The notes under the pieces are model-generated. The model was not told the origin of the DNA and did not search any database. It saw only the letters and a list, made by a program, of their open reading frames with translations. From Coriobacteriaceae bacterium (GTDB lineage Bacteria; Actinomycetota; Coriobacteriia; Coriobacteriales; UMGS124): a stretch of 64,000 bases of DNA. The stretch lies in contig JAHZGC010000024.1 in NCBI GenBank assembly GCA_019421015.1, positions 862 through 64,861 on the forward strand, given 5' to 3'. Each line of letters begins with the position of its first letter. The first letter of the stretch is position 1. Below, one piece after another: positions 1-64,000 of the stretch. The position numbers were made by a program, and so were the translations under genes.

Positions 1-3000
1 GACGAGGAACGCCTTGTACTCGGGAACCTGGGTGTTGGGGTCGCCGACGTTGGGGGTCAGGTCGTTGACCATGCTCTCGGAGTTGGCGTACACGCCGGCC
101 CAGCCGAAGTGGTGGGTCATGCCGATGAGGTGGGTCATCTGGCCGTTGATCATCATCGGCTTAAAGCGGTTGGTGATCACCGAGTCGACGACGGCCGAGC
201 CGCGGTTGTTCCACACGCGCACCTTGTCGCCCGGCTTGATGCCCTTCTCCTCGGCGAGCTCGGGCGAGAGCTCGATGAACTGGGTGGGCATGGACTCGAT
301 GAGCGCGGGGCACATGCGGGTCTGGCCGCCGGTCTGCCAGTGCTCGACGACCGAGTAGGTGGTCGCGGCGATGGGGTACTCCTCGCGGCTGCCGCGCTTG
401 GTCGAGGGGTACTCGGCGAAGCGGATGCAGGGCGACTGCACGTAGCCGTCGGCACCGTGGAGCGGGTTGACGTCGGTGGGCGACTCGAACGGCTCGTAGT
501 GCTCGGGCAGGGGGCCATCTTCCATCGCGTAGGACTCGAGACGGGCGTTCTGCTCCCAAAGCATGAAGAACGCGTTGTCGTTGGGCTCGACGGGCTTGCC
601 GTCGCGGGCGGCCACGAAGTCGGGCTGGTCCCAGGTGACCCACTCGTCGCCGGTCCACTCGACCAGGCACTTGTCGGGGTTCCAGGGCTGGCCCTGCGGG
701 TCGGCCGAAGCGCGGTTATACAGGATGCGGCGGTTCGACGGCCAGGCAAAGGCCCACTCGGAGTAGAGGCCCAGGCCCGTGGGGTCGTCGAGGCTGCGGC
801 GGCAGATGTTTTGGGCCTCGGGGTTCAGCGGGTCGTCGTTGTTGGCCCAGAAGCCGGTGTAGATCCACATGGCGCAGGCCGTGGAGCCGTCGGCCTGGAG
901 CTCGCCGTAGCCGGCGCACAGGTCGGCCTTGGGGTCGGCCTCGGTGGTGTCGCACTCGGTACCCTCGATGCGGTAGCCGTTGAGGGCCCAGGCAACCGGG
1001 CGCGGGTCGATCTTGCCGTCGACGTAGTAATCCCACTTGGTGTTGAGCACGGGGTCGGGGTTGGCGCCGCCCTCCTCCTCGTAGAGGCGGCAGATCTCCT
1101 TCCAGAGCAGGTCGCAGATCTCGTAGTCGGGCTTGGCCTCCTCCCACGGCTCGACGGCCTGGTGGCGGTACTGGATCCAGCGGCCCGAGTTGAGGATCAG
1201 GCCCGGCTTCTCATAGATCAGCGCGCACGGCAGGTAGTACACCGTGGTGTCGATCTGGGAGGGGTCCATGTCGGGAGCCTTCCAGAAGGTGGCCGACTCA
1301 GTCGCCACCTGGTCGACCACGACGAGCCAGTCGAGATTCGACATGGCGCGGCGCACGTTGCCGGCGTTGGGGGCCGAGTTGCAGGGGTTCATGCCCCAGT
1401 TGAAGTAGCCCTTGACGACGCCCTCGCTCATCAGCTCGAACGAGGGGATGATGGTCTCGGTCAGGCCGCCCTGGTGCACCTTGGGCCACCAGTCGTAGCC
1501 GTAGTCGTTCTCCTCGGTGGCGTTCTCGCCCCACCACTCCTTGAGCGAGGAGATGAGGAACTTGGGCTTGTTGGTGTAGTAGCCGGCCGAGTAGGTCTGG
1601 CTCTCGAGCCAGTCGCGCAGGCTCTTGCGGTCGGTGGTGTTGGGCCACTTGAGGTAGGCCGGGTGCTCGTTCACCATCATACCCATGTCGGTGGCGCCCT
1701 GGACGTTGGGCTCGCCGCGCAGGGCGTTCACGCCGCCGCCAGGCATGCCGATGTTGCCGAGGAGCAGCTGCACGAGGCACATGGCGCGGGTGTTCTGGGC
1801 GCCGTAGGTGTGCTGGGTCTGACCCAGGGCGTAGAGGATGGTGCCCGATTTGCCGGGCTCGCCGGTGGAGGCGTAAGTGGAGTAGACGAGCTCCAGGGTC
1901 TCCTTGTCCATGCCGCAGATGCTGCACACGGTGTCGAGGTCGTAGCGCGCGTAGTGCTTCTTGAACTGCTGCCACACGCACATGGGGTCCTCGAGCGTCA
2001 TGTCGCGCTTGGGGGTCTCCACGGTGGGGGTGGTGAACTTGGGCACGCCGGGCTGCTCGACCCAGGAGTAGGCGCCGTTTTTAGAGGTGTCCCACTCAGA
2101 CTCGCTCTCGATCTGATAGTGCCAGCTGTGGTTGCTGTAGGTGGCGTTGTCGGCCTCGAAGCCCGAGAACAGGCCCGTCTCCGGGTCGAACTCGTAGTCG
2201 GGGTCGAGCAGGTAGGAGGCGTTGGTGTAGTTCAGCACGTACTCGTGCTGCCACAGGTCGTGCTCGATGATGTAGTTGTACAGGCCGCCGTAGAAGGCGA
2301 TGTCGGTGCCCGAACGAATGGGGCAGTAGATGTCGGCCATCTCGGCCGTGCGCGTGTAGCGCGGATCGACGACGATCCACTTGGCGCCGCGGTCGTGAGC
2401 CTTGTTGAGCCACTTGGAGCTCACGGGGTGGTTCTCGACGCTGTTCGACCCGCAGTGGAGAATAACGTCGGCGTTCTGCATATCACACCAGTGGCTCGTC
2501 ATCGAGCCACGGCCAAACGATGCCGCCAGACCGGCGACAGTGGGGCTGTGTCAAACTCGGGCTTGGTTGTCGATGGCCACGACACCAAGCGAACGCATCA
2601 TCTTGAGGATCAGGTACTCTTCCTCGGAGTTCTGCTGAGAGCCGCCGAGGCTGGCGATGCCCTCGCAGCGGTTGACGGTCAGGCCGTCCTCCTCGGTCTC
2701 GACAAAGGTCTCGTCGCGGGTGTCCTTCACCTTGCGGGCGATCTCGGCGATGGCCTCGTCCCAGGTGATGTCCTCCCACTCGCTCTTGCCGGGGCGGCGC
2801 ACCATGGGCTTCGACACGCGGTCGGCGTTCTTCACGATCTCGCGGGTCTTGGGGTCGACGACGTTGCGAAGCTGGAACATCGTGGCACCCTTGGGACACA
2901 GACCGCCCTCGTTGATGGGGTGGTCGGGGTCGCCCTCGAGGTTGATGAGCTCGCCGTCGCGCGAGGAGCACAGCGAGCCGCATCCGCCAGCGCAGTAGCA

Positions 3001-3153
3001 GCAGATGTTCGTGCTCTCCTCGGTGTCGACGAGCTTCCACTCTGCATTGGCCGAGGCGGCCAGCGCGGGGGTCTTTGAGGTCAGGCTGTACGCCATGGTG
3101 GCGCCCAGCGCTGCGCCTCCGGCCTTAAAAAGGCCTCTGCGCGAAAGCTCCAT
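1..3153 (-). CDS. fdhA: Formate dehydrogenase catalytic (alpha) subunit, Mo/W-bis-PGD family, selenocysteine-containing, Tat-exported; 3' end runs off the window
   Basis: ORF 2551..3153(-) starts MELSRRGLFKAGGAALGATMA (twin-arginine signal). It has a CCYCAGGCGSLC Fe-S motif and stops at TGA 2551-2553 after ...IDNQARV. Hand translation continues in the same frame as U-HSPTVAGLAASFGRGSMTSHW, which is the ARV-U-HxPTV active-site motif of FdnG/FdhF-type enzymes. SD GGGAAAGGAAG lies before ATG 3153. The downstream part is missing from the ORF track because it has no stop inside the window. Confidence 0.9.
2522..2553 (-). promoter_or_regulatory. UGA(Sec) codon plus candidate bacterial SECIS hairpin of the formate dehydrogenase mRNA
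   Basis: On the minus strand the sequence is UGA CAC AGC CCC ACU GUCGCC-GGUCU-GGCGGC. This gives a 6-bp stem with a GGUCU apical loop starting 13 nt after the UGA. The loop resembles the GGUC loop of the E. coli fdhF SECIS (recalled knowledge). Confidence 0.65.
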
Positions 3154-3940
3154 TACACACTTCCTTTCCCTCTCTAAAGCCTATCGGTGGTCGGTTCCAC
3201 CGCTGATATGTGGGTAGCGGAACCGCCCACATCTACCCATTGTATAAATCCAGCCTCAAAACGCGTCCATGCGAGGGCGTGTCAACCACATGGGCGGTTC
3301 TGACCGGACGGCCTGTGGGACGGGCGGCGTGTATGGAGCCGTGTGCGGTTGCCCTGGGCCGTGGCCGCAGTGTACCCCCTCTGGTTGGTCATAACAATAG
3401 GGAATAACGGAGTTTATATGCATAAAAAACTATATCGAACCTTGGAATAACGGAAAATAAATTACAGCCTCTATCTCGAAATACTTTTCATATGGGCCAA
3501 AGTATCTAAAAGGCTATTTTATGCAATCAAAAAATATTCTTATGCATATATAGACTCCAACCTCCTCATCTCCACCCTCGTGGGGAGGCATGTCGCGAAA
3601 GGTCCGGAGCAGCGAGGGCGGGGGAGGCGTGGGTTGACGGGGCGTCGGGAGAGAACGTGCCCAAAACCGCAGCGTGTCTTATCCGGGGCGGATTTCAATA
3701 CCCGAAACGGGGTTATGAACTCCAGGGGGTCGGAATCTTCTTGACGTTATGTCAAAGGGCAAAGATAACCGGAAGCAAGGTATGGTGGCTTTGTGAAGGC
3801 GTGGCTATCGTGGCTGCCGGTAGCGCGCATCGCCGCAAACCTCCTGGTAGGAAGCGGTGTGCGCTCATGGGGTCGCACCTGCGCCTGTGGTTTTGCCATA
3901 GGGGGTGCGAGCAAGTTAAGGGAGTCATGAGAGGAGAGAG

Positions 3941-6900
3941 ATGAGGGAAGCGAAGATGGACCGTCGCCAGTTTGTGCAGGCGATGGGTACCGTCGGCGCG
4001 CTCTCGGTCGCTGGCGCCGGTTTGGGCGCCCTTCCGACCGTGGGCCTTGCCGACGACGCTGAGTTCCCCAAGGCCCAGACCGGCAAGCCGGTCGAGGCCA
4101 CCGTCGACCCTGCCACGGGCGACATCAAGGTCAACGAGGACGTCATCGTCCGCAACTCCGGTTGCGTGGGCTGCTACCAGTCCTGCGGCAACCGCATCAA
4201 GATCGACCGCGAGACCGGTCGCATGCTGGGCGTGGGCGGCAACCCCTACCACCCCTCCTGCACCAACCCGCCGCTGCCCTTCGAGGCGCCCCTCACCGAC
4301 GAGATCCTGTCGATGAGCTACGCCAGCGTCGAGGGCAACTCCAACCAGGTCCGCTCCACCGTCTGCGGCCGCGGCCAGGGCACGCTGGACTCAGCCCTGC
4401 ACGCCAACCGCATCACCGTGCCGCTCAAGCGCGCCGGTAAGCGCGGCGAGGGCAAGTGGAAGCCGATCAGCTGGGAGCAGCTCATCACCGAGGTCACCGA
4501 GGGCGGCAAGCTCTTCGAGGAGATCGGCGAGGACTACGAGATCGAGGGCTTCAAGTCCGTGCACAGCACCGACCCCATCGATCCCGAACAGCCCAACCTG
4601 GGCCCCAAGTCCAACCAGATCCTGATCTGGAACACCCGCGCCGACGGGCGCCGCGAGCTCAACTCGCGCTTTGCCAAGACCTTCGGCACGGTCAACACCT
4701 ACAGCCACAACAGCTCTTGAGGCGCTGCCGGCGGAGTGAGTTCACTCTACACTGAAGGCACCACCTTTGGCTGCGACACCAACAACGCCGAGTACCTGCT
4801 CTGGAGCGGCGGCTTCCCCGGAGGCAACGCCGGCATGCAGGTCACGGGCAAGTACATGTCCGAACGTCTTCTTAACGGCTCCCTCAAGGTCGACGTGCTC
4901 GACCCCACCCTCGCTCAGGGCCTCGTGACCCCCACGATGCCCGGCATCAACTGGGTGCCGATCAAGCCTGCGACCAACGGCGCCCTCTACGCCGCCGTGG
5001 CCCAGTACATGATCAACAACGGCACCGCCAACGAGGAGTTCCTCTCCTTCCCGAGCCAGGCCGCCGCCGAGGCCGCCGGCTGGGGCGCCTACACCAACGC
5101 CACGTTCCTGGTCATCGAGGACGAGGCCCATCCCAACTACCGCAAGCTCATGCGCGCCGAGGACGCCGGCCTTGAGACCCCCGAGCCCGAAGAGGGCAAG
5201 GCCGCTCCCACCTACTACGCCGTCATCGACGCCGAGACCGGCGAGCCCGTGCTCAACACCGACTGCGCCAAGGCGGACCTGCGCTTCGAGGGCGAGGTCA
5301 ACGGCGTGAAGGTGCGCACCGGCTTTTTGCACCTCGTGGACTCGGTGAACGCCTACACCATGGACGAGTACGCCGAGATCACCGGCGTGCCCGTGTCCGA
5401 GCTCGAGCGCATCGCCACCGAGTTCGGCTCCCACGGCTACAAGGTGAGCGTCAACGCCTCGTCCGGCTCCACCGCCGGTACCAACGGCTTCGACACCCCC
5501 AACGGCCGCGAGGTCCTGAAGGCCCTGGTGGGCTCCAACCAGATGCAGGGCGGCTCGTTCGGCGGCCCCGGCGCCCCCGTGATGGAGGGCAAGGGTGCGC
5601 GCTACGACATCGCCACCGCCTCCATCGAGGGCATGCCCGACGTCTCCGGCAAGAACGCCGCCCAGCTGGCCCGCTGCGGCCGCGCCTGGGAGAAGACCGA
5701 CGAGTACGCCAACCGCGTGGCCGCCGGCGAGGAGAACCCCCAGCCGCTGCTGCCCTGGTACCCCATGGCCTCGCAGTCCGACAGCCAGGCCCTCATGGGT
5801 GTGGTGAACCAGTACCCCTACCAGTGCAAGATCATGATGACCTGGATGTGCAACGTGATCCAGGCCACGCCGGGCTCCATGCGCGACGAGGTCATCGAGC
5901 GCCTCTGCGACCCGAGCGTGCTGCCGCTGCACATCGTGTGCGACATCGTGATGGGCGAGATGGCCGCCTACGCCGACTACTTCGTGCCCGACGTGACGCA
6001 GTACGAGAGCTTTGGCCTGCCCACCAGCTCCCTCTACGGCGCCTCCGTGCGCTGGGAGGCAACCACGCCGCAGACCCTGGAGCTCGCCGACGGCCGCCAC
6101 GTGTGCTGGGAGACCCTGCTCATCGACGTGGCCAAGGCCTGCGAGCTGCCCGGTTGGGGCGAGAACTCCTTCTTCACCGACGTCGACGGCAACACCTGGC
6201 CCTTCAACTCGTCGCAGGACTACTACCTCAAGGCCATCGCGAACCTGGCCTACGCCAACGACGAGCCCTGTGACGACATCTCGGCCGAAGAGGCCCACAT
6301 GCAGGGCCTTGACGAGCTGCCCGCCTCCTTCACCGACGCCGTGAGCGAGCAGGAGTGGCCCAAGGTGCAGCGCGTCCTCTCGCGCGGCGGCCGTTTCTGG
6401 ACCGCCGAGCAGAAGACCAACCGCGCCGAGGACGGCCGCAGCACGAACATGAAGCCCTGCTGCACCTATATCTACAACGAGAAGCGCGCGCTTTCGAACA
6501 CCGGCCTCGCCAACGAGTACTACAGCGGCGGCCTGACCTACAACCCGCAGCGCTTCGCCGACATGTCGCTCGTGAGCGACCACTACTCGCTCGAGGAGTA
6601 CCCGTTCACGGCCTCCGAGTCCAAGCCGGTCTTCCGCTCGATCACCCGTCTGGCCGACAGCCCCATCATGCGCGGCCTGTGCGCCACGAACCACGTGCGC
6701 ATCAACGACGAGGACGCTGCAGAGCTCGGCATCGCCGACGGAGACCTCGTGCGCGCCGTCACCCCGGCCGGCGACGTCACCGAGGGCATCGCCATGGTGC
6801 GCGGCGGCCAGGTGAAGGGTGCCTTCTCGGTGTGCTTCGGTTACGAGCACATCAACTACGGCGCCCAGCCGCTCGTGGTCGACGGCGTGGAGACTCCGGG

Positions 6901-7045
6901 CGACCCGGCCATCGCCGCGGGCACGCGCCTCAAGACCATGCTCGACCCCACGGTCACCGACGGCGAGACGCTCATGATCTGGGCCGACAACACCGCCGCG
7001 AGCCCCGGCCGCTGCGGCGGCATCTATAAGATCGAGAAGGCATAG
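3941..7045 (+). CDS. Tat-exported molybdopterin (Mo/W-bis-PGD) oxidoreductase catalytic subunit with in-frame UGA (predicted selenocysteine) at 4718-4720; TtrA/PsrA/ArrA-like size and architecture, not a formate dehydrogenase
   Basis: Track ORFs 3941..4720 and 4736..7045 are in the same frame, separated only by TGA 4718-4720 and five sense codons (junction TVNTYSHNSS-U-GAAGGVSSLYTEG). The N-terminus MDRRQFVQAMGTVGALSVAGAGLGALP is a Tat signal. The FS0 motif is CVGCYQSCG...STVCGRG. A molybdopterin-binding C-terminal beta-barrel-like region is present (RINDEDAAELGIADGDLVRAVTPAGDV). The alternative start ATG 3956 (MDRRQF) has better SD spacing than 3941. Confidence 0.8.
4718..4748 (+). promoter_or_regulatory. 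UGA(Sec) codon plus small downstream hairpin (candidate SECIS) in the second molybdoenzyme
   Basis: The sequence is TGA ggcgctgccggcg GAGTG-AGTT-CACTC. The stem is 4734-4738/4743-4747 with a 4-nt loop containing GU, about 14 nt after the UGA. This hairpin is weaker than the FDH one. Confidence 0.4.
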
Positions 7046-7059
7046 GGAGGTAATCGACC

Positions 7060-7695
7060 ATGAGTGAAAAGCGTCTTGGAATGTTGATCGACCTCTCCCT
7101 GTGCATCGGCTGCAACGCCTGCGCGGTGGCCTGCAAGCTCGAGAACGACGTGCCTGCAAACGACGTCTTCAACGTGTGGGTGGAGAGCTGGGACGGCGAC
7201 CGCGGCGACGGCTACGTGTGCCGCACCAACGTCCCCAAGCAGTGCAACCAGTGCACCAATCCCAGCTGCGTCCCGGTGTGCCCCACCGGCGCCACCTACA
7301 TTGCCGAGGACGGCACCGTTCAGATCAACGCCGACGAGTGCATCGGGTGCCAGGCCTGTATGGCGGCCTGCCCCTACGGCGCCCGCTGGCTCGACGACGC
7401 CACCACCACGGTGCGCAAGTGCACCTTCTGCGAGCACCGTGTGGAGAACGGCCTGGTCCCCGCCTGCGTGGCCACCTGCGTGACCAAGTCGCGCATCTTC
7501 GGCGACCTGAACGACCCCGAAAGCGACATCTCGAAGCGCATCGCCGAGGCCGGCGACGCGGTGACGGTGCTGCTTCCCGAGGAGGGCCTCGAGCCCAACG
7601 TGTACTACATTGGCCTCACCGAGGCGCTGGACATGCCCAAGCGCTCCGGCGTCAACAAGGGCGGCAACGTCCTGGAGACCTACGAGGGCAAGTAA
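7060..7695 (+). CDS. Four-cluster [4Fe-4S] electron-transfer subunit (DmsB/PsrB/TtrB-like) of the Sec-molybdoenzyme
   Basis: Fe-S motifs are CIGCNACAVAC, CNQCTNPSCVPVCP, CIGCQACMAACP and CTFCEHR...CVATC. SD GGGAGG is 9 nt before ATG 7060, which lies 14 nt after the catalytic subunit stop. There is no signal peptide, so export would be by Tat hitch-hiking. Confidence 0.9.
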   Translation: MSEKRLGMLIDLSLCIGCNACAVACKLENDVPANDVFNVWVESWDGDRGDGYVCRTNVPKQCNQCTNPSCVPVCPTGATYIAEDGTVQINADECIGCQACMAACPYGARWLDDATTTVRKCTFCEHRVENGLVPACVATCVTKSRIFGDLNDPESDISKRIAEAGDAVTVLLPEEGLEPNVYYIGLTEALDMPKRSGVNKGGNVLETYEGK

Positions 7696-7724
7696 GGCCG
7701 GCGCGGTAGGCTAGCCGGTCGAGG

Positions 7725-7772
7725 AGCCCCCGCTCCCGCGCGCAGCTCAGCGCCGCGGGGCGGGGGCTTTTT
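7725..7772 (+). terminator. Intrinsic terminator after the Mo-enzyme operon
   Basis: AGCCCCCGC (7725-7733) pairs with GCGGGGGCT (7760-7768), with inner CCCGCG/CGCGGG pairing. It is followed by TTTTGC. Confidence 0.6.
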
Positions 7773-7880
7773 GCGGGCGCGGCCCCGCTCGCCCCGCGGC
7801 TCGGCGGCATGCGCGGCCGCACGGGGGCGCTGGGGTACAATGGCCAGACGTTACGGATCTGAGCGAAAGAAGGATGGGCC

Positions 7881-9431
7881 ATGGGCCAAGCGGACAATCC
7901 CGAAGGACCTTCTACGGCGGACGCCCAGGCGGTCGCGGCCGCCCTGCGGGGCCTGCCCCGCGTCGACGACATGCTTGCCGACCCGGCGGTGGCGCAGGCC
8001 CGGCAGGGTGTGCCCCGCGAAGTGGCACTTGCGGCGGTACGCGGGCTGCTCGACGAGGAGCGCGCCTGCATCCGCGCCGGCCGGCCGGGCCGGTCCCGCG
8101 AGGGCCTTTTGGCCGAGTGCGCGGCCCGCGTGGCCCTGGCCGCCCTGCCGCACCTGCGCTGCGTGGTGAACGCCACCGGTACGGTCATCCACACCAACCT
8201 GGGCCGTGCGCCGCTCTCGGCCAAGGTCGCCGCCCACGTGGCCGATGTGGCGAGCCACTACTCCACCCTCGAGTTCGACGTGGAGGAGGGGGTGCGCGGC
8301 TCGCGCCACGACCATGTGCGCGAGCTCATCTGCGCCATCACGGGGGCCGAGGACGCGGCGGTGGTGAACAACAACGCCGCCGCCGTGATGATGGTCCTCG
8401 CCGAGTTCGCCCGGGGCCGCGAGGTCGTGGTGAGCCGCGGCGAGCTCATCGAGATCGGCGGGTCGTTCCGCATCCCCGACATCATGGCCATGTCGGGGGC
8501 GCGCATGGTGGAGGTGGGCACCACCAACAAGACCCACCTGGTCGACTTTGAGCGGGCCATCACGCCCGAGACGGCCCTCGTCCTCAAGGTGCACCCCTCC
8601 AACTACCGCGTCGTGGGCTTCCACGAGGAGGTGGCCCCCGACGAGCTGGCGCGGCTGGCCCACGCCCACGGCGTCATGGTCTACGAGGACCAGGGCTCCG
8701 GCTCCTTCGTGGACCTGGCCGCCGCCGGTGTCGGCTCCGGCGAGCACACGGCGGCCTGGTCGCTCGCCCAGGGGGTCGACCTCGTGAGCTTCTCGGGCGA
8801 CAAGCTGCTCGGCGCGGCCCAGGCGGGCATCATCGTGGGCTCCTCGGAGCTGGTGCGCCGCGTGAAGAAGAACCCCCTCATGCGCGCCATGCGCCCCGAC
8901 AAGATGACCCTGGCCGCCGTGGAGGCGGTGCTGCGCTCCTACCTCGACGGCGACGCCGCCTGGCGCGACGTGCCCGTGCTCGCCATGCTCGGCGCCACCC
9001 CCCGCCAGCTCCACGAGCGGGCGTCGGCGCTGTTCGGGCGTATCGTCGCCGCACTTGGGGAGCGAGGGGTGGCCTACTCCTTCGACGGCCCGCAGGACGC
9101 GTCGGCCCAGGCGGGGGAGACGCCCTGCGGGCTGCAGGCGGGTCCGGTGCGCCTGCGGGTGACCCCCCTGGAGTCCTGCGTGGGCGGCGGGGCCCTTCCC
9201 ACCGAGGAGCTGCCGGGCTACGGGCTGCGCCTTGAGGTCGACGGCGTCTCGCCTAACCGCCTGCGCGCACGGCTCCTCTCGGTGCGCCCCCGGGCCGTGG
9301 TGGCCCGCGTGGGCGACGGCGCGCTGCTGTGCGACGTGCGCACCCTGGTGGACGAGCGCGACGAGGCCGACGTGGTCGAGGCCCTGGCAAACGTGGTTGA
9401 GCAGGCTGTGGCAGAAGGGAGCACACGATGA
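7881..9431 (+). CDS. selA: L-seryl-tRNA(Sec) selenium transferase
   Basis: Motifs are [16 protein letters not shown] and the PLP-lysine motif [17 protein letters not shown]. The stop overlaps the selB start (ATGA). Confidence 0.9.
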
Positions 9432-11404
9432 GCGCGGACGAGAAGGACCCGGAGGTTGCGGTGATTGTGGGGACCGCGGGCCATGTGGACCACGGCAAAA
9501 GCTCGCTCGTCATGGCCCTCACGGGCACCGACCCCGACCGCCTGCCGCAAGAGAAGGCCCGCGGCATCACCATCGACCTGGGCTTTGCCGAGCTGACGCT
9601 TCCCAGCGGGCGGCAGGTGGGCCTCGTCGACGTCCCCGGCCACGAGCACTACGTGCGCGCCATGGTGGCCGGTGCCGCCGGGGTGGACGTGGCGCTGCTC
9701 GTGGTTGCGGCAGACGACGGCGTGATGCCCCAAACCCGCGAGCACCTTCGCATCCTCGAGGTCATGGGTGCCACCCAGATGGTCGTTGCCCTCACCAAGG
9801 CCGACCTCGTGGAGCCCGACTGGCTCGAGCTCGTGCAGATGGACCTCGAGGAGTTCCTCGAGGGGACGCGTTTTGCCGGGGCGCCCGTGGTACCGGTCTC
9901 GAGCCGTACGGGCGAGGGCCTGCCCCGCTTGTTGGAGGCCTTGGACGCGGCGGCCGAGAAGTTCGCGTGCTCCGAGGCCGCGGCCGCGCGGCTGGCGCGG
10001 CCGGCGCGTCTGGCGGTAGACCGCGCGTTCAACGTGGCCGGCGTGGGCGCCGTGGTCACGGGCACGCTGCGCTCGGGCACGCTCGCCCCCGGCGACGCGG
10101 TGGACGTGCTGCCGGCCGGGACGCGCGCCAAGGTGCGCAACGTGCAGGTGCACGGCCGCGACGTCGCGCGCGCCTGCGCGGGGCAGCGCACCGCCCTCAA
10201 CCTCACGGGCGTGGGGCTCGAGGAGGTGCCCCGCGGCGCCACCGTGTGTGCGCCGGGGTCGCTCGCCGCGCACGACCGCTTCGACGGCATACTGCGCTGG
10301 TTCGGACGCGACCGGGACGACCCGGCGCCACTGGTCTCGGGGGAGCGCGTGCACGTGTGCGTGGGCACCTCACAGGCCCTGGGCCGCGTGCTGCTCTTCG
10401 ACGGGGCCCCCGAGCTGGCCTGCGGCCAGCAGGCGCTGGTGCAGGTGCGCCTGGAGGAGCCGCTGGTGCTCGCCGCCCAGGATCGCTTTGTGGTGATGGC
10501 CTTCTCGCCCGTGGAGCTGGTGGGGGGTGGCACCGTGCTGTGGGCCAACCCGCCGCGCCGCACGACGCCTGCCGAGGCCGACCGCGCGCTGCTGGCCGCC
10601 CTGGGGGCGTGCGACGAACGGGGGGCCGTGCTGGCCCTGGCGACGCGGTCGGCCTTGCCGTTCACGGCACCCGAGGTCGCCGCCTCACTCGACCTGGGGG
10701 CCGACCGGGCGGCCGGGCTGCTCGCCGAGCTGGCGGCCGCCGGCGAGCTCGAGGCGCTGGGGACGCCCGGGGCGGCCCAGGCGTTCTCGACGCCGGCGCA
10801 GCTCGATGCGCTCTGCCAGAAGATGGTGGGGGAGCTCAAGGGGGACCACGGCCTGGCCCAGGCGGGCACCGGCGTGCCCGTGCTCGCCCTGCGCGACCGC
10901 GTGGCCCCGCGCATGGACGCCGCGGCCTTCGGGGCCCTGGTGGCGCGTGCCGAGGCGCAGGGGTTGGTGGGACGCTTTGGGGCCGGCGTGGTGGCCGGCG
11001 ACGACCTGGAGCGCCTGCGCCGCGAGGCCGGCGAGCTTACCGACCGCGTGCAGGCGTCGCTCGACGCCCACGGGGTGGCCGTGCCGTTCGTGGAGGACCT
11101 GGTGGGCGAGCTGGGGCTCGACGAGGCCGTGGTGCGCCGCGGCCTCACCATGCTTTGCGACGAGGGGCGCGCCGTGGCCGTGGACCGCTCCTACGTCATG
11201 GGTAAGGCGGCCCACGACGCCGCTTGCGAGACCGTGGCCGCCACCATCCGCGCCGCCGGCGGCCAAGTCTCGGCCGGCGAGCTGCGCGAGGCGCTGGGCC
11301 TCTCGCGCAAGTACGCGATGCCGTTCTTGGAGCACCTCGACAAGATAGGGTTCACCGTGCGCTCGGCCGACGGGCAAGGCGCCCGCAGCCTGGCCAAGCC
11401 GTAA
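9428..11404 (+). CDS. selB: Selenocysteine-specific translation elongation factor
   Basis: GTPase motifs are [22 protein letters not shown] and LTKADL. The protein is 658 aa, with the long C-terminal extension typical of bacterial SelB. It is translationally coupled to selA. Confidence 0.9.
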
Positions 11405-11548
11405 AGGCTGGAGGCCGTGCGGGGTGCGGGCGACCCTGGGTGGCATGGGGCGAGCGGGCGGCCCGGGCGGGGCTGGACGACGCGTGCGGCGGGCGAGGCG
11501 GGATCGGGTTGGGTGACACGGGATGCGGGCGGGGTGGAGGCTGCCTTG

Positions 11549-11730
11549 TTAATCAATATAGAAAGATAAATTTTGAAAACGATGACTTTTGCATGACGTA
11601 TTGCAGGCTTTGATTCCACCGTTATGAAGAGGGACAAAGAAATACCTGGATTGGTGTGAATTGTTGTAATGTATATATAATTGGGGCAATCACAGTCATG
11701 CATTTGTCTGAGTTTTTACGATTGATGTTT
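11549..11730 (+). repeat. AT-rich TIR element, copy A (family of 3 full copies)
   Basis: It shares three conserved blocks with copies B and C. The blocks are AAATYTYGAAAAYGATGRCTTWTGCATG, AAAGAAAYRCCTGGAWYGGTGTGAATKGTTGYAA and TCATGCATTTGYC..AG.TTTTAY.ATTGAT. Blocks 1 and 3 are inverted repeats of each other. AT content is far above the flanking DNA. Confidence 0.85.
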
Positions 11731-11738
11731 TCTGCCCT

Positions 11739-11806
11739 CGTGTCTCGACTTCCCTGCCCCCGGCGTCTCGACTTCCCTGCCCCGGCGTCTCGACTTCTCC
11801 GTCCCC
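11739..11806 (+). repeat. Tandem direct repeat, 3 x 22-23 nt (consensus GGCGTCTCGACTTCCCTGCCCC)
   Basis: The units are 11739-11760, 11761-11783 and 11784-11806, read directly from the sequence. The third unit is slightly diverged (TTCTCCGTCCCC). Confidence 0.9.
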
Positions 11807-11868
11807 GCATGTCAGCCTCTTGACCCCGCGGCCCGGTTTGCGCATTTGCTGTCGATTGCGGGCCGCAG

Positions 11869-11896
11869 GCGACCATGCGGCGAGGGCGGGTATACT
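11869..11896 (+). promoter_or_regulatory. Candidate selC promoter (-35-like GCGACC, 16-nt spacer, -10 TATACT)
   Basis: TATACT at 11891-11896 lies 12 nt upstream of the mature tRNA 5' end. The -35 element is weak. Confidence 0.3.
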
Positions 11897-11908
11897 GGGC
11901 TCTAACCC

Positions 11909-12005
11909 GGAGGCGGATGGGTCCTGGTGGGCCCCGCGGTCTTCAAAACCGTTGCGAGGCGTGCAGAGCGTCTTGGATGTGTTCGATTCGCATACGCCTC
12001 CGCCA
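11909..12005 (+). tRNA. selC: tRNA-Sec (anticodon UCA)
   Basis: It was folded by hand from 97 nt. The acceptor is GGAGGCG(G)/(A)CGCCTCC plus G-CCA. The D-stem has 6 bp (GGGTCC/GGGCCC) with a 4-nt loop TGGT. The anticodon loop is CTTCAAA, with TCA at 11943-11945. There is a long variable arm (AGGCG-TGCAGAG-CGTCT). The T-arm is ATGTG-TTCGATT-CGCAT. Confidence 0.93.
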
Positions 12006-12019
12006 GGAAGTTTGCGATG

Positions 12020-12066
12020 AGCCGCCGTTCCCCGCGTTGCGTGGGGGCGGCGGCTTTCGTTTTGGG
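12020..12066 (+). terminator. Intrinsic terminator after selC
   Basis: GCCGCCG (12021-12027) pairs with CGGCGGC (12048-12054), with inner CCCC/GGGG pairing. It is followed by TTTCGTTTTGGG. Confidence 0.6.
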
Positions 12067-12110
12067 AGACGGGCGGTTCCCGCATATGTCTCCAGAGAGG
12101 GGAGGGCCCT

Positions 12111-14213
12111 ATGGAGCGCGGTATTGTCACCGTGTGCGGCGGATGCGATTCCGAGTGCGCCTTCGAGGCTTACGTCGACTCCGAGGGCTTCGTGCGCGCC
12201 TCGCTGCCGGTGTCGGGCCATCCCTGCTGCGCCGAGCGCCTCTGCGGCCGCGGCAAGCGTCGGCTCGCCCTGCCCCACCTGCAGCGCGACCGCATCGAGC
12301 ACCCCTTGCGCCGCACCGCGTCGGGCGCTTTCGAGCCCATTTCGTGGGAGACGGCCTACGCCGAGATCGCCGAGCGCGTTTGCACCCTCGCCGACGCTCA
12401 CGGGCCTTCTTCGTTGGCCTGCACGCTGGGCATCACGAGCCATGCCGCCTTCTATGTGGAGCGCCTCATGGCCGCGCTGGGCTCGCCCAACGTCTACGGG
12501 GCCAACGGCGCCTGCGAGGTGAGCCGCTGCACCGGTTGGAACCATACTTTGGGCTATAGCCCCCAGTCCGACCTCGCCCACACCGACTATATCGTCTACC
12601 TGGGCCGCTCACCGCTCGACTCCGCCAGTGTGAACGAGGGGGAGTTAGTGGAGCGGGCCCTGGCCCGTGGCGCCACTGTGGTCTGCGTCGACCCGCGCCG
12701 CAACTCCACGGTCGACGTGGCCAGCCGCTGGCTCAAGATTCGCCCCGGGCGCGACCTGGCCCTTCTGCTCGGCCTGGCCCACGTGCTCATAGAGGAGGGC
12801 CTCTACGACCGGGACTTTGTGGAGCGGCACACGACGGGGTTCGCGGAGTTCGCCCAGGCCATGGCTCCCTACACGGCCGCCTGGGCCGCCCGGGAGTGCG
12901 GTGTTGCCGAGGCCGACGTGCTCGAGGTGGCCCGCGGCCTGGGGCGTGCCCGGCCCCGCGCGGTGGTGGACGCGGGCTTTCACGGCGGCCTGGGCGTGGC
13001 CTATGTGAACGGAGCCCAGACCTCGCGCGTGCTCGCCCTGGTGAACGCCCTGCTGGGCAACTTTGGCCAGGAGGGGGGCAACCTCAACCCCCGGGGCGCC
13101 TGCGAGCTGGGGCGGCTTGACCCGGTGCGCTTCCCTGCGCCGCCGCCGGTCCTTCTCCCCAAGGTGGGCTCGGAGCGCTACCCGCTGGTCGACCCCGAGC
13201 AGGGGCTGTGCACCACCATCGGCGAGTCCATAGCCGCCGGTCAGATCAGGGGGCTTCTTGCCTACGCCTCGAACCCTGCCATGGGCTACGGCAACGGGCA
13301 CGACTGGGCGCGCCTGTTGGGCGGCCTCGACCTGCTCGTGGCCGTTGACATCCGCATGAGCGAGACGGCCCGGCTGGCCCACTACGTGCTGCCCGACGTG
13401 ACCTTTCTCGAGAGCGACCGCGGCGTGGGCCTGCGCGACGGCGTGCTCTACTACCGCAACCCCGTGCTGCGGCCGCTCTACCCCGACGCACGGCCGGCAT
13501 CGCGCATCGTGCGGGAGCTGGCCGAGGCGCTGGGGCTGGGGCGGTACTTCTCGTTCACGCCCGACGACCTGGCCCGGGCCCAGGTGGCGCCCTTTGGGGT
13601 CGACCTGGAGGAGCTGCGCCGCGTGGGCTGGGCGCCGGCGAACGTGGAGGTGCTCGCGCGGGTGGGGGAGCCTGTGATCCTCACGCCCTCGGGCAAGGTG
13701 GAGTTCGCGAGCGACCTGTGGGAGCGCTCCGGTCTGGGCCGCGTGCCGTTCTGGCAGCCGCCGCTCGTGGACCCGCAACCGGGGGAGTTCAGGCTCATCA
13801 ACGGCAACAGCCCCTTCGAGTCGCACACCTCCACGGCCATGCTGGCCCCGCGTCCCGGCGATCCGGCCCACGAGAGCATGGCGAGCGTGTGGCTCCATGC
13901 CGACCGCGCCCGTGAGCTGGGCGTCTGCGACGGCGACATGGTGGAGGTCTACTCCGACCTCGGGTGCGACCGCGCCATAGCCCGTGTGACCCACGACCTG
14001 CATCCCGAGGCCCTCTACACCTCGGCGAGCCCGGGGGGCCGCTCGGGCAAGAACGCCGGTGCGCGCGAGGCCCCCCAGGGGGCGCTCGGGGTGGGGCCGC
14101 TCGACCACACGCCGCTGCGCTTCGACCCGCTCACCGGCAGCGCGCTGACCCAAGAGAACGCCGTGCGCGTGCGCCGGGTGGGGCCGCAGGGGGGAGACGC
14201 CCCTGCGCAGTAG
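12111..14213 (+). CDS. Stand-alone cytoplasmic molybdopterin (bis-PGD) oxidoreductase, PsrA/PhsA/acetylene-hydratase-like branch, no signal peptide, no partner subunits
   Basis: The N-terminal FS0 motif is VCGGCDSEC...GHPCCAERLCGRG. Family-typical segments are VCVDPRRNSTVDVASRWLKIRPGRDLALLLGLAHVLIEEGLYDRDFV and a C-terminal barrel (HADRARELGVCDGDMVEVYSD). SD GGGGAGGG precedes ATG 12111. Confidence 0.85.
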   Translation: MERGIVTVCGGCDSECAFEAYVDSEGFVRASLPVSGHPCCAERLCGRGKRRLALPHLQRDRIEHPLRRTASGAFEPISWETAYAEIAERVCTLADAHGPSSLACTLGITSHAAFYVERLMAALGSPNVYGANGACEVSRCTGWNHTLGYSPQSDLAHTDYIVYLGRSPLDSASVNEGELVERALARGATVVCVDPRRNSTVDVASRWLKIRPGRDLALLLGLAHVLIEEGLYDRDFVERHTTGFAEFAQAMAPYTAAWAARECGVAEADVLEVARGLGRARPRAVVDAGFHGGLGVAYVNGAQTSRVLALVNALLGNFGQEGGNLNPRGACELGRLDPVRFPAPPPVLLPKVGSERYPLVDPEQGLCTTIGESIAAGQIRGLLAYASNPAMGYGNGHDWARLLGGLDLLVAVDIRMSETARLAHYVLPDVTFLESDRGVGLRDGVLYYRNPVLRPLYPDARPASRIVRELAEALGLGRYFSFTPDDLARAQVAPFGVDLEELRRVGWAPANVEVLARVGEPVILTPSGKVEFASDLWERSGLGRVPFWQPPLVDPQPGEFRLINGNSPFESHTSTAMLAPRPGDPAHESMASVWLHADRARELGVCDGDMVEVYSDLGCDRAIARVTHDLHPEALYTSASPGGRSGKNAGAREAPQGALGVGPLDHTPLRFDPLTGSALTQENAVRVRRVGPQGGDAPAQ

Positions 14214-14459
14214 CGAGGCCGGCCGGCTCAAGGCGGAGAAGACCCCCGGTCCGACCTGCCTCCCGAGTGTGGTTCTTGGTGCAGCAGTCTATGGGCTGCC
14301 CTAGGGCCTTGGGAATCTCATGAATTCCCTATAATAGCGCTCGGTATCGTCTCATAGGCCCCCTCATTTGCAAAGCTATCCTGTATACTGCCTCCTTGAA
14401 TCGGGGAGCGGCGCGTCCGTTGCGCCGCTGGGACCCCGTCGTCCGACCTAAGGAGGTCG

Positions 14460-15782
14460 TTGGCTTTTATGCCAGTTCCGCTAAGTCTGCTGCTCGTTGT
14501 GTTCTTCTTGCTCATGAACGCGTTCTTTGTGGTGGCCGAGTTCTCGCTCGTGCGCGTGCGCCGCAGCCAGATCGACATGCTGGCCGCCGAGGGCAAGCCC
14601 GGCGCTAAGAACGCGAGCCTCATCGCCCACGACGTGAACGCCTACCTCTCGGCGTGTCAGCTGGGCATCACCTTGGCCTCCCTGGCCCTGGGCTGGCTGG
14701 GCGAGCCGGCCGTCTCGGCGCTGTTCCACCCCCTGTTCGACCTGCTGGGCCTCTCGCCTTCGGTGGCCTCGGCCGTCTCGGTGGCCATCGGCTTCGTGAT
14801 CATCACGGCCCTCCACATCGTGGTGGGCGAGCTCATCCCCAAGTCCCTTGCGATCTTCTCCACCGAGAAGTACGCCCTGTTCTCGGCTACCCCGCTGGTG
14901 TGGTTCTACAGGCTCACCTATCCCATCATGTGGCTGTTCAACTCCATCACCAACGGCGTGATGCGCATGCTCGGCCACGACCCGGCCGACGAGCACCAGG
15001 TCTACACCGAAGACGAGCTGCGCCTGCTCATCGACGAGAGCACCGAGAGCGGCCTCATCGACTCCGAGCAAAACGAGTTCGTGGACAACATCTTTGACAT
15101 CTCCGACCGCGACGTGTCGGCCGTCATGACCCCGCGCCCCGACATGGTGTGCCTCATGCTCGACGACACGCTGGAGGAGAACCTCGCCGTGGTGGACGAG
15201 CACAAGTTCACGCGTTACCCCGTGTGCCGCGAGGACAAAGACGACATCGTGGGCTTCGTCCACATCAAGGACATCTACGACCTGCCCGACGACGCCACCA
15301 TGGCCGACGTGCGCATCCGCCCCATCGTGGCGGTGCCCGAGGGCATGACCGTGGCCAAGCTGCTGCGCACCCTGCGCGAGGGCCGCACCAAGATCGCCCT
15401 CGCGGTGGACGAGCACGGCGGCACCTCGGGCCTGGTGACCATGGGCGACGTCATCGCCGAGATCATCGGCGACTTCGACGACGAGTACCAGCACGGACCG
15501 AGCGACGAGCTGGTGGAGCTGGGCCACGGCCATTGCATGGCGCCGGGCTCCTACGACATCGACGACTTTGCCGAGCTCTTCGGCTTCGATGGCGACGGCT
15601 TTCCGGAGTACGACACCGTGGGCGGCCTGGTGCTCGACCTCATGGGGCACATCCCGGCGGTGGGCGACGAGGCGGTCTACGAGGAGGGCGGCAAGCGCGT
15701 GCGCATGGCCGTGCGCGCGATGGACGGCAACCGCGTGGCCCAGGTGGAGCTCTGGTCCCTGGAGGAGCTGCCCGCGGAGTAG
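14460..15782 (+). CDS. CNNM/CorC-HlyC family transporter (DUF21 membrane domain, CBS pair, CorC_HlyC C-terminal domain)
   Basis: The N-terminus LLLVVFFLLMNAFFVVAEFSLVRVRRSQIDML is typical of DUF21. A CBS region is present (VMTPRPDMVCL...FTRYPVC...IVGFVHIKD). The track start is TTG 14460, 3 nt after AGGAGG. ATG 14469 is an alternative start. Confidence 0.85.
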   Translation: MAFMPVPLSLLLVVFFLLMNAFFVVAEFSLVRVRRSQIDMLAAEGKPGAKNASLIAHDVNAYLSACQLGITLASLALGWLGEPAVSALFHPLFDLLGLSPSVASAVSVAIGFVIITALHIVVGELIPKSLAIFSTEKYALFSATPLVWFYRLTYPIMWLFNSITNGVMRMLGHDPADEHQVYTEDELRLLIDESTESGLIDSEQNEFVDNIFDISDRDVSAVMTPRPDMVCLMLDDTLEENLAVVDEHKFTRYPVCREDKDDIVGFVHIKDIYDLPDDATMADVRIRPIVAVPEGMTVAKLLRTLREGRTKIALAVDEHGGTSGLVTMGDVIAEIIGDFDDEYQHGPSDELVELGHGHCMAPGSYDIDDFAELFGFDGDGFPEYDTVGGLVLDLMGHIPAVGDEAVYEEGGKRVRMAVRAMDGNRVAQVELWSLEELPAE

Positions 15783-15926
15783 GGCGGCCGGGTTTGACCG
15801 GCTTGCCAAACCTGCCGTCCGCAGATGCGCACGCTTTGGCAACAACCCGGGCCCGGTTGCATATTAGACTGTGGGTTTCGAATCGTACCCGGCCGCAAGG
15901 CCGCAAGGCCCGAAAGGCGATGGACC

Positions 15927-16814
15927 ATGAGCCAGCAACCCGCAGGTGTTTCCAGTCCAAATTCGGCCGCCCCCGTGCAGCTGCCGTCGGCCGAGGCGCT
16001 GGCGCCGGCCCAGATCGAGGCCAAGGCCGAGGCGCTGGCCGAGGGTAAGGTCAAGCTGCCCGAGGCCAAGTGTTTCGTGCTGGCCATGTTCGCCGGTGCG
16101 TTCATCGCCTTTGGCGCGTCGTTCTTTGGGTTGTGTCTGGGCGACCCCTCGCTGCCCTTCGCGGCGCAGCGCATCTTGGGCGGCGTGTGCTTCTGCCTGG
16201 GCCTGGAGCTGGTGCTGTGCTGCGGCGGCGAGCTGTTCACCGGCAACTCGCTCATGATCTGCGCGGCCAAGAGCGGGCGCGTCAGCTGGACCGACATGGC
16301 CAAGAACTGGCTTTTGGTGTGGGTCGGCAACTTTGCGGGGTCGCTGCTCGTGGTCATCATCATGTATCTGAGCGGCCTGCAGAACATGAACGGCGGCGCG
16401 GTGGGCGACGCCTTTGTGAGCATAGCGGCGGGCAAGGCGTCGCTCGACTGGTTCACCCTCACGTTCAAGGCGATCCTGTGCAACGTGTTCGTGTGCCTGG
16501 CGGTGTGGATCGGGTTTGGGTCCAAGACCGTGGCCGACAAGGTGGTGGGCATCATCTTGCCTATCTCGGCGTTCGTGGCCATGGGCTTTGAGCACTGCGT
16601 GGCCAACATGTTCTTTTTGACCATGGGCCTGGGCTGCCGCGTGGCCGGCTTTGGCGCGGCCGTGGCGAACGTCGACGCGCTCACGCTGGGCGGCATCTGC
16701 TACAACCTGTTCTTTGCCACCGTGGGCAACGTCATAGGCGGCGCGCTGTTGGTGGGCCTGGGGTACTGGTACTGCTACCACAAGGACCCGGCGCAGGAGA
16801 AGCCCGCGGCGTAA
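15927..16814 (+). CDS. focA: Formate/nitrite transporter (FNT) family channel
   Basis: FNT signatures are GGELFTGNSLM and GFEHCVANMFF, with six hydrophobic segments. The start was moved to internal ATG 15927 (MSQQPAG...). The upstream 34 codons of track ORF 15825 look non-coding. Confidence 0.85.
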   Translation: MSQQPAGVSSPNSAAPVQLPSAEALAPAQIEAKAEALAEGKVKLPEAKCFVLAMFAGAFIAFGASFFGLCLGDPSLPFAAQRILGGVCFCLGLELVLCCGGELFTGNSLMICAAKSGRVSWTDMAKNWLLVWVGNFAGSLLVVIIMYLSGLQNMNGGAVGDAFVSIAAGKASLDWFTLTFKAILCNVFVCLAVWIGFGSKTVADKVVGIILPISAFVAMGFEHCVANMFFLTMGLGCRVAGFGAAVANVDALTLGGICYNLFFATVGNVIGGALLVGLGYWYCYHKDPAQEKPAA

Positions 16815-16886
16815 GGGGCGGGGCGGAAGTGAGGTGAGGGTCCCGCTGCCTAAAGGGGGAGGCGGACCGCCCCGCAGCCCCTTCGA

Positions 16887-16943
16887 TCAGCGCCCCGCCC
16901 CGGCCTCGACCAGGTCGATGAGCTCCTGCTGGCTGTGCACGCC
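16887..16943 (-). pseudogene. Fossil 3' end (last ~18 codons) of a LuxR-type regulator gene
   Basis: The minus-strand translation is GVHSQQELIDLVEAGAGR-stop. This matches the C-terminal tails of the intact LuxR paralogs in this window (e.g. LDVHSHQELIDVVEGRE-stop at 38697). No HTH or membrane domain precedes it. Confidence 0.6.
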
Positions 16944-18464
16944 GACGACGAGTGCTCCGAGGTCGTGGACGTCGACGTGCTCGTGGTGGGTGCCGGCTGC
17001 TCGGGCCTGCCCGCTGCCGTGACCACCGCCGAGGAAGGTGCCAAGGTCATGCTCGTGGACCGCATGGAGCAGGGCTTCGGCATCCGCTGCAGCGCCCTGG
17101 GCGCCATCGACTCCTCGATCCAGCAGGAGCTGGGCGTGACCATCGACAAGATGGACATCCTGAACGACATCGCCCGCTACGCCGACGGCCAGTGCGACAT
17201 GCGCATCTGGAAGATGTGGGCCGACGAGTCGGGTGACGCCGTGAGCTGGTACATCGACCACTGCAACCAGAGCGGCGCGGTCTACGTCGAGAACGAGTAC
17301 AACATGCCCGAGGGCACGCGCTACCGCTGCTGGCCCACCGGCCACGCCTCCCTGGGCGTCGAGATGAAGTGGGCCGCCGAGCACGCCATGCTCGACTACT
17401 TCATCAACTACCTCGAGGGCTTCGACGGCTGCGAGCACCGCGGCACCACGAAGCTCGACGAGCTCATCGTGGGGGACGGCAAGGTCGTGGGCGCCTACCT
17501 CGCCACCGGCGAGGACTTTGACGACGTGATCCGCGTGAACGCCGCCAAGGGCGTCGTGGTGGCCACCGGCGGCTACGTGCTCAACGGCGACATGATGCAG
17601 GCCCTGCAGCCCGAGACCTTCAAGAGCCTCGCGAGCTTCTTTACCCAGAGCCAGGTCTACGGCGAGGGCATCAAGGCCTGCATGAACGCGGGGGCCAAGT
17701 TCGAGGAGACCCACACCGCGCTGGTCTTTGACCGCGGCGCCGTGCACGCCGACGTGGAGCTGGGCAACCCCTTCTCGGGCAACGCCGGCCAGAACTGCCT
17801 GCAGTCCCAGCCGTTCCTCAAGGTGAACCAGTACGGCGAGCGCTTCTGCAACGAGTCGAGCCCCTACGACTACGTGTTCCACGCAGCCTCTAAGTTCCCG
17901 AACCGTGCCTGGTACCCCATCTGGGACGCCAACTTCCTCGAGGATGTGGACCGCTTCCACACCGTGGGCTGCTCCACCCAGCTCATCCGCGAGGGCGGCG
18001 ACCACCTCATGGGCAACGAGCCCGAGGCCGTGGTGGGCTCTGCCGAGGCCGCTGTGGAGGAGGGCACCTGCATCAAGGCCGACACCATCGAGGAGCTGGC
18101 CGAGGGCCTGGGGCTGCCCGCCGAGACGCTGGTGGCCACCGTCGAGCGCTACAACGAGCTTGTCGACGCTGGCTACGACGAGGACTTCGGCAAGGACGCC
18201 TTCCGCCTGTCGGCCATCAAGGAGCCCCCGTTCTACGGTCTCAAGCTCGGCGGCACCTGCCTGTGCACCTTCGACGGCATCGAGATCACGCCCGACTGCG
18301 AGGCCCGCGGCGTGAACGGCGAGGTCATCGAGGGCCTCTACGTCATCGGCAACGACGCCGGCAACAAGTACAACAAGACCTACCCCAACTTTGCCGCCGG
18401 CCTGAACGCGGGCCTGTGCGTCACGATGGGCCGCCACGTGGGCAAGCTGCTGGCTGCGAAGTAA
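16935..18464 (+). CDS. FAD-dependent fumarate-reductase/urocanate-reductase-like flavoprotein paralog lacking the Tat signal; probably 5'-truncated (possible pseudogene)
   Basis: The FAD fold is VDVLVVGAGCSGLPAAVTTAEEGAKVMLVDR, with GVVVATGGY and C-terminal NAGLCVTMGRHVGKLLAAK like the paralogs. Its only start is GTG 16935 with no SD. It is about 60-90 aa shorter at the N-terminus than the five Tat-signal paralogs. Its first codons overlap the antisense LuxR remnant. Confidence 0.6.
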   Translation: MHADDECSEVVDVDVLVVGAGCSGLPAAVTTAEEGAKVMLVDRMEQGFGIRCSALGAIDSSIQQELGVTIDKMDILNDIARYADGQCDMRIWKMWADESGDAVSWYIDHCNQSGAVYVENEYNMPEGTRYRCWPTGHASLGVEMKWAAEHAMLDYFINYLEGFDGCEHRGTTKLDELIVGDGKVVGAYLATGEDFDDVIRVNAAKGVVVATGGYVLNGDMMQALQPETFKSLASFFTQSQVYGEGIKACMNAGAKFEETHTALVFDRGAVHADVELGNPFSGNAGQNCLQSQPFLKVNQYGERFCNESSPYDYVFHAASKFPNRAWYPIWDANFLEDVDRFHTVGCSTQLIREGGDHLMGNEPEAVVGSAEAAVEEGTCIKADTIEELAEGLGLPAETLVATVERYNELVDAGYDEDFGKDAFRLSAIKEPPFYGLKLGGTCLCTFDGIEITPDCEARGVNGEVIEGLYVIGNDAGNKYNKTYPNFAAGLNAGLCVTMGRHVGKLLAAK

Positions 18465-19498
18465 ATCTTTCGGCGTATTTCGGCTACGTGTTCCAGGCTA
18501 TGAACGAGACTAAGCTTTTTTCCTTCATGGCGATCCTAGAGCGCTTGGCCTTTCTGATTCCGCTGATAGTAATGGTCGTGCTGAGGGTCGGGTCTTTCGA
18601 ACCGTTCGTCATGGCCTATCTTTTGGCTAGGGCTTGCGCCTTGATTTACTCGCTTTGGAAAGCTCGAGACTTCCTTGCTGCGGGTAGCCTTTCGATGACG
18701 GAGTCGATTAAGGCGGCTGTTGCCAGCATCAAAGTCGGATTTAGCCTCATGGCGGCCAATATCGCGAGTATGCTTATCCTTGGAATCGCTAGGGCCATGG
18801 TCGATACAGCTTGGGGCATCGAGGTCTTCGGGCAGGTGTCCTTCTCGCTCTCAATAGTCAACTTTTTTATCACCTTCATGGCCCAGACCTCCATGGTCTT
18901 GTTCCCGGCCTTGCGTCAGGGAACAGAGGCAGAGCGAAAATCATTTTATCGGGGGATACGCGACATGATGGAGATTGTCTTCCCACTCGTCTATCTACTT
19001 TATTTCCCGATAGCATGGGTCTTGTCGCTCTGGCTGCCTCAGTATGCCGATAGCATGGGATATTTCGCCTTGCTGCTGCCCGTCTGCGTCTTCGATGCGA
19101 AGATGGATGTCTGTTGCACGACCTACTTCAAAGTTTTGCGAGAGGAGAGGATGCTACTTAAGGCCAACGTCGTGACCCTTGCTGCAAGCGCCGTTCTCTC
19201 GGCGGTAGGCGTTTTTCTGCTAGACTCGTTGGAAGCGGTTCTCATAGGTGCGGTCTCCGCCATCATAGGTCGCTCCCTCTGGTCGGAGCACCGCCTCAAC
19301 AAGCTTATGGGGGTCAGAGGTTCAGCGGTCCCCGTCGAGGAGGTTCTGCTTACTATTGCTTTCGTTGCCTTGGTATTGAATGCGCCAGCCTGGATTGCGG
19401 TTATGGCTTATATCGCTCTCTACGCAGCCTACCTTTTCGTTAACCGTCAGACTACGCGTGCTCTGTCCCGCTCGATCATGCGGGCGTTTGGGCATTAA
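18465..19498 (+). pseudogene. 5'-truncated polysaccharide flippase (Wzx/MOP-type), C-terminal ~340 aa only
   Basis: The polytopic sequence (LFSFMAILERLAFLIPLIVMVVL..., FPALRQG, multiple TM segments) begins immediately after the flavoprotein stop codon, with no start or SD. GC content drops sharply at 18465. Confidence 0.6.
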
Positions 19499-19530
19499 GT
19501 GCAGATTTATCAAGGAAGTGAATTAATCGA

Positions 19531-20168
19531 ATGAATCTTGGGATTGTGTTAGAGGTTTCACTCCTTAAGACTCTGCGCTTCAATCTGCACTACTTTGGTC
19601 TGAAGGGCCTGAGGCTCCCCGTGCTGATCTCACGCGGCACGAGGCTCCATACCCTTCGAGGGGGGTGTCGCTTGACTTCATCAAGCCGGCAAGTGTTCGT
19701 CTCGGATTCTCCAATGTCGGTACCTGCGACATGAGGTGCGAGCGGGCCGTGTGGCAGGTATCGGGGAGGGTGCCTCTCGGCAGAAACATTACTTTGGGGC
19801 AAGGCACTCGTATCAGCGTCGGCGACTCGGGTGAGCTAGTCATCGGTAATGATTTTTGCATCACGGCCCGTTCGTCCATCATCTGCCACAAAAAGGTCGA
19901 GATCGGCAAGGATGTCCTGCTCAGCTGGGACAATCTCGTCATGGACACCGACTTCCACCACATTGACGATTCGTCTATATCGGGTCCTATCCGTATCGGC
20001 GATCACGTCTGGATTGGCTGCCGCTGTCTGGTTCTCAAGAGTGCGTCCATTCCGGAAGGATCGGTACTCGCAGCCGGAGCCATGGTTACCAAGGAGCTGC
20101 CCGAAGTCAACGCTCTCTACGGGGGGGTCAACAAGAAGCTCAGAAGCGACATTTCCTGGTGTAAATAA
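19531..20168 (+). pseudogene. Left-handed beta-helix (hexapeptide-repeat) O-acetyltransferase, WcaF/Maa-like, disrupted by a -1 frameshift in a G6 run
   Basis: ORF 19531..19734 gives the family-typical N-terminus (LKTLRFNLHYFGLKGLRLPVLISRGTRLHTLRG). ORF 19665..20168 gives the rest (IGDHVWIGCRCLVLKSASIPEGSVLAAGAMV). The frames meet at GGGGGG 19660-19665, and one extra G would fuse them. Confidence 0.7.
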
Positions 20169-20367
20169 GCGGCCTTTTTGTAACAGGGTGTCAAAAGCCT
20201 ACGTACTTAGAAAAACAAATCGAGGGTACACTGCAAATAAAAGGCATCATTCTGACGGAGACCCCGGCATCTGCCCCTGTTCCTTCGCGTTCACTTGGCA
20301 ACTGTTGGGGCGATGAACTAGCTGATGCGGGGGGCAACTCATGTGCGAAAGACCTGCTCAGATAGGG

Positions 20368-21149
20368 TTAATATAAAATTTCGCAGTTTCTGTGGGTCGC
20401 TGTCATAATGGTGTTGGTTTTGCAATGGTTTGGACAACTCATCCCTGCCCCCAACCCCTCCGAAATGCAGTGCACCAGCTCGAACGCTCTCGTCAGCTGC
20501 GGGGCGTCGCCCTTCCTGCGAGCGAATCCGTGGCGCTGGTTTGGGTCGAGGGGCACCTTCGCCAGCGTCTCGCGGGGCAGCCCGATGCGCGGCTCCACGA
20601 GACCGATCCGCTCCTTGGCGTATGTCGGGATGACGCCAAACTGGTCGCAGGGTATCTGGCGGATTGCGATGACTTCTCCGTTGGATCCAAGTTAGCGCGC
20701 CGGGTTCGCTGAAAACTCCGGGGTGAAGGCGCGCATCGCAGCCAACGCGGTCAGGGAATCGTCGGTACCGGCCACTATCGAAGGCTCGTCCCGTTCTTCG
20801 TAATAGACCGACTCTGGGTGTTTGCTGACGATCGATTGGTGCTCCATTGGATTAAAGGTGCCGTCGAGAAGCCCGGGGATGAGGCCGATGCCCGCGTACT
20901 TGCCGGTCACGAACTCCAGGCAAAAGGGTTTCTACGCCTCGTTGGGCTGCGCTGACACGGCGGCTCCCGGTACATATGCTGCCAGAAGGGCCAGGGCGTG
21001 ATGCCGCCCAACATGGGAACGCGTAGTAGAACGGGTTCGAGCGGCTGGGGCTCCGGCAGCGCACGGTACTCCATGAGGGCGTTGTCGTAGCGCCCCGGGA
21101 TATCTGCTGCCATGTGGAGAAAGCGCCCTACCTCCTCGGTGGGCTCCAT
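20368..21149 (-). pseudogene. Multiply frameshifted remnant(s) of unidentified gene(s)
   Basis: Three consecutive minus-strand ORF pieces lie in different frames (20907..21149, 20692..20910, 20368..20598). They have protein-like composition but no intact reading frame. I could not assign a family. Confidence 0.3.
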
Positions 21150-21309
21150 CCTTTTGGATGTTCGAGAAATCAGGGAGAAGCCAACCTCGCCCTTAAGGTG
21201 ACTGCAGCGTCTGCGGGGTCAGCAGGAGCTTCTCCAGTGGTTTCTGGAAGCTGCCGCACTACGCGACTGTTACAAACGAGCGGGGCTATCGGTTATGCCG
21301 GGAGCGCAC

Positions 21310-22350
21310 AACCTGCCGTGCTGGCGTTTGCAACGCAGCGACCAACGCGGGGGCGCTGGTTGCAAGCTCGATGGGCTATATGACCGAGGAGGCGGCCCAG
21401 AACCTGGCCGATACCGAGGTCGAGGTTGTCGACTGGCTTACGGCCTCCGGCACGGTTTTCAACGGCGTGATGGCGGACGGGTTTGGCTACGGGTTGTACC
21501 ACTCCGAGGCCAACGTCTCTCTTGCCTACGGCGCAAACGTGCCCTACGAGACCGCGGCCCAGCAGCTCGTGTATGACCCCGTGACTACAGCAATCCACGA
21601 AAACTGCTGGACAAGGCGCGCGAGGGCGCGGTGTGCCAGGGCACATAAGCCCGAGCACAACGCAGTATCAGCAATTCCGTGGATTGCTATAGGGAGGTCC
21701 TGGGCGTGTGTGCGGTGAACGCCGCCGGCGAAGACGTGTATGCCAAGGTGACCAGGGGCGTGGTGCTGGCCACCGGCAACTTTGTGGCCAACAAGGAGCT
21801 CATGCACAATTTCATGCGGCCACGCGAGGTCGAGAACGTGCAGCTCAGCTCTTCCTACGACGAGGGCGACGCCCTGCTCATGGGCCTCGAGATCGGCGCG
21901 GCGACCCACAACCTCAACTCGTTCACGTTCGAGCTGACCGACATGGCGCTGAAAAAGGCGAGCGAGGAGGCGGGTGTCGGCTTTGACGTGGGGGCCACGT
22001 GCTCTTGCTCCGACTCGCCCATCTACGTGAACCAGAAGGCCTACCGGTTCATGAACGAGGGCCAGTTGCTCGACCACTTTAAGGGAACGCGCCCCTGGTT
22101 CGAGTACGGCAGCATCGCGGCCAGCGGCTACACCGGCTGGCCCAACCTGCCGTGCTACGTGGTCATCGATTCCAAGCTCGCCGACTCGTCGCCCATCAGC
22201 ACGACCTCGAGTTGCCGCATGTCGTGGGCCGGCGCGCAGGGGCTGCACTACTGGAGCCCAGACAACCAGGACGAGGTCGACCGCGGGTGGCTCGTGAAGG
22301 CCGATACCCTCGAGGAACTCGTGGCGACGCTTGCCAAGCAGGGTGGGCGC
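21310..22350 (+). pseudogene. Internal fragment of a FAD flavoprotein reductase paralog, truncated at both ends and split by a MITE
   Basis: Pieces 21371..21583 (...EVVDWLTASGTVFNG...QQLVYDPVT) and 21691..~22345 (REVLGVCAVNAAGEDVYAKVTRGVVLATGNF...WLVKADTLEELVATLAKQGG) match the middle of the intact paralogs. The FAD-binding N-terminus and the C-terminal ~120 aa are absent. Confidence 0.75.
21586..21691. mobile_element. GC-rich palindromic MITE, copy 1, inserted in the flavoprotein fragment (TA...TA flanks)
   Basis: It shares the core GCTGGACAAGGCGCGCGAGGGCGCGGTGTGC...GCACAT..GC.CGAGC.CAACGC.G.A.CAGC with copies at 40443 and 52627. The terminal inverted repeats are CAGCAATCCACGAAAACTGCTGG / CAGCAATTCCGTGGATTGCTA. 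It is flanked by TA on both sides. Confidence 0.85.
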
Positions 22351-22401
22351 GAGTGTCTAGTGCGTTTACGGGGGCAAAGAAATCTAACCCATCCTATCTC
22401 C

Positions 22402-23298
22402 TCACCCAAACACCTCCTTCGCGCACCGCGCGAACTCCCGCGCTGGGGCGCTGTCCTCTCGCCAGTACAGCCCCAGCTCCACCCGTCCCAGTTCGGGCAC
22501 CGTCGCGGTTGAGACGCCCTCGAACACCGGCTGGGCGAAGTCGGGCATTACGGCGGCCCCTATACCGGCCTTGATCATGGTGGCGCTCACCAGGGCCGAT
22601 CCGCTGTAGTAGACCGCGCATCCCGGGCAGCGGTGCAGGATCTGCATCTGGGCGTCGCGCATTTCGGGCGGGCAGCAGCTGTCTTCTAGGAAGATCAGCG
22701 ACTCTCCGGCCAGTTCGGCCAAGGATACCAAGGCCTTCTCCGCTAATCGGTTTCCGGGCATCACGCATACGAAGCCGCCGTCGGCGAGTTTGGTGAATGC
22801 CGTGCCTGCGGGTGCGTCGGCGCGCCGGGCGCTGAAGGCCGCGTCGAGGGAGCCCTGGGCAAAGGCCGACCACGTTTCGACCGCGCCGTCGTGGGCGATG
22901 TAGAGATGCACGTTGGGCATGCGCCTGGTAAAGCGCTCCAGGATCTTGTCGAGCCGCGAGATGGCGGCGAAGTTTCCGCATCCCACGCGCAGCGATCCCG
23001 TGAAGCGGGCGCCCTGGTCGCGGGCTCGGGCGATGGCTCCGTCGAGGCGCGAGAGGATGTCATCGCAGTCCGCGGCAAAGAGCGTTCCGGCGGCGGTGAG
23101 CTCCACGCGGCGCCCCGAGCGGTCCACCAGGCGCACGCCCATCTCGTCTTCGAGCCGGGCGATCTGCTGCGACACCGCCGGCTGGGTCACGTAGAGCGCC
23201 CGGGCGGTCTCGGCGAAGCTCAGGGTTTTGGCCAGGTGCGCGAAGGTCTCGAGCTGGTGCTTGTTCACGGGGGCTCCTTGGGGGGGATTGCGTTGCAT
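22402..23298 (-). CDS. LysR-family transcriptional regulator
   Basis: The N-terminal HTH is LETFAHLAKTLSFAETARALYVTQPAVSQQIARLEDEMGVRLVDR. The protein is 298 aa with a typical LysR substrate-binding domain length. Confidence 0.9.
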   Translation of the reverse strand: MQRNPPQGAPVNKHQLETFAHLAKTLSFAETARALYVTQPAVSQQIARLEDEMGVRLVDRSGRRVELTAAGTLFAADCDDILSRLDGAIARARDQGARFTGSLRVGCGNFAAISRLDKILERFTRRMPNVHLYIAHDGAVETWSAFAQGSLDAAFSARRADAPAGTAFTKLADGGFVCVMPGNRLAEKALVSLAELAGESLIFLEDSCCPPEMRDAQMQILHRCPGCAVYYSGSALVSATMIKAGIGAAVMPDFAQPVFEGVSTATVPELGRVELGLYWREDSAPAREFARCAKEVFG

Positions 23299-23317
23299 TC
23301 TGCTGGGGGTAGTTTAG

Positions 23318-23335
23318 GGTATTGGTTTAAATACC
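23318..23335. promoter_or_regulatory. Perfect palindrome GGTATT-N6-AATACC just upstream of the LysR start (candidate LysR T-N11-A autoregulatory box)
   Basis: It is read directly from the sequence, 20 nt upstream of LysR ATG 23298. The functional assignment is inference. Confidence 0.35.
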
Positions 23336-23424
23336 GTGCCCGGCGGCATAGTTCATGGGCGAGCTATGGCTTGTTATACTGCCTCTAATTGTACGGGAGT
23401 ATTGTTTTGCAGGAAGGAGGGTCC

Positions 23425-23766
23425 GTGGCCCTGCGTATTGGAATCGATCCCCGGCAGCTAGATGCCTCCAAAATCTCCAGCGCGATAAAGCCGGTCTTCG
23501 ATCGTTGGCCTGTTGCCAAGGCGTGGCTGTATGGTTCGGTGGCCCGTGGCGAGCAGACGGAATACAGCGATATCGACATAGCCTTCGTACCGCTTCCTAA
23601 CGCGCGCATTGGGTGGAATATCCTGCATCTTCAGTGTGAGCTTGAAGATGCTCTTGATACCGAAGTCGATATCCAAACGGCTCCCAACAGGCGCATGGCT
23701 AGCAAGAGGTTTCTCCGCGAGTTCGACCGTGACAAGGTGGTTGTGTATGAGCGCTCGGCAGAATGA
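23425..23766 (+). CDS. mntA: MntA-type minimal nucleotidyltransferase (antitoxin of HepT/MntA type VII TA system)
   Basis: The motif is LYGSVARGEQTEYSDIDIAFV (GSxxRG...DxD). I prefer GTG 23425, which follows SD AAGGAGGG, over the track's TTG 23389, which has no SD. Confidence 0.8.
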   Translation: MALRIGIDPRQLDASKISSAIKPVFDRWPVAKAWLYGSVARGEQTEYSDIDIAFVPLPNARIGWNILHLQCELEDALDTEVDIQTAPNRRMASKRFLREFDRDKVVVYERSAE

Positions 23767-24127
23767 CGACAGCAGGATCCAGGAGATTTGGGACAACATC
23801 AACCAGCTTGAGGAACGCATTGCGGCAAGCGAAATGACAGAAGAGCGGTTTATCCACCCGCAGAATCCTGTTGAAGAAACCATTGTTGAGGGTTTGACGT
23901 TTCAGCTGTACAGGATTCTTGAGGAAGCGGCCGCTCTAACAGATAGAACCAAGGGCACATTTTTTGATGCGCCGTGGGATGAGATGCGCGGAATGCGCAA
24001 CCGGTTGGCGCACGATTATCCGGGGACGAACTTCGAAGTTGTATGGGACGCGATTGCGAACAGCATGGATGAGCTCAGGCAGGTGTGTATCGCGTATGGT
24101 TCCATGCGCGGCATAGAGCTAGGCTAG
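23747..24127 (+). CDS. hepT: HepT-type HEPN (DUF86) RNase toxin
   Basis: The Rx4HxY HEPN motif is RNRLAHDY. Internal ATG 23747 overlaps the mntA end by 20 nt, the classic TA arrangement. GC is lower than the surroundings. Confidence 0.8.
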   Translation: MSARQNDDSRIQEIWDNINQLEERIAASEMTEERFIHPQNPVEETIVEGLTFQLYRILEEAAALTDRTKGTFFDAPWDEMRGMRNRLAHDYPGTNFEVVWDAIANSMDELRQVCIAYGSMRGIELG

Positions 24128-24265
24128 CCCCCCCCACTTATTAGTAAAACCTAATCGCCTATAAACCATTCGAATTATGTGTAGCCTCCGCGTGGGCGTA
24201 TATTTTTGGGCCATGGGAGGGCCGTAAGGGGCGGCCCTCGGCTTATCGACAAAGGAGACGCGCCC

Positions 24266-25966
24266 ATGCTCAATGCGCCCATGTCCCACGCACCCATCAC
24301 GCGCAGGAACCTCGTGACCGGCACCGCCGCCGCAGCGGCCGCCGGCGTCTTGGTCGCGGTCCTTCCGCCGCTGGCCCGCGCCGACGAGGCTACCCTTGCG
24401 CCTGCGGCCGATCCTACCGACGTCTGGGGCGACGCTCCGCGCGACCCGGCTGAGTTCGACATCGCCGAGGAGGTCTCGTGCGACGTGCTCGTGGTGGGTG
24501 CCGGCACCGCGGGCATGCCCTGCGCCATCGTGGCCGCCGAGGAGGGCCTGAGCGTCGTGGTGCTCGAGAAGACCCCCACGGGCTTTGGCATGCGCAACTA
24601 CATCGGCGCGGTGGGCTCGGCGCTCCAAGCCGAGAAGGGCGTCGAGATCGACAGGCGCGAGCTCGAGCGTGAGCTTCTCCGCTACTCCTCCTATCGCGCC
24701 AACGCCGCGCTGGTGCGCCAGTGGGCCGAGCGTAGCGGCGAGGCCGTGGACTGGTACTCGGCCATTCTGCAGGAGGCCGGCATGAAGCCGTGGCTCGAGG
24801 TCGACATCAACCCCGAGGGCACCACGCACTTTAAGGAGTACTCCACCTGCCACATGCACTACGACCCCGAGCGCAACGGTCTCACCGAGGGCGCCGTCAT
24901 GGCCGAGCGCATGGCGGCCGCGGGCTGCGACGTGCGCTTCTCGACCCCCATGGTGCAGCTGGTGCAGGAGGACGGCGTGGTGACCGGTGCCATCGCCGAG
25001 CTGCCCGAGGGCGGCTACCTCAAGGTGACGGCCTCGCGCGGCGTGGTGCTGGCCACCGGCGGCTATGCGGGCGACCTGGCCATGGTGCAGGCCCTGAACC
25101 CCAAGGACTACGCCGCCAACGTGATGCTCTACTGCTCGCCAGGCGCCACGGGTGACGGCGTGCGGGTCGCCCACCACGCCGGCGGCCAGATGGACCTGAC
25201 CCACACGGCCATGTACTTCGAGCGCGGGTGCACCATGCCGGGCTCCAAGGGCGGAGACCTCTCGACCCCCGGGCTCTGGTGGATGGGCTCGCAGCCGTTC
25301 CTGCAGGTCAACGCTAAGGGCGAGCGCTTTGCCAACGAGAGCCTGCCCTACGACTACGACCTGCACCAGGCCGCCTGTCAGCCCGGCACGGTCATGGTCC
25401 AGGTGTTCGACGCCAACTGGGTCGACGACGTCAAGGCCTTCCACACCGTTGGTTGCTCGCGCATCGTGGACGTAGCCGACATCCCCAACGGCTACGAGGC
25501 CGTGGCCTGGAGCTTCGACAAGATCAACGCCGCGAGCTTTGGCCCCGCCCTTGAGGCCGGGCAGCTGGTCCAGGCCGATACGATCGAGGAGCTGGCTACG
25601 GCCATGGGTATGGACCCGGCCGTGCTCTCCGCGACGGTCGAGCGCTACAACGAGCTCTGCGCCAAGGGCGACGACGAGGACTTTGGCAAGGAGCCTTGGC
25701 GTATGCGCCCCGTGGCCGAGCCGCCGTTCTACGCGGTGACCGTGGGCGGCCAGCTGCTCTGCACCATGGACGGCATGTGGATCGACACCCAGATGCGCGT
25801 GCTCGACGCCAACGGCGACCCGGTGCCCGGCCTGTATGCGATCGGCAACGACTCGGGCCGGTTCTTCTCGGACTGCTACCCCGAGCTCGTGGTGGGCGTG
25901 GCCGCCGGCCGCTCGCTGACCTTTGGGTACCTGCTGGGCAAGGCGCTGGCCGCTCAAGAGGCCTAA
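24266..25966 (+). CDS. Tat-exported FAD-dependent flavoprotein reductase (fumarate reductase/urocanate reductase-like), paralog 1
   Basis: The Tat signal is MLNAPMSHAPITRRNLVTGTAAAAAAGVLVAVLPPLARA. The FAD fold is CDVLVVGAGTAGMPCAIVAAEEGLSVVVLEK, with GVVLATGGY also present. SD AAGGAG precedes ATG 24266, which is internal to track ORF 24206. Confidence 0.88.
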   Translation: MLNAPMSHAPITRRNLVTGTAAAAAAGVLVAVLPPLARADEATLAPAADPTDVWGDAPRDPAEFDIAEEVSCDVLVVGAGTAGMPCAIVAAEEGLSVVVLEKTPTGFGMRNYIGAVGSALQAEKGVEIDRRELERELLRYSSYRANAALVRQWAERSGEAVDWYSAILQEAGMKPWLEVDINPEGTTHFKEYSTCHMHYDPERNGLTEGAVMAERMAAAGCDVRFSTPMVQLVQEDGVVTGAIAELPEGGYLKVTASRGVVLATGGYAGDLAMVQALNPKDYAANVMLYCSPGATGDGVRVAHHAGGQMDLTHTAMYFERGCTMPGSKGGDLSTPGLWWMGSQPFLQVNAKGERFANESLPYDYDLHQAACQPGTVMVQVFDANWVDDVKAFHTVGCSRIVDVADIPNGYEAVAWSFDKINAASFGPALEAGQLVQADTIEELATAMGMDPAVLSATVERYNELCAKGDDEDFGKEPWRMRPVAEPPFYAVTVGGQLLCTMDGMWIDTQMRVLDANGDPVPGLYAIGNDSGRFFSDCYPELVVGVAAGRSLTFGYLLGKALAAQEA

Positions 25967-26030
25967 CAGCGGGGGAGGAGCCGGCCGGTCTGCAGGTACG
26001 AGGCACGTGATGTAAGGGTGGTTTGGCGGC

Positions 26031-26063
26031 GGGGGCACCTTGCGGGGTGCCCCCGTTTTTGTT
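26031..26063 (+). terminator. Intrinsic terminator after flavoprotein paralog 1
   Basis: GGGGGCACC-ttgcgg-GGTGCCCCC is followed by GTTTTTGTT. Confidence 0.75.
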
Positions 26064-26137
26064 GGGCGATGGGCGGAGGGGGTGGGAGGCCGATCCATGG
26101 GGCCGAGGGTCTGGACCGAAGGTTGGGTTGGGCGCAG

Positions 26138-26320
26138 AATAAATCAATATAGAAGGTAAAATCTCGAAAACGATGGCTTTTGCATGACATGCTAAGAAAA
26201 ATGATACCATGGTTATGGAGATGAGCGAAGAAACGCCTGGATTGGTGTGAATGGTTGCAAACAATATATCATTGTATAAATAATAATCATGCATTTGCCA
26301 TAGATTTTATTGTTGATTGC
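26138..26320 (+). repeat. AT-rich TIR element, copy B
   Basis: It has the same three conserved blocks as copies A and C. The ends AATCAATATAGAAGGTAAAATCT and AGATTTTATTGTTGATT are inverted repeats. Confidence 0.85.
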
Positions 26321-26476
26321 ACGCAAGTAAACCACGGGTTCCGCCTGTGGAGCAACGGACGGTTCCACCGTCCTGTGCCCGTAACTGAAAAACCTCGCCC
26401 TGCCATATTGTCCGCGGCGAGCTGACCGCGGAAGGAAGGGAGAGGTCATGACGAACGAAATGACGTTCGGTATGAC

Positions 26477-26717
26477 ATTCAAACCCACGCTCCCCGCGAG
26501 GGGGAGCGACTCGAGCACGACGGCGCCGGACTCCTCCGGCGTGCAATTCAAACCCACGCTCCCCGCGAGGGGGAGCGACTCGTCCAGCTCGTAGGCCATG
26601 GGGTGGCCGTGGGATTCAAACCCACGCTCCCTGCGAGGGGGAGCGACCTGGATGAGTGGTTCAAGGCGGGGAAGGGTGAGGCCATTCAAACCCACGCTCC
26701 CCGCGAGGGGGAGCGAC
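26477..26717 (-). CRISPR. Orphan mini CRISPR array: 4 repeats of 34 nt, 3 spacers (35, 34, 36 nt); type I-C-like repeat
   Basis: Repeats lie at 26477-26510, 26546-26579, 26614-26647 (one C>T variant) and 26684-26717. The plus-strand sequence is ATTCAAACCCACGCTCCCCGCGAGGGGGAGCGAC. Its reverse complement GTCGCTCCCCCTCGCGGGGAGCGTGGGTTTGAAT follows the I-C pattern GTCGC..palindrome..GCGTGG.TTGAAx, hence the minus orientation. No cas genes occur anywhere in the window. Confidence 0.85.
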
Positions 26718-26904
26718 TGCGGTTCCACGCCTTGCGGCACCGCGGGCAAGAATCGAACAGCTTCTGATTATTATGGCCTCGGCCCGTCCCCGGTAATGCA
26801 AGCCTTCTGGAAGCAGATGGTGAACACCTGACGTATCCCGCGGGCCTTCACGCTCGAGGAGCCCAATGACGAGAGCCTCGAGATTACCTCTGGGAGCGAC
26901 TCGC

Positions 26905-28443
26905 CTACGCCATCTCCCCGCCGCGAGCGCCCCGAGCGACGCCTCCCTCCTCCCACCCCTGCACCAACAGCAGAAGCTCCTGCTTCGAGGCCACGCCGGC
27001 CTTCTCGTAGATGCGGCCGATGTGGGTGCTGGCCGTGCCGTCGGCGATGAAGAGCTTCTCGCAGATGAGCCGGCGGCTGTTGCCCCGCGCCAGCAGTAAG
27101 AATACGTCGGTCTCGCGTTCCGAAAGGCCGAGCGACTTCGCGAGTGCCCGCAGTCCGTCGGAGCCCGGCGGGTCCGAGACGGTCACGATGGCTGCCGGCA
27201 TCTGGGCGGCTTCCGGTGGGTGCACGCCCGTCTCGCCCGAGGCTTTCTCCGCTGCGGCCGCCGCGGACCTCGGGGTGTCTTCGTGCGCCGCGTCGGCGCG
27301 TCCCTGCAGGTCGCGCAGGCTGTTCCCTATGCCGTAAAAATGGTAGAGCGTCCATACGAGCATCGCCAGCATAGCTAAGAAGCCCAGCTGCACAATGACC
27401 AGGTTCAGTCCCTCGTCGAACAAGATGAGGTATTGAAACGCCACGGTGACCCCTGCGTTCACGCTGAACGAGAGTCCCACGAGTCGCCAGGGCCGCATCT
27501 CGAGGGCGTTGAGCGCCAACAGCAGCACGAACCACGAGAACTCCTCGCCGTAGTACTCAGCAAAGTGCTCGATGGTCGCGAGGGCGGCGGGGTCGAGCGG
27601 CAACAGCTGCGAGGTGCCCGAGTAGAGGAACAGGTAGATGGCGAACAGCACGAGCAGCCCGGGCATGAACCGCAGCAGCAGGCTCGACTCAGTCTTGACC
27701 AGCGTCACGTAGGACACGGCGCAAAAGACCACCGACCCCGCGACTAGCGGCCCCAGGCCTTCTCCGGTGAGTGCGAAGGGGTTGCCCCAAAAGCCCGTGT
27801 TGCCCACGGCGCATGCGATGGCAAAGGCCACCGACGATATGACGACCAGTCCGAGCATAACCGTGGAGAGGGGCCGCTCGAACGTGACGCTCTTCATCGG
27901 TGCGGCCACCTGCCCTTCTGCCTGCCGGGCTGCCCAGGTAAGCCCCGTGCACAGCGCCGGCAACAGGCAGAAGAGCGCACGTTCGTCGGTCTCGCCCAAG
28001 ACGGCGTCGGCCCCGTACATGAGCGCGCCCCGCAGTACGAAGACCGCGATGACCGCCACGCCGGCCACCTTGCGGTCGGCGATGCGGGAGAACAGCAGCA
28101 CCTCGGCGACGAGCAGCACGATGTTCGTGTATCCGGTGCCCACGGCGGCCAAGGCCGAGAACGCGAGCGGTACGTCCGAGAACTGGAGCGCGGCCGATGC
28201 GGTCCCTAAAACCGCGCAGGCGCTCAAGGCCGTCCCTTCGTGGCGCTCCAACCACCGGGGGGCGGCGCAGGCCGTGAGCGAAGCCAGCAGCATACCGGTC
28301 AGAAACAGCGTGTGCCCGTCGGCAAAAGCCTGGCGCAGCAGCAGGTCGTGGGCGAGAAACGCGGTCCCGTGGCCGGGGAGGTCGAACCACAGAAAGTTGA
28401 GCGCCATGGCCACGGTGGCCAATGCGACCGCCCTTCTCCTCAT
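26905..28443 (-). CDS. Polytopic-membrane LuxR-type transcriptional regulator (N-terminal multi-TM sensor-like domain, C-terminal LuxR HTH), paralog 1
   Basis: Many hydrophobic segments are followed by LSERETDVFLLLARGNSRRLICEKLFIADGTASTHIGRIYEKAGV. The start was moved to ATG 28443 (MRRRAVALATVAMAL...), preceded by SD GGGGAGGGG. Confidence 0.85.
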   Translation of the reverse strand: MRRRAVALATVAMALNFLWFDLPGHGTAFLAHDLLLRQAFADGHTLFLTGMLLASLTACAAPRWLERHEGTALSACAVLGTASAALQFSDVPLAFSALAAVGTGYTNIVLLVAEVLLFSRIADRKVAGVAVIAVFVLRGALMYGADAVLGETDERALFCLLPALCTGLTWAARQAEGQVAAPMKSVTFERPLSTVMLGLVVISSVAFAIACAVGNTGFWGNPFALTGEGLGPLVAGSVVFCAVSYVTLVKTESSLLLRFMPGLLVLFAIYLFLYSGTSQLLPLDPAALATIEHFAEYYGEEFSWFVLLLALNALEMRPWRLVGLSFSVNAGVTVAFQYLILFDEGLNLVIVQLGFLAMLAMLVWTLYHFYGIGNSLRDLQGRADAAHEDTPRSAAAAAEKASGETGVHPPEAAQMPAAIVTVSDPPGSDGLRALAKSLGLSERETDVFLLLARGNSRRLICEKLFIADGTASTHIGRIYEKAGVASKQELLLLVQGWEEGGVARGARGGEMA

Positions 28444-28822
28444 GACCCCTCCCCGTTCGTGGTCGGAATCGTCCCGACGCGCGCTTCCTCCCCTGGGCTT
28501 CCTCTGCGCCCATGGAAGCAAAATACCACGTCCGGCCTTTTTTGGGGTCCCCGATGGGCTTGGCTTGGGGGCCGAGGCGGCAAATCGGAGGTTTTGGTGA
28601 CATGTCGCCCGGGTCGCCGGGGCATCTCGGGCACGCCGCGAGGTCAATGGGTGGTTTTGGCTATATGGGCAGCCCGTGGAACGGGGCCATCATGGGGGTG
28701 TCGCGGGCGAGCGGGCCTTGCGGTTTTGGAAGGACGGAAGAGGCCGGCCCATCCGGACGCACGAGATGCGCGAGACGTGCGAACGAACATGCAACAGACA
28801 TCCAAGAAGAGAGGGGATTACC

Positions 28823-30328
28823 ATGGCGACAATCGACCTGTCGAGGCGTGGGTTTGTGGGAGCGGGCATGGGCATGGGGGCCCTGGCGGCCGCTGGGGCG
28901 CTAAGGGCTTTGGCCGACGAGAAGCCCGCGGGCGACGTGGTGCCTAGCTCCCTGGGCGGCTCGGCCGACGCCGAGGGTGAGGTGCCCATGTGCGAGTTCA
29001 CGCCCGGCGGCGGGTCGTTCGCCGAGGGTGCGCTGCCCGGCTGGGACGGCACCCCGCCCGAGATCGAGGCCGTGGGCGGCTCCACCATGCCCTTGGCCGA
29101 GCTCAACCGCCGCCGCCACGCCTACTACGACGCCGCCGAAGACTATGTCAAGGAGGACGGCACCGTCGTGCCCGCCTGGGCGGTCAAGATTCGCCGCGTG
29201 GTGCACGCTTACGGCATGGGCTACGCCAACACGCCCTTCGACACGAGCTTCGACTACATCATGCAGTGCTTTACCGAGGACGATGCCAAGGCCTACGCCG
29301 ACGAGATGCCGGCCGGCCAGCTTTTCAAGGCCATCGACGTGGCGGCGGCCGGTGGCCGTACCCTCGAGGAAGCCGAGGCCATTTGCGAGAAGTTCGCCGA
29401 CAAGGGCTTTTTGCGCCGCACCGTGCACGACGACGGGGTCATGTACAACCACGTGCCGTGGTTGCAGGGCGTGAGCGAGTACGAGCTCCACGAGATGCTC
29501 AACGACTTCGACAACTGGGTGATCGCCGACTCCCAGGCCGGCGCGTTCCACCACTTGGCCTATAACTACGGCGGAAGCCCCTACTTCTATGTGATGCCTT
29601 GCGACAAGTCTGTCGTCGCCGAGGGCGATATGCTCCTTTACGACGACTACGAGGCCGTGGCCGCCAACCACAACAAGTTCTCGCTGTCACCGTGCTGGTG
29701 CCGTACCCTGGCCATGCGCATGGAGGGCTACGACACGCCCGATCTGCAGTCGCCCGACTGGGACGGCGTGATGTCGCCGGTCTGCGGCCATCGCATGGAG
29801 ACCTGCCTGTCCTTCGGCGATGAGGCCGAGTACTGGATCCACATGGGCTTTGGCCGCGAGATCACCCGCGAGGAGGCCCTCGAGTACCTGCGTCGCAGCC
29901 GCGACGACGGGTTTATCCTCCAACACATCTTTGCCAAGGACATGGGCACCGTGTGCTCCTGCCACGGTGACTGCTGCGGCATCATTGGCGAGTGGCGCGC
30001 CCTGGGTGGTGCGGCCGATATCGAGAACGCCCGCGCCTTCAAGCAAATCAGCCACTACAACCTGGTAGTCGACACCGATTCCTGCCTCAAGTGCGGCACC
30101 TGTGCTGAGCGCTGCCCGCTCGACGCCATCACGATGGACGAGGAGTCGGGGCTGCCCGTGGTGAACGACCTGTGCTTCCGCTGCGGCCAGTGCGCCTACG
30201 TGTGCCCCGCCGGCGTCCGCTCCCTCGTTGCGCGTCCGGCGGAGGAGAACCTCGAGGTGCCCTACACCCTGGTCGACGACGGTAACCAGAAGGCCGCCTT
30301 CCGCTTTGAGCACGGCATGATCTGGTAA
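28823..30328 (+). CDS. Tat-exported Cys-rich iron-sulfur protein of unknown function with C-terminal 2x[4Fe-4S] ferredoxin domain
   Basis: The Tat signal is MATIDLSRRGFVGAGMGMGALAAAGALRALA. Cys clusters are SPCWCR, SPVCGHRMETC and CSCHGDCCG. These are followed by CLKCGTCAERCP and CFRCGQCAYVCP. SD AGAGGGG precedes ATG 28823. The CxCR...CxC..CCG plus ferredoxin layout recalls a widespread, uncharacterised family usually annotated only as 4Fe-4S binding protein (from memory, unverified). Confidence 0.75.
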   Translation: MATIDLSRRGFVGAGMGMGALAAAGALRALADEKPAGDVVPSSLGGSADAEGEVPMCEFTPGGGSFAEGALPGWDGTPPEIEAVGGSTMPLAELNRRRHAYYDAAEDYVKEDGTVVPAWAVKIRRVVHAYGMGYANTPFDTSFDYIMQCFTEDDAKAYADEMPAGQLFKAIDVAAAGGRTLEEAEAICEKFADKGFLRRTVHDDGVMYNHVPWLQGVSEYELHEMLNDFDNWVIADSQAGAFHHLAYNYGGSPYFYVMPCDKSVVAEGDMLLYDDYEAVAANHNKFSLSPCWCRTLAMRMEGYDTPDLQSPDWDGVMSPVCGHRMETCLSFGDEAEYWIHMGFGREITREEALEYLRRSRDDGFILQHIFAKDMGTVCSCHGDCCGIIGEWRALGGAADIENARAFKQISHYNLVVDTDSCLKCGTCAERCPLDAITMDEESGLPVVNDLCFRCGQCAYVCPAGVRSLVARPAEENLEVPYTLVDDGNQKAAFRFEHGMIW

Positions 30329-30493
30329 GTGCTCCCGCACCGCTTTTCCGCCGCAGGGGCGGGCCCGGGGCTGCCATCTCGCCTTTCGCGTGGTGTGGTG
30401 GGAGCGCCCTGGGTTCGCCCCGGCCCGGCTGTCCGTGCACCGCGGTTGCCCCCCGTGTTTCGCTGTGCCCCGTTCCGAAAGGTGGTCTTTTCT

Positions 30494-30880
30494 ATGCACG
30501 AGATGTCGCTTATGAAGAACGTCCTGGCTATCGTGCTCGACGAATGTGCGGGCAAGGGCGTGGTGGCGGTCAAGGAGGTGAGCCTCACCATTGGCGAGCA
30601 ACGCGACGTGGCGGTCGAGTACGCCGAGGGGCTGTTTCGCTTCTTGGCCCGGGGGACTGTGGCCGAAAAGGCCACGCTCAAGGTGAGGCGCGTGCCGTTC
30701 ACCGTGCGCTGCATGGAGTGCGGCGACATCTTTAAGATAGATACCCGCGATCCCGAGACCTGGGCCTGCCCGCGCTGCGGTGTGCGGCAGCGCTACCGGG
30801 TGTTCAGCGGCCACGAGTTTCAGGTCGACGCGATCGAGGTGGAGCTGGCAGGGGAGCGCGGTGCCGGTACGGCGGCGTGA
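30494..30880 (+). CDS. hypA: HypA/HybF-type nickel metallochaperone (orphan copy)
   Basis: The N-terminus MHEMSLMKNVLAIVLDE carries the MHE nickel site. The zinc ribbon is CMECG...CPRCG. The protein is 128 aa, with SD GAAAGGTGG. No other hyp or hydrogenase genes occur in the window. Confidence 0.8.
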   Translation: MHEMSLMKNVLAIVLDECAGKGVVAVKEVSLTIGEQRDVAVEYAEGLFRFLARGTVAEKATLKVRRVPFTVRCMECGDIFKIDTRDPETWACPRCGVRQRYRVFSGHEFQVDAIEVELAGERGAGTAA

Positions 30881-30974
30881 GGGACGGGAAAGGGTGTGGG
30901 GGTTCGAGGCTGGGGCGCACGGGATTGGGGCAAGAGGCTGCAAAGCACGCTGCGGGGTTTACGATGAGGATGAT

Positions 30975-31157
30975 GTATCAGCTGAGAAAGTGAAATCTCG
31001 AAAATGATGACTTATGCATGGTATAATGTGAAAAATGATACTAGTACTATGGAGACGGCCAAAGAAATGCCTGGAACGGTGTGAATGGTTGCAAAGATTA
31101 TATCAAATGTGGGAATTTATACCATGCATTTGCCATAGATTTTACTATTGATTAAAT
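30975..31157 (+). repeat. AT-rich TIR element, copy C
   Basis: Its conserved blocks are GAAATCTCGAAAATGATGACTTATGCATG, AAAGAAATGCCTGGAACGGTGTGAATGGTTGCAA and CCATGCATTTGCCATAGATTTTACTATTGATTAA. Confidence 0.85.
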
Positions 31158-31240
31158 TGTCTAGACAGGTCACCGTTGGGAGGTGCGGGCTCGAAGTAAC
31201 TTCGCCTGCCAACGGCGAACTACACTACGGAGGAGCAGGT

Positions 31241-31283
31241 TAATCAATAGGAAAAACAATAACTATTACTATTGCATGATACT
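31241..31283 (+). repeat. Partial or collapsed copy of the AT-rich element (left-TIR-like TTAATCAATAGGAAAAA ... TTGCATGA)
   Basis: TTAATCAATAGGAAAAACAATAACTATTACTATTGCATGAT resembles the first ~45 nt of copy A (TTAATCAATATAGAAAG...TTTTGCATGA). It abuts the stop of the LuxR gene at 31299. Confidence 0.5.
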
Positions 31284-31298
31284 TCCCCCTGCCCGCTT

Positions 31299-32888
31299 CT
31301 ACCCCCGCCCCTCATCCTTCTCGCGTTGTGCCTCCAGAAGGTCGAGCACCTGCTGGCGGTTGTGCACACCGAGCTTGCGGTAGAGGTTCTTGCAGTGGGA
31401 GCGCACGGTGTTCTCGGACACGTAGAGGGTCTCGGCCATATGGGCCACGTCGCGGCCGCGCACGATGAGCTCAAGGACGTCGGCTTCGCGGTTCGAGAGC
31501 TTGAAGTCCCGCTTGAGGGAACTGCAGTAGCTGGGCACCATGTCTTGCACCACCACGACCCGGCGCGTCATGACATGCTCCTGCGCCTCTTGGGCGGCGT
31601 CCGGCATGAGGGGGGTGGACGGCGTGGGAACGGGTGCATCTTTTGGTTCGGATGTGGCCCCGCCGTCTGGGAGGGTCCGAGTGTCGCCCAGGATCGGGTC
31701 GAAGTCAGACGCTTCGCCCGTGCCGCGGATCATGCCTACGATCGCCCCAGAAAACGAAAGGACGTAGATCGAGAGAAGTGCCACGACGAGCAGCTGGGCC
31801 ACGTCGAGGCCTTCTCCAAAAGCCGCTCCCACCAGCCTTCCCACCAAAACGCAAAGGTAGACCGAGCCGGCAAACAGGCCGAAGACTGCTATGGGGTCGA
31901 GGTTGCGCAACCGGGCGATACGCAGGCAGGTGAGCATCATGAACATCGACACGAGGGTAAAGGCCAGGTTGGCGATGCCTGCGAAGACCGCCCGGTACTC
32001 GCTTGCCATAAAGGGCAGCAGCAGGAAGCCCGTGATGATGCCGAAGAATATGACTACGTAGGCGCCCTTAAAGGTGAACGAGCGATGTAGGCCTTCCCAA
32101 AGCCATAGCAGCAGGATCGCCGCCACCAGCATGCCTGCGGCGAGCAGGGTGTTAAGCAACAAGGCGTCGGTCTGGGTGCTGCGTGCCATGACGCGGGTGA
32201 CTCCGCTTACATAGCCTACCGTGGCCACGCAGAGGACCGATCGCCAGATGCTTGAGGCGAGTCCCCCCAACCCTGCACCTGGGGTTCGGGCGATAAGCAG
32301 CCCGTCGGCCGGAGGCGTTGCAGCTCGGTCGAAGAGCTTTGCGGTGCATGCCTTGAGGAAGGCGGCGTTCAAGACGATGAGCGCAAAGACCGCCACTCCA
32401 TAGGCAGTCACCTGTTGGACGAATGACAGGGCGAGGTAGAGCAGACCGCCCAGGGCGGTGCCCAGTACGATTGTGCGGTTCGCCTGCATGGGTTCCATGC
32501 TCGCCATAACGCGCTGCCAGGCCACCAACGAGAGGGCATGGGCCATTCCCACCAGAACTGCGGAGCAACCGAGAAGCACCTGGGCATCCTGTCCACAGGA
32601 GGAGAACGCGAAAAGCCCCGCGTAGCCCAACGTCCAAGTAATGGTGGAGGGGACGGTGGTGTTGCGGTTGAACAGGCCGTTCAAGTACAGGCAGCCGAAC
32701 CCGAATGAGAACAAGGTTGCTATGAACCCGGTCGAGCGAAAGGTCTCGAAGGCCGTCAGGTCGGCGGCGGCGATGCCCGAGAGGTGCACGAGGGTGATAA
32801 GGCCCCAGGCCGAGGTCGACCCAAGGGTGAGGAAGATGCCGAAGCCCAAAGTGGCGATGACGGTGGGACTCATGCGGAGAAAGGACAT
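31299..32888 (-). CDS. Polytopic-membrane LuxR-type transcriptional regulator, paralog 2
   Basis: The protein is 529 aa, with many TM segments followed by LSNREADVLELIVRGRDVAHMAETLYVSENTVRSHCKNLYRKLGV. SD GAGGAA precedes ATG 32888. Confidence 0.88.
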   Translation of the reverse strand: MSFLRMSPTVIATLGFGIFLTLGSTSAWGLITLVHLSGIAAADLTAFETFRSTGFIATLFSFGFGCLYLNGLFNRNTTVPSTITWTLGYAGLFAFSSCGQDAQVLLGCSAVLVGMAHALSLVAWQRVMASMEPMQANRTIVLGTALGGLLYLALSFVQQVTAYGVAVFALIVLNAAFLKACTAKLFDRAATPPADGLLIARTPGAGLGGLASSIWRSVLCVATVGYVSGVTRVMARSTQTDALLLNTLLAAGMLVAAILLLWLWEGLHRSFTFKGAYVVIFFGIITGFLLLPFMASEYRAVFAGIANLAFTLVSMFMMLTCLRIARLRNLDPIAVFGLFAGSVYLCVLVGRLVGAAFGEGLDVAQLLVVALLSIYVLSFSGAIVGMIRGTGEASDFDPILGDTRTLPDGGATSEPKDAPVPTPSTPLMPDAAQEAQEHVMTRRVVVVQDMVPSYCSSLKRDFKLSNREADVLELIVRGRDVAHMAETLYVSENTVRSHCKNLYRKLGVHNRQQVLDLLEAQREKDEGRG

Positions 32889-33195
32889 GCCGGTTCCTCA
32901 CGGGTCGGATGAGCGCTGGGTTTGGCGTACAGGATAACCGGTGGCACCGGTTTTATATGCGACGATGGCAAAAATCACCCGTGCCATGGGAGGGATGGTA
33001 CGTTGCGACGTGCTTGCGTGCGACGGCGGCCCGGAGAGGTGAACGCACAAAACCACCCGCGCCATGGGAGGCGGCTCCGCGGGGGCACCGTATCGTTGAT
33101 GACAGCGCGGCCCATTGCGATGGGCAATAACGAGGCCGCGGTATTGTCCGCTGTGCCCGCAGCACGGGCACGTCGAGATCATGGAGGTTTGTTTT

Positions 33196-34917
33196 ATGGC
33201 CGAGCACACCATTGCCTTCGACCGCCGCAAGTTCATCAAGGGAGCCGCCGTTGCCACCGCCGGCACGATGGCCCTTGGATGCGTGGGTGCCGCCGGTGCC
33301 GATGGCACCGTAGCGTTGAGCGCCGAGACCGTCAACAACGGTTCCTGGGCGTTCGAGGTGGCTCCCGACCCGGTGTCTGAGGACCAGATCGCCCAGACGT
33401 ACGAGGCCGACGTAATCGTGATCGGCGCCGGCGTGTCGGGCCTTGTGTGTGCGGCGTCCGCCACCGAGGAGGGTGCCGACGTCATTCTGTTCGCCGCCAG
33501 CTCCACGCCGGTCTCGCGCGGCGGCTCCAACCACGGCATCGGCACCAAGATGCACGAGCGCCTGGGGATCACCGACTATACCAAGGACACCATTTCTGGC
33601 ATGTTCAAGCGCGAGCTCGCCCGCAACGGCTACCTGGTTGACCAGAAGAAGTGGTGGCGCTGGGCAAACAACAGCGCGCCGATCATGAACTGGCTCATCG
33701 ACCTCATGGAAGACGCCGGCTACACCACCACGATGGAGATCGGCTACGACGACCCCGACGGCACGTTTACCGCCCATCCCGGCTCGCACAACTGGGTCGA
33801 GGTCTGCGACGGCGTGGAGTCGGGCGCCCGTACCGGCGAGAACCTGGTCATGAACCTGCTGGCCGACAAGGTGCAGGCCCAGGGTGGCACCATCCATTAC
33901 AAGACCGTGGCCCAGTACCTTGAGCGCGAGGATGACAACACCGGCCGCGTGACCTCCGTGGTGGCGCTGGACCCCGATGGCAACTACGTGCGCTACGTGG
34001 GCCGCAAGGCGGTGGTCATGGCCACCGGTGATTTCTCGGCTAACCAGGACATGATGGCCAAATACTGTGGCTGGGTTGCCCCGCTGCTGCAGTATAACGA
34101 GATAGACTACGACGCTGCCTTCCAGTTCGGTGGCCTGGGCGGTGGAGACGGTCAGAAGATGGGCCTGTGGGTGGGGGGCGCCTGGCAGCGCTGCCAGCCC
34201 AACGCCCCCATGATCGACGCCGTGGGCCCGATGCCGTACCGCCAGTCAATCGCCGACTTCTCGGGGCTGCTGCTCAACAAGAAGGGCGAGCGCTACTCCA
34301 ACGAGGACACGATCTTCTCGTACGGCACCTACGCCATGATGATGCAGCCCGACATGACGCGCTATGGCATCTGGGACAGCGCCTACGCCACCTGGTTCCC
34401 GCAGTGGGAGACCTTTGGCGCCACCATCGTTGAGAACGAGGGCAAGAACTTCTTTACCCCCGAGCAATACAAGGAGCAGTGGGACGCCAACGTCGAGAAC
34501 GGCACGTTCGTCAAGGGCGACACCGTGGAGGAGGTGCTGGCCCAGCTCGAGGGTCTCGACGCCGAGCAGGCCGCCCAGTCGGTGGCGCGCTACAACGAGC
34601 TGTGCGCCGCAGGCTACGACGAGGATTTCCACAAGGAAGCGACCCTGCTCGCCCCCATCGCCGAGGGCCCCTTCTACGGGTGCAAGCTCACCATGGGGCC
34701 TGCCAACTTCCTGTGTGTGACCGGCGGCCTGCGCACCAACGAGAAGATGCAGGTCTGCGAGGAGGACGACACCCCCATCGAGGGCCTGTACAACCTCGGT
34801 ATCATGGCGGGCGATTCTTACGGCAACTGCTACAACTTTGCCATTTGCGGCCACAACCTGGGCATGAACTGCATCACGCTGCCCTACCTGCTGGGTAAGG
34901 AGCTTGCTGAGGCGTAA
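33196..34917 (+). CDS. Tat-exported FAD-dependent flavoprotein reductase, paralog 2
   Basis: The Tat signal is MAEHTIAFDRRKFIKGAAVATAGTMALGCVGAAGA. The FAD fold is ADVIVIGAGVSGLVCAASATEEGADVILF, with AVVMATGDF also present. SD GGAGG precedes ATG 33196, which is internal to track ORF 33115. Confidence 0.88.
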   Translation: MAEHTIAFDRRKFIKGAAVATAGTMALGCVGAAGADGTVALSAETVNNGSWAFEVAPDPVSEDQIAQTYEADVIVIGAGVSGLVCAASATEEGADVILFAASSTPVSRGGSNHGIGTKMHERLGITDYTKDTISGMFKRELARNGYLVDQKKWWRWANNSAPIMNWLIDLMEDAGYTTTMEIGYDDPDGTFTAHPGSHNWVEVCDGVESGARTGENLVMNLLADKVQAQGGTIHYKTVAQYLEREDDNTGRVTSVVALDPDGNYVRYVGRKAVVMATGDFSANQDMMAKYCGWVAPLLQYNEIDYDAAFQFGGLGGGDGQKMGLWVGGAWQRCQPNAPMIDAVGPMPYRQSIADFSGLLLNKKGERYSNEDTIFSYGTYAMMMQPDMTRYGIWDSAYATWFPQWETFGATIVENEGKNFFTPEQYKEQWDANVENGTFVKGDTVEEVLAQLEGLDAEQAAQSVARYNELCAAGYDEDFHKEATLLAPIAEGPFYGCKLTMGPANFLCVTGGLRTNEKMQVCEEDDTPIEGLYNLGIMAGDSYGNCYNFAICGHNLGMNCITLPYLLGKELAEA

Positions 34918-35044
34918 GTCGCCCTCACCCCATGTAAAGCCTCCCTGCCATGGCGAATGACAGGGAGGCTGTTTTTGTGCTTGGCGGCTTGCCGCCTTTG
35001 GCTGCCTGTTCGAGAACGGCGTTCCTATGCCGTCTCTGTGCCCC

Positions 35045-36853
35045 TTACGCCTGCGAGGCGTACAGCCCGGCGATATAGCCGGCAGTCTGGACCTTGCCCA
35101 GGCCGTGGGTGTGCATGCCGCCGGCGCACTCGCCGCAGGCGAACAGGCCCTCGATGGGCTCGCCTGCCACCGTGAGCACCTGACGGTGGCCATCGGTGCG
35201 CAGGCCGGTCAGGGTGTCGTGGGGCACCGGGGTCGACCAGGCGGCGTAGAAGGGGCCGGTCTCGATCTTCTTGGTCATGAGGTCGGGCGACTTGCCGAAG
35301 TCCTCGTCCACGCCGCCGTCGACCATCGAGTTGTAACGCTCTACGGTCTCCGCGAGCACCGCCGGGTCCATGGGGTAGTCCTCGTAGTACTTGTTCACGA
35401 TGTTCTGGGCCAGCTCCTCGATGGTGTCTCCGCTGAAGAAGTAGCCGTTCTCGGTGTCGACGTCGGGATACTCGCAGTTAAAGCCCTCGCTTGCCGCGTA
35501 GTCGGCGTCAAAGATGGTCCACAGGGGCCCGCCCACGCGGCGCGCCTCGGGGGTGCCCTCGTCGAGGATCACGCTGCCGAAGCAGGCGGCGAAGTAGTCC
35601 CACATGCCGTCGCCGTCGGAGTAGAAGCCGTTCTGGGCGTCCTCGTCGTAGAAGCGCTTGCCGAGCATGTTCACCTGGATGGCACCGTCGAAGTTGTAGA
35701 GGTAGAGGCCCTTGGCGCCGGCGAACTCAAAGACCGGCGACTCGGTGTCCCAGCGCAGGTTCTTGTAGCCGTAACGGCACCCGGCGCCGATGGCCGCGGC
35801 AAAGGGCCACTTGCACTGCACGGTCCAGTTGGCCGTGGAGCCCAGGCCGGCGCCGATGGCCATGCCCGCGATCTCGCCCGAGGCGTCGGCGTAGCTAAAG
35901 GGCTCGCCGGCCACACCGTCGTACTCCTGGGTCCAGCGGGGGTCGAACATGGTGCGGTACTCCACGTTGCTCATGCCGCCGCCGGTGGCCAGGATCACGG
36001 CCTTGTTGGCCTTGAAGGTGAGCTCGGAGGTTTCGTCGACGATGGCCTCGTCGCCGTGGAGGCCCACCAGCTGGGTGCCGTCCTTGAGGAAGCGCGGGGT
36101 GTAGCTGGCCCGCACGCCCACCACGCGGCCGTTCTCGTCCTGGATCAGGGCGTCCATGTGGCGGTTGTACATGAAGTCCACGCCCTCTTTAAGGGCGGTC
36201 TCCTCAAAGGGGCGGGTGACGCCGATGCCGTTGAGCTCGCCCTCGTTCACCTTGCCGTTGGTGAGGTTCACGTAACCGGTGGGGTCGGCCGGGGCCTTGC
36301 GCGCCACGGTCTCGCAGTCGGTGCCGCCGTCTTCCATGTAGGTCTTGTACATGCTCGGTTCCTGGTCGACCATCTTCATGCCCTTGGAGAGCATCCACTC
36401 GAAGCACTCGACGCTGCGGTTGGCGAACTCGCGCACGATCTCGCGGTCATTGAAGCGCGAGTCGAGGGGCACGGGGTTGGTGTGGTCGAGGTAGACCTGC
36501 TCGGCGCTGTCCTCGATGCCGTACTCCTGCTGGATCGAGGTGCCGCCGCCCGAGTGGGTGAGGCCGTGGGAGAGCGCCGCGTGGCCGCCCATCTCGAAGT
36601 TGGCGTCGATGCAGATGACCTTGCAGCCTTCGTCGTTGGCCTTGAGGGCGGCGAGCAGGCCCGCCCCGCCGGCGCCGCAGACCACGATGTCGTACTCGTA
36701 GTCCCAGCTCTCGGGCACGGCGGTCTCGGCCGCCTTGGCGGTCATGGTCTTGAGCAGGCCGGTCTGCGAGGCCGCCGTTGCCGCGGCGCCGAGGCCGAGG
36801 GCGCTCATACCGGTGACGAATCCCCTGCGCGAAACATCGCTGCGTGCTGCCAT
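35045..36853 (-). CDS. Tat-exported FAD-dependent flavoprotein reductase, paralog 3
   Basis: The Tat signal is MAARSDVSRRGFVTGMSALGLGAAATAA. The FAD fold is YDIVVCGAGGAGLLAALKANDEGCKVICID, with AVILATGGG also present. SD AAGGAGG precedes the start. Confidence 0.9.
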   Translation of the reverse strand: MAARSDVSRRGFVTGMSALGLGAAATAASQTGLLKTMTAKAAETAVPESWDYEYDIVVCGAGGAGLLAALKANDEGCKVICIDANFEMGGHAALSHGLTHSGGGTSIQQEYGIEDSAEQVYLDHTNPVPLDSRFNDREIVREFANRSVECFEWMLSKGMKMVDQEPSMYKTYMEDGGTDCETVARKAPADPTGYVNLTNGKVNEGELNGIGVTRPFEETALKEGVDFMYNRHMDALIQDENGRVVGVRASYTPRFLKDGTQLVGLHGDEAIVDETSELTFKANKAVILATGGGMSNVEYRTMFDPRWTQEYDGVAGEPFSYADASGEIAGMAIGAGLGSTANWTVQCKWPFAAAIGAGCRYGYKNLRWDTESPVFEFAGAKGLYLYNFDGAIQVNMLGKRFYDEDAQNGFYSDGDGMWDYFAACFGSVILDEGTPEARRVGGPLWTIFDADYAASEGFNCEYPDVDTENGYFFSGDTIEELAQNIVNKYYEDYPMDPAVLAETVERYNSMVDGGVDEDFGKSPDLMTKKIETGPFYAAWSTPVPHDTLTGLRTDGHRQVLTVAGEPIEGLFACGECAGGMHTHGLGKVQTAGYIAGLYASQA

Positions 36854-37230
36854 GGTGCATCCTCCTTAGCTGCGGGCCGGCCGCCCCTTGCGGCCTGAGA
36901 CCCTCGTTGTACGCGTGCCGCTCATCTCGAACGAGGTGGCGTGCGGAACGACTCGCATCATGGCCCTGCAGCGCCAAATGGGGCACCCCCTTCTGGTTGG
37001 TGTGATTAAAGTCACAGGTAGATATCGGTATCTGTCGATTTTGTTTCGACTTCTATAACAATGGCCCCCTTGTGGTTGGTGGGGGGCGTTGAGATTCCTA
37101 AACTGTGCGCTCGGGGAGACACCACCTCGGAGGGGGTGTTCCCCGGGGCCTGCCGGTGGTAGTTTTACGCATCCTCATTTGGCCGGCCCCGCGGTGCAAG
37201 GCGTCAAGACGGCGGTGGAGGTAGGGCGCG

Positions 37231-38697
37231 ATGGCCGAAGAGCCCCGGGGGAGCAAGACGGGAGACGAGTCGCAGCCGTGGGTTTCGAGCGCGGTGCTGT
37301 GCCTGGCGCTCTCGCTGTCGTTCACCTCGACATGGCTTCTCAACGCCGTGGGCTACCCGGCTGTCGACGGGTTCTGCCCTCAGGGGCGCCTCGTCGCCCC
37401 GCTGGTGGGGGCCCTTGCGGCGGCGTTGTTCTCACTGCTCTCCCAGAATCACCCCCGCCTGTTCACCGCGCCTTTTACGCTGTGGGCAACCCTGGCCGGC
37501 ATCGTGGTGTCAACGGCGGGCATCTATCTTGCGGTGCCGGTGGAGAACGGCCTGCTTGCCGGCGCCTCCCTTTGCGTGCGTTGGGTGGCCTGTGTGCTGC
37601 GCGACATCGTGCTCGGTTTTGCGATAGCGGGCCTGGGCGCACGCCGCTGCGCGCTCGTTCTGGTCTTTGCCTATCTGCTGCGCTACGTGTGGGCGGCGCT
37701 TTTGGGCTGTCTGCCCGACGAGGCCCAGGTGGCGGCCTTCTTCTGCTGTGCACCGGTGGGGTTGCTTTTGCTCTGGCGGCAGGCCCGCCCCCTGTTGGCG
37801 CGGGTGGAGGCCTTGGGTGCGCCGGCGAGCCTGCGGGTCACGAACCCCCTGTCGTTCTTGCCCTCCACGGGGCGTATGTTCGGGCTGATCCTGCTGTTCC
37901 ATGCGGCTTTGGGATTCTCGACCACCTTTGGGTCCGGGTCCTATGTGCGCGGGTCGATCGCTGCGGTCGTTGGGCTGCTCGCCCTGTTCGGCGTGTTGGC
38001 CGCATTGGTGGGCGCGGGGGTCGTGAGGTCTGCCGACGCCCTGTATGCGGGGTCGTACCTGCTGGCTACGGCGGGCTTTTTGCTGGTGCCGGGGCTGGCG
38101 GGCAGGGGCGTCTTTGCCCACTTCTGGTGCAACGCCCTGTGCGAGGCGGGGTCGTCGCTGTTCTCGCTGGCCTTGTGGTACCTGGTGGCGCGGGTGGGGG
38201 CCCGCAGCCCGGCCGCGATGCTTCCCTTTGTATGCATGGTGCGTTCGGCGCGCGGGTTTGGTATAGCGCTCGGCACCTGGGGCGGGGTGTTCGCCAACGT
38301 GCTCGCCTTTGACCGCGTGGAGTCGGTGTCGGTGTTTGTGGCCGGCGTGGTGTTCGTCTTCTGCGCCTACAACTTTTTGTTCGCCCGGCGTTTCAGCTTC
38401 GACGCCGCCGCCGAGGGGCTGGCCCCCCTCCACGAGGCCCCTGCGGTGACCGAGCCGAGCGAGGAACATGCCCCGGCGATCGAGCGCTCATGCGAGGCTG
38501 TGGCCGCGCGCTGCCAGCTGACCGCCCGCGAACTCGACGTGCTGCTCCTGCTGGCCCGCGGCCGCAACGCCGCCTATATCCAGGAGGAGCTGGGCCTGAC
38601 CCGCAGCACCGCCAAGTCCTACGTGGCCGACGTCTACCGCAAGCTCGATGTGCATTCGCATCAGGAGCTTATCGACGTGGTCGAGGGGCGGGAGTAG
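37231..38697 (+). CDS. Polytopic-membrane LuxR-type transcriptional regulator, paralog 3
   Basis: The protein is 488 aa, with many TM segments followed by LTARELDVLLLLARGRNAAYIQEELGLTRSTAKSYVADVYRKLDV. SD GGTGGAGG precedes the start. Confidence 0.88.
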   Translation: MAEEPRGSKTGDESQPWVSSAVLCLALSLSFTSTWLLNAVGYPAVDGFCPQGRLVAPLVGALAAALFSLLSQNHPRLFTAPFTLWATLAGIVVSTAGIYLAVPVENGLLAGASLCVRWVACVLRDIVLGFAIAGLGARRCALVLVFAYLLRYVWAALLGCLPDEAQVAAFFCCAPVGLLLLWRQARPLLARVEALGAPASLRVTNPLSFLPSTGRMFGLILLFHAALGFSTTFGSGSYVRGSIAAVVGLLALFGVLAALVGAGVVRSADALYAGSYLLATAGFLLVPGLAGRGVFAHFWCNALCEAGSSLFSLALWYLVARVGARSPAAMLPFVCMVRSARGFGIALGTWGGVFANVLAFDRVESVSVFVAGVVFVFCAYNFLFARRFSFDAAAEGLAPLHEAPAVTEPSEEHAPAIERSCEAVAARCQLTARELDVLLLLARGRNAAYIQEELGLTRSTAKSYVADVYRKLDVHSHQELIDVVEGRE

Positions 38698-38793
38698 GAG
38701 AGGGCGATCCTGTAGACTTATCCCAAGCGACATATCCCGGTTGCGTTTCAAACGGCGCATAGCCGCTCGCCCCGAACGTCGAAAGGACGCCCC

Positions 38794-39486
38794 ATGGACA
38801 CCGTGCTTGCCGAGCTGCGCGTGCTGCAGGACCCCGCCTACCGTGCCTTCCATAGCAGGCTGGTCCCCACCGTGGACCCCGAGCGCATCATCGGCGTGCG
38901 TACCCCGGCGCTGCGGGCCTATGCCAAACGGCTGGCCCGCGAGCGGCCCGACGAGGCCCGGGCGTTCATGGCTGAGGCACCGCACACCTACTACGAGGAG
39001 AACAACCTGCATGGCGAGCTGATCGACCTGCTCTATAGGCGCGACCTCGAGACGACGCTGCTCGAGCTCGACGGGTTTCTCCCCCAGGTCGACAACTGGG
39101 CGACCTGCGACCTGCTCGCCCCCAAGGTGCTGGCGCGCCACCCGCAGGCCACGCTTGCCAAGGTGCGCGACGTCTGGCTGGCCAGCGACCACCTGTATAC
39201 CGTGCGGTTTGGGATCAACGAGCTCATGCGGGACTTCTTGGGCGAGCGGTTCGAGGCGGACCACCTGCGCTGGGTGGCCGGGCTGCCCGCGGGGGAGTAC
39301 TACCTCGACATGGGGCGCGCCTGGTACTTCAGCATGGCGCTCGTCAAACAGTACGAGGCGACGGTCGGGATGTTCGAGACGCCGGTGCTCGACGCGTGGA
39401 CCCACAACAAGGCCCTGCAGAAGGCACGCGAGAGCCGGCGGGTGCCGCAGGAGGTCAAGGACTACCTGCAGGGGCTTAAGGTGTAG
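38794..39486 (+). CDS. DNA alkylation repair (AlkD/HEAT-like repeat) family protein
   Basis: The protein is 230 aa, with RAFHSRLVPTVDPERIIGVRTPALRAYAKRLA and DNWATCDLLAPKVL. These resemble the DNA-alkylation-repair family as I recall it; this is a recalled resemblance, not a verified match. Confidence 0.55.
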   Translation: MDTVLAELRVLQDPAYRAFHSRLVPTVDPERIIGVRTPALRAYAKRLARERPDEARAFMAEAPHTYYEENNLHGELIDLLYRRDLETTLLELDGFLPQVDNWATCDLLAPKVLARHPQATLAKVRDVWLASDHLYTVRFGINELMRDFLGERFEADHLRWVAGLPAGEYYLDMGRAWYFSMALVKQYEATVGMFETPVLDAWTHNKALQKARESRRVPQEVKDYLQGLKV

Positions 39487-39523
39487 GGGCAGCGCAAAAA
39501 AGGGGAGTGCCTTACCTGCGACC

Positions 39524-40402
39524 CTACGCCTGCGCCGGGTGCCGCCGCACCGCCCCGATTCCCAGGGCACCCGCCCCCGTGTGGCAGCCGATGCTCAGGG
39601 TGAGCGGCGTATAGAGGATCTCCTCCCCGGGGAACTCCGCCTGAAGGCGGTCGAGCCATCCCTGGCGTTCCTCCTCGGACATCCAGGTTCCGGCCATGGC
39701 GAGCATGAGCTGGCCGTTTTGACGGAAGTCCCGCAGGCGTCCCGCCAGGTCGGCCTTGAGGGCCTTGACCATCTGGGCGAAGGCCGCCCGTTTGCCACGG
39801 GCCTTGGTGTGGGTGTCGAGCTTGCCGCCTTGGATCGTGAGGACCGGCTTGATGTTGAGCAGCGAGCCGACGGCTGCGGCCGCCGGGGTCACGCGACCGC
39901 TTTTACGCAGGTAGGTAAGGGTGTCGACGGTTATGTAGATGGTGGCGTCGTAAGCCTCGCGCAAAAGCACGGCCTTGATGGCCCGGGCGCTGCAGCCGGA
40001 GTCGGCCATGGCCTTGGCATCGAGGGCGGCGGTGAGCTGGAGTGCCGAGATGCGGTGGTTGTCGACCACCTCGACCTGCCCGCCGTAGTCTTTTGCGAGC
40101 GTCTCCGCCGCCGCGCACGACCCGCTCAAGCCGCTCGACATGGGAATGTAGACGATCTCGTCGTTGTTCTCGAGCAGCTCGCCCCACATCTCGATGAGCG
40201 AGGCGGGGGAGGGCTGCGACGACGTGATGCGGTGGCCTTCGGCCTGCAGCCGGTAGAACTCCTCGGGGAAGATGTCGACGTTCTCGTAGAAGGTGCGCCC
40301 GTCCACAATGATCGGCATGGGGAGAACGGCGATGCCGAGCTCTGCCCCCTGTTGAGGGGTGATGCCGCTGTTGCTGTCGGTCATGATCGCTACGCGTGCC
40401 AA
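39524..40402 (-). CDS. DegV family fatty-acid-binding protein
   Basis: The N-terminus is ARVAIMTDSNSGITPQQGAELGIAVLPMPIIVDG. The protein is 292 aa. The start is TTG 40402, preceded by SD GAGGAG. Confidence 0.85.
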   Translation of the reverse strand: MARVAIMTDSNSGITPQQGAELGIAVLPMPIIVDGRTFYENVDIFPEEFYRLQAEGHRITSSQPSPASLIEMWGELLENNDEIVYIPMSSGLSGSCAAAETLAKDYGGQVEVVDNHRISALQLTAALDAKAMADSGCSARAIKAVLLREAYDATIYITVDTLTYLRKSGRVTPAAAAVGSLLNIKPVLTIQGGKLDTHTKARGKRAAFAQMVKALKADLAGRLRDFRQNGQLMLAMAGTWMSEEERQGWLDRLQAEFPGEEILYTPLTLSIGCHTGAGALGIGAVRRHPAQA

Positions 40403-40442
40403 GCCATGCTCCTCGCTCCACGGTTCTAGATGCGCTGGGGTT

Positions 40443-40556
40443 TATAGCAGCCCACGAAATTGCTGGACAAGGCGCGCGAGGGCGCGGTGTGCTTAAGGCA
40501 CATAGGCCCGAGCGCAACGCAGCACCAGCGATTCCGTGGACCGCTAGACTGCTATA
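40443..40556. mobile_element. GC-rich palindromic MITE, copy 2 (TA...TA flanks)
   Basis: The sequence is TA-TAGCAGCCCACGAAATTGCTGGACAAGGCGCGCGAGGGCGCGGTGTGC...CCAGCGATTCCGTGGACCGCTAGACTGCTA-TA. It is intergenic, between DegV and the GIY-YIG/GNAT gene. Confidence 0.85.
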
Positions 40557-40801
40557 AGGATAAAGGGCCGGCTGTGGAGGAACCGTCGGGGGCGCAACGT
40601 TTTCACAGGAGTGGCGTGAGCGTGCTCGGGGGACGGACTCGGTGAGGGAGACACGCCCAAAGGCAGGGGCGATATGCCCAAAAGCGGCAGGTCGGCTATA
40701 ATGCCGTTATGTTTCGACCGACCGGCCGTGGGCGTTGCCAAGACGGCTCGCGTCGGCCCAATCGACCCGACCGACCGTGCGGCCCCTTGTTTGGACTTTG
40801 G

Positions 40802-41698
40802 ATGCCCCAGGAAGACTCAGCAGTCAAACACTATATGTACGTGCTCGAATGTGCCGACGGGACCTGGTACACGGGCTACGCCGTCGACGTGGAGAGGCGC
40901 ATCGCCGCCCACAACGCCGGTCGCGGCGCCAAGTACACGCGGGCCCGTCGGCCGGTGCGTCTTGTGGCCAAGGCGGCCTTCGACACCAAGCACGAGGCCA
41001 TGAGCGCCGAGTACCACTTCAAACGACTCGGGCGCGCCCAAAAGGAGCTCCTGGTTGCGCAGATCGGTTCCGCAGTGCCCCTCGAGGTGCTGCTTGTTCA
41101 GGGCGGACTGGTCGCAGCCGGGGTGCCATCGGGCCTGTGCCCCTCCGACAGACGCCCCCATTCCCAGAAAGGACCTTCTCCCATGAGCTCTTCTCCCCTG
41201 TCCGCCGATTCCGCCTTGACCGTTCGCCATGCGACTCCGCTCGATGTGGACTCCCTCGCGGCGCTTGAAGCCCAGTGCTTCCCGCCGGCTGAGGCGGCCA
41301 CCCGGCGGCAGTTCGTCGAGCGTGTCGCCGCTTTTCCCGAGCACTTTTGGCTTCTTGAGCGCGACGGGGAGCTCGTGGCCGCCATCAACGGCATGGTGAC
41401 CGACAGCCCCACCATCGCCGACGAGATGTTCGCCGACGCCTCCCTGCACAACGAGGCCGGTGCCTGGCAGGCGATCTTTGGTGTGGAGACCGCCCCGGCG
41501 CACCAGCGGCACGGCTACGCTGCCCTGCTCATGGAGCGCGTCGTCGACGACGCCCGCGCCCAGGGGCGGCGCGGCTGCACGCTTACCTGCAAAGAGGGGC
41601 TTATCGGCTACTACGAGCGCTTTGGCTACGTGAACTGCGGCGTTTCGGCCTCGGAACACGGGGGTGCCGTGTGGTACGACATGCGGGTGGAGTTCTAG
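40802..41698 (+). CDS. GIY-YIG nuclease-superfamily domain (UPF0213-like) fused in frame to a GNAT N-acetyltransferase domain
   Basis: The N-terminal part is [42 protein letters not shown] (GIY-YIG). The C-terminal part is [27 protein letters not shown]...YYERFGY (GNAT). No stop separates them. Internal ATG 41183 has SD GAAAGGA and could also start a separate GNAT product. Confidence 0.7.
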
Positions 41699-41795
41699 GG
41701 CGCCGGTGCTCGTGGTCGGCCTTGCGCCTCTTGCGATGCCGCCGAGCGGGAACGGGCGTCCTGCGCATGTCCTGCGCCCTGGCCAAGACCGGAGG

Positions 41796-42032
41796 TTTGC
41801 GACTCCAGCTGGGGTTGAGGGTGGCAGAAAACCAGACTTTGCGATTTTCAAGGGGGTCAAGGTGGATGAAATCGGAACTATGCGACTCATTTTTTGGGTA
41901 GTACACAGAGCATGGTTGGTATCACTGCAGGTAGACGCTTTGTAAACTCCTTCGCGTTAATAGCGTGACATCAAAACCGAGTCGCAAAGTTCTGATTCCT
42001 GCCAGCACTACCCCCCGAAGAATCGCAAAGTC
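41796..42032. repeat. Composite inverted repeat: two ~70-nt arms (about 41833-41899 and 41968-42035) carrying five copies of the motif TTTGCGAYT
   Basis: Forward motif copies lie at 41796-41806, 41836-41848 and 41877-41890. Inverted copies lie at 41979-41991 and 42019-42032. The arms align at roughly 70% identity when one is reverse-complemented. The region sits between convergent genes. Confidence 0.75.
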
Positions 42033-42104
42033 CCAGTTTTCGCCAAACTCCGACCTTGGCCGCGGCTGTCGGCTCATCCCACGAATCCTGGACGCCATCC
42101 TTTG

Positions 42105-43619
42105 CTATTTGAGCCCCACCGTGTCGCCGCCGGCATCGATCGCGTCGCCAAAGAACTCGGCGATGGGCTGGGGACCAACGTTCTCGACATGGTCCACGTG
42201 CCAGCATTCGGTGGCAGGCATGCCAGGGATGGAGTCGGCCACAAACACCGGGTCGAGCCCCTCCCGCTTCTGGCGGCTGTAGTCGTCGAGCGCCTTGAAC
42301 GCCCATTTGCCCAGGATCAGGATCGCGACGAGGCTCACGATGGCCATGAGGCCCATGAAGATGTCGGCCAGGTTCCAGGCCAAATCAAAGCTGTTCACGG
42401 CGCCGTAGTAGATAAAGACCAGGCAGACCACGCGGAACACGAAGAGCGCCGCCCGGTTCTTGGTGATAAAGCGGAAGTTGCTCTCGGCGTAGAAGTAGTT
42501 GCCGATGAGGCTCGAGAAGGCAAAGGCAAAGATGGCGATGGTCATGAAGTGGATGCCGGCCACGCCGATGGAGTTGTTGAGCGCCATCTGCACGAGGGGG
42601 ATGCCGTTCAGCGTGGTGGCGAGCTCGGGGTCCTGCACGTAGAACACCATGACCATGATGGCGGAGCAGGAGCAGATGAGCAGCGTGTCGATGTAGACCG
42701 AGAGGCTCTGCACAAGGCCCTGCTTCACCGGGTGCGACACGCTGGCGGTGGCGGCGGCGTTGGGGGCGGAGCCCATGCCGGCCTCGTTGGAGAAGAGGCC
42801 GCGCTTGATGCCGAGCATGACCACCGAGCCGGCAAAGCCGCCGGCGATGGAGCTGAAGTCGAAGGCCGACGAGAAGATGGTCTGGAAGACGGCTGGGATC
42901 TCGTGGACGTTGGTGAGGGTGGTCCAGACGGCCAGGGCAAAGTAGGCGAGCGCCATGAGGGGCACCAGGATCGAGGTGATAAAGCTGATGCGGTTGGAGC
43001 CGCCAAAGATCACGAAGGCCGTCATGACCGCCAACACGATACCCACGGCCACGGCGGTGCCGTTGGTGGCGTAGTCGGGCACGTAGTACTCGAGCGACGA
43101 GGCGGCATTGTAGGCCTGCAGCCCGTTGAAGCCAAAGGCGAAGCACAGGATGAGCAGGATGGCGAACACGATGCCGAGCCAACGCTTGCCCAGCGCCTGC
43201 TGGATGTAGTAGGCGGGGCCGCCGCGGAACTCTCCGTCCTTGCCGCGGATCTTCCAGATCTGGGCCAGCGTGGACTCCACAAAGGCCGACGAGGCGCCGA
43301 TGATGCACATGAGCCACATCCAGAACACCGCACCGGGACCGCCGGTGGCGATGGCGGTGGCCACGCCGGCGATGTTGCCGGTGCCCACGCGCGACGCCGT
43401 GGCGACCATCATGGCCTGGAACGACGAGATCGACTTGCCGCCGGCCACGTGCTTCTTCTCGACCAGCTGGGTGAACATGTCTTTGATGTAGCGGATCTGC
43501 ACGGCCTTGGTGCGCACCGTGAAATAGAGGCCGGCGAACACCAGCAGGATCACGAGGACGTAGGTGTACAGCCAGTCGTCGACGGTGCCCGTGAAGGCGA
43601 CGAGTTGGTCCATGTTCAT
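42105..43619 (-). CDS. Alanine/glycine:cation symporter (AGCS) family amino-acid carrier
   Basis: The motif is SSFQAMMVATASRVGTGNIAGVATAIATGGPGAVFWMW. The start was moved to ATG 43619 (MNMDQLVAF...), preceded by SD AAGGGAG. Confidence 0.88.
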   Translation of the reverse strand: MNMDQLVAFTGTVDDWLYTYVLVILLVFAGLYFTVRTKAVQIRYIKDMFTQLVEKKHVAGGKSISSFQAMMVATASRVGTGNIAGVATAIATGGPGAVFWMWLMCIIGASSAFVESTLAQIWKIRGKDGEFRGGPAYYIQQALGKRWLGIVFAILLILCFAFGFNGLQAYNAASSLEYYVPDYATNGTAVAVGIVLAVMTAFVIFGGSNRISFITSILVPLMALAYFALAVWTTLTNVHEIPAVFQTIFSSAFDFSSIAGGFAGSVVMLGIKRGLFSNEAGMGSAPNAAATASVSHPVKQGLVQSLSVYIDTLLICSCSAIMVMVFYVQDPELATTLNGIPLVQMALNNSIGVAGIHFMTIAIFAFAFSSLIGNYFYAESNFRFITKNRAALFVFRVVCLVFIYYGAVNSFDLAWNLADIFMGLMAIVSLVAILILGKWAFKALDDYSRQKREGLDPVFVADSIPGMPATECWHVDHVENVGPQPIAEFFGDAIDAGGDTVGLK

Positions 43620-43704
43620 AGCGCGGGGCTCCCTTGTGCGCGGGCCGGTGGGCATGTGTAGTTCAACCCACAGATGATAGCGCATGGGAAGGGGCGGGAT
43701 CGGG

Positions 43705-44889
43705 TCAGGGGCGTCGGATGCGAGCGGAGACCGCCTCCCAGTTAAAACCTCCCTCTGCCGTGAGAAACGCGCGGCTGCCCGTTTGGCCCAAGAAGCCCTC
43801 GGCCTTGAGTTTGGCAAGGAGGTTGGCACGGCCGGGAAAGTCGGGTAAAGAGGCCGTGTCGATTCCCGCGATGGCGTAGAGGCCTCGAACAAGCCGTTCC
43901 CGGGCCTCGTCCTCTTCGCCGATTGTGGCGCTTGAGGCCATGATGCTCCTAAAGTCGCCCGAGCCTTTCAGGTAGCGGGCAAGATCCGTGGCGTTGGAGC
44001 AGGTCACGCCTCCATAGCGCGACGAGCTCCCCGCACCGAAGCCCATGGTGGCCGCAGCGGAACAGGCGAGCTCCAGGTAGCGGGCCCTGTAGCCTTCCAG
44101 CGCGAAGTGGTGCTGGGTGTAGCGCACGTACCCGAGTTCCCGCAGGCGCTCGATGCCAGCGTCATAGAGCTCGCGGCGCTTGTTCTCGTCGGGAAAGGCC
44201 TTTCGAGGCGACGAGGGCTTCTCGTCCAAGAAACGCTGGTACGCTGCCGCAACGGTGGTGCCCGGTGTAAGGCGCAGGGGTTTAAGGGTTATGTGGGTCG
44301 CCCCCAGCTTGGCCGCGGTGTCGATGGACGCGCGCAAGGAGGGGACCCCTTGGCCCTCGAGCCCATACAGGACGTTCAGATCGAAGTTGCGCCTGCGGCT
44401 TGCACAGGCCACCTCTGCGGCGTCGTGCACGGCCCCCACGGGAAACCAGCGCCCAAGCCCCTGGTGGAGAAACGCCTCGGAGGTGGCGTATTCGATCTCG
44501 AGGCGCAGGTCCCAACGACGCTGCAGGTGCTCGAAGATCCCGATGTTCAGGCCGGTGGGGACGCAGGCGAGCGACACCTCGCAGCCGTCGGGCACCGCAG
44601 CGCAGTCGGCCAAAAAGCCCATGAGCTGGTTCAGGACGGCCCCTCCCAAGTGGTTGGCGGCTCCTCCGGCAATGCGGACGGCGGCCACCTCGTAGGCGGC
44701 GAGATCGGGAGTCGCGGTGTCAATCTCGGCCATGAGGGCGCGTGCGTAGGCCTCGCGGTTGGCGGCCGACGAAGCGTCGCCGCAACCGAGCGGAAGGTCG
44801 CAGAACCCGCAGCGGGCCGGGCACAGGGGTACGGTGAGCGTGATTGCAACGGGGGGCTTGGTCAGGGAGGCCGGTGTCGGTTGATCCAT
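43705..44889 (-). CDS. Radical SAM protein, HemN/HemW (coproporphyrinogen III oxidase-like) family
   Basis: The CPARCGFC (Cx3Cx2C) motif lies near the N-terminus, and the length is about 394 aa. The start was set at ATG 44889 (MDQPTPASL...). Confidence 0.7.
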   Translation of the reverse strand: MDQPTPASLTKPPVAITLTVPLCPARCGFCDLPLGCGDASSAANREAYARALMAEIDTATPDLAAYEVAAVRIAGGAANHLGGAVLNQLMGFLADCAAVPDGCEVSLACVPTGLNIGIFEHLQRRWDLRLEIEYATSEAFLHQGLGRWFPVGAVHDAAEVACASRRRNFDLNVLYGLEGQGVPSLRASIDTAAKLGATHITLKPLRLTPGTTVAAAYQRFLDEKPSSPRKAFPDENKRRELYDAGIERLRELGYVRYTQHHFALEGYRARYLELACSAAATMGFGAGSSSRYGGVTCSNATDLARYLKGSGDFRSIMASSATIGEEDEARERLVRGLYAIAGIDTASLPDFPGRANLLAKLKAEGFLGQTGSRAFLTAEGGFNWEAVSARIRRP

Positions 44890-45090
44890 GGGAGGTCCTT
44901 CTGGGTGTGCGTGGCCGAGATAGGCCAGGGGGGCGGTGTGCGTGACGCATATTGCCCCCATGGTACCTGCTTGGTCGCGGCGCTTGGCGGCCAGTTGTCC
45001 CTCCTATCGCTCCAACTGTCGGGCGGCGTGCCGCTTGGGCTGTGGCGCGGTAAGTTTGCTACTATGGGTTTCTTGCAGGGAGGGATGCGT

Positions 45091-45795
45091 ATGGTTCGCA
45101 TAGCCGTGGTGGACGACGACCCGGACCACCGGCGGACGCTCGTGGGCTACATCAAGGATTTCTTTGCCGACCGGGAGCCCTATGACTGCGCCGTGTTCGA
45201 AGACGGTGCCGACTTCCTTGCCTCCGCGCTCTTGGAGCTCGATATCGTGTTCCTCGACATCGTCATGGACCGCACCAACGGGGTCGACGTGGCCCATGCC
45301 CTGCGGGAGCGAGACGAGGGCGTGGCCATCGTGTTCATCACGGAGGCGGTGCAGTATGCGCTCGAAGGCTACGGGGTTCAAGCCTCCGACTTTCTTATCA
45401 AGCCGCTGTACTACACGAGTTTCTGCGCCTGCATGCAGCGCGTGATGGCTGCCGTTAAACGGCGAAAGCCCACGATGATCAGGATCGATTACGACAAGAC
45501 GGTCCACTATCTTGACGTGTCGACCGTCTACGCCATCGAGACCCGCAACAAAAAGGTGGTCATCCACGCTAGGTCGGGCGACTACCTGTGCTCCGACACG
45601 CTCAAAGACCTCGAGAAGCGCCTTGCGCCCCATGGGTTTGCCCGCTGCCACCACGCCTACATCGTGAACACCGCGTTTGTCGAGACGGTACGCAAGCAGG
45701 AGGTGCTGGTGTGCGGGCAGTGGATCCCCCTGAGCCGGCAACGCCGCGACGAGTTTATGCAGCAGATGCTGAGCGATATCGGGGGCACGGTCTAG
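45091..45795 (+). CDS. LytTR-family response regulator
   Basis: The receiver domain is MVRIAVVDDDPDHRRTL...DIVFLDIVM. The C-terminal LytTR domain is YLDVSTVYAIETRNKKVVIHARSGDY...FARCHHAYIVN. Confidence 0.88.
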   Translation: MVRIAVVDDDPDHRRTLVGYIKDFFADREPYDCAVFEDGADFLASALLELDIVFLDIVMDRTNGVDVAHALRERDEGVAIVFITEAVQYALEGYGVQASDFLIKPLYYTSFCACMQRVMAAVKRRKPTMIRIDYDKTVHYLDVSTVYAIETRNKKVVIHARSGDYLCSDTLKDLEKRLAPHGFARCHHAYIVNTAFVETVRKQEVLVCGQWIPLSRQRRDEFMQQMLSDIGGTV

Positions 45796-47109
45796 ATGAA
45801 CGAGATATCGACCGGGGCCATAGTGCTCCGCGCGGTGGTGAACTGCGTGGGGCTTTTGATTTTCTCGCAGGGCCTTCGCCCGCGGGTATTGCTCCGTCCC
45901 GATGGCCGCCCGGTGCCCCTGTGGGGTTCGGTGGTGGTGGGCTGCGCCCTGTTTGCCGCGCTCTGCGCGTCCGTGGTGCTGATCCGCCTGTCGCACCTGC
46001 TGTTTTTGAGCGATTTTGTGGCGGTGATCGCGGTTTTCTCCCTGTGGTTGCTGACTGCCAAGCGTATATCGGTGCGCAACGCCCTGTACATGGCCGTGGT
46101 GGCGTTTTTGTGCCTCGATCTCACGGTGGCCCTCGTGAACTCGGCCTATCGCCACCTGCCGACCTTCTCGACGCCGTTTGGCTCCGCCGCCCTCGAGCTG
46201 CTCTACGCCGCGCTTATGCTGGGGCTGTGCTGGATGCTGCGCCGATGGGCCCCCACCTCCGATGAACCCGACGTCTCTTTGCGAAGCTTCTTGATGCTCT
46301 TTTTGGCGTTGGCCCCCTATTTGGTGATGAGAAGCTCGGCGCTGTTCTACGACATCGGGGGGCCTACCGGCACGATGATCGAGGGGGTGCTGGCGCTCAC
46401 CATTGTGGCCACCTTCGGCGCCTTTGTGGGAAACCACGCCACCATCGTGGCGGCGGCCGAAAAAGTCCGGCGGCTCCAGCTCGAAATGGAGCTCCAGGAA
46501 CACCAGCGTCGGTTTGCCATCCGCAAGGAGGCCATGGACGAGGTGAACCGGCGCTACCACGACATGGTGCGCTATGCCCGCATATTCGCTCAGGGAGGGG
46601 CGGCGGGGTCTTTTGACGAGTTCCTCGAAGAGCGCATGACGGGCAACCTGCCGACCGCCCCGATGTGGGACACCGGCAACGATACGCTCGACATGCTGCT
46701 GTGGGAAGCGTCCGAACGCTGCGCTGCGTCTGACATACGGTTTGTGCCCATTGTTGACGTCGAGGACGTGGGGGCGATAGCGGGCTTTGACCTCCATGCC
46801 ATAGTAGGCAACGCCCTGGAGAACGCCGTCGAAGCCGCCTCGCGAGTTCCGGATCGGGAGAAGCGCGAGGTCCGCCTCAAGCTGCGCCAGGTCAACCAGA
46901 TGCTTTTTGTTGTGGTGAACAACCATTTTGTGGGGGAGCTCCGCCGCGAGGGCGACCGGCTCGTCTCGACCAAAGACAGGGCCGACGAGGGACCCCACGG
47001 CTACGGTGTGGAGAACATCAGGCGGGCTGCAGAGCGCTACGGCGGGTCGCTTACCTATGCGGCGCAAGGGGACCGCTTTAGCCTGACCGTTATGGTGCCG
47101 CTTGGCTGA
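45796..47109 (+). CDS. AgrC/LytS-like (HPK10-type) membrane sensor histidine kinase
   Basis: Six or seven N-terminal TM segments are followed by a GHKL ATPase (GNALENAVEA...GYGVENIRRAAERYGG). Its start abuts the regulator stop. Confidence 0.78.
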   Translation: MNEISTGAIVLRAVVNCVGLLIFSQGLRPRVLLRPDGRPVPLWGSVVVGCALFAALCASVVLIRLSHLLFLSDFVAVIAVFSLWLLTAKRISVRNALYMAVVAFLCLDLTVALVNSAYRHLPTFSTPFGSAALELLYAALMLGLCWMLRRWAPTSDEPDVSLRSFLMLFLALAPYLVMRSSALFYDIGGPTGTMIEGVLALTIVATFGAFVGNHATIVAAAEKVRRLQLEMELQEHQRRFAIRKEAMDEVNRRYHDMVRYARIFAQGGAAGSFDEFLEERMTGNLPTAPMWDTGNDTLDMLLWEASERCAASDIRFVPIVDVEDVGAIAGFDLHAIVGNALENAVEAASRVPDREKREVRLKLRQVNQMLFVVVNNHFVGELRREGDRLVSTKDRADEGPHGYGVENIRRAAERYGGSLTYAAQGDRFSLTVMVPLG

Positions 47110-47274
47110 GGCGTTGGGCGAGCGGATTTTGAAGGCCAACTGGCTGCCCTATCGTGCCAGGTAGTCGGCACCTGTTGTGCGTGGAACGGGGCCCCGATAT
47201 AACGCACTCATGGTCAGCGCGGGCAGACTCACAGAGTTTCTGCCAGCGAAACCCCTATGTAAGGAGAGAAGATC

Positions 47275-49023
47275 ATGAGCAAGCTTTCGAGGCGTTCCTT
47301 TATTGCCGGCGCCGCCGGAGCCGCCGCCCTGGGTGCCATGAGCGCTGTGGCCCTGGCCGAGGAGGCCCCCGCTTCCGCCGAGGGCGGTGCTCCCGGCGAG
47401 GGCGGGGTGCCTGCCGGCGAAGGCGGCCCCGGCGGTGGCGGCGCGCCGATGATGGCCGCCGTGTCGGTCGAGGACCCCGAGTGGCGTGTGGCCCCCAATG
47501 AGGCCGACTTCGAGATCGCGGCGGAATACGACTGCCAGGTGCTTGTGTGCGGTACCGGTTATGCCGGCTCTACCGCCATGCGCAAGGCGGCCGTGGACGG
47601 CAAGCAGGTCATCGGCATCGACTCCCAATGGCTTGAGGCCTTTAACCTGTTCGGCGGCGACATCGGATGCCACAACTCCACCTACCAGCGCAGCATCGGC
47701 ATTCCCGACGTCGACCCGGCCGAGTACTACAACAACTGGCAGATGTGCTGCGCCAACCGCGCCGAGCCCGACCTGCTCAGGTACTATGCCCACCATGCCG
47801 GCGAGGCCTTTGACTTCTTTACCGAGGTGAGCCCCGGCATCGAGGAGACCTACACCACCTATGCCTGGGAGAACATCCCTGCCGAGTGGACCAGCGAGTG
47901 CGGCGCCTTCCACACCTATCCCGGCGCGGTCTCGATCAAGCAGTACGGCAGCTCCCAGGTGCCGATCGACTGCATCAACGACGCCTGCGACAACCACGGC
48001 GCCCAGATGTTCTGGGGCCATGCGCTCAAGATGCTCACCGTGAACGACGAGGGCCGCGTGACCGGCGCCATCGTGGAGGACCGCGACAACGAGGTGTGCA
48101 TCAAGATCAACGCCTCCGACGCCGTGATCGTTGCCTGCGGCGACTTCATCGGCAACGCCAGCATGGCCCGCGAGCTTCTCACCGAGGTCATGGAGACCAA
48201 CCCCACCTCCGACGCCCCCTCGGGCATGGGCCGCGACGGCATGGGCCAGAAGGCCATGTATTGGGCCGGCGGTGCTTTTGAGATCGGTCCCCGCGGCGCC
48301 ATGGGCGGCGTGAGCGGCAACCCCATGGGCATCTGGAAGGGCTCGCACATTCTGCTGCTCGACAAGGACGGTTTCCGCGTGGGCAACGAGGCCTTTGCCC
48401 ACAACTTCGTGGCCGGTGTTCCGGCTGCCCGCCGCGAGGTGGGTCTGGCCAGCGTTTTTGGCTCGAACTTCTACGAGCCGCTGTCGCACGGTCCCATTGG
48501 CCACCTGAACCTCGACGACTGGGGCGCGCTCGAGACCCAGAAGGAGATCTTTACCGCTGACCACGAGGACTCAGGCCCCGACGGTTTCGACTACAACGGC
48601 ACCACCGTGTTCTGCTCCAATGACCCGCTGACCTTGGCCGGCTATCTGGGCTACGAGGGCGCAGCCGCCGAGCAGTTCGCCGCCTCCATCGAGCGCTACA
48701 ACGAGATGGCCGCCAACGGCAAGGACGAGGACTTCGCCAAGCCCGCGAGCGTGTTCCAGCCCATCGAGCCTCCGTATTTCGGCACCTTTAGCGGTCGTGG
48801 CGGCGGAGCGGGCTGCATGGTCTCGCTGGCCGGTATGTTCGCTACCCGCGACTGCCAGGTGCGTCGCCAGGGTACGTTCGAGCCCATCCCCGGCCTCTAC
48901 GCCGCGGGCAACTGCCTGGGCGGCCGCTTCCCGCTGCAGTACACCTCGCCGATTAACGGCGTATCGATCTCCTGGGCTGTAACGAGCGGCTATCAGGCTG
49001 GCGAGGCCGTGGCCAAGCTCTAG
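47275..49023 (+). CDS. Tat-exported FAD-dependent flavoprotein reductase, paralog 4
   Basis: The Tat signal is MSKLSRRSFIAGAAGAAALGAMSAVALA. The FAD fold variant is CQVLVCGTGYAGSTAM, with AVIVACGDF also present. SD AAGGAG precedes the start. Confidence 0.88.
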   Translation: MSKLSRRSFIAGAAGAAALGAMSAVALAEEAPASAEGGAPGEGGVPAGEGGPGGGGAPMMAAVSVEDPEWRVAPNEADFEIAAEYDCQVLVCGTGYAGSTAMRKAAVDGKQVIGIDSQWLEAFNLFGGDIGCHNSTYQRSIGIPDVDPAEYYNNWQMCCANRAEPDLLRYYAHHAGEAFDFFTEVSPGIEETYTTYAWENIPAEWTSECGAFHTYPGAVSIKQYGSSQVPIDCINDACDNHGAQMFWGHALKMLTVNDEGRVTGAIVEDRDNEVCIKINASDAVIVACGDFIGNASMARELLTEVMETNPTSDAPSGMGRDGMGQKAMYWAGGAFEIGPRGAMGGVSGNPMGIWKGSHILLLDKDGFRVGNEAFAHNFVAGVPAARREVGLASVFGSNFYEPLSHGPIGHLNLDDWGALETQKEIFTADHEDSGPDGFDYNGTTVFCSNDPLTLAGYLGYEGAAAEQFAASIERYNEMAANGKDEDFAKPASVFQPIEPPYFGTFSGRGGGAGCMVSLAGMFATRDCQVRRQGTFEPIPGLYAAGNCLGGRFPLQYTSPINGVSISWAVTSGYQAGEAVAKL

Positions 49024-49076
49024 AACTATCTCAAAAAAGCTCTGGGAACCAACCGATAGACATCCCCCCTGCATAG

Positions 49077-49113
49077 AGCCGCCCTGGACGCTTCCCCTTC
49101 GTCCGGGGCGGCT
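49077..49113. terminator. GC hairpin between convergent genes (possible bidirectional terminator)
   Basis: The hairpin is AGCCGCCCTGGACG-cttcccctt-CGTCCGGGGCGGCT. There is no strong U-tract. Confidence 0.45.
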
Positions 49114-49210
49114 TGCGTTATGGGGAAGGGGCCGGGGCGCCCCATGTATAGGCGCCGCCGATCTGCTCTGGGGGTCCAGCTTTCTGCCGCATCCTCCTGG
49201 CGCACCGCCG

Positions 49211-50326
49211 TTACTTGCGGGGCACCTCCACCACCAGCTGGTCTCCGATCGCGATAGAAACGACCTTCTGGGGGTCGATGATGCGGTCGGCGCGGGCGGT
49301 GCGCTTTACCTCTCCGTCATACAGGCTGTCGGGGTCGGAACCGTTGTACGCCCCGGCGCCCGGTCCCAGCTCAAGCGTGGTGCCGTCGTCCATGGTGAGA
49401 ACCACGGGCATCCAAACCAGGTCTTGCGTTCCGGCAAAAGGCGCGACGACGGCACCGCTCTCCACGGCTTCGTCGGTCACGGGGAAGACGATGTCCACTC
49501 CAAGGGGGGAGAGGTATATAGACCCGATGACGAGCTGTGACTTGCCTACGTGCAGGGCCTGGCCTCCAGGGAGCTCACGGGTGGTGTTGCCGTAGTCGAC
49601 GGGGAACGTCAGGGTCCAGGCGCCGTCGATGGGGACGATGGAGGGTTCGCCGTCGGACGGCCACGACCCGACGGCCTGTAGTTCCGTCATGGTCAGATTG
49701 ACTTCGCGCCCTGGCCAGGATCCTTCTGACAGATAGGCCCCTATGACGATGTAGGTAGTGTTTGGAGGCGTGCTGGGGTCGAGCAGGGAGTTGCTGGTGA
49801 TGCTCTCGACGACCAGCGGAGACCCGGGGGAGGCGGGGCTGACGTCAAGCGACAGCGCGCTCATGGCGGCAAGCTTCGCATCGGGCCCCAGGCCAAAGTT
49901 TGCACCCAGGTCGTCGGTGAGCTTAAGCAGCAGGTAGAGGTTGCGCTGATCGCCGACGATGGCTTCCAGCGCGATGGTCACGCCGCTGTCGGTCGCGCAT
50001 GCCGACTGCTCGGCGCCTATTGGCTCGACGGCCTCGGAACCGCCGGGAGCGCTCCCAAATAGATGCTGCATCAGAGTTGCGAGGCCCCCGTTGCCAAGGC
50101 CGCCCGCAAGGGCGAGGCCGCACGTTCCAACGACCAGGGCCGCTGCAACGGCCAGGGCACACGCGAGGTGGCGACGCCTAAGCCGGCTGGCGGTTGTGGG
50201 GGCGGCCCCTGAACACGAGGGCTTCTCCGCTGCGTCCCAGGCGGCTTGAAGGTTGCTTGCCAGCGATCGCTTTTGCTCGTCGCTGAGGTGCACCTGGTCC
50301 ATGGCCTGCTCGTAGGGGGTTCTCAT
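49211..50326 (-). CDS. Putative membrane anti-sigma factor (DUF4179-like architecture)
   Basis: It has a short cytoplasmic N-terminus, a single TM segment (LACALAVAAALVVGTCGLALAG) and an extracytoplasmic domain. An ATGA overlap links it to the upstream ECF sigma gene. Confidence 0.55.
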   Translation of the reverse strand: MRTPYEQAMDQVHLSDEQKRSLASNLQAAWDAAEKPSCSGAAPTTASRLRRRHLACALAVAAALVVGTCGLALAGGLGNGGLATLMQHLFGSAPGGSEAVEPIGAEQSACATDSGVTIALEAIVGDQRNLYLLLKLTDDLGANFGLGPDAKLAAMSALSLDVSPASPGSPLVVESITSNSLLDPSTPPNTTYIVIGAYLSEGSWPGREVNLTMTELQAVGSWPSDGEPSIVPIDGAWTLTFPVDYGNTTRELPGGQALHVGKSQLVIGSIYLSPLGVDIVFPVTDEAVESGAVVAPFAGTQDLVWMPVVLTMDDGTTLELGPGAGAYNGSDPDSLYDGEVKRTARADRIIDPQKVVSIAIGDQLVVEVPRK

Positions 50327-50892
50327 CGGGTGCCTCCGTTCCGGCCTTCGAGCATGGCGTGCAGGCGGGCGCGTCCGCGGCTAAGGTGCTTGCGCACGGT
50401 GGCCGGCGTCTCTTTGGTGAGCCGGGCGATTTCTCGAGGCGAGTAGCCCTCGTAGTAGTGCAGGTAGATGGCCGTGCGGCAGGCCGGCGTGAGGCTGTTT
50501 ATCTGGTCGAGGAGGTCGGCTGCCTGGGAGGCAGCCTCCACGATCTCAGCGGGGTTGTCGGCCTGCGGGGCGGGGAGCTGCTCGTCGACCGGCTCTACGC
50601 GGCTACGCCATCGGTCGCGCTGCATGTCGATGCAGGTGGTGATGGTCGTGCGGATAAGCCATGCCTTCTGATGGCTGCCGTCGCGCAGAAGCTTGGGCTG
50701 CTCGTTCTGCCGTTGATGGCCCAAGAGCTTGAGGAACACGGTCTGGCATGCGTCCTGCGCGTCGCACAGGGACCCGAGCCGCGCGTAGGCCACGCGAAAG
50801 ACGAGGTCGGCGTAGGTTTCGACCAGCTTCTCTATACCGTGCGGCCCGTCCTGCGGGTCTGCGCCGGCACCGCGTTGTCGCGCTGCGCGCAT
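50323..50892 (-). CDS. ECF-type RNA polymerase sigma-70 family factor
   Basis: The protein is 189 aa. The region 2-like segment is LVETYADLVFRVAYARLGSLCDAQDACQTVFLKL. The region 4 HTH is YSPREIARLTKETPATVRKHLSRGRARL. Confidence 0.85.
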   Translation of the reverse strand: MRAARQRGAGADPQDGPHGIEKLVETYADLVFRVAYARLGSLCDAQDACQTVFLKLLGHQRQNEQPKLLRDGSHQKAWLIRTTITTCIDMQRDRWRSRVEPVDEQLPAPQADNPAEIVEAASQAADLLDQINSLTPACRTAIYLHYYEGYSPREIARLTKETPATVRKHLSRGRARLHAMLEGRNGGTR

Positions 50893-50981
50893 GGTCTCTC
50901 CCTTCGTGCGGCGAAACGACGTCTCCTATACCAGGAACACGAACGGGAAGGCCAAAACGAGACACCCTGCGCGGCTGTTTT

Positions 50982-52526
50982 TTATCCGACCTCGAACTTC
51001 ACCGGCGCCGCCACCGTGCCGGCGCGCTGGCCTTCCTGGAGCCTGCGGACGCGCTGGGCCTCGAAGAGCTGGAAGACCGCCACCAGCACGACCGAGCACA
51101 CGTCGGCCGCCGACTCGGTGAAGGTGATGGCCATGAGCCCCGTCATGCCGGGCCACACCCAGCTGGCAAAGGTGGGCATGAAGTAGAGCAGCGGCAGGTA
51201 GAAGATGAACTGCCGGGTGAGCGAGAGGAACATGGCCTTGACGGGCTGGCCCGTGGCCTGGAAGTAGTTGGAACCCAGCACCGCCAGCGGCACCACCGGC
51301 ATCGAGATGATGAAGAGCACGCTGGCGGTCATGCCGAACTCGATCTCTGCGGGCGTGAGCCCGAAGCTTGCGAGGATGGGGCCGCGCAGTGCGATGACCG
51401 CCACAAGGATGATCACGGCGAGCACGGTGGAGGAGCCCACGCCGACCCACAGCGTGCGCCGCACGCGGTCGTAGCGGCGCGCCCCGTAGTTGAAGCCCTC
51501 GATGGGCTGGGCGGCGATGCCGATGCCGATGATGGCGAAGCAGCACATCTGCACGATTTTGTTGAGCGAGCCGATGACCGCGAGGCCGCCGTCGACGCCG
51601 ATGGGGTCGCCGGGCCCCAACGTCCAGATCTGCTGGTTGAGCAGGGTGGAGACGAACGCGGCCGCCAGCTGCATGGCGAAGCTCGCGATGCCGAGCGCGG
51701 CTATGCTGCCGAGCACGTGCAGGTGGGGCCTCAGGGTCTCCAGGCGTAGCTTGATGGTCGAGCGGCTGGTGCGGAAGTACCCCAGCACCACCAGGGCGCA
51801 GGTCAGCTGGCCCAGCACGGTGCCCAGCGCGCCGCCGAACACGCCCCACCGCAGCGCGATGACGAGCAGCCAGTTAAAGAAGATCGACGCCACGCAGCCG
51901 CAGGCCATGGTGAGCAGGGCCCACTGCGGCGAGCCGTCGGTGCGGATAAAGTTGTTGAGAGAGGGGCCTATAGCCTGGATCACGAAGCCGCAGATGAGCG
52001 TGCCCGTGTAGGTGCGCGCCATGTCGAGCAGGGCCGGCGTGCAGCCGCAGAGGTAAAGCAGCGGGTCGAGAAAGACGAGCATGCCTATGCTGGCCAACCC
52101 GCAGACCACGATGTTCAAAAAGATGGCGTTGCCCAGGCAAAGCTCCGCCTCGGCCACGGAGCCCTCGCCCATCTTAATGGCCGCCCGCGCGTTGCCGCCG
52201 GCGCCGAACCACATGGCGAAGGCGTTCATGACGGTCATGATCGGGAAGGCCACCGTGGTGATGGCCACGGCCTCCGACCCCACGCCCTGGCCCAGGAAGA
52301 TAGTGTTGATCACGTTGTAGAGCGTGGTGCACATGACCGCGAGGATGGTGGGCGGGGCGAACTCGAGCAGCAGCTTGCCCACCGGCTCGGTGCCCATGCG
52401 CAGGTTCTTGAGGGGGATACGCTCGGGGGAGGGAGCTTGGGGATCTTCGCCGCCGTTGCGGTCGAGTTGCCGATCTTCGATGGTCACAAATCCTCCCCCT
52501 GGAGCGTACTGGCTATTTGTAGCCAT
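50982..52526 (-). CDS. MATE family efflux transporter
   Basis: The protein is 514 aa with 12 predicted TM segments. The motif is LLLEFAPPTILAVMCTTLYNVINTIFLGQGVG. Confidence 0.85.
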   Translation of the reverse strand: MATNSQYAPGGGFVTIEDRQLDRNGGEDPQAPSPERIPLKNLRMGTEPVGKLLLEFAPPTILAVMCTTLYNVINTIFLGQGVGSEAVAITTVAFPIMTVMNAFAMWFGAGGNARAAIKMGEGSVAEAELCLGNAIFLNIVVCGLASIGMLVFLDPLLYLCGCTPALLDMARTYTGTLICGFVIQAIGPSLNNFIRTDGSPQWALLTMACGCVASIFFNWLLVIALRWGVFGGALGTVLGQLTCALVVLGYFRTSRSTIKLRLETLRPHLHVLGSIAALGIASFAMQLAAAFVSTLLNQQIWTLGPGDPIGVDGGLAVIGSLNKIVQMCCFAIIGIGIAAQPIEGFNYGARRYDRVRRTLWVGVGSSTVLAVIILVAVIALRGPILASFGLTPAEIEFGMTASVLFIISMPVVPLAVLGSNYFQATGQPVKAMFLSLTRQFIFYLPLLYFMPTFASWVWPGMTGLMAITFTESAADVCSVVLVAVFQLFEAQRVRRLQEGQRAGTVAAPVKFEVG

Positions 52527-52626
52527 GGTATGCCGTCGGTGGGGTGGAATTCTCCTGGAAGGTGGCCTGCGCGCCGCGAGCGGTTGGAGGGCGTTCGGAG
52601 ACGGGCGGGGGAGGTGGCGAGTTACC

Positions 52627-52731
52627 TAGGGCGGTCCACAGAATCGCTGGACAAGGCGCGCGAGGGCGCGGTGTGCTGAGGCACATGAGCTCGAGCGCAA
52701 CGCGGTATCAGCGATTCTGTGGACCGCCCTA
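52627..52731. mobile_element. GC-rich palindromic MITE, copy 3 (TA...TA flanks)
   Basis: The sequence is TA-GGGCGGTCCACAGAATCGCTGGACAAGGCGCGCGAGGGCGCGGTGTGC...CAGCGATTCTGTGGACCGCCC-TA. It is intergenic. Confidence 0.85.
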
Positions 52732-53143
52732 AAAGAAGGAGATAGCGCCGCAGAATCAAGGTTCTGGATAGGCAAATGCGGGCCGGATTGCGTCCGTATT
52801 GCGCGCGCGGTCATCATCGGCTTGCGGGGGGTTAGGAAAACCGCAGGTCAAGAGGGTGTTGATTGCGAGGGCTTCTCCGCTTGGGAGTAAGTTTAGAACA
52901 TAGGGGGTCCTGCGGGCCTATCCAGAACCCCCTTTATGCGGTGGTATCTCGGGTTTGGGGCTTCGGCTATTCGGCCGCGCTCTCCCACGGCTCGCCGGGG
53001 TAGTAGAACCCCCGCCCGCAGGTGGTTCCTGCAGGCGGGGGCGATGGTTCCAAAGCGCGGTCGTTCCGTGCGCCGCCTTATGGCGCTTTCGACCCTGCGG
53101 CTTTGACCTCCGGCCCTTCGACCGTCAGCCTATGCCGCGCGCC

Positions 53144-54850
53144 TTACTCGGCGAGGTGCTTGCCCAGCAGGTAGCCAAAGGTCAGGCAGGTGGCACCCAG
53201 GTTGTGGCCCGGGAAGTGGGTCGAGTAGCAGTTGTTGTACATGTCGCCCACCATGGAGCCGAGGCAGTACAGGCCGGGGATCACGTTGTCGTCCTTGTCC
53301 TGGACCTCCATGTCGACGGTGCAGCGGATGCCGCCGGTGGTCGAGAGGAACCACGGGGTGCACTTGATGCCGTAGAACGGGCCGTTCTTGATGGGGAGCA
53401 GCAGCTCGGGGCGCTTGTCGAACTCCTCGTCGTAGCCCTGCTCGGCGTACTTGTTGTAGCGCTCGATCTGGGCCAGGGTCTCCTCGGCGGGCAGCCCGAG
53501 CTGGTCCACGAGCTCCTCGAGGGTGTCGGCCTTGATCATCTTGACCTCGATCTCGCCCGAGCCGTTCATCTCGATGAAGCCGGGGCCGTTCACGCACTCC
53601 TCCCAGTAGTCGATGACGGCCTGGGGGTCGGCGAAGGCGGGGTCGCCGTCGACGAAGGCGGGGTTCATCCACTGGGGCTCGTTGGCGTAATCGATGTCCC
53701 AGATGGCAAAGGCGTGCTGGCCCTTCTCGTGCATGAGCGAGAGGCCGCCGTGGGAGATGACGTTATCCTCGTTGGTGTAGCGTTTGCCGTCGCTGTTGAC
53801 CATGAGGCCCTGGAAGGCGCGCACCTGCTTGGTGATGGAGCGCCACTGGAAGCAGAACACCAGCGGGCAGGGAGTGCCGGTGCGGTCGAGGGCCGCGCCC
53901 GCCCAGTAGGCCATCTTGTGGCCGGAACCGGGCCAGATGCCGCCGGGGGTGTCCTTCATCCAGGGGATCAGGGTCTCCTTCATCTCCTGGTCGGTGCCGA
54001 AGTCGCCGGTGGCCATGACGACGCCCTTGGCGGCGTTGTACTGGGTGATGGTGCCGTCCTCGTCCTCGGCGATGACGCCGATTACGCGGCCGTCGGCGTC
54101 CTTAACGAGCTGCTTGGCCTCGGTGTTGTACTGCACGGGGCAGCCCTGCGCCTCGCAGTAGGCGGCTAGGTTCTCGCACACGTCCTGCTGGGGGTTGGCG
54201 GCGGGGCCGCTGCCGTTGGGGCCGTAGAGGAACTCGTGGGTGCCGGGGAACTCGCCGTTGATGCCCTCCGGGTCGTGGTACCAGTGCTCCATGACGGGGG
54301 TCAGGTCGTAGCCGCCCACCTTGCTGGCGGTGGTCATCTTGTCGATCATCCAGTTCATGGCCTCTTCGGACTTGTGGGCGTGGAGCATCCACTTGGCGCC
54401 GTCGATGCGGTAGCTGTGGTAGCCCATCATGCGCTTGAACACGCGGCCGATGTCGAAGAGCTTCTCGTCATCGTGCACGGGGGCGCTGGTGCCGGTGGTG
54501 TAGTGGTAGCCCTTCTCGTCCATGAGCTTGGAGTTGATGGCAAAGGTGGAGCCGCCGCGGCCGATGACCATGGGCAGGCGCTCGAGGATGACGACGTTCA
54601 GGCCCTCTTCGGAGGCGGACACGGCGCAGTTGAGGCCCGAGAAGCCGGCGCCCACCACGACCACGTCGGCGTCGACGGTGCGCTCGGGCTCGATGGGCTC
54701 GGGGGCGACCAGGAACGAGGGCACGCTGCCGTCGGCGGGGGCGGCCTCCTCGGCCTGGGCCCGGGTCATGCCGATGTTCATGAGGGCGGCCACGCCGGCG
54801 GACACGGCGGCGCCTGCGACGAACGTGCGGCGGTTCAGGGTTGCTTCCAT
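53144..54850 (-). CDS. Tat-exported FAD-dependent flavoprotein reductase, paralog 5
   Basis: The Tat signal is MEATLNRRTFVAGAAVSAGVAALMNIGMTRAQA. The FAD fold is ADVVVVGAGFSGLNCAVSASEEGLNVVILER, with GVVMATGDF also present. SD AAAGGAG precedes the start. Confidence 0.9.
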   Translation of the reverse strand: MEATLNRRTFVAGAAVSAGVAALMNIGMTRAQAEEAAPADGSVPSFLVAPEPIEPERTVDADVVVVGAGFSGLNCAVSASEEGLNVVILERLPMVIGRGGSTFAINSKLMDEKGYHYTTGTSAPVHDDEKLFDIGRVFKRMMGYHSYRIDGAKWMLHAHKSEEAMNWMIDKMTTASKVGGYDLTPVMEHWYHDPEGINGEFPGTHEFLYGPNGSGPAANPQQDVCENLAAYCEAQGCPVQYNTEAKQLVKDADGRVIGVIAEDEDGTITQYNAAKGVVMATGDFGTDQEMKETLIPWMKDTPGGIWPGSGHKMAYWAGAALDRTGTPCPLVFCFQWRSITKQVRAFQGLMVNSDGKRYTNEDNVISHGGLSLMHEKGQHAFAIWDIDYANEPQWMNPAFVDGDPAFADPQAVIDYWEECVNGPGFIEMNGSGEIEVKMIKADTLEELVDQLGLPAEETLAQIERYNKYAEQGYDEEFDKRPELLLPIKNGPFYGIKCTPWFLSTTGGIRCTVDMEVQDKDDNVIPGLYCLGSMVGDMYNNCYSTHFPGHNLGATCLTFGYLLGKHLAE

Positions 54851-55235
54851 GAATGCGCTCCTTTGCAGGTCGTGGGGCGGCCCGCGAGACGTTCCTTCCG
54901 AGTGGGGGCTCGGCTCCCTTGCGTCTCGTGCGGGATTCCCGGGGTTGGGTGTGCGGCGCGGGACGACCGGTCCGGCGGATCGGTGCGTCGGGGCCGCGAA
55001 CGACTCAAACCCTAGTCCCCGGCCGCATGCCGCCGCTTCCCCTCCCGGCGGAGAACTTTGCCGTCCCGGCTATCTACCCCGCGGCGGGGTAGATGCGGGT
55101 GGCTGTAACGTCTATAGTCTTGACCTGTGGTTTCAAGGGGAGAAGTCCACCTTTTTACGCGACGAGGGGAGCGGGGCTGTGGATCGCGAGCACGAATCTG
55201 CCGTGGGCCGTTCGGTGCGCCGGGAGGCCGTCTCG

Positions 55236-56690
55236 ATGGTCGACACCTGGCGTGCGAACCCTTGGCTCGTGGCTGCGTTCTGCGCCTACACGGTCTGGAC
55301 GTCGGGCATGCCCCTCCTGGAGCTCCAGGCCTGCCCGCAGGGTCTTCCGGTGGGTGCCGCGCTGGTGGGAACCTACCTGGTGTGCGCCGTCGCCTGCGCG
55401 GGGATCAGCCTGTGGTTCCAGCGCACCCACGCGCTTTTTGACAGCACTGGCCATCGCGTGCTCACCTGCGTGCTCATGACCGGCGGGACGCTCTGCGTGG
55501 CCGTGGTGGCCCTCGACGAGCACGCCGGGCCGCTTGGCATGGCGTTGTGGCTCTACGTCGTGGGGTGCGTGGCCGCCGGGGTCGGCCTGGGGTTCTTTCG
55601 CGTCGAGATCGACCGCGCCCTGGGCTGGATCGGCGCGTTCAAGACCTTGCAGGTGGTCATGGGCGGAACGCTCTGCATGACCGCCGTGTACGTGTTGGTC
55701 TCGCTGGTCTCGCTCGCCGCGGTGTGCGTCGCCTATGCGGTGTTGCCGGTGGTGGCCATGGTCCTGCTTCAGCGGGCGGTGGCCCCCTACCCGCTCAAGC
55801 GCTACTATGCGATCAACCGGGAGGTGCCCCTTTTGGTGCCGCGCCAGTTCTTGGCGACCTCCTTTGTGCAGGGCGTGGCGGTGGGTCTGTTCTATGCGGG
55901 CACCCTGTTCTCGTCGGAGGCTCCCTGGGACATGATGCGCAACCCCGTGCTCGCCCTTTCGTGGCTCGTGGGATTTGCGGCCGCGGCCCTTCTGGCCGTG
56001 CGGGCCAAGTACGACTTCAACCGCCTGATCTACAAGGTGGGCTTTCCGCTGGTGGCGCTGGGCTTTGTGGCGATGGCCGTCTTCACACGGGTGCCGGGTG
56101 CCGGCGAGCTGACGTTTCTGACGGCCACCGTCTACCTCGACCTCGTGCTGTGGAGCCTGGGGGCTTACATCATCAAGAACCTGGGCGCGCCTGCCGTGTG
56201 GATTGCCTCGCTGCCCGGGGCTGCCCTCTACGGCGGCATGGCCGTAGGCGCGGCCGTGATGCTGCTCGCCCCGCTGGCTCTGGGACCCGAGGCCCCCGTG
56301 GTGGGCCAGCTGCCGCTGCTCGGAGCCTGCTTCATGCTGTTGAGCTCGCTCATGCTCCTCTCAGACAAAAACGTCAAGAGCGGCTGGGGCACCTTTGCCA
56401 TCGGCTCCCAGGAGGAGCTCTCCACGAGCTTGGGGGCGGCCCTGGCCTGCATCGCGTTGGAGTACGCCCTCACGCCCCGCGAGGCCGACGTCGTCACCTG
56501 CGTTGCCCAAGGGATGTCGCGCGAGGCGGTCGCCGACGCCCTGTGCGTGGGGCCCGAGACCGTCAAGACCCACCTGCGCAGCGTCTACCGCAAGCTCGAC
56601 GTGCACACCCAGACCGAGCTGCGCGCCTTTGTGGCAAAGACCCAGGAACAGCTCAAAGAGGTCGATCCCCAGAAGCCCCTGGAGGAGTAG
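55236..56690 (+). CDS. Polytopic-membrane LuxR-type transcriptional regulator, paralog 4
   Basis: Many TM segments are followed by LTPREADVVTCVAQGMSREAVADALCVGPETVKTHLRSVYRKLDV. The start was set at ATG 55236 after SD GGGAGG, internal to track ORF 54522. Confidence 0.85.
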   Translation: MVDTWRANPWLVAAFCAYTVWTSGMPLLELQACPQGLPVGAALVGTYLVCAVACAGISLWFQRTHALFDSTGHRVLTCVLMTGGTLCVAVVALDEHAGPLGMALWLYVVGCVAAGVGLGFFRVEIDRALGWIGAFKTLQVVMGGTLCMTAVYVLVSLVSLAAVCVAYAVLPVVAMVLLQRAVAPYPLKRYYAINREVPLLVPRQFLATSFVQGVAVGLFYAGTLFSSEAPWDMMRNPVLALSWLVGFAAAALLAVRAKYDFNRLIYKVGFPLVALGFVAMAVFTRVPGAGELTFLTATVYLDLVLWSLGAYIIKNLGAPAVWIASLPGAALYGGMAVGAAVMLLAPLALGPEAPVVGQLPLLGACFMLLSSLMLLSDKNVKSGWGTFAIGSQEELSTSLGAALACIALEYALTPREADVVTCVAQGMSREAVADALCVGPETVKTHLRSVYRKLDVHTQTELRAFVAKTQEQLKEVDPQKPLEE

Positions 56691-56828
56691 AGAGGCGGGC
56701 GGTTACAGACGCGGCACCTCATCCGATTGCCTTGGCCCGGAAAAGACGCCACAGGGGGAGTAGCCGGCGAGAACTTGAGCTATAATCACCTCCACGGTTT
56801 TCGGCGTAGCGGCGGGGGAGGCAGGTAC

Positions 56829-59042
56829 ATGAACGGGCGCGTCAAAGCCTCCACCGTTGCAAAGGTCCTGGTCGGCATCGCCGTCATCGCTGCGGTGGTG
56901 GCCTTCTACCTGACCCAGCTCAACCTCATGGTCACCAACAACACGCTGCACACCATCGAGGAGCTGGCCCAGCACGACAAGCGCAGCATCGAGGCCTACA
57001 TCCGCACCTGCTGGGATGAGCTCGAGAACGTGGCCCAGCGTTTCGAGACCTATAACTGCGACACGCTCTTCGAGACCCAGGCGCGCATGAACCTCGAGAG
57101 CGCCACGAGCGACTTCGACCACATCTACCTGTTGGCCGAGGACGGCAGCGTCTACACCGACAAATACGTGGTCTACGACCTCAAGGAAGGAAGCGACAAC
57201 CGCAACATCGACTTCCTCCGGTTCTTCGACGAGGGGGACACCCGGGTAGTGGCCCGCTGGGACGATAAGGCCGAAGAGCTCGGCATGTCCCAGGAGTACG
57301 TGCTCTACGGCGTGACCCTCGAGGGCTTTGAGGTGGAGGGCGTGCCCATGCGGGCCATCATCGGCCTCAAAGACACCCAGCTCATCCAGCAGTACATCGT
57401 GTTCGACAGCTTTGAGAAGAACGGCAAGCGCCGCGGCTACAGCGCCGTGGTCGACCTCGACGGCAACTACACCATCGGCACCCAGAAGACGATCTACCTC
57501 GACGAGGTCGACAACCTCTACAGCTCCCTAGCAAAGGGTAGCGGTGCGGGGCTTACCGACGAGCAAATCGCCCAAAAGCTCGCCGCCAACGAGACGTTCA
57601 GCTTCAACTACACCGACGCCAACGGGGTGTACAAGCTGCTCTACTTCTCACCGCTCTCCGAGGACATCGACTGGTACTTCATGATGGCCGTCGACAACGT
57701 GGCGTTCACCGAGCGCAGCAACGCCTTTGCCAGCCTGAGCGTGGCCGTGCTCGTGCTCGTGATGCTCGTGGCCATAGTGCTGCTGCTGGCCCTGACGGTC
57801 TCGCACTACCGCACCGTCCAGGCCAACGACCGGGCCCGCTCCCAGGGCGAGTTCCTCTCGAACATGAGCCATGAGATCCGCACGCCCCTGAACGGCCTCA
57901 TCGGCCTCAACCACCTGATCACGACCCACATCGACGACCCCGACCAGCACGAGCAGGTCAAGGGCTGGCTCAGCAAATCGCACGGCACGGCGAACTATCT
58001 GCTGGCGCTGGTGAACGACATCCTTGACATGTCGAAGCTCCAGGCGGGCAAGGTCGACATCGTGCGCGCCCCGCTGCTCGTCGAGTCCGTCTGCGACGCG
58101 GTGGTCTCCATGCAGTGCGACAACGTCGAGCGCCGCGGCGTGGTCCTGACGCTCGACCAACAGATCGAGGTCCCCTGCATCATGGGTGACGCGATGCGCC
58201 TCAAGCAGGTGCTCATGAACGTCTTGAGCAACGCCGTCAAATTCACCCCCGAGGGAGGGTCCATCACGCTGCGGGTGCGCCAAGAGCGTACCGGCGACTC
58301 CCACGTGACCACGGTCTTCTCGTGCCAGGACACCGGGGTGGGCATGAGCCCGGAGTTCGCGGCCACCATCTTCGACGCCTTTAGCCAGGAGCGCCACCGC
58401 AACGACGAGAGCATCAAGGGCACCGGTCTGGGCATGGCCATCAGCAAGTCGTTGATGGAGGCCATGGGGGGCACGATCGCCGTCGAGAGCGAGTTGGGCA
58501 AAGGCTCGACCTTCACCGTGACGCTGCCGTCTGAGGTGGCCGACCACAAGCCCGCCTACCTGGAGCAACGGACCGAGCGGGTCGCCGCTCAGGCCGACGC
58601 CCTGAGCCACAGCTTCCATGCCGACCGGCCCCTCAAGGTGCTGGTGGCCGAAGACAACGAGCTGAACGCCGAGATACTTCTCGAGATCTTGGGCGAGGAG
58701 GGCTTTGAGGTGGTCCATGCCGAAAACGGCCGTCGGGCGGTCGACCTGTTCGAGGCGTCGGAGCCCGGGGAGTTCGACGTGATCCTCATGGACATGCAGA
58801 TGCCCGTGCTCGACGGTTGCGGCGCGGCGCGGGTCATCCGCTCGCTCCAGCGTTCCGATGCGCGGAGCGTGATCATCTTTGCCTGTACGGCGAATACCTT
58901 CCAAGAGGACCGCGACCGGGCCCGTGCGAGCGGCATGGACGACTTTTTGGCCAAACCGGTGGAGATCCAGACGATGCTCGGGAAGCTGCGGGCCGTGAGC
59001 GAGCTGCGCGGCCATGCCGGCGACTCCGACTCCGACGTATAG
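56829..59042 (+). CDS. Hybrid sensor histidine kinase/response regulator with a periplasmic sensor domain
   Basis: TM1 (VAKVLVGIAVIAAVVAFYL) is followed by an extracytoplasmic region of about 280 aa and then TM2. The HisKA motif is SHEIRTPLNGLIGL. The HATPase motif is GTGLGMAISKSLMEAMGG. The C-terminal receiver is KVLVAEDNELN...DVILMDMQMPVLDG. The start is ATG 56829 after SD GGGGGAGG. Confidence 0.88.
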   Translation: MNGRVKASTVAKVLVGIAVIAAVVAFYLTQLNLMVTNNTLHTIEELAQHDKRSIEAYIRTCWDELENVAQRFETYNCDTLFETQARMNLESATSDFDHIYLLAEDGSVYTDKYVVYDLKEGSDNRNIDFLRFFDEGDTRVVARWDDKAEELGMSQEYVLYGVTLEGFEVEGVPMRAIIGLKDTQLIQQYIVFDSFEKNGKRRGYSAVVDLDGNYTIGTQKTIYLDEVDNLYSSLAKGSGAGLTDEQIAQKLAANETFSFNYTDANGVYKLLYFSPLSEDIDWYFMMAVDNVAFTERSNAFASLSVAVLVLVMLVAIVLLLALTVSHYRTVQANDRARSQGEFLSNMSHEIRTPLNGLIGLNHLITTHIDDPDQHEQVKGWLSKSHGTANYLLALVNDILDMSKLQAGKVDIVRAPLLVESVCDAVVSMQCDNVERRGVVLTLDQQIEVPCIMGDAMRLKQVLMNVLSNAVKFTPEGGSITLRVRQERTGDSHVTTVFSCQDTGVGMSPEFAATIFDAFSQERHRNDESIKGTGLGMAISKSLMEAMGGTIAVESELGKGSTFTVTLPSEVADHKPAYLEQRTERVAAQADALSHSFHADRPLKVLVAEDNELNAEILLEILGEEGFEVVHAENGRRAVDLFEASEPGEFDVILMDMQMPVLDGCGAARVIRSLQRSDARSVIIFACTANTFQEDRDRARASGMDDFLAKPVEIQTMLGKLRAVSELRGHAGDSDSDV

Positions 59043-59110
59043 CGAAGGCCCTGCGTGCGGCCGAAGAGACGGCGGTGCCCGGGGCAAAACATAGGGGGGA
59101 TGGTGGGGAT

Positions 59111-60469
59111 ATGGAACGACCGATGGGGCGTCGCGGGTTCGTTGCGCTTGCTGGGGTGGCTGGTTTGTCGGCGTTGGGGCTGGCGGGGTGCGATGCCGCT
59201 CCCTCGAACGGTACCCGCGACGGACGCCCGCGTGTCGAGCTCGTGCTTAAGAGCGCGGCCCAGGAGATGAACTGCGTGAGCGACCCGTCGGTCGACAACA
59301 CCCGTGCTTTTTTGGAGCGGGCGGCCCAGGCCTTCTGCGACCAGTACGAGGACGCCGACGTGTCTGTGCGGGTGCGCATGTTCGCCCTTGCCGACGAGGT
59401 GGAGGCCGTGACCGGCAGCTTCGACACCTCCGATGCCCCCGACGTCTTGTACGGCAGCTTTTTTAACATGATGGGTTACGTGCAGATGGGACGCGTGGTT
59501 CCCCTCGACGACGTGATCTCCGGCGAGTTGCGCTCCGACATCTACGACTTTGCCTGGTCCATGGCCGCCTTTGACGGCAAGACCTACATGATGCCCTTTC
59601 TCGACATGCAGAACGTGCTGATCTACAACAAGCGCTTCTTTGGGGACTGCGGGCTCGACGAGTACTGCGAGGCGGGGAGCGAGATCCAGGACTGGACGAT
59701 GGACCAGTGGACCGAGGTGCTCGACGCCTTGGCCCAAGGGCTGCCTCTTGACGTACACCCCCTTGCCATGTACGCCAAGAACAACCAGGGAGACACCCAC
59801 ATCATGTCGTATCTGCGCGCCTTTGGCGGCACGGTCTTTGATGAGGACGGCTCGTTCGACTTTCAAAGCCCCGAGACGGTGGAGGCCCTGGCGTGGCTCC
59901 AGGGGGGTGTGGAGCGCGGCTGGTACCCGCCCCATGCCGAGAACCTCGAGATGAAGGACTGCAGCGAGCTGTTCTCGAGCAAGAAGCTGGTGATCTATAA
60001 CTTTAACGGCGCCAACAAGAACCTCTACGACGATTTGGACAACTACGGGTTCGTGAACTATCCTGGCGGCGTGGCCACGTCGTTTGTGAACGGCTTTGAG
60101 GTCTTCGACAACGCAGACCCCGAGAAGGTCCGCGTGGCCAAGGACTTTTTGCGCTATGTCTACGCGACGCCCGAGCTGCTCGACCTCTCGGCAGGGACGC
60201 TGCCGGTAAGCGCCTCGGTGGGCCGGCGTTACGCCGACCAGATCCTCATGCTCGAAGAGTTCGAGGCCAACGTGGGCCATGTGGTGAACTTCACGAACAA
60301 CAGTCCCAACTGGCAGGGGAGCGACGATTCGGTGCGCAGCGTCTTTTACCCCCACATCGCCGACCTTTTGGCCGGCCGGGTGACCCCTGAGGAGTGCGCC
60401 GCGGCCCTGGACGCCGACTGCAACGCGGCCTTGGAGGCCGGACGGGAGCGCACCCGGCTGCATGAGTAG
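59111..60469 (+). CDS. Extracellular solute-binding lipoprotein (ABC-type, family 1-like) without adjacent permease or ATPase genes
   Basis: The signal and lipobox are MERPMGRRGFVALAGVAGLSALGLAGC. The protein is about 452 aa with typical SBP composition. The start is ATG 59111, internal to track ORF 58817. Confidence 0.7.
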   Translation: MERPMGRRGFVALAGVAGLSALGLAGCDAAPSNGTRDGRPRVELVLKSAAQEMNCVSDPSVDNTRAFLERAAQAFCDQYEDADVSVRVRMFALADEVEAVTGSFDTSDAPDVLYGSFFNMMGYVQMGRVVPLDDVISGELRSDIYDFAWSMAAFDGKTYMMPFLDMQNVLIYNKRFFGDCGLDEYCEAGSEIQDWTMDQWTEVLDALAQGLPLDVHPLAMYAKNNQGDTHIMSYLRAFGGTVFDEDGSFDFQSPETVEALAWLQGGVERGWYPPHAENLEMKDCSELFSSKKLVIYNFNGANKNLYDDLDNYGFVNYPGGVATSFVNGFEVFDNADPEKVRVAKDFLRYVYATPELLDLSAGTLPVSASVGRRYADQILMLEEFEANVGHVVNFTNNSPNWQGSDDSVRSVFYPHIADLLAGRVTPEECAAALDADCNAALEAGRERTRLHE

Positions 60470-60647
60470 GGGTGTGGGAGGCGGTTGCGCGGTTTTGAAG
60501 ACGTGTGCCGCGCCGTCACGGGCCGTGCGGCCGGTGCTGTCGTGCCCTGCCCAAAATAAGGCCGCCCCGGTTCTCATCCCGAGGCGGCCCTATTGCCCTC
60601 ACTGCCCGTACGCCAGCAGGGTTTGCGCTCCCTGACGGCGGCTTGGT

Positions 60648-61193
60648 TTAAAACTCGATGCCCATCTGCAGGGCGCGCAGGTTCGGTTCGAGCAGGTGTT
60701 GCTTGCGCGGCGGCACGCAGCGCCTGAGTGCGTCCTCAAGGGCTTCTCGGCTGCAGAACTTGGTCTCGGCCCAGAGCTTGCCCACAAGGATGATGTTGGC
60801 CAGGCCCTTGAGCCCGTGCTCCTCGGCCAAGGCCGTGGCGGGCACCTCGAAGACGCGGGTTCCCTCGGGCAGGTCGGATGCGGCCGGCACGCGGGGGACC
60901 ATGGTGCTGTCGACCACGATGACTCCGCCGGGCTCCACCGCGTCGACGAACTTGTCGAGCGAGGGTTGGTTCATGGCCACCAGGGCGTCGGGCTCCACCA
61001 CGAGCGGCGAGCCGATGGGCTCGTCAGAGAGAGTCACGGAGCAGTTGGCGGTGCCGCCGCGCATCTCGGGGCCGTAGCTGGGCAGCCACGAGACCTCGCG
61101 GTCCTCCACCAACGCGGTGTTGGCGATGAGCTTGCCTGCAAAGAGGACGCCTTGGCCGCCGAAGCCGGCGAGCACGATCTTGATGGTCGCCAT
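60648..61193 (-). CDS. 2-oxoacid:ferredoxin oxidoreductase, gamma subunit
   Basis: The motif is MATIKIVLAGFGGQGVLFAGKLIANTAL...SYGPEMRGGTANCSV. The start was moved to ATG 61193. Confidence 0.88.
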   Translation of the reverse strand: MATIKIVLAGFGGQGVLFAGKLIANTALVEDREVSWLPSYGPEMRGGTANCSVTLSDEPIGSPLVVEPDALVAMNQPSLDKFVDAVEPGGVIVVDSTMVPRVPAASDLPEGTRVFEVPATALAEEHGLKGLANIILVGKLWAETKFCSREALEDALRRCVPPRKQHLLEPNLRALQMGIEF

Positions 61194-61194
61194 G

Positions 61195-62064
61195 CTAGTT
61201 GCTCCCTTCGGCAGGCGGGTTGGCGATGGGGCAGTCCTTGGCGCGTTCGCGGGCGGCCTCCTCGATGGAGGCAAAGCCGTCGGCCTTCACGTCCTTGTAG
61301 ACGCCCAGCGGGTAGTAGGGCAGCATGTTCTCGCGCATCCAGTGAAAGGCCTCCTGGGGCGTCTTGCCCCAGTTGGTGGGGCAGGTGGAGACGACCTCGA
61401 CGATGGAGTAGCCCACGCCGTCGCGCTGGTACTCGAAGGCCTTCTTGATGGCCTTCTTGGCCTGGGCGATGTGCTTGGGGGAATCCACCGTGACGCGCTC
61501 GGCGTAGGCCACGCCGTCGAGGGTCGAGAGCATCTCGCAGACGCGCACCGGGTAGCCGGCGCTGTGGACGTCGCGGCCGTAGGGGGAGGTCTGCGTGACC
61601 TGGTTCGGCAGGCTCGTGGGGGCCATCTGGCCGCCGGTCATGCCGTAGATGGCGTTGTTGATGAAGATGACCGTGATCTTCTCGCCACGGGTGGCCGCGT
61701 GCACGGTCTCGGCCATGCCGATGGAGGCCAGGTCGCCGTCGCCCTGGTAGGCAAAGACGATGTTCTCGGGGTGCACGCGCTTCACGGCCGTGGCGACCGC
61801 CGGGGCGCGGCCGTGGGCGGCCTCGATCATGTCGCAGCCAAAGAAGTCGTAGGCCATGACCGAGCAGCCCACCGGGGCGACGCCTACGGTCTGACCCTCG
61901 ATGCCGAGCTGGTCCATGACCTCGCACACCAGGCGGTTCACCAGGCCGTGGGGGCAGCCGGGGCAGTAGGAGTTCTGAACGGGCTCCAGCGACGTCGGGC
62001 GGCAGAAGACGACCTTCTCGTCCTCCGCAAGCTGGGGCTGGATGTCTGCTTTGTAGTCGTGCAC
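61195..62064 (-). CDS. 2-oxoacid:ferredoxin oxidoreductase, beta (TPP-binding) subunit
   Basis: Motifs are CPGCPHG, the TPP-binding motif YQGDGDLASIGMAE, and NNAIYGMTGGQ. The start is GTG. Confidence 0.9.
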   Translation of the reverse strand: MHDYKADIQPQLAEDEKVVFCRPTSLEPVQNSYCPGCPHGLVNRLVCEVMDQLGIEGQTVGVAPVGCSVMAYDFFGCDMIEAAHGRAPAVATAVKRVHPENIVFAYQGDGDLASIGMAETVHAATRGEKITVIFINNAIYGMTGGQMAPTSLPNQVTQTSPYGRDVHSAGYPVRVCEMLSTLDGVAYAERVTVDSPKHIAQAKKAIKKAFEYQRDGVGYSIVEVVSTCPTNWGKTPQEAFHWMRENMLPYYPLGVYKDVKADGFASIEEAARERAKDCPIANPPAEGSN

Positions 62065-62066
62065 GG

Positions 62067-63197
62067 TTACTCACCTGCCTTGGGAGCGTCGGTGGGGGTG
62101 GGGGAGACGCCCAGCTCGGCGGCCATGGCCTCGATCTTGGCCAGGACCTCGCCGGGGGTCGGGATGATGCCGCCGGTGCGGCCGTAGAACTCCACGGGGG
62201 CGCGGCCGTTCACGGCAAGGCGCACGTCGTCGACCATCTGGCCCATGTTCATCTCGACCGAGAGGTAGGCCTTTGCGGTGCCCAGGGTGGCCTCGACGGC
62301 GTCCACCGGGAAGGGCCACAGGGTGATGGGGCGCACCAGGCCGGCCTTGATGCCCTTGGCGCGGGCCGCCACCACGGCGCTGTGGGCGATGCGGGCCGTG
62401 GCACCGAACGAGACGAGCACGATGTCGGCATCCTCGGTCATGAAGCTCTCGGCGCGCTGCTCGCTGGCCTTGATCTGCTCGTAGCGCTCAAAGCGCTCGC
62501 GGTTGAGGCGTTCGAGGTCGGCGGCCTGCAGGTAAAGCGAGTTGGCGACGTTGTGGGCGCGCTCGCCCTTGTGGCCGCAGGTGGCCCAGGGCTTGGCCGG
62601 TAGGCTGGCGGGGTCGATGGGCTCGGGCAGCACCACGGGCTCCATCATCTGGCCGAGCATGCCGTCGGCCAGGAGCATGACGGGCGTGCGGTAGCGGTCG
62701 GCCACGTCGAAGGCCGTGTAGATGAGGTCGGCCATCTCCTGCACGGTGCTCGGGGCGAACACGGGCATGAAGAAGTCGCCGTGGCCCAGGGCACGGGTGG
62801 CCTGCCAGTAGTCGCTCTGGGAGGGCTGGATGCCGCCGAGGCCGGGGCCGCCGCGCTGCACGTTCACGATGACGCCGGGCAGGTCGGCGCCGGCCATGTA
62901 GCTCACGCCCTCGCCCTTGAGCGAGACGCCCGGGCTCGAGCTCGACGTCATGGCGCGGGCACCGGCGGCGCTGGCGCCGTAGACCATGTTGATGGCCGCG
63001 ATCTCGCTCTCGGCCTGCAGATAGGTGCCGCCGATCTTGGGCATCTGTTTGCTCATGTAGGCCGCAAGCTCGGTCTGGGGCGTGATGGGGTAGCCAAAGA
63101 AGAACCGGCAGCCGGCGCGCATGGCGCCCTCGGCCAGGGCCTCGTTGCCCTTCATGAGCACCTTTTTGGGCTTTTCGTGCGTGGTCTTCTCGGCCAT
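62067..63197 (-). CDS. 2-oxoacid:ferredoxin oxidoreductase, alpha subunit
   Basis: The motif is LMKGNEALAEGAMRAGCRFFFGYPITPQTE. The protein is 376 aa. Confidence 0.9.
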   Translation of the reverse strand: MAEKTTHEKPKKVLMKGNEALAEGAMRAGCRFFFGYPITPQTELAAYMSKQMPKIGGTYLQAESEIAAINMVYGASAAGARAMTSSSSPGVSLKGEGVSYMAGADLPGVIVNVQRGGPGLGGIQPSQSDYWQATRALGHGDFFMPVFAPSTVQEMADLIYTAFDVADRYRTPVMLLADGMLGQMMEPVVLPEPIDPASLPAKPWATCGHKGERAHNVANSLYLQAADLERLNRERFERYEQIKASEQRAESFMTEDADIVLVSFGATARIAHSAVVAARAKGIKAGLVRPITLWPFPVDAVEATLGTAKAYLSVEMNMGQMVDDVRLAVNGRAPVEFYGRTGGIIPTPGEVLAKIEAMAAELGVSPTPTDAPKAGE

Positions 63198-63410
63198 CTA
63201 CCTCACCACCGTAATCGCGACGTCGGGGCAGACCAGGTAGCACGTGCCGCACCCGGTGCAGCGGCCCTGCTCCCCCTCTTTGATGCGTGCGGGATGGTAT
63301 CCCTTTGCAGTGATGCGGGCCGGGTCGAGCTCGATGATGCCGCGCGGGCATGCGTCGACGCACAGGCCGCATCCCTTGCAGTAGTGGTCGTCCACGATGA
63401 TTCGTGGCAT
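63198..63410 (-). CDS. 2-oxoacid:ferredoxin oxidoreductase, delta (2x[4Fe-4S] ferredoxin) subunit
   Basis: Motifs are CKGCGLCVDACP and CTGCGTCYLVCP. The protein is 70 aa and is first in the delta-alpha-beta-gamma operon. Coordinates are from the ORF track. Confidence 0.85.
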   Translation of the reverse strand: MPRIIVDDHYCKGCGLCVDACPRGIIELDPARITAKGYHPARIKEGEQGRCTGCGTCYLVCPDVAITVVR

Positions 63411-63865
63411 GGGACTCCTCCCTCTCTTGAATCTATGCGCGGCCGTGGGATCCGAACCATCCGGGCGGGGACGCCCGCGGCGCTGCGGTCAGGTCGCCCC
63501 GGCCTATTGCCAGGGTGTGAGGACGTATCTTCCTACGCGTACGACCGGCTCGCCAAGCGTCCCATCGGAATAACACTGTTGGGCCAGGTGAGCGGGCACG
63601 CAGGTGGGGTAGATGGCCTTCCATCAAGGTCAGGATAAGATTGCCTGGCGGGCATAACGAACATGTCGTTTCCCGTTTATGCTGATGTTGGTGAGAGAGA
63701 CCAATAGGATGCGCTGAGCATGGAGATGCTAAACGCTTTACATTTGTAGTAATTTGACTATCATGCGGGTGAAGCGAATCCTCCGATGTTGCTTCGAGGC
63801 TGTCTGTAAGGGGAGGATGGGGCGTGACATTATTGTCGCCCCATCATTAGAAAAAGGAGGAGTTT

Positions 63866-64000
63866 ATGGATATGAAGAAGTTCGTGTCGCGAGGTGTTTC
63901 TGTTGTTGCCGCAGCTGGACTTGGGCTCTCTCTTGTGGGGATGACCGTGCCTATGCCGTCAGATGCTTGGGCCATTGAAAGCATGGGAGCGGTCCAGGCA
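63866..64000 (+). CDS. 5' end of a secreted protein gene (Sec-type signal peptide), runs off the window
   Basis: A strong SD AAAGGAGGAG lies 5 nt before ATG 63866. The hand translation is MDMKKFVSRGVSVVAAAGLGLSLVGMTVPMPSDAWA-IESMGAVQA. This frame is not the one listed in the track (63754..63978). Confidence 0.45.
   Translation, partial: MDMKKFVSRGVSVVAAAGLGLSLVGMTVPMPSDAWAIESMGAVQA

Follow-up and report, generated by a model that had tools for sequence, protein, structure and literature searches.

In a 2026 review of the prokaryotic selenoproteome covering 119 families, formate and formylmethanofuran dehydrogenases are the only enzymes in which selenocysteine (Sec) ligates molybdenum or tungsten, and reviews of the DMSO-reductase superfamily from 2020 and 2023 give the same list, with cysteine as the ligand in the TtrA/SrdA lineage. 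An active-site motif, UHxP, is given for FdhA and FmdB (2026 review, PMC13188914, Table 1). The SECIS of E. coli is described as an upper stem-loop of nucleotides 15-31 with G23 and U24 in the loop and a bulged U17, the stem-loop lying about 11 nucleotides after the UGA (PMC8659212). A respiratory selenoenzyme of another kind is MccSep of Geobacter, a multihaem polysulfide reductase in which Sec takes part in the cleavage of a chalcogen-chalcogen bond (PMC13510729).

The locus described here lies in a window of 64 kb, meaning the whole stretch of DNA which was analysed. Its gene at 3941..7045 very probably encodes one Tat-exported Mo/W-bis-pyranopterin reductase of the TtrA lineage within the DMSO-reductase (MopB) superfamily, with an internal UGA read as selenocysteine 260. 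An earlier note on this DNA had called a Sec-dependent TtrA/PsrA-like reductase unusual, in agreement with the reviews cited above. The following features were assigned:

1..3153, minus strand: FdnG-type formate dehydrogenase alpha subunit, divergent from the ttrA-like gene and running past the window start (translation ARV*HSPTV)
3941..7045, plus strand: ttrA-like catalytic subunit, 1034 codons very probably read through UGA (Sec260); continuous frame, one-stretch match to the TtrA model, Pfam domains
3941..4051, plus strand: Tat signal peptide of residues 1-37 with the twin arginines R8R9 (DRRQFV) and a predicted cleavage site behind GLA (GLA/DD), from the translation
4163..4366, plus strand: FS0 [4Fe-4S] ligands C75-x2-C78-x3-C82 ... 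C142 (VCGRG), all four cysteines invariant in 46 full-length family members
4718..4720, plus strand: UGA predicted to encode selenocysteine 260 at the Mo/W ligand position (alignment to ArrA, PsrA and FdnG; homolog column)
4733..4748, plus strand: SECIS upper stem-loop, stem 4733-4738/4743-4748, loop A22 G23 U24 U25 (AGUU, counted from U1 of the UGA), from folds, covariation and a covariance model
7060..7695, plus strand: ttrB-like four-cluster ferredoxin lacking its own signal peptide (Fer4_11 3e-23; TtrB model NF011569, 209 bits)
7725..7772, plus strand: hairpin resembling an intrinsic terminator, followed by U5, after ttrB (-47.7 kcal/mol, z -3.4, matched by none of 200 shuffles)
7881..9431, plus strand: selA, selenocysteine synthase (Pfam SelA 2e-133)
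9428..11404, plus strand: selB, Sec-specific elongation factor (Pfam GTP_EFTU, Beta-barrel_SelB, SelB-wing_3)
11909..12005, plus strand: selC, tRNA-Sec with anticodon UCA (ARAGORN; Rfam RF01852, 70 bits)

With TtrABC of Salmonella enterica (NF011567/NF011569) the locus shares a catalytic subunit of about 1020-1034 amino acids which aligns with the model from end to end, the Tat signal, the FS0 cluster, the gene order A then B, and a four-cluster ferredoxin partner, to which relatives of the locus add a TtrC-like anchor of the NrfD family. It differs by a predicted Sec instead of Cys as ligand, by its score (565 bits, where the cutoff is 1750), by the lack of a TtrC in the window, and by a TtrB-like protein that matches model positions 41-229 of 244 with its residues 3-191, the N-terminal 40 positions of the model being missing. 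The Sec-containing formate and formylmethanofuran dehydrogenases (FdnG/FdhF, FwdB/FmdB) have in common with it the superfamily, a UGA-encoded Sec at the ligand column, and a SECIS with G23 U24 directly after the UGA, but the window protein belongs to another lineage, with about 22% identity to FdnG over the aligned core (BLASTP), GAAG after U and no UHxP. The closest solved structures by sequence, PsrABC of Thermus thermophilus (2vpw) and ArrAB of Shewanella (6cz7), have the same AB(C) architecture, presumably with a Cys ligand; their catalytic subunits are about 250 amino acids shorter than the window protein and only weakly similar to it (E 2e-12 and 2e-7). MccSep would be a functional parallel if the window enzyme reduces S-S substrates, though its fold is unrelated and its cofactor is haem c, as opposed to Mo/W-bisPGD.

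Family assignment and likely substrates

The NCBIfam TtrA model NF011567 gave one match running across the UGA, residues 56-1021 to model positions 56-1012 of 1022, with 565.7 bits, about one third of the 1750 bits at which the equivalog threshold lies. The same model scores 870-894 bits with Firmicutes proteins named TtrA by PGAP and 706-731 bits with proteobacterial relatives, both above the window protein. Two Pfam domains were found barely above their cutoffs, PF00384 Molybdopterin (29.1 bits, cutoff 24) and PF01568 Molydop_binding (29.2 bits, cutoff 26.8), together with the CxxCxxxC...C motif and the ligand residue of FS0-type MopB proteins; C75, C78, C82, C142 and C/U260 are invariant. 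In the Tat signal, conservation of R8, R9 and F11 reaches 90% or more among the 46 full-length family members. The earlier note had read Tat signal and FS0 motif correctly from the DNA, and also the assignment to a molybdopterin oxidoreductase other than formate dehydrogenase, the best models being TtrA, PhsA and DMSO-type reductases. Its DmsB-like partner proved to be a four-cluster ferredoxin with TtrB as the best NCBIfam match. Formate dehydrogenase was rejected as an identity of the gene at 3941..7045, because the best model is TtrA and U is followed by Gly and not by the His of UHxP; the scores were 71.6 against 666 bits for TIGR01591 and 22.6 against 814 bits for TIGR01553.

Our best guess for the acceptor is a chalcogen compound, most likely tetrathionate, a related S-S or Se/S oxyanion, or a polysulfide-type substrate. 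A narrower reading accepts the selenocysteine and takes the enzyme as a bona fide tetrathionate reductase equivalent to Salmonella TtrA. This seems possible but rather doubtful. In its favour, no other family model comes near TtrA, which aligns over its whole length, and the partner scores best with TtrB. Public annotation gives the name tetrathionate reductase subunit A to Cys-type paralogs in Gordonibacter and Eggerthella, and tetrathionate is a recognised electron acceptor in the gut (PMC11574389). A score far under the cutoff and under that of named TtrA proteins, however, makes tetrathionate no more than a candidate substrate, and the TtrA/SrdA lineage also holds selenate and arsenate reductases (PMC7331816). 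Besides the lack of TtrC in the window, TtrS and TtrR are absent from the annotated neighbours. Moreover, Eggerthellaceae genomes carry several divergent paralogs each, which argues for several substrates: two tandem Sec-type genes were found in G. pamelaeae (locus L003), and Gordonibacter P2775 and Adlercreutzia faecimuris have two loci each.

Gene neighbourhood and electron path

The neighbour set of TtrABC is present at this locus as far as the TtrB-like gene, and an NrfD gene is absent from the window. A search for NrfD/PsrC-type anchors by tblastn with five NrfD proteins of relatives and by a transmembrane scan found none in the 64 kb, extending to the whole window what had been noted for the adjacent genes; a TorD-like chaperone was not found in the window either. 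In most relatives an NrfD-family anchor (PF03916) and a TorD/NarJ-like chaperone (PF02613) follow right after ttrB, and wherever a locus extends far enough, ttrB stands beside ttrA. The absence of the anchor thus appears to be a local peculiarity of this locus. The terminator-like hairpin after ttrB was missed by a consensus promoter/terminator scan of the locus, which found no promoter, because its loop is long; direct folding revealed it.

As neither anchor nor chaperone lies in the window, electron input is a matter of family knowledge. Menaquinol would deliver electrons to an NrfD-type anchor encoded outside the window, from which they would reach the Sec-ligated metal by way of TtrB, with its four [4Fe-4S] clusters, and FS0; there an extracytoplasmic acceptor would be reduced. 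The folded pair of TtrA-like and TtrB-like proteins would be exported jointly, since only the TtrA-like protein carries a signal peptide. Our best guess for the donor is formate, oxidised by the divergent Sec-FdnG; the formate link comes from gene adjacency, which is present in this lineage only.

Alternatively, the selenocysteine may be right and the AB pair may work without a quinol-oxidising anchor, docking on the neighbouring FdnGHI complex as a formate:acceptor oxidoreductase or taking electrons from another extracytoplasmic carrier. We consider this unlikely. It would account for the missing NrfD in 64 kb and for the divergent pairing with the Sec-type fdnG, which is kept in a 94%-identical relative (locus L080), where the formate dehydrogenase gene is followed by an FdnH-like gene and further genes. 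Adjacent NrfD genes are also missing from the 75% ortholog (L082/L083), from a second G. pamelaeae pair and from a Bacillota locus (L044), the last being the one locus on which the Bacillota anchor context rests. Against it stands the NrfD gene directly after ttrB in most relatives, and in G. pamelaeae 2.2 kb separate the anchor-less pair from one with an anchor, which suggests that an anchor is shared. A quinol-oxidising anchor encoded elsewhere is the preferred reading for the window enzyme.

The vicinity of the selenocysteine genes, by which the earlier note had supported its reading, holds for this locus, where selA, selB and tRNA-Sec are all encoded inside the window, about 1 kb downstream, and would provide the machinery for Sec insertion; selD was not noticed among the genes of the window. 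It is no trait of the family, occurring only here and in the 94%-identical relative.

UGA 4718-4720 as a very probable selenocysteine codon

The open reading frames 3941..4720 and 4736..7045 on the plus strand share one frame, and the TGA at 4718-4720 is the sole interruption. Translation gives a fused product of 1034 amino acids with U at residue 260 in the context SHNSS-U-GAAGG, as had been proposed. The frame is open from 4721, the second open reading frame being listed from the GTG at 4736, and GC3 stays high across the TGA, with 0.92 before it and 0.95 after it, so that an in-frame UGA is found within a continuous coding region. A scan of the window for in-frame TGA flanked by coding sequence of high GC3 returned two sites, 4718 and 10685 on the minus strand, the latter being in our reading a shadow frame of selB. 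As the scan missed the known TGA of FdnG, further selenoprotein genes may be present in the window. Other junctions of open reading frames in the same frame (56688, 30326 and 45793) proved to be ordinary gene ends with TAG or TAA.

In phmmer, residue U260 fell opposite a cysteine in both ArrA (6cz7, SHSSVC) and PsrA (2vpw, chain residue 173); BLASTP paired it with the Sec of the window's FdnG-type formate dehydrogenase. The two cysteines are taken by us to be molybdenum ligands; a literature search for PsrA Cys173 and ArrA Cys193 as ligands yielded nothing usable. The alignment to the Sec of FdnG anchors the ligand column independently of these two residues. At the same column Cys is found in 68 of 68 full-length homologs, all of them single chains, and C260 is invariant, together with H256, among the 46 full-length members. 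The 52 closest genome loci have TGA in 38 cases and TGC in 12, with neither TAA nor TAG in any, the remaining two being short fragments without a reliable match; 25 alignable distant homologs have TGC or TGT throughout. All 37 alignable loci without TGA thus encode Cys. From these alignments Sec260 appears to stand where related enzymes have their Cys metal ligand and formate dehydrogenases their Sec ligand, the place to which the earlier note had assigned it from the layout of PsrA/PhsA/TtrA/ArrA-type enzymes; orthologs carry UGA or Cys there, as it had asked to be checked. An assembly error for TGC or TGT is excluded by the occurrence of TGA, never TAA or TAG, in 38 independent genome loci.

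The hairpin spans nucleotides 16-31 after the UGA, has G23 U24 in the loop as in E. coli, and conforms to the E. coli rule for a bacterial SECIS (PMC8659212) with its loop AGUU, lacking the bulged U17 present there. The single sequence beats its shuffles only modestly (z -2.1, 8/200), but folding gave a hairpin of 5-8 base pairs, starting 15-17 nucleotides after the U of the UGA, in each of the 30 distinct Sec-type sequences, and their stems show no fewer than 12 different sequences. In an in-register subset, hand-selected by the analyst, 99% of the cells pair, double changes occur in four of six pairs, and covariation is 0.66 against at most 0.16 for slid controls (0/500 shuffles as good); in the unselected set the paired share of cells is 76%, compared with 60% in shuffles, none of the 500 being as good. 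The small hairpin which the earlier note had seen in one sequence is thereby backed by strong covariation among relatives. RNAalifold on an ungapped 45-nucleotide alignment found no consensus structure, because stem register (by one position) and loop length vary between subgroups; sequences were therefore folded one by one, and a pair count on the named structure and the covariance model were used. The covariance model matches a single site in the 64-kb window, the ttrA-like SECIS. G23 U24 was read by eye from the alignment, without a separate count, in 28 of 28 Coriobacteriia sequences; the two bases are kept though the overlapping codon varies between Ser, Arg and Gly. Mean hairpin energies of Sec and Cys forms do not differ significantly (Mann-Whitney p 0.28), since those Cys forms that are rich in GC fold into different hairpins; the two forms are told apart by hairpin position, G23 U24 and covariation, not by energy. 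The hairpin is expected to recruit SelB and Sec-tRNA. The FdnG gene has a Sec codon of its own (2551-2553) and, by folding, a SECIS at about 2521-2539 with G23 U24 in the loop GGUCU.

The UGA could instead be a true stop, and the gene split or a pseudogene, with a 259-residue piece carrying Tat signal and FS0 and a 769-residue piece reinitiated at the GTG 4736 as its products. Gene callers of public assemblies do annotate two pieces, and the GTG lies 15 nucleotides past the stop. This explanation is nevertheless highly improbable, as the codon is always TGA and never TAA or TAG across 38 loci diverged to 40% identity, the called restart positions differ between loci, every unsplit homolog has Cys at the column, a covarying SECIS lies 3' of the codon, and the coding signal is equally strong on either side. 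The 94%-identical ortholog was cut by public gene callers into 259 and 736 amino acids, and homologs of 714-782 amino acids are truncations by gene callers, each beginning just past the Sec260 column; the earlier note had feared that orthologs might be two genuine proteins, which is not the case. Reading of the UGA as Trp (genetic code 4) or generic readthrough can be practically dismissed: UGA=Trp lineages have been described in Eggerthellaceae (Parks et al. 2026, PMC13462651) and TGA is rare as a stop in the window (5/32 genes), but the reassigned lineages have reduced genomes of 31-40% GC, none with tRNA-Sec and 1/34 with selB (PMC13462651), whereas the window has 65% GC, five genes still ending in TGA, selA, selB and tRNA-Sec, a stop usage equal to the ordinary Eggerthellaceae average (UGA 20.5%, PMC13462651), and homologs with Cys, not Trp, at the aligned residue.

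Selenium in gut Eggerthellaceae

Many genomes of gut Eggerthellaceae show the same Sec design. Within the Coriobacteriia/Bacillota clade Sec forms dominate, with Cys forms nested inside. On balance we favour the view that Sec ligation of Mo/W reaches beyond formate-type enzymes, to a TtrA-like clade of gut Eggerthellaceae and some Bacillota which would be ancestrally Sec-dependent, often with at least two paralogs per genome and with repeated origins of Cys forms. Sec-metal chemistry would thus extend to a reductase probably acting on chalcogen substrates.

If so, selenium supply would gate anaerobic respiration in the Eggerthellaceae and Bacillota carriers, and for gut microbiology a selenium-dependent respiration is predicted in Eggerthellaceae. 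Heavy use of UGA for Sec could also add to the low use of UGA as a stop in this family, the proposed precursor of UGA reassignment, and so bears on the recently proposed tie between Sec use and UGA stop avoidance or reassignment in Eggerthellaceae. Public gene calls list pieces of 259 and about 740-770 amino acids, and the respiratory repertoire and selenoproteome of gut Eggerthellaceae are therefore under-counted, in the genera Gordonibacter, Eggerthella, Adlercreutzia, Ellagibacter and Rubneribacter. One Cys form retains a fossil SECIS, and the natural series of Sec and Cys forms to which it belongs offers a way to ask what Sec contributes at a Mo/W centre.

The in-frame UGA and its counterparts in relatives

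The TGA at 4718-4720 lies in a frame which runs from the ATG at 3941 to the TAA at 7045 of the window. The frame is open again from 4721, and the downstream ORF is listed from the GTG at 4736 because the ORF lister requires a start codon. Third-position GC is 0.92 upstream and 0.95 downstream of the TGA, at a window GC of 65%. This confirms the claim of the earlier note that one frame of about 1034 codons is parted only by the TGA: the fused product has 1034 amino acids with U as residue 260, in the context …TYSHNSS-U-GAAGGVSSLY…. When in-frame TGA codons with strongly coding flanks were scanned for, a single site came up besides this one, at 10685 on the minus strand, and we interpret it as a selB shadow frame. 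As the scan missed the known TGA of the FdnG-type formate dehydrogenase (FDH) gene, it does not exclude more selenoprotein genes.

Protein searches returned full-length homologs of about 1030 amino acids with up to 61% identity, and shorter ones of 714-782 amino acids which match the C-terminal 70-74% only (47-99% identity). The short homologs start at assorted start codons right after the UGA column, as expected when gene callers stop at a conserved UGA, and are thus gene calls rather than evidence for two separate proteins. Cysteine stands at the column in each of the 68 full-length homologs that could be compared there. A genome scan with one genome per GTDB species found 79 loci. In the closest 52 the ligand codon is TGA in 38 and TGC in 12, the other two being short fragments without a reliable match, and all 25 alignable distant loci have TGC or TGT. 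Neither TAA nor TAG occurs at this codon among the aligned loci of the scan. The cysteine column and the recurrence of TGA in 38 loci rule out that the TGA is an assembly error or marks a pseudogene particular to one lineage.

Carriers of TGA at the ligand codon
Gordonibacter pamelaeae
Eggerthella sinensis
Enterorhabdus sp. P55
Rubneribacter badeniensis
Adlercreutzia faecimuris, two loci
Gordonibacter sp. P2775, two loci
Ellagibacter MAGs
five Bacillota MAGs, one assigned to Sedimentibacter

In G. pamelaeae two Sec-type genes stand in tandem (ttrAB pairs at L003:3069-7767 and 10001-15277).

When the protein was compared with solved structures by phmmer, U260 paired with the cysteine of 'SHSSVC' in ArrA (6cz7) and with residue 173 of the PsrA chain (2vpw), both of which we take to be molybdenum ligands. 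Independently of phmmer, BLASTP of the region placed U260 opposite the selenocysteine of the window's own FdnG-type FDH, with a D-x-x-N-A-[DE] segment in register about 20 residues further on. Position 260 and H256 are invariant in the protein alignment of 46 full-length family members. The proposed placement of the UGA at the metal ligand is thus upheld by alignment, and judged from sequence the codon very probably encodes a selenocysteine ligand.

The SECIS hairpin and other readings of the UGA

A small hairpin had been noticed after the UGA. Taken alone it beats shuffled sequences only modestly (z -2.1), and its support is comparative. All 30 distinct Sec-type sequences fold a hairpin of 5-8 bp starting 15-17 nt after the U of the UGA, with at least a dozen stem sequences, among them GGAGUG/CACUCU, UCAGCG/CGCUGG, GUCAAC/GUUGAC, AUAGCG/CGCUAU, and GGGCUG/CAGCCU. 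In an ungapped alignment made without selection of sequences, 76% of the cells for the six named pairs are paired compared with 60% in shuffles, and covariation is 0.49 compared with 0.21 in shuffles (reached in 0 of 500) and 0.13-0.23 in slid controls. In an in-register subset chosen by the analyst 99% of cells pair, four of the six pairs show double changes, and covariation rises to 0.66 against at most 0.16 in slid controls.

The upper stem-loop of the E. coli SECIS comprises nt 15-31 (U of UGA as nt 1), 11 nt past the UGA, and has a bulged U17 as well as G23 and U24 in its loop (PMC8659212). The window element, nt 16-31 with the loop A22 G23 U24 U25, shares its place and G23 U24 but has no bulge; the SECIS loop of the window FDH, GGUCU, contains G23 U24 too. 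As read off the alignment of post-UGA nucleotide stretches, both bases are present in 28 of 28 Coriobacteriia sequences. The codon containing them specifies serine, arginine, or glycine, which points to a constraint acting at the RNA level. A covariance model built on 21 Sec-type sequences and run over 1.05 Mb gave matches at the ligand codon of TtrA-like genes, including paralogs and loci outside the training set, and nowhere else save for one match at E = 0.97; as the model also picks up coding conservation, this is a weak test of specificity.

Reading of the UGA as tryptophan has to be considered, since such a reassignment has been reported in some Eggerthellaceae. The reassigned genomes have a GC content of 31-40%, tRNA-Sec in none and selB in one of 34 (Parks et al. 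2026, PMC13462651), whereas the window has 65% GC and encodes the Sec machinery, TGA ends five of its 32 genes (TAG 14, TAA 13), and homologs hold cysteine, not tryptophan, at the column. A true stop followed by a restart is contradicted by a column which is TGA or cysteine and never TAA or TAG, and by the covarying hairpin after the codon in Sec-type sequences. TGA stops in the window are unusually rare for a genome of 65% GC, yet equal the average of ordinary Eggerthellaceae; the same authors suggest that UGA may be avoided because Sec decoding competes with RF2 (Parks et al. 2026, PMC13462651).

A TtrA-like enzyme and its relation to known selenoenzymes

The Pfam domains Molybdopterin and Molydop_binding were found in the fused protein, both barely over their cutoffs. 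Its best NCBIfam model is TtrA, aligned in one stretch spanning the UGA (residues 56-1021 to model positions 56-1012 of 1022), and scores 565 bits where the equivalog cutoff is 1750; PhsA follows with 118 bits, and FDH models reach 72 and 23 bits. The Tat signal, FS0 motif, and ferredoxin partner described in the earlier note were all borne out. The N-terminus has the twin-arginine motif DRRQFV and the cleavage site GLA|DD, and C75, C78, C82, and C142 of the FS0 cluster are invariant in 46 of 46 full-length members, the fourth ligand being C142 and not the nearer C106. The gene at 7060..7695 encodes a four-cluster ferredoxin (Fer4_11) with TtrB as best model (209 bits). The first 40 positions of that model are missing, so the ferredoxin itself has no signal peptide and is presumably exported together with the catalytic subunit.

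The enzyme would work like TtrA/PsrA-type respiratory reductases and be decoded like Sec-FDH. Since it falls short of the TtrA equivalog threshold and lacks the FDH motif, it is placed here in the wider TtrA-like lineage, as a putative member with a Sec ligand. A 2026 inventory of 119 prokaryotic selenoprotein families, including GenBank-annotated ones, contains only FdhA and FmdB/FwdB as Mo/W-bisPGD enzymes (PMC13188914). Phylogenomic studies of the DMSO-reductase family assign a cysteine ligand to the TtrA/SrdA/archaeal arsenate reductase lineage and limit selenocysteine to the FwdB, FdhG, and cytoplasmic FDH lineages (including PMC7331816). A literature search for selenocysteine with Eggerthella, Gordonibacter, Eggerthellaceae, or TtrA/tetrathionate reductase, with subscription journals outside its scope, found no such enzyme described. 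An earlier mention is possible, and genes of this kind may figure in automated surveys under the name 'FdhA'. The alignments support a Sec-ligated TtrA-like enzyme, which would go beyond what the inventory and the phylogenomic studies list. Tetrathionate itself is a rather unlikely substrate. By analogy a chalcogen substrate is plausible, because a multihaem polysulfide reductase uses selenocysteine in respiratory S-S bond cleavage (PMC13510729).

In a neighbour-joining tree of 75 sequences, calculated without bootstrap, all Sec forms fall into one clade of Coriobacteriia and Bacillota, the outgroups are all of the Cys type, including a proteobacterial TtrA-like group, and Cys forms are nested inside the Sec clade in at least five places. 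One Cys-type paralog, from E. sinensis (TGC; L043:10781-10816, NZ_PPTT01000028.1), has retained at the canonical distance a SECIS-like hairpin, CAGCG-AGUU-CGCUG, which the covariance model scores at 32.9 bits; it has the look of a recent change from Sec to Cys that left a fossil SECIS behind. The nesting and this hairpin provisionally suggest that the clade used selenocysteine ancestrally and that cysteine took its place repeatedly.

Gene neighbourhood and electron input

Features around the ttrAB genes and further along the window
3153→1, minus strand: Tat-signalled FdnG-type FDH with its own UGA at 2551-2553 (ARV-U-HSPTV), running off the window start
~3390-3560: AT-rich island in the 760-bp divergent intergenic region between the Sec-fdnG and the ttrA-like gene
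7725-7772: strong hairpin with U5 after ttrB (-47.7 kcal/mol, z -3.4)
12111-14213, plus strand: signal-less MopB (DMSO-reductase family) enzyme of 700 amino acids directly 3' of tRNA-Sec, with a CxxCxxxC FS0 motif and cysteine at the ligand region
16935-18464, 24206-25966, 33115-34917, 35045-36853 (minus strand), 47275-49023, 53144-54850 (minus strand): FAD_binding_2 flavoproteins

The strongly AT-rich island is probably a shared promoter or regulatory region; a sigma-70 consensus scan of 3100-12200, island included, gave no promoter-like site. Because of the hairpin with U5, ttrAB and selAB are probably separate transcription units. ttrB is followed by selA, selB, tRNA-Sec, the signal-less Cys-ligand MopB enzyme, a CNNM/CorC protein, a FocA-type formate/nitrite channel, and a flavoprotein. 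The MopB enzyme scores far under cutoff even with its best models (PhsA, 284 bits; Fdh-alpha, 230 bits); it also follows selB in a 94%-identical metagenomic relative (L080). The noted position beside selA, selB, and selC thus holds for the window but not as a family trait: the arrangement of selenium and formate genes by ttrAB recurs in L080, where FdnH-like and more genes lie 3' of the FDH gene, and in none of 52 GTDB loci, so this neighbourhood is lineage-specific.

In most relatives ttrB is directly followed by a membrane protein of 286-317 amino acids with 8-10 predicted transmembrane segments, and next by a TorD/NarJ-like chaperone (PF02613). All three membrane proteins tested belong to the NrfD family (PF03916, E 1e-30 to 1e-41). 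As had been stated for the adjacent NrfD/PsrC-type anchor, no NrfD homolog occurs in the 64-kb window. An adjacent anchor is also missing in a 75% ortholog (L082/L083), in the one Bacillota locus examined (L044), and in the second G. pamelaeae pair, 2.2 kb from the anchor-bearing one. In this tandem the NrfD anchor follows the first pair only and a TorD-like chaperone the second, and the locus suggests that accessory subunits are shared between the pairs. The most economical reading is that the window ttrAB uses a shared anchor encoded elsewhere; that it couples directly to the FDH complex is a less favoured reading. The Sec-type locus L044 has a 228-aa gene between ttrA and ttrB (L044:13098-13784) and no NrfD after them, and tblastn coordinates indicate a similar gap between the two genes in the other Bacillota loci.

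No GerE/LuxR-type regulator adjoins ttrAB in the window. The 75% Sec-type ortholog is flanked by three such regulators and by FAD_binding_2 flavoproteins (L082, 3891-8899 and 13818-15365). At least six paralogous, fumarate-reductase-like FAD_binding_2 flavoproteins are encoded in the 64-kb window, interspersed with several multi-transmembrane proteins of 430-620 amino acids.

Follow-up and report, generated by a model that had tools for sequence, protein, structure and literature searches.

Location and copies of the element

The window, that is, the whole 64-kb stretch of DNA that was analysed, contains three full copies of an AT-rich intergenic element with a length of 182-183 bp, all in the same orientation, together with one truncated copy. 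The plus-strand genes upstream of the full copies are selB (copy A), a gene for an FAD_binding_2 flavoprotein (copy B) and the gene for HypA (copy C), and GerE/LuxR genes converge on copies B and C. These gene maps agree with the earlier note on this DNA, in which the copies were placed 3' of plus-strand genes and two of them also 3' of minus-strand LuxR genes; the context of copy A was corrected in that it lies, more exactly, between selB and the tRNA-Sec gene. The positions of the copies are given below.

11549-11730, plus strand: copy A, between selB (9428-11404) and the tRNA-Sec gene (11909-12001)
26138-26320, plus strand: copy B, allele class B1, 3' of the FAD_binding_2 flavoprotein gene
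30975-31157, plus strand: copy C, between hypA (30494-30880) and the 3' end of a LuxR gene (31299-32888, minus strand)
31241-31283, plus strand: copy D, a solo left arm from a truncated second copy, abutting the LuxR stop codon

Pairwise blastn comparison gave 73% identity over 176 nt for copies A and B (E 4e-31), 71% over 168 nt for copies A and C (E 4e-25) and 78% over 169 nt for copies B and C (E 8e-36). The three conserved blocks had two to three matches each within the window and none in 100 shuffles. Both results uphold the earlier claim of three AT-rich copies in the same orientation. A profile of the copies (187 positions) was used with nhmmer, and the homology limits were found to be 11548-11729, 26139-26322 and 30972-31155. 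The proposed contrast with the background of approximately 65% GC was also confirmed by measurement: the elements are 66-67% AT, whereas their flanks are 12-44% AT, and even the variable positions are still 62% AT in all copies. To judge from their divergence of 22-29%, the copies are old.

The partial copy that had been described at 31241-31283 proved to be a left arm from which an internal segment is deleted, with 86% complementarity to the copy C right arm. Its sequence in other strains, TTAATCAATAGGAAAAACGATAACTTTTTGCATGAT, is more easily recognised, and it differs between strains by an indel. No further copies were detected with blastn or the nhmmer profile in the window or in approximately 17 kb past its ends. 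The copies known are therefore three and one arm in approximately 81 kb of DNA of the species, all of them inside 20 kb. An AT-rich island at 3385-3560 was considered as a relative of the family and was ruled out by blastn and nhmmer.

The window sequence is identical to scaffold_742 of ENA ERZ28594508. Among 5.8 billion proteins, the best identity of the selB product to any other protein was 82%, and the named matches were from Coriobacteriia MAGs. No close relative of selB was found among the GTDB representatives, and the species therefore seems to be absent from that set. The neighbouring ferredoxin-like protein has relatives at the 41-48% level in Eggerthella, Gordonibacter, Raoultibacter and Adlercreutzia. 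From these matches, the host can be placed as an uncultured, gut-type species of Coriobacteriia close to the Eggerthellaceae. The two LuxR genes that adjoin copies B and C have 32% identity, confined to the DNA-binding domain. Because the elements themselves are 71-78% identical, co-duplication with those genes was rejected as the origin of the copies. The reading of copy A as a promoter of the tRNA-Sec gene was also rejected, since this gene has its own adjoining promoter, TATACT/TATAAT, which is conserved in all species.

Palindromic structure of the element

The element consists of five parts, namely, a left arm of approximately 50 nt, a variable stretch of approximately 31 nt, a core of approximately 39 nt, a second variable stretch of approximately 26 nt and a right arm of approximately 34 nt. 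In copy B, these parts occupy the following positions.

26141-26190: left arm
26191-26221: variable stretch 1
26222-26260: core
26261-26285: variable stretch 2
26286-26319: right arm

The element as a whole is a long imperfect palindrome of nested inverted repeats with the core at its tip, and its termini read (A)ATCAAT...ATTGAT(T). The left and right blocks had been described as reverse complements of each other. The inverted repeats are real, but they are imperfect, since the right arm corresponds to the reverse complement of the left one only in shortened form and the longer left arm has two bulges. Over 41 positions of the hairpin, pairing amounted to 91% in the three copies and to 88.5% in 17 alleles. 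When the partners were slid by 1-3 columns as a control, only 26-45% of the positions were paired. Per-helix pairing of the arms was 71-91% overall. Four helices are universal among the alleles, namely, the outer helix ATCAA/TTGAT, TGCATG/CATGCA, the inner helix TGATA/TATCA and the small core hairpin; each of the 17 alleles retains the two outer ones, ATCAA/TTGAT and TGCATG/CATGCA. The G·U pairs in the arms (6 cells on the plus strand versus 3 on the minus strand) were uninformative on the strand of a putative RNA.

The arms and the core are better conserved between loci than both variable stretches. In the comparison of copies A and C, 92 of 123 positions were identical in the arms and core, and 30 of 57 were identical in the variable stretches. 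The core, with the consensus AAGAAAyrCCTGGAwyGGyGTGAATkGTTGyAA, is 79-85% identical between loci, so that its earlier description as nearly identical in all copies was too strong.

A second repeat family was also observed in the window. It is a GC-rich palindrome of approximately 100 nt located at 21591-21687, 40447-40544 and 52631-52727, with 81-89% identity between copies. It forms a near-perfect hairpin of 38 pairs, with 6 compensatory pairs among the three copies, and lies just upstream of ribosome-binding-site-like GGAG sequences. Both families are dispersed intergenic hairpin repeats, but they have no sequence in common.

Empty sites in sister species and variation within the species

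Sister species were compared at sites A and C, where their selB genes are 82% and 73% identical and their Fer4 genes 84% and 83% identical, respectively, to those of the window. The spacer from selB to the tRNA-Sec gene is 500 nt long here versus 75 and 142 nt in the sister species, and only the end of selB and approximately 75 nt upstream of the tRNA gene could be aligned at this site. Copy A was absent from the orthologous selB-selC spacer of the sisters (L005 and L006). The extra DNA of approximately 430 nt at site A corresponds to the whole composite of G-rich tract, element and C-rich tandem repeat. At site C, the sister species keep LuxR-Fer4-HypA, and a gene for a helicase or a dCTP deaminase follows 99-166 nt after hypA; this interval contains a C-rich tract or a plain hairpin, and copy C was absent downstream of hypA (L017 and L018/L019). 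No element was found with blastn or nhmmer in approximately 89 kb of sister DNA. Because the orthologous sites are empty in the sister species, insertion is the most likely route of entry for the element, which would then be a transposon-like relic. The transposon-like character proposed earlier thus gained support from the two sister sites, selB-selC and hypA, that are without a copy.

Several traits of the element are those of MITEs: it is short (less than approximately 600 bp) and non-coding, it has terminal inverted repeats, and both filled and empty orthologous sites are present. No target-site duplication was seen by eye at the ends of copies A, B and C, although old copies could have lost it; the 20-bp repeat at the left edge of copy C in strain L032 belongs to a different insert of 3.9 kb. 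Neither a transposase nor a longer element with these termini was found in approximately 81 kb of DNA of the species. The core pattern had no exact match in the GTDB representatives, the JGI metagenomes or IMG/VR, and the right-arm pattern had none in the JGI metagenomes or IMG/VR. A blastn search of phages and plasmids with copy B gave 0 matches, and a search of the literature yielded nothing relevant.

Variation within the species was surveyed in 49 loci from approximately 18 samples, in which, with the window counted in, the profile had 52 matches that represent 18 distinct sequences. Every surveyed locus that covered a site had its element, i.e., the element is fixed at all three loci. The strain comparison that had been suggested as a check for presence/absence polymorphism accordingly revealed no empty site, and no such polymorphism, among the approximately 18 samples. 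Copy A was 99-100% identical in 6 samples and is near-invariant, like its surroundings. Copy C was represented by seven alleles in 14 strains, and its diversity was 0.055 in the left arm, 0.072 in variable stretch 1, 0.041 in the core, 0.081 in variable stretch 2 and 0.020 in the right arm. The diversity of the surroundings was 0.039 and 0.023 in the adjacent non-coding DNA and 0.010-0.013 in the adjacent genes. The element drifts within the species about as fast as neutral DNA, and this pattern is not that of a selected RNA or protein-binding site.

G-rich and C-rich flanks

The left flanks of all three copies are strongly G-skewed over 95-150 nt. The flanking tracts are listed below, with skew expressed as (G-C)/100.

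11405-11548, plus strand: G-rich tract left of copy A; skew 0.34, 99.9th percentile of the window
25990-26137, plus strand: G-rich tract left of copy B; skew 0.28, 99.4th percentile; contains the terminator at 26028-26065
30881-30974, plus strand: G-rich tract left of copy C; skew 0.34, 99.9th percentile
11421-11472 and 11491-11534 (copy A), 26064-26086 (copy B) and 30881-30902 (copy C), plus strand: G-quadruplex (G4) motifs in the flanks
11732-11808, plus strand: C-rich 22-nt tandem repeat right of copy A, 3.5 units; skew -0.27, 0.07th percentile

The left flanks contain 4 of the 10 plus-strand G4 motifs of the 64 kb. When 28 gene ends were checked, a skew of at least 0.25 was found at the three element sites and at one other. 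Homology among the three G-rich flanks was not significant, and a marginal match between those of copies A and C was equalled by 22 of 500 shuffles. At site A, the tract of approximately 145 nt has no equivalent in the sister species. Since the 3' spacers of sister selB genes, which are short, appear by eye to be modestly G-rich, part of this tract may be ancestral. The G-rich tract at the hypA site is absent from the sister species. C-rich right flanks are present at copy A and at the second allele class of copy B (B2); the tandem repeat at copy A has one unit fewer in one strain. The possibility that the G-rich and C-rich flanks extend the palindrome into a long hairpin was rejected, because the complementarity between left and right flanks was no better than that of shuffles.

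The composition of the flanks could be explained if the element were part of a cis-acting boundary module of the host, in which the G-rich tract, the AT hairpin and the C-rich tract would together form a candidate bidirectional stop or insulator. Rho binds C-rich RNA, and AT-rich DNA is a source of spurious promoters. Transcripts that leave or cross the AT centre would become C-rich and G-poor, would be bound by Rho and would be ended before they became antisense to the neighbouring gene. It is consistent with such a module that left flanks at the 99.4-99.9th percentile of G skew, with their G4 motifs, are not general among the gene ends checked and that these flanks are alike in composition but not in sequence, as expected of a composition-dependent signal. 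The C-rich right flanks of copy A and B2, the gain of the whole composite at site A relative to the sister species, and the location of all copies in 3' regions, in two cases between convergent genes, point in the same direction. However, the C-rich tract does not lie directly behind the upstream stop codons, and termination would therefore come late. The flavoprotein reductase gene has its own strong intrinsic terminator (26028-26065) upstream of copy B, so that little read-through would be expected there, and the immediate right flank of copy C is not C-rich. Considering also that the element has no intrinsic-terminator signature and that its diversity within the species is high, a boundary function of this kind appears unlikely.

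RNA, promoter and terminator signals

In a search of Rfam 15, only tRNA-Sec reached the gathering threshold, and the matches around copies B and C were at chance level at E values up to 10; the check for a known RNA that had been proposed thus gave no family match to the element. Folding z-scores of single sequences were weak (-1.7 and -1.4). The check for covariation across alleles was no more favourable: in 17 alleles, pairing was 88.5% compared with 88.4% in shuffles, with 199 of 500 shuffles being as high, and the covariation score was equalled by 62 of 500 shuffles. Changes in the left arm of copy C among alleles were unmatched in the invariant right arm. Because the diversity of copy C is at least that of the neighbouring non-coding DNA and covariation is lacking, a function of the element as a host RNA is unsupported.

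Some signals could nevertheless be attributed to a family of small RNA genes, in which the functional part would be the core, the best-conserved internal block between loci. The RNA would be either the core hairpin of the plus strand or a minus-strand transcript starting just upstream of GCAACCAUUCACACC. The hairpin has a stem of 5 bp and a loop of 6 nt (columns 97-101 with 108-112), it pairs in 17 of 17 alleles, and its changes are only those compatible with wobble pairing on the plus strand (CG/UG; GU/AU/GC). On the minus strand, extended -10-like motifs are located four bases before the core in B1 (TGATATATT) and in copy C (TGATATAAT or TGATATACT). On the plus strand, extended -10-like motifs are located at the inner end of the left arm, the best being that of copy C, TCGAAA-18-TATAAT with TG. 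Against these signals, the minus-strand -10 is lost in copy A (TATATA) and in B2 (TATGCA), and no promoter common to all copies was found. An intrinsic terminator (a GC-rich stem followed by a T run) was not found inside any copy, the sole strong one being that at 26028-26065, and the copies have no terminator in common. The diversity of the core within the species is 0.04, and the Rfam, folding and covariation results described above also speak against an RNA. A small RNA gene family is therefore considered quite improbable, and the functional core that had been proposed, as a small RNA or a terminator, was not borne out.

Recombination breakpoints at the copies

Between the two classes of copy B alleles, B1 and B2, identity amounts to 94-97% over the left half of the element up to and including the core, but only to approximately 60% in variable stretch 2 and the right arm. 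Homology to the window ends at 26259 in strain L040, at 26262 in L035 and at 26297 in L032, and it restarts at the LuxR stop codon, at 26906 or 26928. The break of the B1/B2 mosaic coincides with the end of the core in two strains. Between the break points, the B1 strains L033 and L044 carry a type I-C array with cas3, cas7, cas4, cas1 and cas2. Other B1 strains keep CRISPR remnants (four repeats in the window and one in L031), and the B2 strains contain approximately 130 nt of C-rich DNA instead of the CRISPR segment. The right arm of B1 agrees with that of copy C at 30 of 34 positions; the right arm of B2 is closest to that of copy A (26 of 34), with that of copy C nearly equal (25 of 34). 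The CRISPR repeats read GTCGC...TTTGAAT on the minus strand. Because cas2 of L044 is located at the array end far from copy B, this copy lies at the trailer end of the array, and its reading as a CRISPR leader was ruled out by the orientation of the array and the position of the cas genes.

At copy C, strains L032 and L046 contain a module of 3.9 kb with flavoprotein and LuxR genes at 30974/30975, between the G-rich tract and the left arm. In L032, an imperfect direct repeat of 20 bp lies on either side of this module. The right ends of the CRISPR-Cas segment and of the 3.9-kb module share approximately 45 bp, GAGGATTATATGCTTGAYYATCTAAGAATCGAACA. By a rough count, two of the approximately seven structural differences between strains fall on the elements, which cover less than 3% of the region.

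These events could suggest that the element is a site for site-specific recombination at cassette boundaries, like integron attC or the attachment site of an island. The copies are bulged imperfect palindromes in a single orientation at gene 3' ends, the segment whose gain or loss concerns CRISPR-Cas begins inside copy B, the 3.9-kb module with its 20-bp direct repeat is located exactly at the left edge of copy C, and the two segments share their right ends. However, no integrase or recombinase is encoded nearby, most LuxR-reductase modules in the window are without the element, and the number of events is only two. Moreover, the break in copy B lies within shared sequence, as in ordinary homologous recombination, and copies that are 71-78% identical have no short exact core in common. 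A dedicated recombination site is thus very doubtful.

Coding potential

The variable sites showed no 3-base periodicity (16/21/12). The only long frame is on the minus strand and contains TIHTNPG; it is open in copies A and B and is broken in copy C by a stop and a frameshift, as the earlier note had described. A profile of this frame had no match among 5.8 billion predicted proteins, so that no other copies came to light through spurious ORF calls either, and there were no gene calls on any copy. The element is therefore non-coding, as had been concluded before, and the coding reading was ruled out. On the plus strand, an 11-codon frame, M-(E/K)-x-x-(E/K)-E-x-P-G-x-(V/A)-stop, has its ATG and TGA intact in 17 of 17 alleles; nearly all of its differences change the amino acid, one being synonymous, and no ribosome-binding site for it was found in the three copies. 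A very small protein, encoded either by this intact frame or by the TIHTNPG frame open in copies A and B, is scarcely credible given the non-synonymous differences, the lack of periodicity, the broken frame in copy C and the absence of protein relatives.

Interpretation

The best explanation, to which about an even chance of being correct is given, is that the copies belong to a lineage-specific, non-coding, AT-rich and imperfectly palindromic family of the MITE/ERIC-like type, which is fixed and is now a substrate for recombination. The arms and the core would be the parts that a transposase, now no longer visible, required in order to mobilise the element in trans. Such a requirement would account for their being conserved between copies and unprotected within the species. 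The copies are presumably immobile now. Their main present effect would be to provide dispersed homology and AT-rich DNA prone to hairpin formation, where adjoining gene modules, such as the CRISPR-Cas locus and the LuxR-reductase pair, may be swapped between strains. The most suitable classification of the element is a new family of palindromic intergenic repeats of the MITE/ERIC-like type, with its membership in the MITE class being incomplete.

The G-rich and C-rich flanks are not accounted for by the mobile-element model. The content of 62% AT at variable sites, together with a G4-rich tract always on the same side, suggests that composition is constrained, for which there would be no need in a dead transposon. 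The tests that were run lend no support to a host function. However, the G4-rich flank found at every copy, the kept AT-richness and the breakpoints at the edges leave room for a role as a boundary or insulator. It may be imagined that the AT palindrome and the G4-rich flank form a previously undescribed boundary module, which would act as a landing pad or recombination hot spot for the gain and loss of whole modules, such as the type I-C CRISPR-Cas locus at copy B and the LuxR-flavoprotein reductase pair at copy C, and maybe as a bidirectional stop, but this is regarded as a long shot.

As it stands, the element is a small species-restricted repeat family with mainly annotation value. Its AT-rich islands do not represent promoters or genes, and both the assembly breaks and the mosaic alleles of the region are explained by them. 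In cultured relatives, LuxR-reductase modules metabolise drugs and dietary compounds. If the boundary module were real, it could contribute to the shuffling of the very large repertoires of sensor-reductase gene pairs in Eggerthellaceae-like gut bacteria. A functional composite would bear on two matters of which little is known, namely, how high-GC gut Actinomycetota terminate transcription and insulate neighbouring genes and how their many LuxR-reductase modules move between strains.

Comparison with known systems

Integron attC sites resemble the element in being bulged imperfect palindromes at gene 3' ends, in one orientation and at module boundaries. However, no integrase was present in the gene maps of the window and the other strains, and no GTTRRRY core was found at the ends of the element. 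The element is 180 bp long, whereas attC sites are 57-141 bp long, and the intervals between its copies hold several genes on both strands. In addition, the breakpoints observed here look like those of homologous recombination.

Correia elements are MITEs of Neisseria that are approximately 100-155 bp long, non-coding, AT-richer than the host and intergenic, often at gene 3' ends. They have a 26-bp terminal repeat and can contain promoter-like hexamers, their transcripts can form hairpins, and they duplicate a TA target. Their copy number in Neisseria is in the hundreds, and the copies are near-identical. Both they and the present element are short non-coding AT-rich intergenic units with terminal inverted repeats and a conserved interior. 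In contrast to Correia elements, to which it showed no resemblance in sequence, the present element has varying flanking dinucleotides without a TA duplication and only three old copies that are 71-78% identical. Correia elements lack a G-rich flank.

The ERIC/IRU and REP/BIME repeats of enterobacteria have hosts from another phylum and no sequence similarity to the element, which is longer (180 bp) and strongly AT-rich within a genome of high GC content. The copy number here seems low, and no RAYT-type transposase was found in the DNA examined. The likeness lies in the following: these repeats are imperfect palindromes of approximately 35-130 bp with a conserved centre, they are located at 3' or intercistronic positions, they are patchily distributed among related species, and their function, for which mRNA stability, termination and protein binding have been considered, is debated.

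Strain variation around the AT-rich repeat

Variable features next to copies B and C of the AT-rich ~180-bp palindromic repeat:
26475-26717, minus-strand orientation: orphan mini CRISPR array with 4 repeats (repeat ATTCAAACCCACGCTCCCCGCGAGGGGGAGCGAC, type I-C-like)
30974/30975: insertion point of a 3.9-kb module, flavoprotein gene (minus strand) and LuxR gene (plus strand), seen at 6482-10406 of locus L032 and also in L046

Comparison with the same region in other strains (loci L033, L044, L021/L036 and L031) revealed that some of them (L033/L044) have a fuller CRISPR-Cas locus in the interval from copy B to the LuxR gene, which contained cas3, cas7, cas4, cas1 and cas2 and from which cas5 and cas8c were apparently absent. 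The mini array of the window is a leftover of this locus, which other strains have retained. In one strain (L031), a single CRISPR repeat was left in this interval, and a different loss was found near copy B in another strain, where the LuxR gene through cas8 was gone.

The 3.9-kb module at copy C was also strain-variable, being present in only some strains. An imperfect direct repeat of 20 bp, GGGTTTACGATGAGGATGAT, flanked the module, whose right end carried ~45 bp, GAGGATTATATGCTTGAYYATCTAAGAATCGAACA, that was also found upstream of cas3 in strains L033 and L044. Of this ~45-bp sequence, the window retained the final ~12 bp, at 26748.

In other samples, several short-read contigs ended within ~70 nt of copy C (L008, window ~31226; L025, ~30946), and one, L030, ended ~110 nt before copy B (~26030). 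Either a drop in coverage at these AT-rich islands or variation between strains could account for such ends; taken alone, they are no evidence for a high copy number of the element.

Directly upstream of the flavoprotein gene preceding copy B, an MNT (NTP_transf_2) and HepT-like toxin-antitoxin pair was observed (23425-24127).

One further repeat lay in the stretch from copy A to the tRNA-Sec promoter:
11732-11808: C-rich tandem repeat, 22-nt unit, 3.5 units

Strain L001 had one unit fewer than the window. In the closest sister species (L005, 12005-12586), the C-terminal winged-helix domain of selB was duplicated (193 aa) immediately 3' of selB, ahead of tRNA-Sec.

Short reading frame within the element

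11625-11660, 26216-26251 and 31050-31085, plus strand: 11-codon frame M-(E/K)-x-x-(E/K)-E-x-P-G-x-(V/A)-TGA

This frame was unbroken in all 17 element alleles. It had no ribosome-binding site, and almost all differences within it changed the amino acid; therefore, it is probably incidental.

Other repeats and AT-rich sequences

3385-3560 and 3616-3649: separate AT-rich island (~175 bp, 73% AT) at the divergent promoters of a molybdopterin oxidoreductase operon
21591-21687, 40447-40544 and 52631-52727, also L009 17031-17097: second repeat family, GC-rich, ~100 nt

The island at 3385-3560 had inverted ends of its own (GGAGTTTATATGCATAA / TTATGCATATATAGACTCC) and a G4 motif immediately to its right. 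It was rejected as a member of the main family, since blastn and nhmmer showed no relation.

Copies of the GC-rich repeat were 81-89% identical, and a hairpin of 38 pairs (-59.9 kcal/mol) was predicted, with 6 compensatory pairs among the three copies compared. Two of three copies were followed by a GGAG-like ribosome-binding site. The family had no match in Rfam. A REP-like element is one possible reading of this repeat, an undescribed 5' cis-regulatory RNA another.

Follow-up and report, generated by a model that had tools for sequence, protein, structure and literature searches.

The window (the whole stretch of 64,000 nucleotides that was analysed) contains seven or more paralogous FAD_binding_2 reductases, as genes or as remnants, between nucleotides 16935 and 54850, together with three adjacent GerE/LuxR regulator genes. 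A selenocysteine cluster occupies nucleotides 7881–14213, in which SelA (7881–9431), SelB (9428–11404) and tRNA-Sec (11909–12001) are followed by a molybdopterin oxidoreductase, and a HepT/nucleotidyltransferase toxin-antitoxin pair is found at 23389–24127. The closest named homologues of SelB bear the label 'Coriobacteriales bacterium' and share 54% identity with it. Among these genes lie three copies of a short inverted-repeat element (Table 1). A second dispersed repeat family of approximately 170 nt, 73–94% identical, is present at 11560–11727, 26151–26318 and 30985–31153, adjoining reductase and regulator genes; these repeats may represent promoter regions that were duplicated in paralogous gene cassettes. 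A short CRISPR-like array at 26468–26720 comprises four copies, approximately 69 nt apart, of a palindromic G+C-rich repeat with ATTCAAACCCACGCTCCCCGCGAGGGGGAGCGAC, which we take to resemble the repeats of type I-C systems.

Table 1. Window coordinates of the element copies, their target duplicates and the genes beside them
Feature	Position	Strand	Remarks
FAD-binding reductase pseudogene remnant hosting copy 1	21300..22400	+	joined translation; homologues with PF00890
TA target duplicate, left, copy 1	21586..21587	.	single TA at the L031 empty site
Element copy 1, 102 nt, CAGCAATCC...GGATTGCTA	21588..21689	+	within the reductase pseudogene remnant
TA target duplicate, right, copy 1	21690..21691	.	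direct reading and filled/empty comparison
DegV gene	39524..40402	-	left neighbour of copy 2
Copy 2 including TA flanks	40443..40556	+	TA 40443-40444, element 40445-40554 (110 nt), TA 40555-40556
GIY-YIG/GNAT gene	40709..41698	+	right neighbour of copy 2; divergent from DegV
MatE gene	50982..52526	-	other neighbour of copy 3
Copy 3 including TA flanks	52627..52731	+	TA 52627-52628, element 52629-52729 (101 nt), TA 52730-52731
Flavoprotein reductase gene	53144..54850	-	copy 3 lies between its stop and the MatE start

Copies of the element and their insertion sites

All three copies reported in the original prediction are present, with a common core and TA on both sides. The window has exactly three occurrences of the 31-mer GCTGGACAAGGCGCGCGAGGGCGCGGTGTGC, always on the + strand, with starts at 21606, 40462 and 52646; this core is invariant across the copies, and 0 occurrences are expected by chance (100 shuffles). 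In the consensus first proposed the loop should be N3–N4 rather than N3, and the terminal repeat quoted with it, CCACGRAAWYGCTGG, is an approximation: copy 3 reads CCACAGAATCGCTGG and copy 1 carries an extra A. A covariance model built from this Coriobacteriales element family only (R1) scored copies 1, 2 and 3 at 104, 108.6 and 123 bits, respectively, and neither a scan with R1 nor terminal-repeat searches found further copies or solo ends in the window. Copy 2 has 8 surplus nt at its right end (about 40541–40548), in the context GTGGAC[CGCTAGAC]TGCTATA, which nearly repeat the last 8 nt of the element. They are absent from a 95%-identical strain (L042), where copy 2 has the clean 102-nt form TA-TAGCAGCCC...GGACTGCTA-TA (L042 2337–2442); the surplus may have arisen by slippage or may be a footprint.

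The host of copy 1 is related to a family of reductases carrying PF00890 (homologues P0001–P0019). Removal of nucleotides 21588–21691 (104 nt) joins ...QQLVYDPVT to REVLGVCAVNAAGEDVY in one frame (REVLGV...), and the uninterrupted homologues P0005 and P0002 read ...QLVYDPVTKEVLGV... straight across the site. Upstream of about 21300 there is no match to the intact N-terminus known from P0017 and L052, and at the other end the remnant lacks its C-terminal third, a LysR gene (22402–23298) starting at that point. Judged from its sequence, the reductase is not a live gene; it is a dead remnant truncated at both ends. The prediction that copy 1 interrupts a reductase coding sequence whose frame is restored by its removal was right as to the frame and the homologue sequence, with the qualification that the coding sequence is a remnant. 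Decay or fragmentation of the reductase is also seen in the element-free lineages, so its inactivation need not be due to the insertion. A second insertion upstream in the reductase was considered and rejected on comparison with L052, the change there being a 5′ truncation or replacement.

Three related lineages, approximately 86% identical to the window where measured (L029, L031), hold the same reductase remnant without the element. Copy 1 is missing from L029–L032 and L052, and present in L033 and L040. The empty sites read GTGAC-TA-AGGAGG (L031/L032) and GTGAC-CA-AAGAGG (L029/L030 and L052), against GTGAC-TA-[102 nt]-TA-GGGAGG for the filled site in the window, a difference of exactly 102 nt plus one TA. 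BLAST alignments of the window with L031 end at 21587, restart at 21690 and overlap on a single TA, which indicates insertion with a 2-nt TA duplication. These orthologous loci bear out the original claim of a mobile miniature inverted-repeat element that duplicates its TA target, and the element is a genuine TA-duplicating MITE of known kind.

Four more insertion sites were found beyond the window, two by a metagenome scan (L027, L028) and two by a six-frame protein search (L039, L041). The original prediction had named copies elsewhere without TA flanks as an outcome that would tell against it; all four are TA-flanked, and TA stands at both ends in 7 of 7 known insertion sites. Since TA makes up 2.0% of the dinucleotides in the window, these flanks are not due to chance. 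L041 (ERZ28576687 scaffold_5167) is chimeric, with the Nextera adapter signatures VSYTHLL, LSLIHI and CLLYTS in its translations, so that around its element copy nothing but the directly adjoining sequence is trustworthy. The metagenome scan yielded only the two extra copies, the protein search, for which the six translated frames of the element were concatenated, returned three ORFs with only two new sites, and scans of viral sequences gave no copies. Among species-representative genomes there were only six matches to a core 22-mer; they come from Kocuria and Alphaproteobacteria, do not extend beyond the 22-mer and are put down to chance. Either the host genome is not represented in that set or the repeat is collapsed there. 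Short-read contigs stop inside the core (L010, L012, L026, L033, L043 and L044), as expected for a dispersed multi-copy repeat.

No insertion polymorphism was seen among strains 95–97% identical to the window (L033, L040, L042), which still have the element where copies 1 and 2 lie. Since empty sites occur only in the lineages that are approximately 86% identical where measured, the insertions are old and fixed, not recent. Copy 3 has no clean empty site, the alternative allele swapping the whole spacer for a toxin-antitoxin pair. In L022 (4700–5900) and L045–L050 this two-gene cassette, encoding a PIN_3 toxin and a 127-aa protein, stands in place of the flavoprotein–MatE spacer and of the element in it.

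Hairpin structure of the element

On folding, each copy gives one long imperfect hairpin that is more stable than shuffled sequences on both strands (z -4.7 to -10), copy 3 being the most perfect of the three (-74.7 kcal/mol, z -10). A consensus structure was derived from eleven aligned rows, representing the seven sites and orthologous variants. It contains 39 pairs with a 24-pair outer helix, and 95.8% of the cells are paired. Compensatory double changes were found in seven pairs, all of them in the outer helix formed by the terminal repeats (e.g. GCAAT/ATTGC versus GCGGT/ACCGC), and the observed covariation score was reached by 0 of 500 shuffles. Conservation is higher in the interior than in the terminal repeats; in a MITE one would usually expect the reverse. 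Since the arms co-vary and the interior is better conserved than the termini, we infer either correction of one arm by the other or selection acting on the hairpin, be it as RNA or as single-stranded DNA. The left half of the core at first looked invariant and the right half variable, a difference that proved weak: over all rows there are 4 versus 13 variable columns (p 0.02), and over independent sites 3 versus 8 (p 0.18). No consistent fold advantage was seen for the + strand RNA, and a search of Rfam gave no family at threshold, only spurious sub-threshold matches to microRNA hairpins.

The features by which MITEs have been described (Delihas 2008, PMC2229807) can be recognised here in the terminal inverted repeats and long stem-loop, in the TA duplication established by filled and empty sites, and in a non-coding length of less than 200 bp, the element measuring 101–110 nt with no conserved frame and with stops that differ among copies. 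It departs from the A+T-rich trait, having a G+C content of 53–66% in a window of 65.3%; A+T richness is true of most MITE families (Delihas 2008, PMC2229807) and is not a strict criterion. The orientation of the element bears no consistent relation to the transcription of its neighbours, and no promoter-like or terminator-like sites were detected at copies 2 and 3, a simple sigma-70 scan being among the tests applied.

Comparison with Correia elements and other families

A presumed resemblance to the Correia elements of Neisseria, absent from the original prediction, was the starting point, and the choice of that family was post hoc; the model searches that came after it were unbiased scans. 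Correia elements possess the repeat TATAGTGGATTAACAAAAATCAGGACAA, fall into size classes of 104–108 and 153–157 bp, target TA (sometimes CA) and have a polar core (PMC5039591, PMC2649163, PMC2229807). Their ends are formed by a 26–28-bp repeat, TATAG[CT]GGATTAA...ATCAGGACAA / ...ACCGGTACGG (PMC5039591), and the studies cited leave the mechanism that mobilises them undetermined (PMC2649163, PMC2229807). The copies used here for comparison were real ones of 105–107 nt from N. gonorrhoeae NZ_CP119140.1. This sequence and NZ_CP119142.1 (L034–L038) are complete 2.17-Mb N. gonorrhoeae chromosomes that have been filed as plasmids.

The two families share the arrangement TA, TAG, 17 nt and GGACAAGGCG in identical register. 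They also agree in size (105–106 nt including both TAs here, 104–108 bp in the short Correia class; PMC2649163), in TA duplication, with CA as an occasional target there (PMC2649163) and CA at the empty site in two lineages here, and in a polar interior with one end in '...GGACAA' and the other in '...GTAC(N)G'. Both would give a long stem-loop transcript, predicted from sequence in the present case, and neither has a known transposase. They differ in the outer approximately 20 nt of the terminal repeats (TAGCAATCCACAGAATTGCT versus TAGTGGATTAACAAAAATCA), in G+C content (53–66% versus approximately 43% in short Correia copies) and in host, here an uncultured member of the human-gut Coriobacteriales (Actinomycetota) and not Neisseria. 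Of the built-in promoters and IHF site of Correia, neither a sigma-70-like promoter nor the 50-bp long form with an IHF site was found here. The match to the Correia terminal repeat is confined to TATAG and the inner GGACAA, with p 0.05–0.5 for the outer 20 nt; the size class and polar core of Correia are both seen in the element, the cross-model matches having one polarity. Local alignment to Correia was modestly significant (p 0.003–0.012). When half-elements were aligned globally, the left interior gave p about 2–4e-4 and the right interior p about 0.006–0.011, and alignment in the flipped orientation was not significant. Profile searches with nhmmer in both directions revealed no cross-family similarity, nor did blastn against a collection with two gonococcal chromosomes.

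Covariance models were compared in both directions, R2 being built from six Correia copies only. Against 240 kb of gonococcal DNA the nine best matches of R1 were all Correia elements, full-length and with the GGACAA end first, scoring 17.6–40.3 bits (E 5e-7 to 0.26, E-values from these models being rough because calibration was shortened); the best other match scored 16.3 bits, and the background peak of R1 within the window was 17.7 bits. Against 78 kb, made up of the window and six other loci, R2 gave six matches, all to the present element, full-length and again with the GGACAA end first, at 24–43 bits (E 9e-8 to 3.5e-3, equally rough), and nothing else reached E 10. Copies 1, 2 and 3 scored 24 bits (E 3.5e-3), 29.1 bits (E 2e-4) and 42.2 bits (E 1.6e-7) with R2, which missed two copies (L028 and L039). 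The cross-matches lie on one strand only, and since a bare hairpin would score on both, they point to a real likeness in the asymmetric interior. What is new here is this reciprocal, polarity-specific match to Correia, an element so far described in Neisseria.

ERIC elements resemble the present one in being TA-flanked imperfect palindromes that are sometimes intragenic and give RNA hairpins (PMC2229807, PMC10969869). They differ in length (127 bp), and kinship with them, suggested by eye from the likeness GAGCG.AACGCAG, was rejected: local alignment gave p 0.3–0.8, and as a control element ERIC scored 3.7 bits or not at all with the covariance models.

That this is a genuine TA-duplicating MITE of an independent family, like Correia only by convergence or chance, seems to us somewhat unlikely. 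Such independence would fit the negative nhmmer and blastn searches, the different outer terminal repeats, the modest local alignment (p 0.003–0.012 only) and hosts that belong to different phyla; covariance models, moreover, reward any long hairpin, and both families are TA-ended hairpins of approximately 105 nt with G+C-rich interiors. Against convergence stand the one-strand cross-matches, from which 12–30 bits can be assigned to asymmetric interior sequence and not to the hairpin, the near-zero ERIC control, the occurrence of GGACAAGGCG at an identical offset from the end, and the agreement of both interiors, left and right, in one polarity although neither mirrors the other. Taken together, the sequence comparisons suggest that the element is probably a distant relative of Correia (CREE/NEMIS). 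It is not a Correia element in the strict sense, as the defining Correia terminal repeat is absent.

Two readings that dispense with a TA-duplicating MITE are far less plausible. A long palindromic repeat with co-varying arms also recalls REPIN doublets, and a REP/REPIN-type repeat, either immobile or spread by a RAYT (IS200/IS605-like HUH) enzyme, was considered on that account; we regard it as very improbable in view of the precise insertion with a 2-nt TA duplication and the match of the Correia model R2 to the element, and none of the window ORFs that were scanned is RAYT-like or carries a RAYT-like domain. Single-strand transposition by HUH enzymes is not known to duplicate the target. 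Just as improbable is a cis-regulatory hairpin (a terminator or processing site) or a structured RNA gene that came to lie at several loci by descent. The very strong fold z-scores and the excess of G-U pairs (32 cells) over A-C mismatches (13 cells) seen on the + strand are what such an RNA might leave, but most of that excess comes from two fixed positions and neither strand folds consistently better; the copies lie in unrelated contexts (copy 1 in a pseudogene, copy 2 in the spacer of a divergent gene pair, copy 3 flanked by two - strand genes to which it is antisense), there is no Rfam family at threshold and no terminator- or promoter-like site, and insertion is demonstrated. The explanation as a whole, a TA-duplicating MITE which is most likely a distant relative of Correia, we hold to be highly probable.

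Proposed mobilisation and significance

As a MITE, the element is a non-autonomous DNA transposon of about 102 nt that encodes nothing. Its terminal inverted repeats of approximately 25 nt pair and the G+C-rich interior partly pairs, so that a single strand can fold into the 39-pair hairpin. Movement would need a transposase supplied in trans from elsewhere in the genome, and this enzyme would cut the TA target with a 2-nt stagger, leaving TA on each side of the insertion. No transposase domain was found in approximately 30 window ORFs scanned against Pfam or in the called neighbours, and there is no second set of terminal repeats in the window, in agreement with the original statement that no cognate transposase is present there. 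Among bacterial insertion sequences, TA target duplication is typical of the IS630/Tc1-mariner superfamily. From the TA duplication, and by analogy with RUP and IS630-Spn1 (PMC2229807), mobilisation in trans by a putative DDE transposase of this type is inferred. RUP, compared here by description, is a 107-bp MITE with terminal repeats and TA insertion, for which a model of trans-mobilisation exists (PMC2229807); it differs in that its repeats match IS630-Spn1, a known IS630-family element in the same genome; the window here contains no such parent element. As regards neighbouring genes, the hairpin, if transcribed, would be a double-stranded RNA substrate, as demonstrated for Correia, whose transcripts are cleaved by RNase III.

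As a MITE the element is ordinary, and it is relevant mainly to annotation, as a cause of broken short-read assemblies and spurious ORFs. The link to Correia, which has been described as a peculiarity of Neisseria, is the unusual part. A more far-reaching proposal, which we put forward tentatively and consider doubtful, is that a single TA-targeting transposon lineage that crossed phylum boundaries (Betaproteobacteria and Actinomycetota) gave rise both to this family and to Correia, with the conserved asymmetric interior (GGACAAGGCG...GAG.GCAACGC.GTA) as a functional module, for example a subterminal binding site for a transposase or a host factor, and not filler. If a related family does exist in a distant phylum, this type of element is not restricted to one genus. 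Were the lineage common to both, comparison of the hosts could reveal the Correia transposase, none being identified in the studies cited, and a second host would give comparative leverage on the transposase families that the hosts have in common and on the conserved positions of the interior.

Follow-up and report, generated by a model that had tools for sequence, protein, structure and literature searches.

A LuxR-type regulator, a Tat-exported Cys6 iron-sulfur protein and a HypA-type metallochaperone encoded together in a coriobacterial genome: a candidate class of inducible reductase

The 64,000-nucleotide stretch of DNA analysed here (the window) holds three modules that pair a polytopic LuxR-type regulator with a Tat-exported FAD reductase, all of them borne out by domain matches (GerE in the proteins at 31299-32888, 37231-38697 and 55155-56690; FAD_binding_2 in those at 33115-34917, 35045-36853 and 53144-54850). 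At 26905-30880 the same type of regulator faces a cysteine-rich iron-sulfur (Fe-S) protein, followed by a gene for a HypA-type metallochaperone, and, as originally predicted, no hydrogenase, urease or CODH is found among the ORFs of the window. This raises the question of what the Fe-S protein does and why a hypA gene accompanies it. We consider it somewhat more probable than the alternatives taken together that the three genes form a self-contained, substrate-inducible reductase cassette. It appears to add a third class, probably nickel-dependent, to the inducible reductases already known, which use flavin or molybdenum. Every detail that we checked of the coordinates and motifs predicted for this region proved correct, and its features are as follows:

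26905..28443, minus strand: polytopic LuxR-type regulator (~10-12 TM), 512 aa, with a GerE HTH and a hydrophobic N-terminus, divergent from the Fe-S gene
28444..28822, no strand: divergent intergenic region, presumed from its position to hold the regulator/enzyme promoter
28823..28915, plus strand: Tat signal peptide (residues 1-31), with an SRRGFV motif, a hydrophobic stretch and an ALA/DE cleavage-type site
29240..29467, plus strand: winged-helix-like subdomain (residues ~140-215), from weak Foldseek and Pfam matches
29585..30052, plus strand: Cys6 subdomain (residues ~255-410) with invariant Cys/Arg, proposed catalytic metal site
30062..30217, plus strand: 2x[4Fe-4S] ferredoxin domain (residues 414-465; Pfam Fer4, Fer4_21, Fer4_7), presumed site of electron entry
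30329..30493, plus strand: 165-nt spacer between the Fe-S gene and hypA
30494..30880, plus strand: HypA-type metallochaperone, 128 aa (PF01155)

The sole Pfam match of the regulator is the GerE/LuxR HTH at residues 440-492, and its N-terminal ~400 aa are strongly hydrophobic. LuxR-type regulators with 10-12 TM segments switch on adjacent reductase genes upon encountering the substrate of the enzyme (Dong et al. 2022, PMC9734109). The start codons of the LuxR and Fe-S genes are separated by 379 nt, in which no sigma-70-like site was scored and which share only short conserved blocks with the corresponding region of the related locus L079. In L079 and L080 the neighbor of the Fe-S gene is likewise a divergent GerE-domain protein, and full-length homologues of the regulator (40-42% identity, ~500 aa) adjoin Fe-S homologues in L029 and L045. 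The neighborhood is conserved, with the triad recurring at 84% and at ~50% protein identity amidst unrelated flanks.

The Fe-S gene (28823-30328, plus strand) starts with ATG, with GAGAGGGG 7 nt upstream, and codes for 501 aa, the same length as in public gene calls. Its product begins with a twin-arginine signal (MATIDLSRRGFVGAG...ALRALA/DE), of which R8 is shared by 90% or more of 78 homologues; PF10518 (TAT_signal) is recorded for the homologues P0078 and P0131, and residues 1-39 of the AF2 model have a pLDDT below 50. At the C-terminus lie two [4Fe-4S] ferredoxin motifs, CLKCGTCAERCP (421-432) and CFRCGQCAYVCP (451-462). Matches to Pfam Fer4 families are confined to residues 414-465, and PDB profile matches likewise map to the ferredoxin part only. 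The N-terminal ~350 aa gave no Pfam, NCBIfam, PDB-sequence or Foldseek-PDB match outside a winged-helix part, where residues ~140-215 weakly match MarR/TrmB/CadC-type winged helices in Foldseek (TM ~0.5, E 0.006-0.3) and 11 of 23 family members show weak TrmB/MarR Pfam matches. The Cys6 subdomain drew a blank in all four of these searches. It carries the motifs SPCWCR (289-294), SPVCGHRMETC (318-328) and CSCHGDCCG (378-386), with six invariant cysteines in the pattern CxC...C...CxC...C; C291, C293, R294, C328, C378, C380 and C385 are invariant in 23 diverse family members as well as in 78 close homologues. We propose that the six cysteines together constitute a catalytic metal site.

The original prediction held the catalytic type of this protein to be uncharacterised. 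This can be qualified by the homology of its N-terminal domain with the Cys6 domain found in oxidoreductases of the IsrA type. Our A2 HMM matches the N-terminus of a 915-aa protein of IsrA architecture in L074 (84 bits), which combines Fer4, Fer4_20 and Pyr_redox_2 domains and has hypA immediately downstream. An hhalign comparison of the N-terminal region with the Cys6 domain of that protein returned a probability of 99% (E 2.5e-18) and brought every Cys motif into register, which shows homology by way of a protein of the same architecture rather than of the IsrA sequence itself. IsrA, which comes from Acetobacterium wieringae ISORED-2 and is associated with HypA and HypB, is a putative reductase of isoprene, and its Cys6 site lies at the end of a predicted substrate tunnel (Kronen et al. 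2023, PMC10134865). For the IsrA-type oxidoreductases, a nickel site and a connection with HypA/HypB have previously been proposed (PMC10134865), and 2026 preprints still treat the nickel as putative.

Could the protein instead be an exported, non-catalytic, poly-ferredoxin-like carrier that feeds a neighboring Tat-exported flavin reductase, such as that at 24206-25966? The 2x[4Fe-4S] ferredoxin is its only recognisable domain, the exported flavin reductases of the window have no known electron donor, and in the isr operon IsrA is accompanied by a 350-aa protein with a homologous domain, annotated as a ferredoxin (PMC10134865). Yet the sequence did not fall into any known family of ferredoxin carriers, its N-terminal 350 aa being without a Pfam, NCBIfam or PDB match, and in L079, L080, L085, L086 and L087 the Fe-S gene stands back to back with a LuxR gene of its own and stays linked to it and to hypA, rather than to a flavoprotein gene. 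Moreover, paralogues of the family number up to six per assembly, with at least two in 14 of 32 assemblies, and the adjacent regulators differ by copy (LuxR, LysR or TetR), as is typical of substrate-diversified enzymes. Elsewhere, the Cys6-type domain is fused to FMN_bind, Rossmann or NfnB-like modules, and in IsrA-type proteins it terminates the chain of clusters, adjoining the predicted substrate tunnel. The additional conserved 350-aa domain with its invariant Cys6 and Arg, the paralogue expansion, the copy-specific regulators and the domain fusions together argue for a catalytic role, and we regard a mere carrier as unlikely.

The hypA gene (30494-30880) begins exactly 165 nt past the Fe-S stop codon, with the RBS AAGGTGG 9 nt upstream. 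Its product had been predicted to be of the HypA type, and indeed matches PF01155 (E 1e-25, 90 bits against a cutoff of 28.9), although its 78 bits against TIGR00100 fall under the equivalog cutoff of 88.1. It retains the MHE residues (1-3; 30494-30502) and both CxxC pairs, CMEC (73-76; 30710-30721) and CPRC (92-95; 30767-30778). The spacer has no promoter-like or terminator-like site, its GC-rich fold does not significantly surpass those of shuffles (z -1.9) and it shows no DNA-level conservation in L079; co-transcription of the Fe-S gene and hypA across it is plausible.

Across genomes, 31 of the 50 assessable Tat-type homologues (62%; Eggerthellaceae and some Firmicutes) have a hypA no more than 2.5 kb away, and 12 of these have a hypB as well. 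Counted by locus, the Fe-S/hypA pairing is seen in 29/48 related loci and in 0/23 control loci (retrieved with only the ferredoxin motif; 25 such ferredoxin-only loci span 232 kb, of which 23 were counted), and is not due to chance. In some loci, e.g. L012, hypA and hypB directly flank the Fe-S gene. Among 65 closest relatives of the window HypA in a set of 5.8 billion proteins, three independently sampled loci (47-57% identity) all have hypA directly after a gene of the Fe-S family. The identities of Fe-S proteins and their partner HypAs co-vary (Mantel r 0.52, reached by none of 2000 permutations), and paired paralogues within one genome, with HypAs 43-58% and Fe-S proteins 34-36% identical, are judged from this divergence to be old. 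The hypA gene is hence a dedicated partner, and "orphan", as it was originally called, is the wrong word.

These observations bear directly on whether hypA merely serves the maturation of a [NiFe]-hydrogenase encoded elsewhere in the genome and sits beside the Fe-S gene by accident. [NiFe]-hydrogenases and hyp genes are indeed present in Eggerthellaceae, and databases name such proteins hydrogenase maturation factors. Against this, besides the linkage itself, each of the loci L010, L011 and L029 carries two hypA genes, one next to each of two Fe-S paralogues, the three sampled HypA relatives have neither hyp nor hydrogenase genes nearby, and the IsrA-hypA linkage holds in an organism devoid of [NiFe]-hydrogenase (PMC10134865). 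A hypA that varies only with hydrogenase loci is not what we see; this reading is close to refuted, and we give it very little credence.

More weight must be given to the possibility that the enzyme is a reductase with an iron-only Cys6 centre, to which HypA donates no nickel. Such a centre could be a [4Fe-4S] cluster with a redox-active disulfide, as in the CxC-bearing ferredoxin:thioredoxin reductase, or a non-cubane or double-cubane cluster, with HypA as a paralogue-specific zinc-ribbon assembly factor or a Tat-proofreading factor. CxC pairs are known Fe-S/disulfide motifs (PMC10134865), dedicated and co-diverging HypA paralogues would suit a protein-specific chaperone, and the window has hypA but neither hypB nor Nik-type or nickel transporter genes among its ORFs. 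Further, a TetR-linked Tat subclade keeps the six cysteines with hypA adjacent in only 3/10 cases, as do the abundant ~360-aa cytoplasmic forms with 0/5. A Cys6 site alone does not imply dependence on HypA, because many members have the full set of six cysteines but no hypA beside them. Conversely, the N-terminal MHE nickel-binding triad is present in 33/34 paired HypAs (as are both CxxC motifs, in 33/34), the adjacent hypB of 12 cases codes for a Ni/GTP-dependent partner, Opp/Nik-type ABC genes adjoin hypA or hypB in L025 and L035, and Pfam finds neither CCG domains nor the catalytic subunit of FTR. We hold the iron-only centre to be a possible, though distinctly less favored, alternative.

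Returning to the inducible, probably nickel-dependent reductase, we posit that the regulator senses an extracellular small molecule and activates the divergent promoter, by analogy with DadR, HcdR and CadR. The 501-aa protein would be the catalytic subunit, acquiring two ordinary [4Fe-4S] clusters in the cytoplasm as well as a special metal centre on C291/C293, C328, C378/C380 and C385, to which the co-encoded HypA and a HypB encoded elsewhere in the genome may deliver nickel. The Tat system would then export the folded, cofactor-loaded enzyme, as with the periplasmic [NiFe]-hydrogenases, which likewise take up their cofactor before they leave the cytoplasm. Once outside, the enzyme might draw electrons from the respiratory chain through its ferredoxin domain, via some partner (the cassette itself encodes neither an electron-donating partner nor a membrane anchor), and the Cys6 site would reduce the inducing compound. 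Chemically, the enzyme would most likely reduce a C=C bond that is only poorly activated, or a bond like it, in some compound of dietary or host origin, since IsrA, the only studied relative, putatively hydrogenates the C=C bond of isoprene. The original interpretation as an inducible respiratory module with a metallochaperone-assisted enzyme is thus supported with two refinements, the dedicated hypA and the IsrA-type homology. The gene anatomy, the conserved linkage of the Fe-S gene to hypA (and hypB), the homology and the paralogue expansion are observed, and we infer nickel, catalysis at the Cys6 site, the class of substrate, induction through LuxR, co-transcription and the part played in respiration.

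With the Eggerthella-type modules (DadR/Dadh, HcdR/Hcdh, CadR/Cadh, Cgr; PMC9734109), three canonical flavin versions of which share the window, the cassette has in common the regulator architecture, the divergent arrangement with a Tat-exported redox enzyme and the multi-copy expansion. However, its enzyme belongs neither with the molybdopterin (PF00384) reductases nor with those of the flavin type (PF00890), the only classes tallied in published surveys, and it includes a metallochaperone gene.

[NiFe]-hydrogenase maturation likewise employs a HypA with MHE nickel and Cys4 zinc sites, along with the GTPase HypB that is seen in many Fe-S loci, and inserts the cofactor before Tat export as our model would have it. 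Near the cassette, in contrast, neither the large nor the small subunit of a hydrogenase is encoded, hypCDEF is absent, and the client Fe-S protein is unrelated to hydrogenases. In acetyl-CoA synthase, a Cys-Gly-Cys motif holds nickel beside a [4Fe-4S] cluster. An analogy of the IsrA Cys6 site to this A-cluster and to ferredoxin:thioredoxin reductase, which are six-cysteine sites with CxC-type motifs, has been drawn by Kronen et al. (PMC10134865). For the window protein this is a resemblance only, as neither sequence nor fold similarity was detected and the order and spacing of the motifs differ.

In the "4Fe-4S ferredoxin" (350 aa) encoded in the isr operon, as in the ~360-aa cytoplasmic proteins (annotated as RnfB/PreA-like), winged-helix and Cys6 regions precede 2x[4Fe-4S], and the invariant C, C, R, C, C, C, C are present as in the window protein. 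These proteins differ in having no signal peptide, a more Cys-rich second motif (CxCCxCCC) and no adjacent hypA, none being reported by Kronen et al. either (PMC10134865). IsrA and its "clade 9" homologues share with the window protein an N-terminal domain of ~270-300 aa in which two CxC motifs are spaced by 74-87 residues and two further Cys occur, a [4Fe-4S] ferredoxin motif after this domain, and strong linkage to hypA and often hypB (73% and 56%, respectively, of 988 IsrA homologues; PMC10134865). Unlike IsrA, the window protein lacks the NfnB/GltD-like FAD and NAD(P)H module and the second cluster pair, and bears a Tat signal and an additional ~100-residue N-terminal extension, and is therefore extracytoplasmic. 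Moreover, in contrast to the Fur/TetR-type context of IsrA, it is placed under a membrane LuxR, and its type is present as multi-copy paralogues in the Coriobacteriia.

The cassette consists of a LuxR regulator transcribed away from an Fe-S protein and a HypA, and its three genes, together with all the Cys motifs quoted for them in the original prediction, were recovered in their places:

26905-28443, minus strand: LuxR regulator of 512 aa, whose sole Pfam domain is a C-terminal GerE/LuxR HTH (residues 440-492)
28823-30328, plus strand: Fe-S protein of 501 aa, with a good RBS and the same product in public gene calls
30494-30880, plus strand: HypA of 128 aa, starting exactly 165 nt past the stop codon of the Fe-S gene

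The first ~400 residues of the regulator are hydrophobic, with many segments of TM length in a crude hydropathy scan that gives no exact TM number. The N-terminus of the Fe-S protein, MATIDLSRRGFVGAG...ALRALA/DE, is a predicted twin-arginine signal, in which the SRRGFV motif and the ALRALA/DE site fit the S/T-R-R-x-F-L-K, h-region and AxA pattern; R8 of the motif is conserved in at least 90% of the homologue alignment, and PF10518 is on record for homologues. As judged from these signatures, the protein has a Tat-exported, extracytoplasmic architecture. HypA matches PF01155 with 90.4 bits, over the cutoff of 28.9, and TIGR00100 with 78 bits, under the equivalog cutoff of 88.1; its MHE (residues 1-3), CMEC (73-76) and CPRC (92-95) motifs correspond to the nickel site and the two CxxC motifs of the zinc site. 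The spacer between the Fe-S gene and hypA contains no promoter-like or terminator-like site, and a regulatory RNA or terminator in it was rejected on the lack of an Rfam match, a fold z-score of -1.9 and its lack of conservation in the comparison locus L079. An alignment of the divergent promoter region with that of L079, made to look for a conserved operator, shows only short shared blocks. The three modules elsewhere in the window that pair a LuxR regulator with an FAD reductase, against which the cassette had been set as the exception, are real, and the reported lack of hydrogenase, urease and CODH genes in the window holds and extends to hypB and Nik-type genes.

The window has a G+C content of ~65% and a gene content typical of Eggerthellaceae, including several Tat-exported FAD_binding_2 reductases and, in a selenocysteine island (1-3153, minus strand, and 7881-14213, plus strand), formate-dehydrogenase-like molybdoenzymes along with the following genes, after which lies a FocA-type channel:

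7881-9431, plus strand: selA
9428-11404, plus strand: selB
11909-12001, plus strand: tRNA-Sec
15825-16814: FocA-type channel, after the island

In this island an in-frame stop interrupts two molybdopterin oxidoreductase genes, which are probably UGA-Sec formate dehydrogenases. Closer to the cassette, the ORF immediately upstream of the flavoprotein gene (23609-24127) encodes a HepT-like ribonuclease domain, HepT being the toxin in HepT/MNT pairs. The interval that separates the flavoprotein gene from the LuxR gene contains an orphan mini CRISPR array with three spacers (26468-26720), in which a ~36-nt repeat, ATTCAAACCCACGCTCCCCGCGAGGGGGAGCGAC, occurs four times at a period of 68-70 nt; there are no cas genes within the window, and the ORF at 26213-26749 is merely a translation of the array. 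In L082 and L083, comparison loci from strains whose Fe-S protein and hypA are identical to those described here, the match with the window sets in at 28301, near codon 48 of the LuxR gene, and type I-C cas7-cas4-cas1 genes lie upstream of the breakpoint in place of LuxR. This strain-variable junction strips the Fe-S/hypA pair of its regulator, and offers a natural 'LuxR-deleted' comparison. Where hypA and the next LuxR gene converge, their ends are separated by a ~340-nt AT-rich island (30950-31290) with four promoter-like sites (0.7 expected), two pairs of 20-21-nt inverted repeats and no match to an Rfam family; the island may represent a small RNA, a small ORF or what is left of a mobile element.

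Profile searches against Pfam, NCBIfam and PDB sequences found a single domain in the Fe-S protein, a 2x[4Fe-4S] ferredoxin at residues 414-465, and its 119 homologue clusters (30-99% identity) are without exception unnamed or annotated as '4Fe-4S binding protein'. The protein does not have the make-up of a simple 2x[4Fe-4S] ferredoxin carrier, as the ferredoxin part comprises only ~50 of the 501 residues; the other conserved 350 aa form a separate domain, the N-domain. The N-domains of 23 members gave weak winged-helix matches alone against Pfam at E-values up to 1. Foldseek searches of the PDB with AF2 models of the full protein (pLDDT 89) and of the N-domain only (pLDDT 80) recovered no match at E <= 0.001 with either model, the matches being limited to the ferredoxin and MarR/TrmB-like winged-helix parts. 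Neither the FTR catalytic subunit nor the HdrB CCG domain was matched in Pfam at E up to 1 (23 members) or in Foldseek-PDB, and no search supported reductive dehalogenases, HdrB CCG, FTR or ACS as relatives; PF00384 and PF00890 are likewise absent from 28823-30328. The view that the catalytic type is uncharacterised thus stands in that the N-domain has no Pfam, NCBIfam or PDB family, and has to be amended in that a putative relative, IsrA, shares its Cys6 site domain.

IsrA, the putative isoprene reductase of Acetobacterium wieringae described by Kronen et al. 2023 (PMC10134865), is a 901-aa protein whose N-terminal ~270 aa have no assigned family and carry the CxC motifs C180/182 and C254/256 with two further Cys. 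This 'Cys6' site was placed at the end of a predicted substrate tunnel, and beyond this region the protein has four [4Fe-4S] clusters together with a FAD/NAD(P)H module resembling NfnB (PMC10134865). In the isr operon, IsrA is accompanied by a 350-aa 'ferredoxin' with homology to its N-terminus, by two copies of hypA and by a single hypB; among 988 IsrA homologues, hypA occurs within five genes in 73% and hypB in 56%; and nickel at the Cys6 site was proposed by the authors for this host, which lacks a [NiFe]-hydrogenase (PMC10134865). The HypA-Cys6 idea is hence already published, for IsrA, and in 2026 preprints IsrA is still uncharacterised and its nickel still hypothetical. In our data, the Oscillospiraceae locus L074 codes for a 915-aa protein with exactly the IsrA architecture (N-domain, Fer4, Fer4_20, Pyr_redox_2 and a C-terminal Fer4), with hypA directly downstream. 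This protein was the stand-in for IsrA (VUZ27132.1), and its N-terminus scored 84 bits against the N-domain HMM and aligned with the N-domain alignment in hhalign at a probability of 99% (E 2.5e-18, 255 columns), each of the three Cys motifs falling opposite its counterpart. When the same alignment was used for a profile search, the best 120 matches were all ~360-aa cytoplasmic forms. Because the L074 N-terminus matches by both HMM and hhalign, the Fe-S protein of the window is assigned, on profile comparison, an IsrA-type Cys6 domain.

We also profiled the co-occurrence of the family with hypA. With each species represented by a single genome, 48 loci with full homologues of the Fe-S protein were found, in Eggerthella, Gordonibacter, Raoultibacter, Adlercreutzia, Rubneribacter, Slackia and some Lachnospiraceae and Acutalibacteraceae bins. 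A hypA gene lies within 2.5 kb of 31 of the 50 assessable Fe-S genes, mostly 50-220 nt downstream, as against none of 23 true control loci. These were drawn from 25 loci (232 kb) picked by the ferredoxin motif alone, after setting aside two with hypA, one of which has a fragment of the Fe-S family and the other an IsrA-like gene. Hence, the hypA of the window, which had been called an orphan, is a dedicated conserved partner of the Fe-S gene. A HypB GTPase (PF02492) accompanies 12 of the 50, with hypA and hypB at times flanking the Fe-S gene, and the LuxR/Fe-S/HypA triad is kept amid different flanking genes in relatives at 84% and ~50% protein identity. The 65 closest HypA relatives in a search of 5.8 billion proteins are all of the window HypA's type, and the three sampled blind to context (47-57% identity, including one from the isolate Arabiibacter massiliensis) each directly follow a 486-525-aa Fer4 protein, with no hyp or hydrogenase genes near them. 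Association of this HypA type with other hyp genes is confined to hypB, in 12 loci. An incidental hydrogenase hypA, the reading for which the database names of such proteins as hydrogenase maturation factors would speak, is hardly credible beside these neighborhoods. The divergence of Fe-S proteins and of their partner HypAs is correlated (Mantel r 0.52, reached in 0 of 2000 permutations), to which shared species phylogeny contributes. Where one locus holds two Fe-S/HypA pairs, these are old duplicates and not clients of a shared generic chaperone, because their HypAs are only 43-58% identical to each other. Opp/Nik-type or FecCD-type ABC genes lie beside hypA or hypB in three comparison loci (L025 5804-9495, L035 8905-13133 and L087 7984-10411), where they could serve as metal-uptake systems of their own.

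Residues 60-410 of the Fe-S protein, searched exhaustively with HMMER, recovered 636 representative clusters, which include Tat forms of ~460-520 aa, very abundant cytoplasmic forms of ~360 aa, and fusions to FMN_bind or Rossmann modules. Across 23 diverse members, C291, C293, R294, C328, C378, C380, C385 and a few Gly and Glu are invariant. The family is multi-copy: 14 of the 32 assemblies carry two or more of its genes, the highest count in one assembly being 6, and the neighboring regulator varies copy by copy, hypA being found beside 14/15 LysR-linked, 8/12 LuxR-linked and 3/10 TetR-linked copies. This copy number, with its copy-specific pattern of regulators and hypA, is the signature of a substrate-diversified enzyme family rather than a housekeeping electron carrier. 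That the Fe-S protein is a non-catalytic electron carrier, to which its one recognizable domain might point, is unlikely beside this pattern and the invariant Cys of the N-domain. In the database homologues P0244 and P0247 the Cys6 module is joined to a C-terminal FMN_bind domain, of the sort common in flavinylated electron-transfer proteins outside the cytoplasm, or to an N-terminal Rossmann/FAD domain, and so occurs with differing electron-input modules. Certain 'proteins' of 720-860 aa (P0163, P0169, P0174, P0189 and L087 50-2299) join a LysR regulator to a family member on one strand; these could be genuine fusions, or products of gene calling that ran on through DNA of high GC. Apparent second Fe-S paralogues proved to be LysR regulators, an artefact of single linkage via such run-on ORFs.

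On balance, we lean towards the proposal that the cassette is an inducible reductase module, the Tat-exported enzyme of which has a nickel-loaded Cys6 centre. The LuxR regulator would sense the substrate and induce the Fe-S gene and hypA as a single transcript; before leaving the cytoplasm the enzyme would receive two [4Fe-4S] clusters and the Cys6-bound centre, the nickel for the latter coming from HypA together with a HypB encoded elsewhere, and Tat would export it in folded form. The ferredoxin domain would then be the point of electron entry and the Cys6 site that of substrate reduction, the bond being, by analogy with IsrA, perhaps a weakly activated C=C. Two observations run counter to nickel: the TetR-linked subclade and the cytoplasmic forms keep the six Cys with no adjoining hypA, and hypB is missing from the window. 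Both would be consistent with a Cys6 centre that contains iron only, in which case HypA would assist the assembly or proofreading of this particular protein; this we regard as rather unlikely, and MHE and both CxxC motifs are each kept in 33 of 34 paired HypAs. The observation from which the analysis began is confirmed, and the interpretation first offered is supported, with the dedicated hypA and the putative relative as refinements.

The 10-12-TM LuxR-type regulators DadR, HcdR and CadR switch on adjoining reductase genes upon the enzyme's substrate, and the count of such regulators in E. lenta places them beside molybdenum (19) and flavin (50) enzymes only (Dong et al. 2022, PMC9734109). 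The survey of Little et al. likewise covers PF00384 and PF00890 reductases alone; neither work mentions the Fe-S family, and a search for HypA, nickel and Eggerthella across 8 million papers found nothing relevant. Surveys of Eggerthellaceae 'reductase arsenals' have counted flavin (PF00890) and molybdopterin (PF00384) enzymes only. The Fe-S family was overlooked although it is multi-copy and wired to the same substrate-sensing regulators, and it has been invisible because its catalytic domain has no Pfam model and its annotation is merely '4Fe-4S binding protein'. It would be an uncounted and probably nickel-dependent class of exported reductases.

More tentatively, a third, uncounted class of inducible extracytoplasmic reductases may exist in gut Coriobacteriia and some Firmicutes, one with a new six-Cys Ni-Fe-S centre and a HypA for each paralogue, that performs reductions beyond those of flavin and molybdenum enzymes. 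If so, the centre would sit in a fold with no solved relative, such reductions might include those of unactivated C=C bonds in terpenoids, stilbenes and polyunsaturated lipids, and the Hyp nickel-insertion machinery would gain a new client class beyond hydrogenase and urease. If nickel were confirmed, the short list of nickel enzymes would grow by a new type and HypA/HypB would gain a new client; the isoprene-reductase field would also obtain a simpler, single-module relative. The built-in LuxR sensor makes the substrate question experimentally tractable, and genetic tools exist for E. lenta. To our knowledge, several transformations by gut Coriobacteriia, such as the cleavage of the catechin C-ring, are still without an assigned enzyme.

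Like other LuxR modules of the Coriobacteriia, the cassette has a regulator with a hydrophobic N-terminal ~400 aa and a C-terminal GerE HTH; unlike theirs, the protein encoded beside it, an Fe-S protein, is of neither the molybdopterin nor the flavin class. As in clade 9 of IsrA, the Fe-S protein has two CxC motifs and two more Cys, all invariant, with hypA nearby. However, it lacks the NfnB/GltD-like FAD and NAD(P)H domain (PF07992, PF14691) of IsrA, and at 501 aa, with Fer4 only at 414-465, it is smaller than the latter (~900 aa, with two more [4Fe-4S] clusters), from which its predicted export, in a distinct Tat-dependent architecture, further sets it apart.
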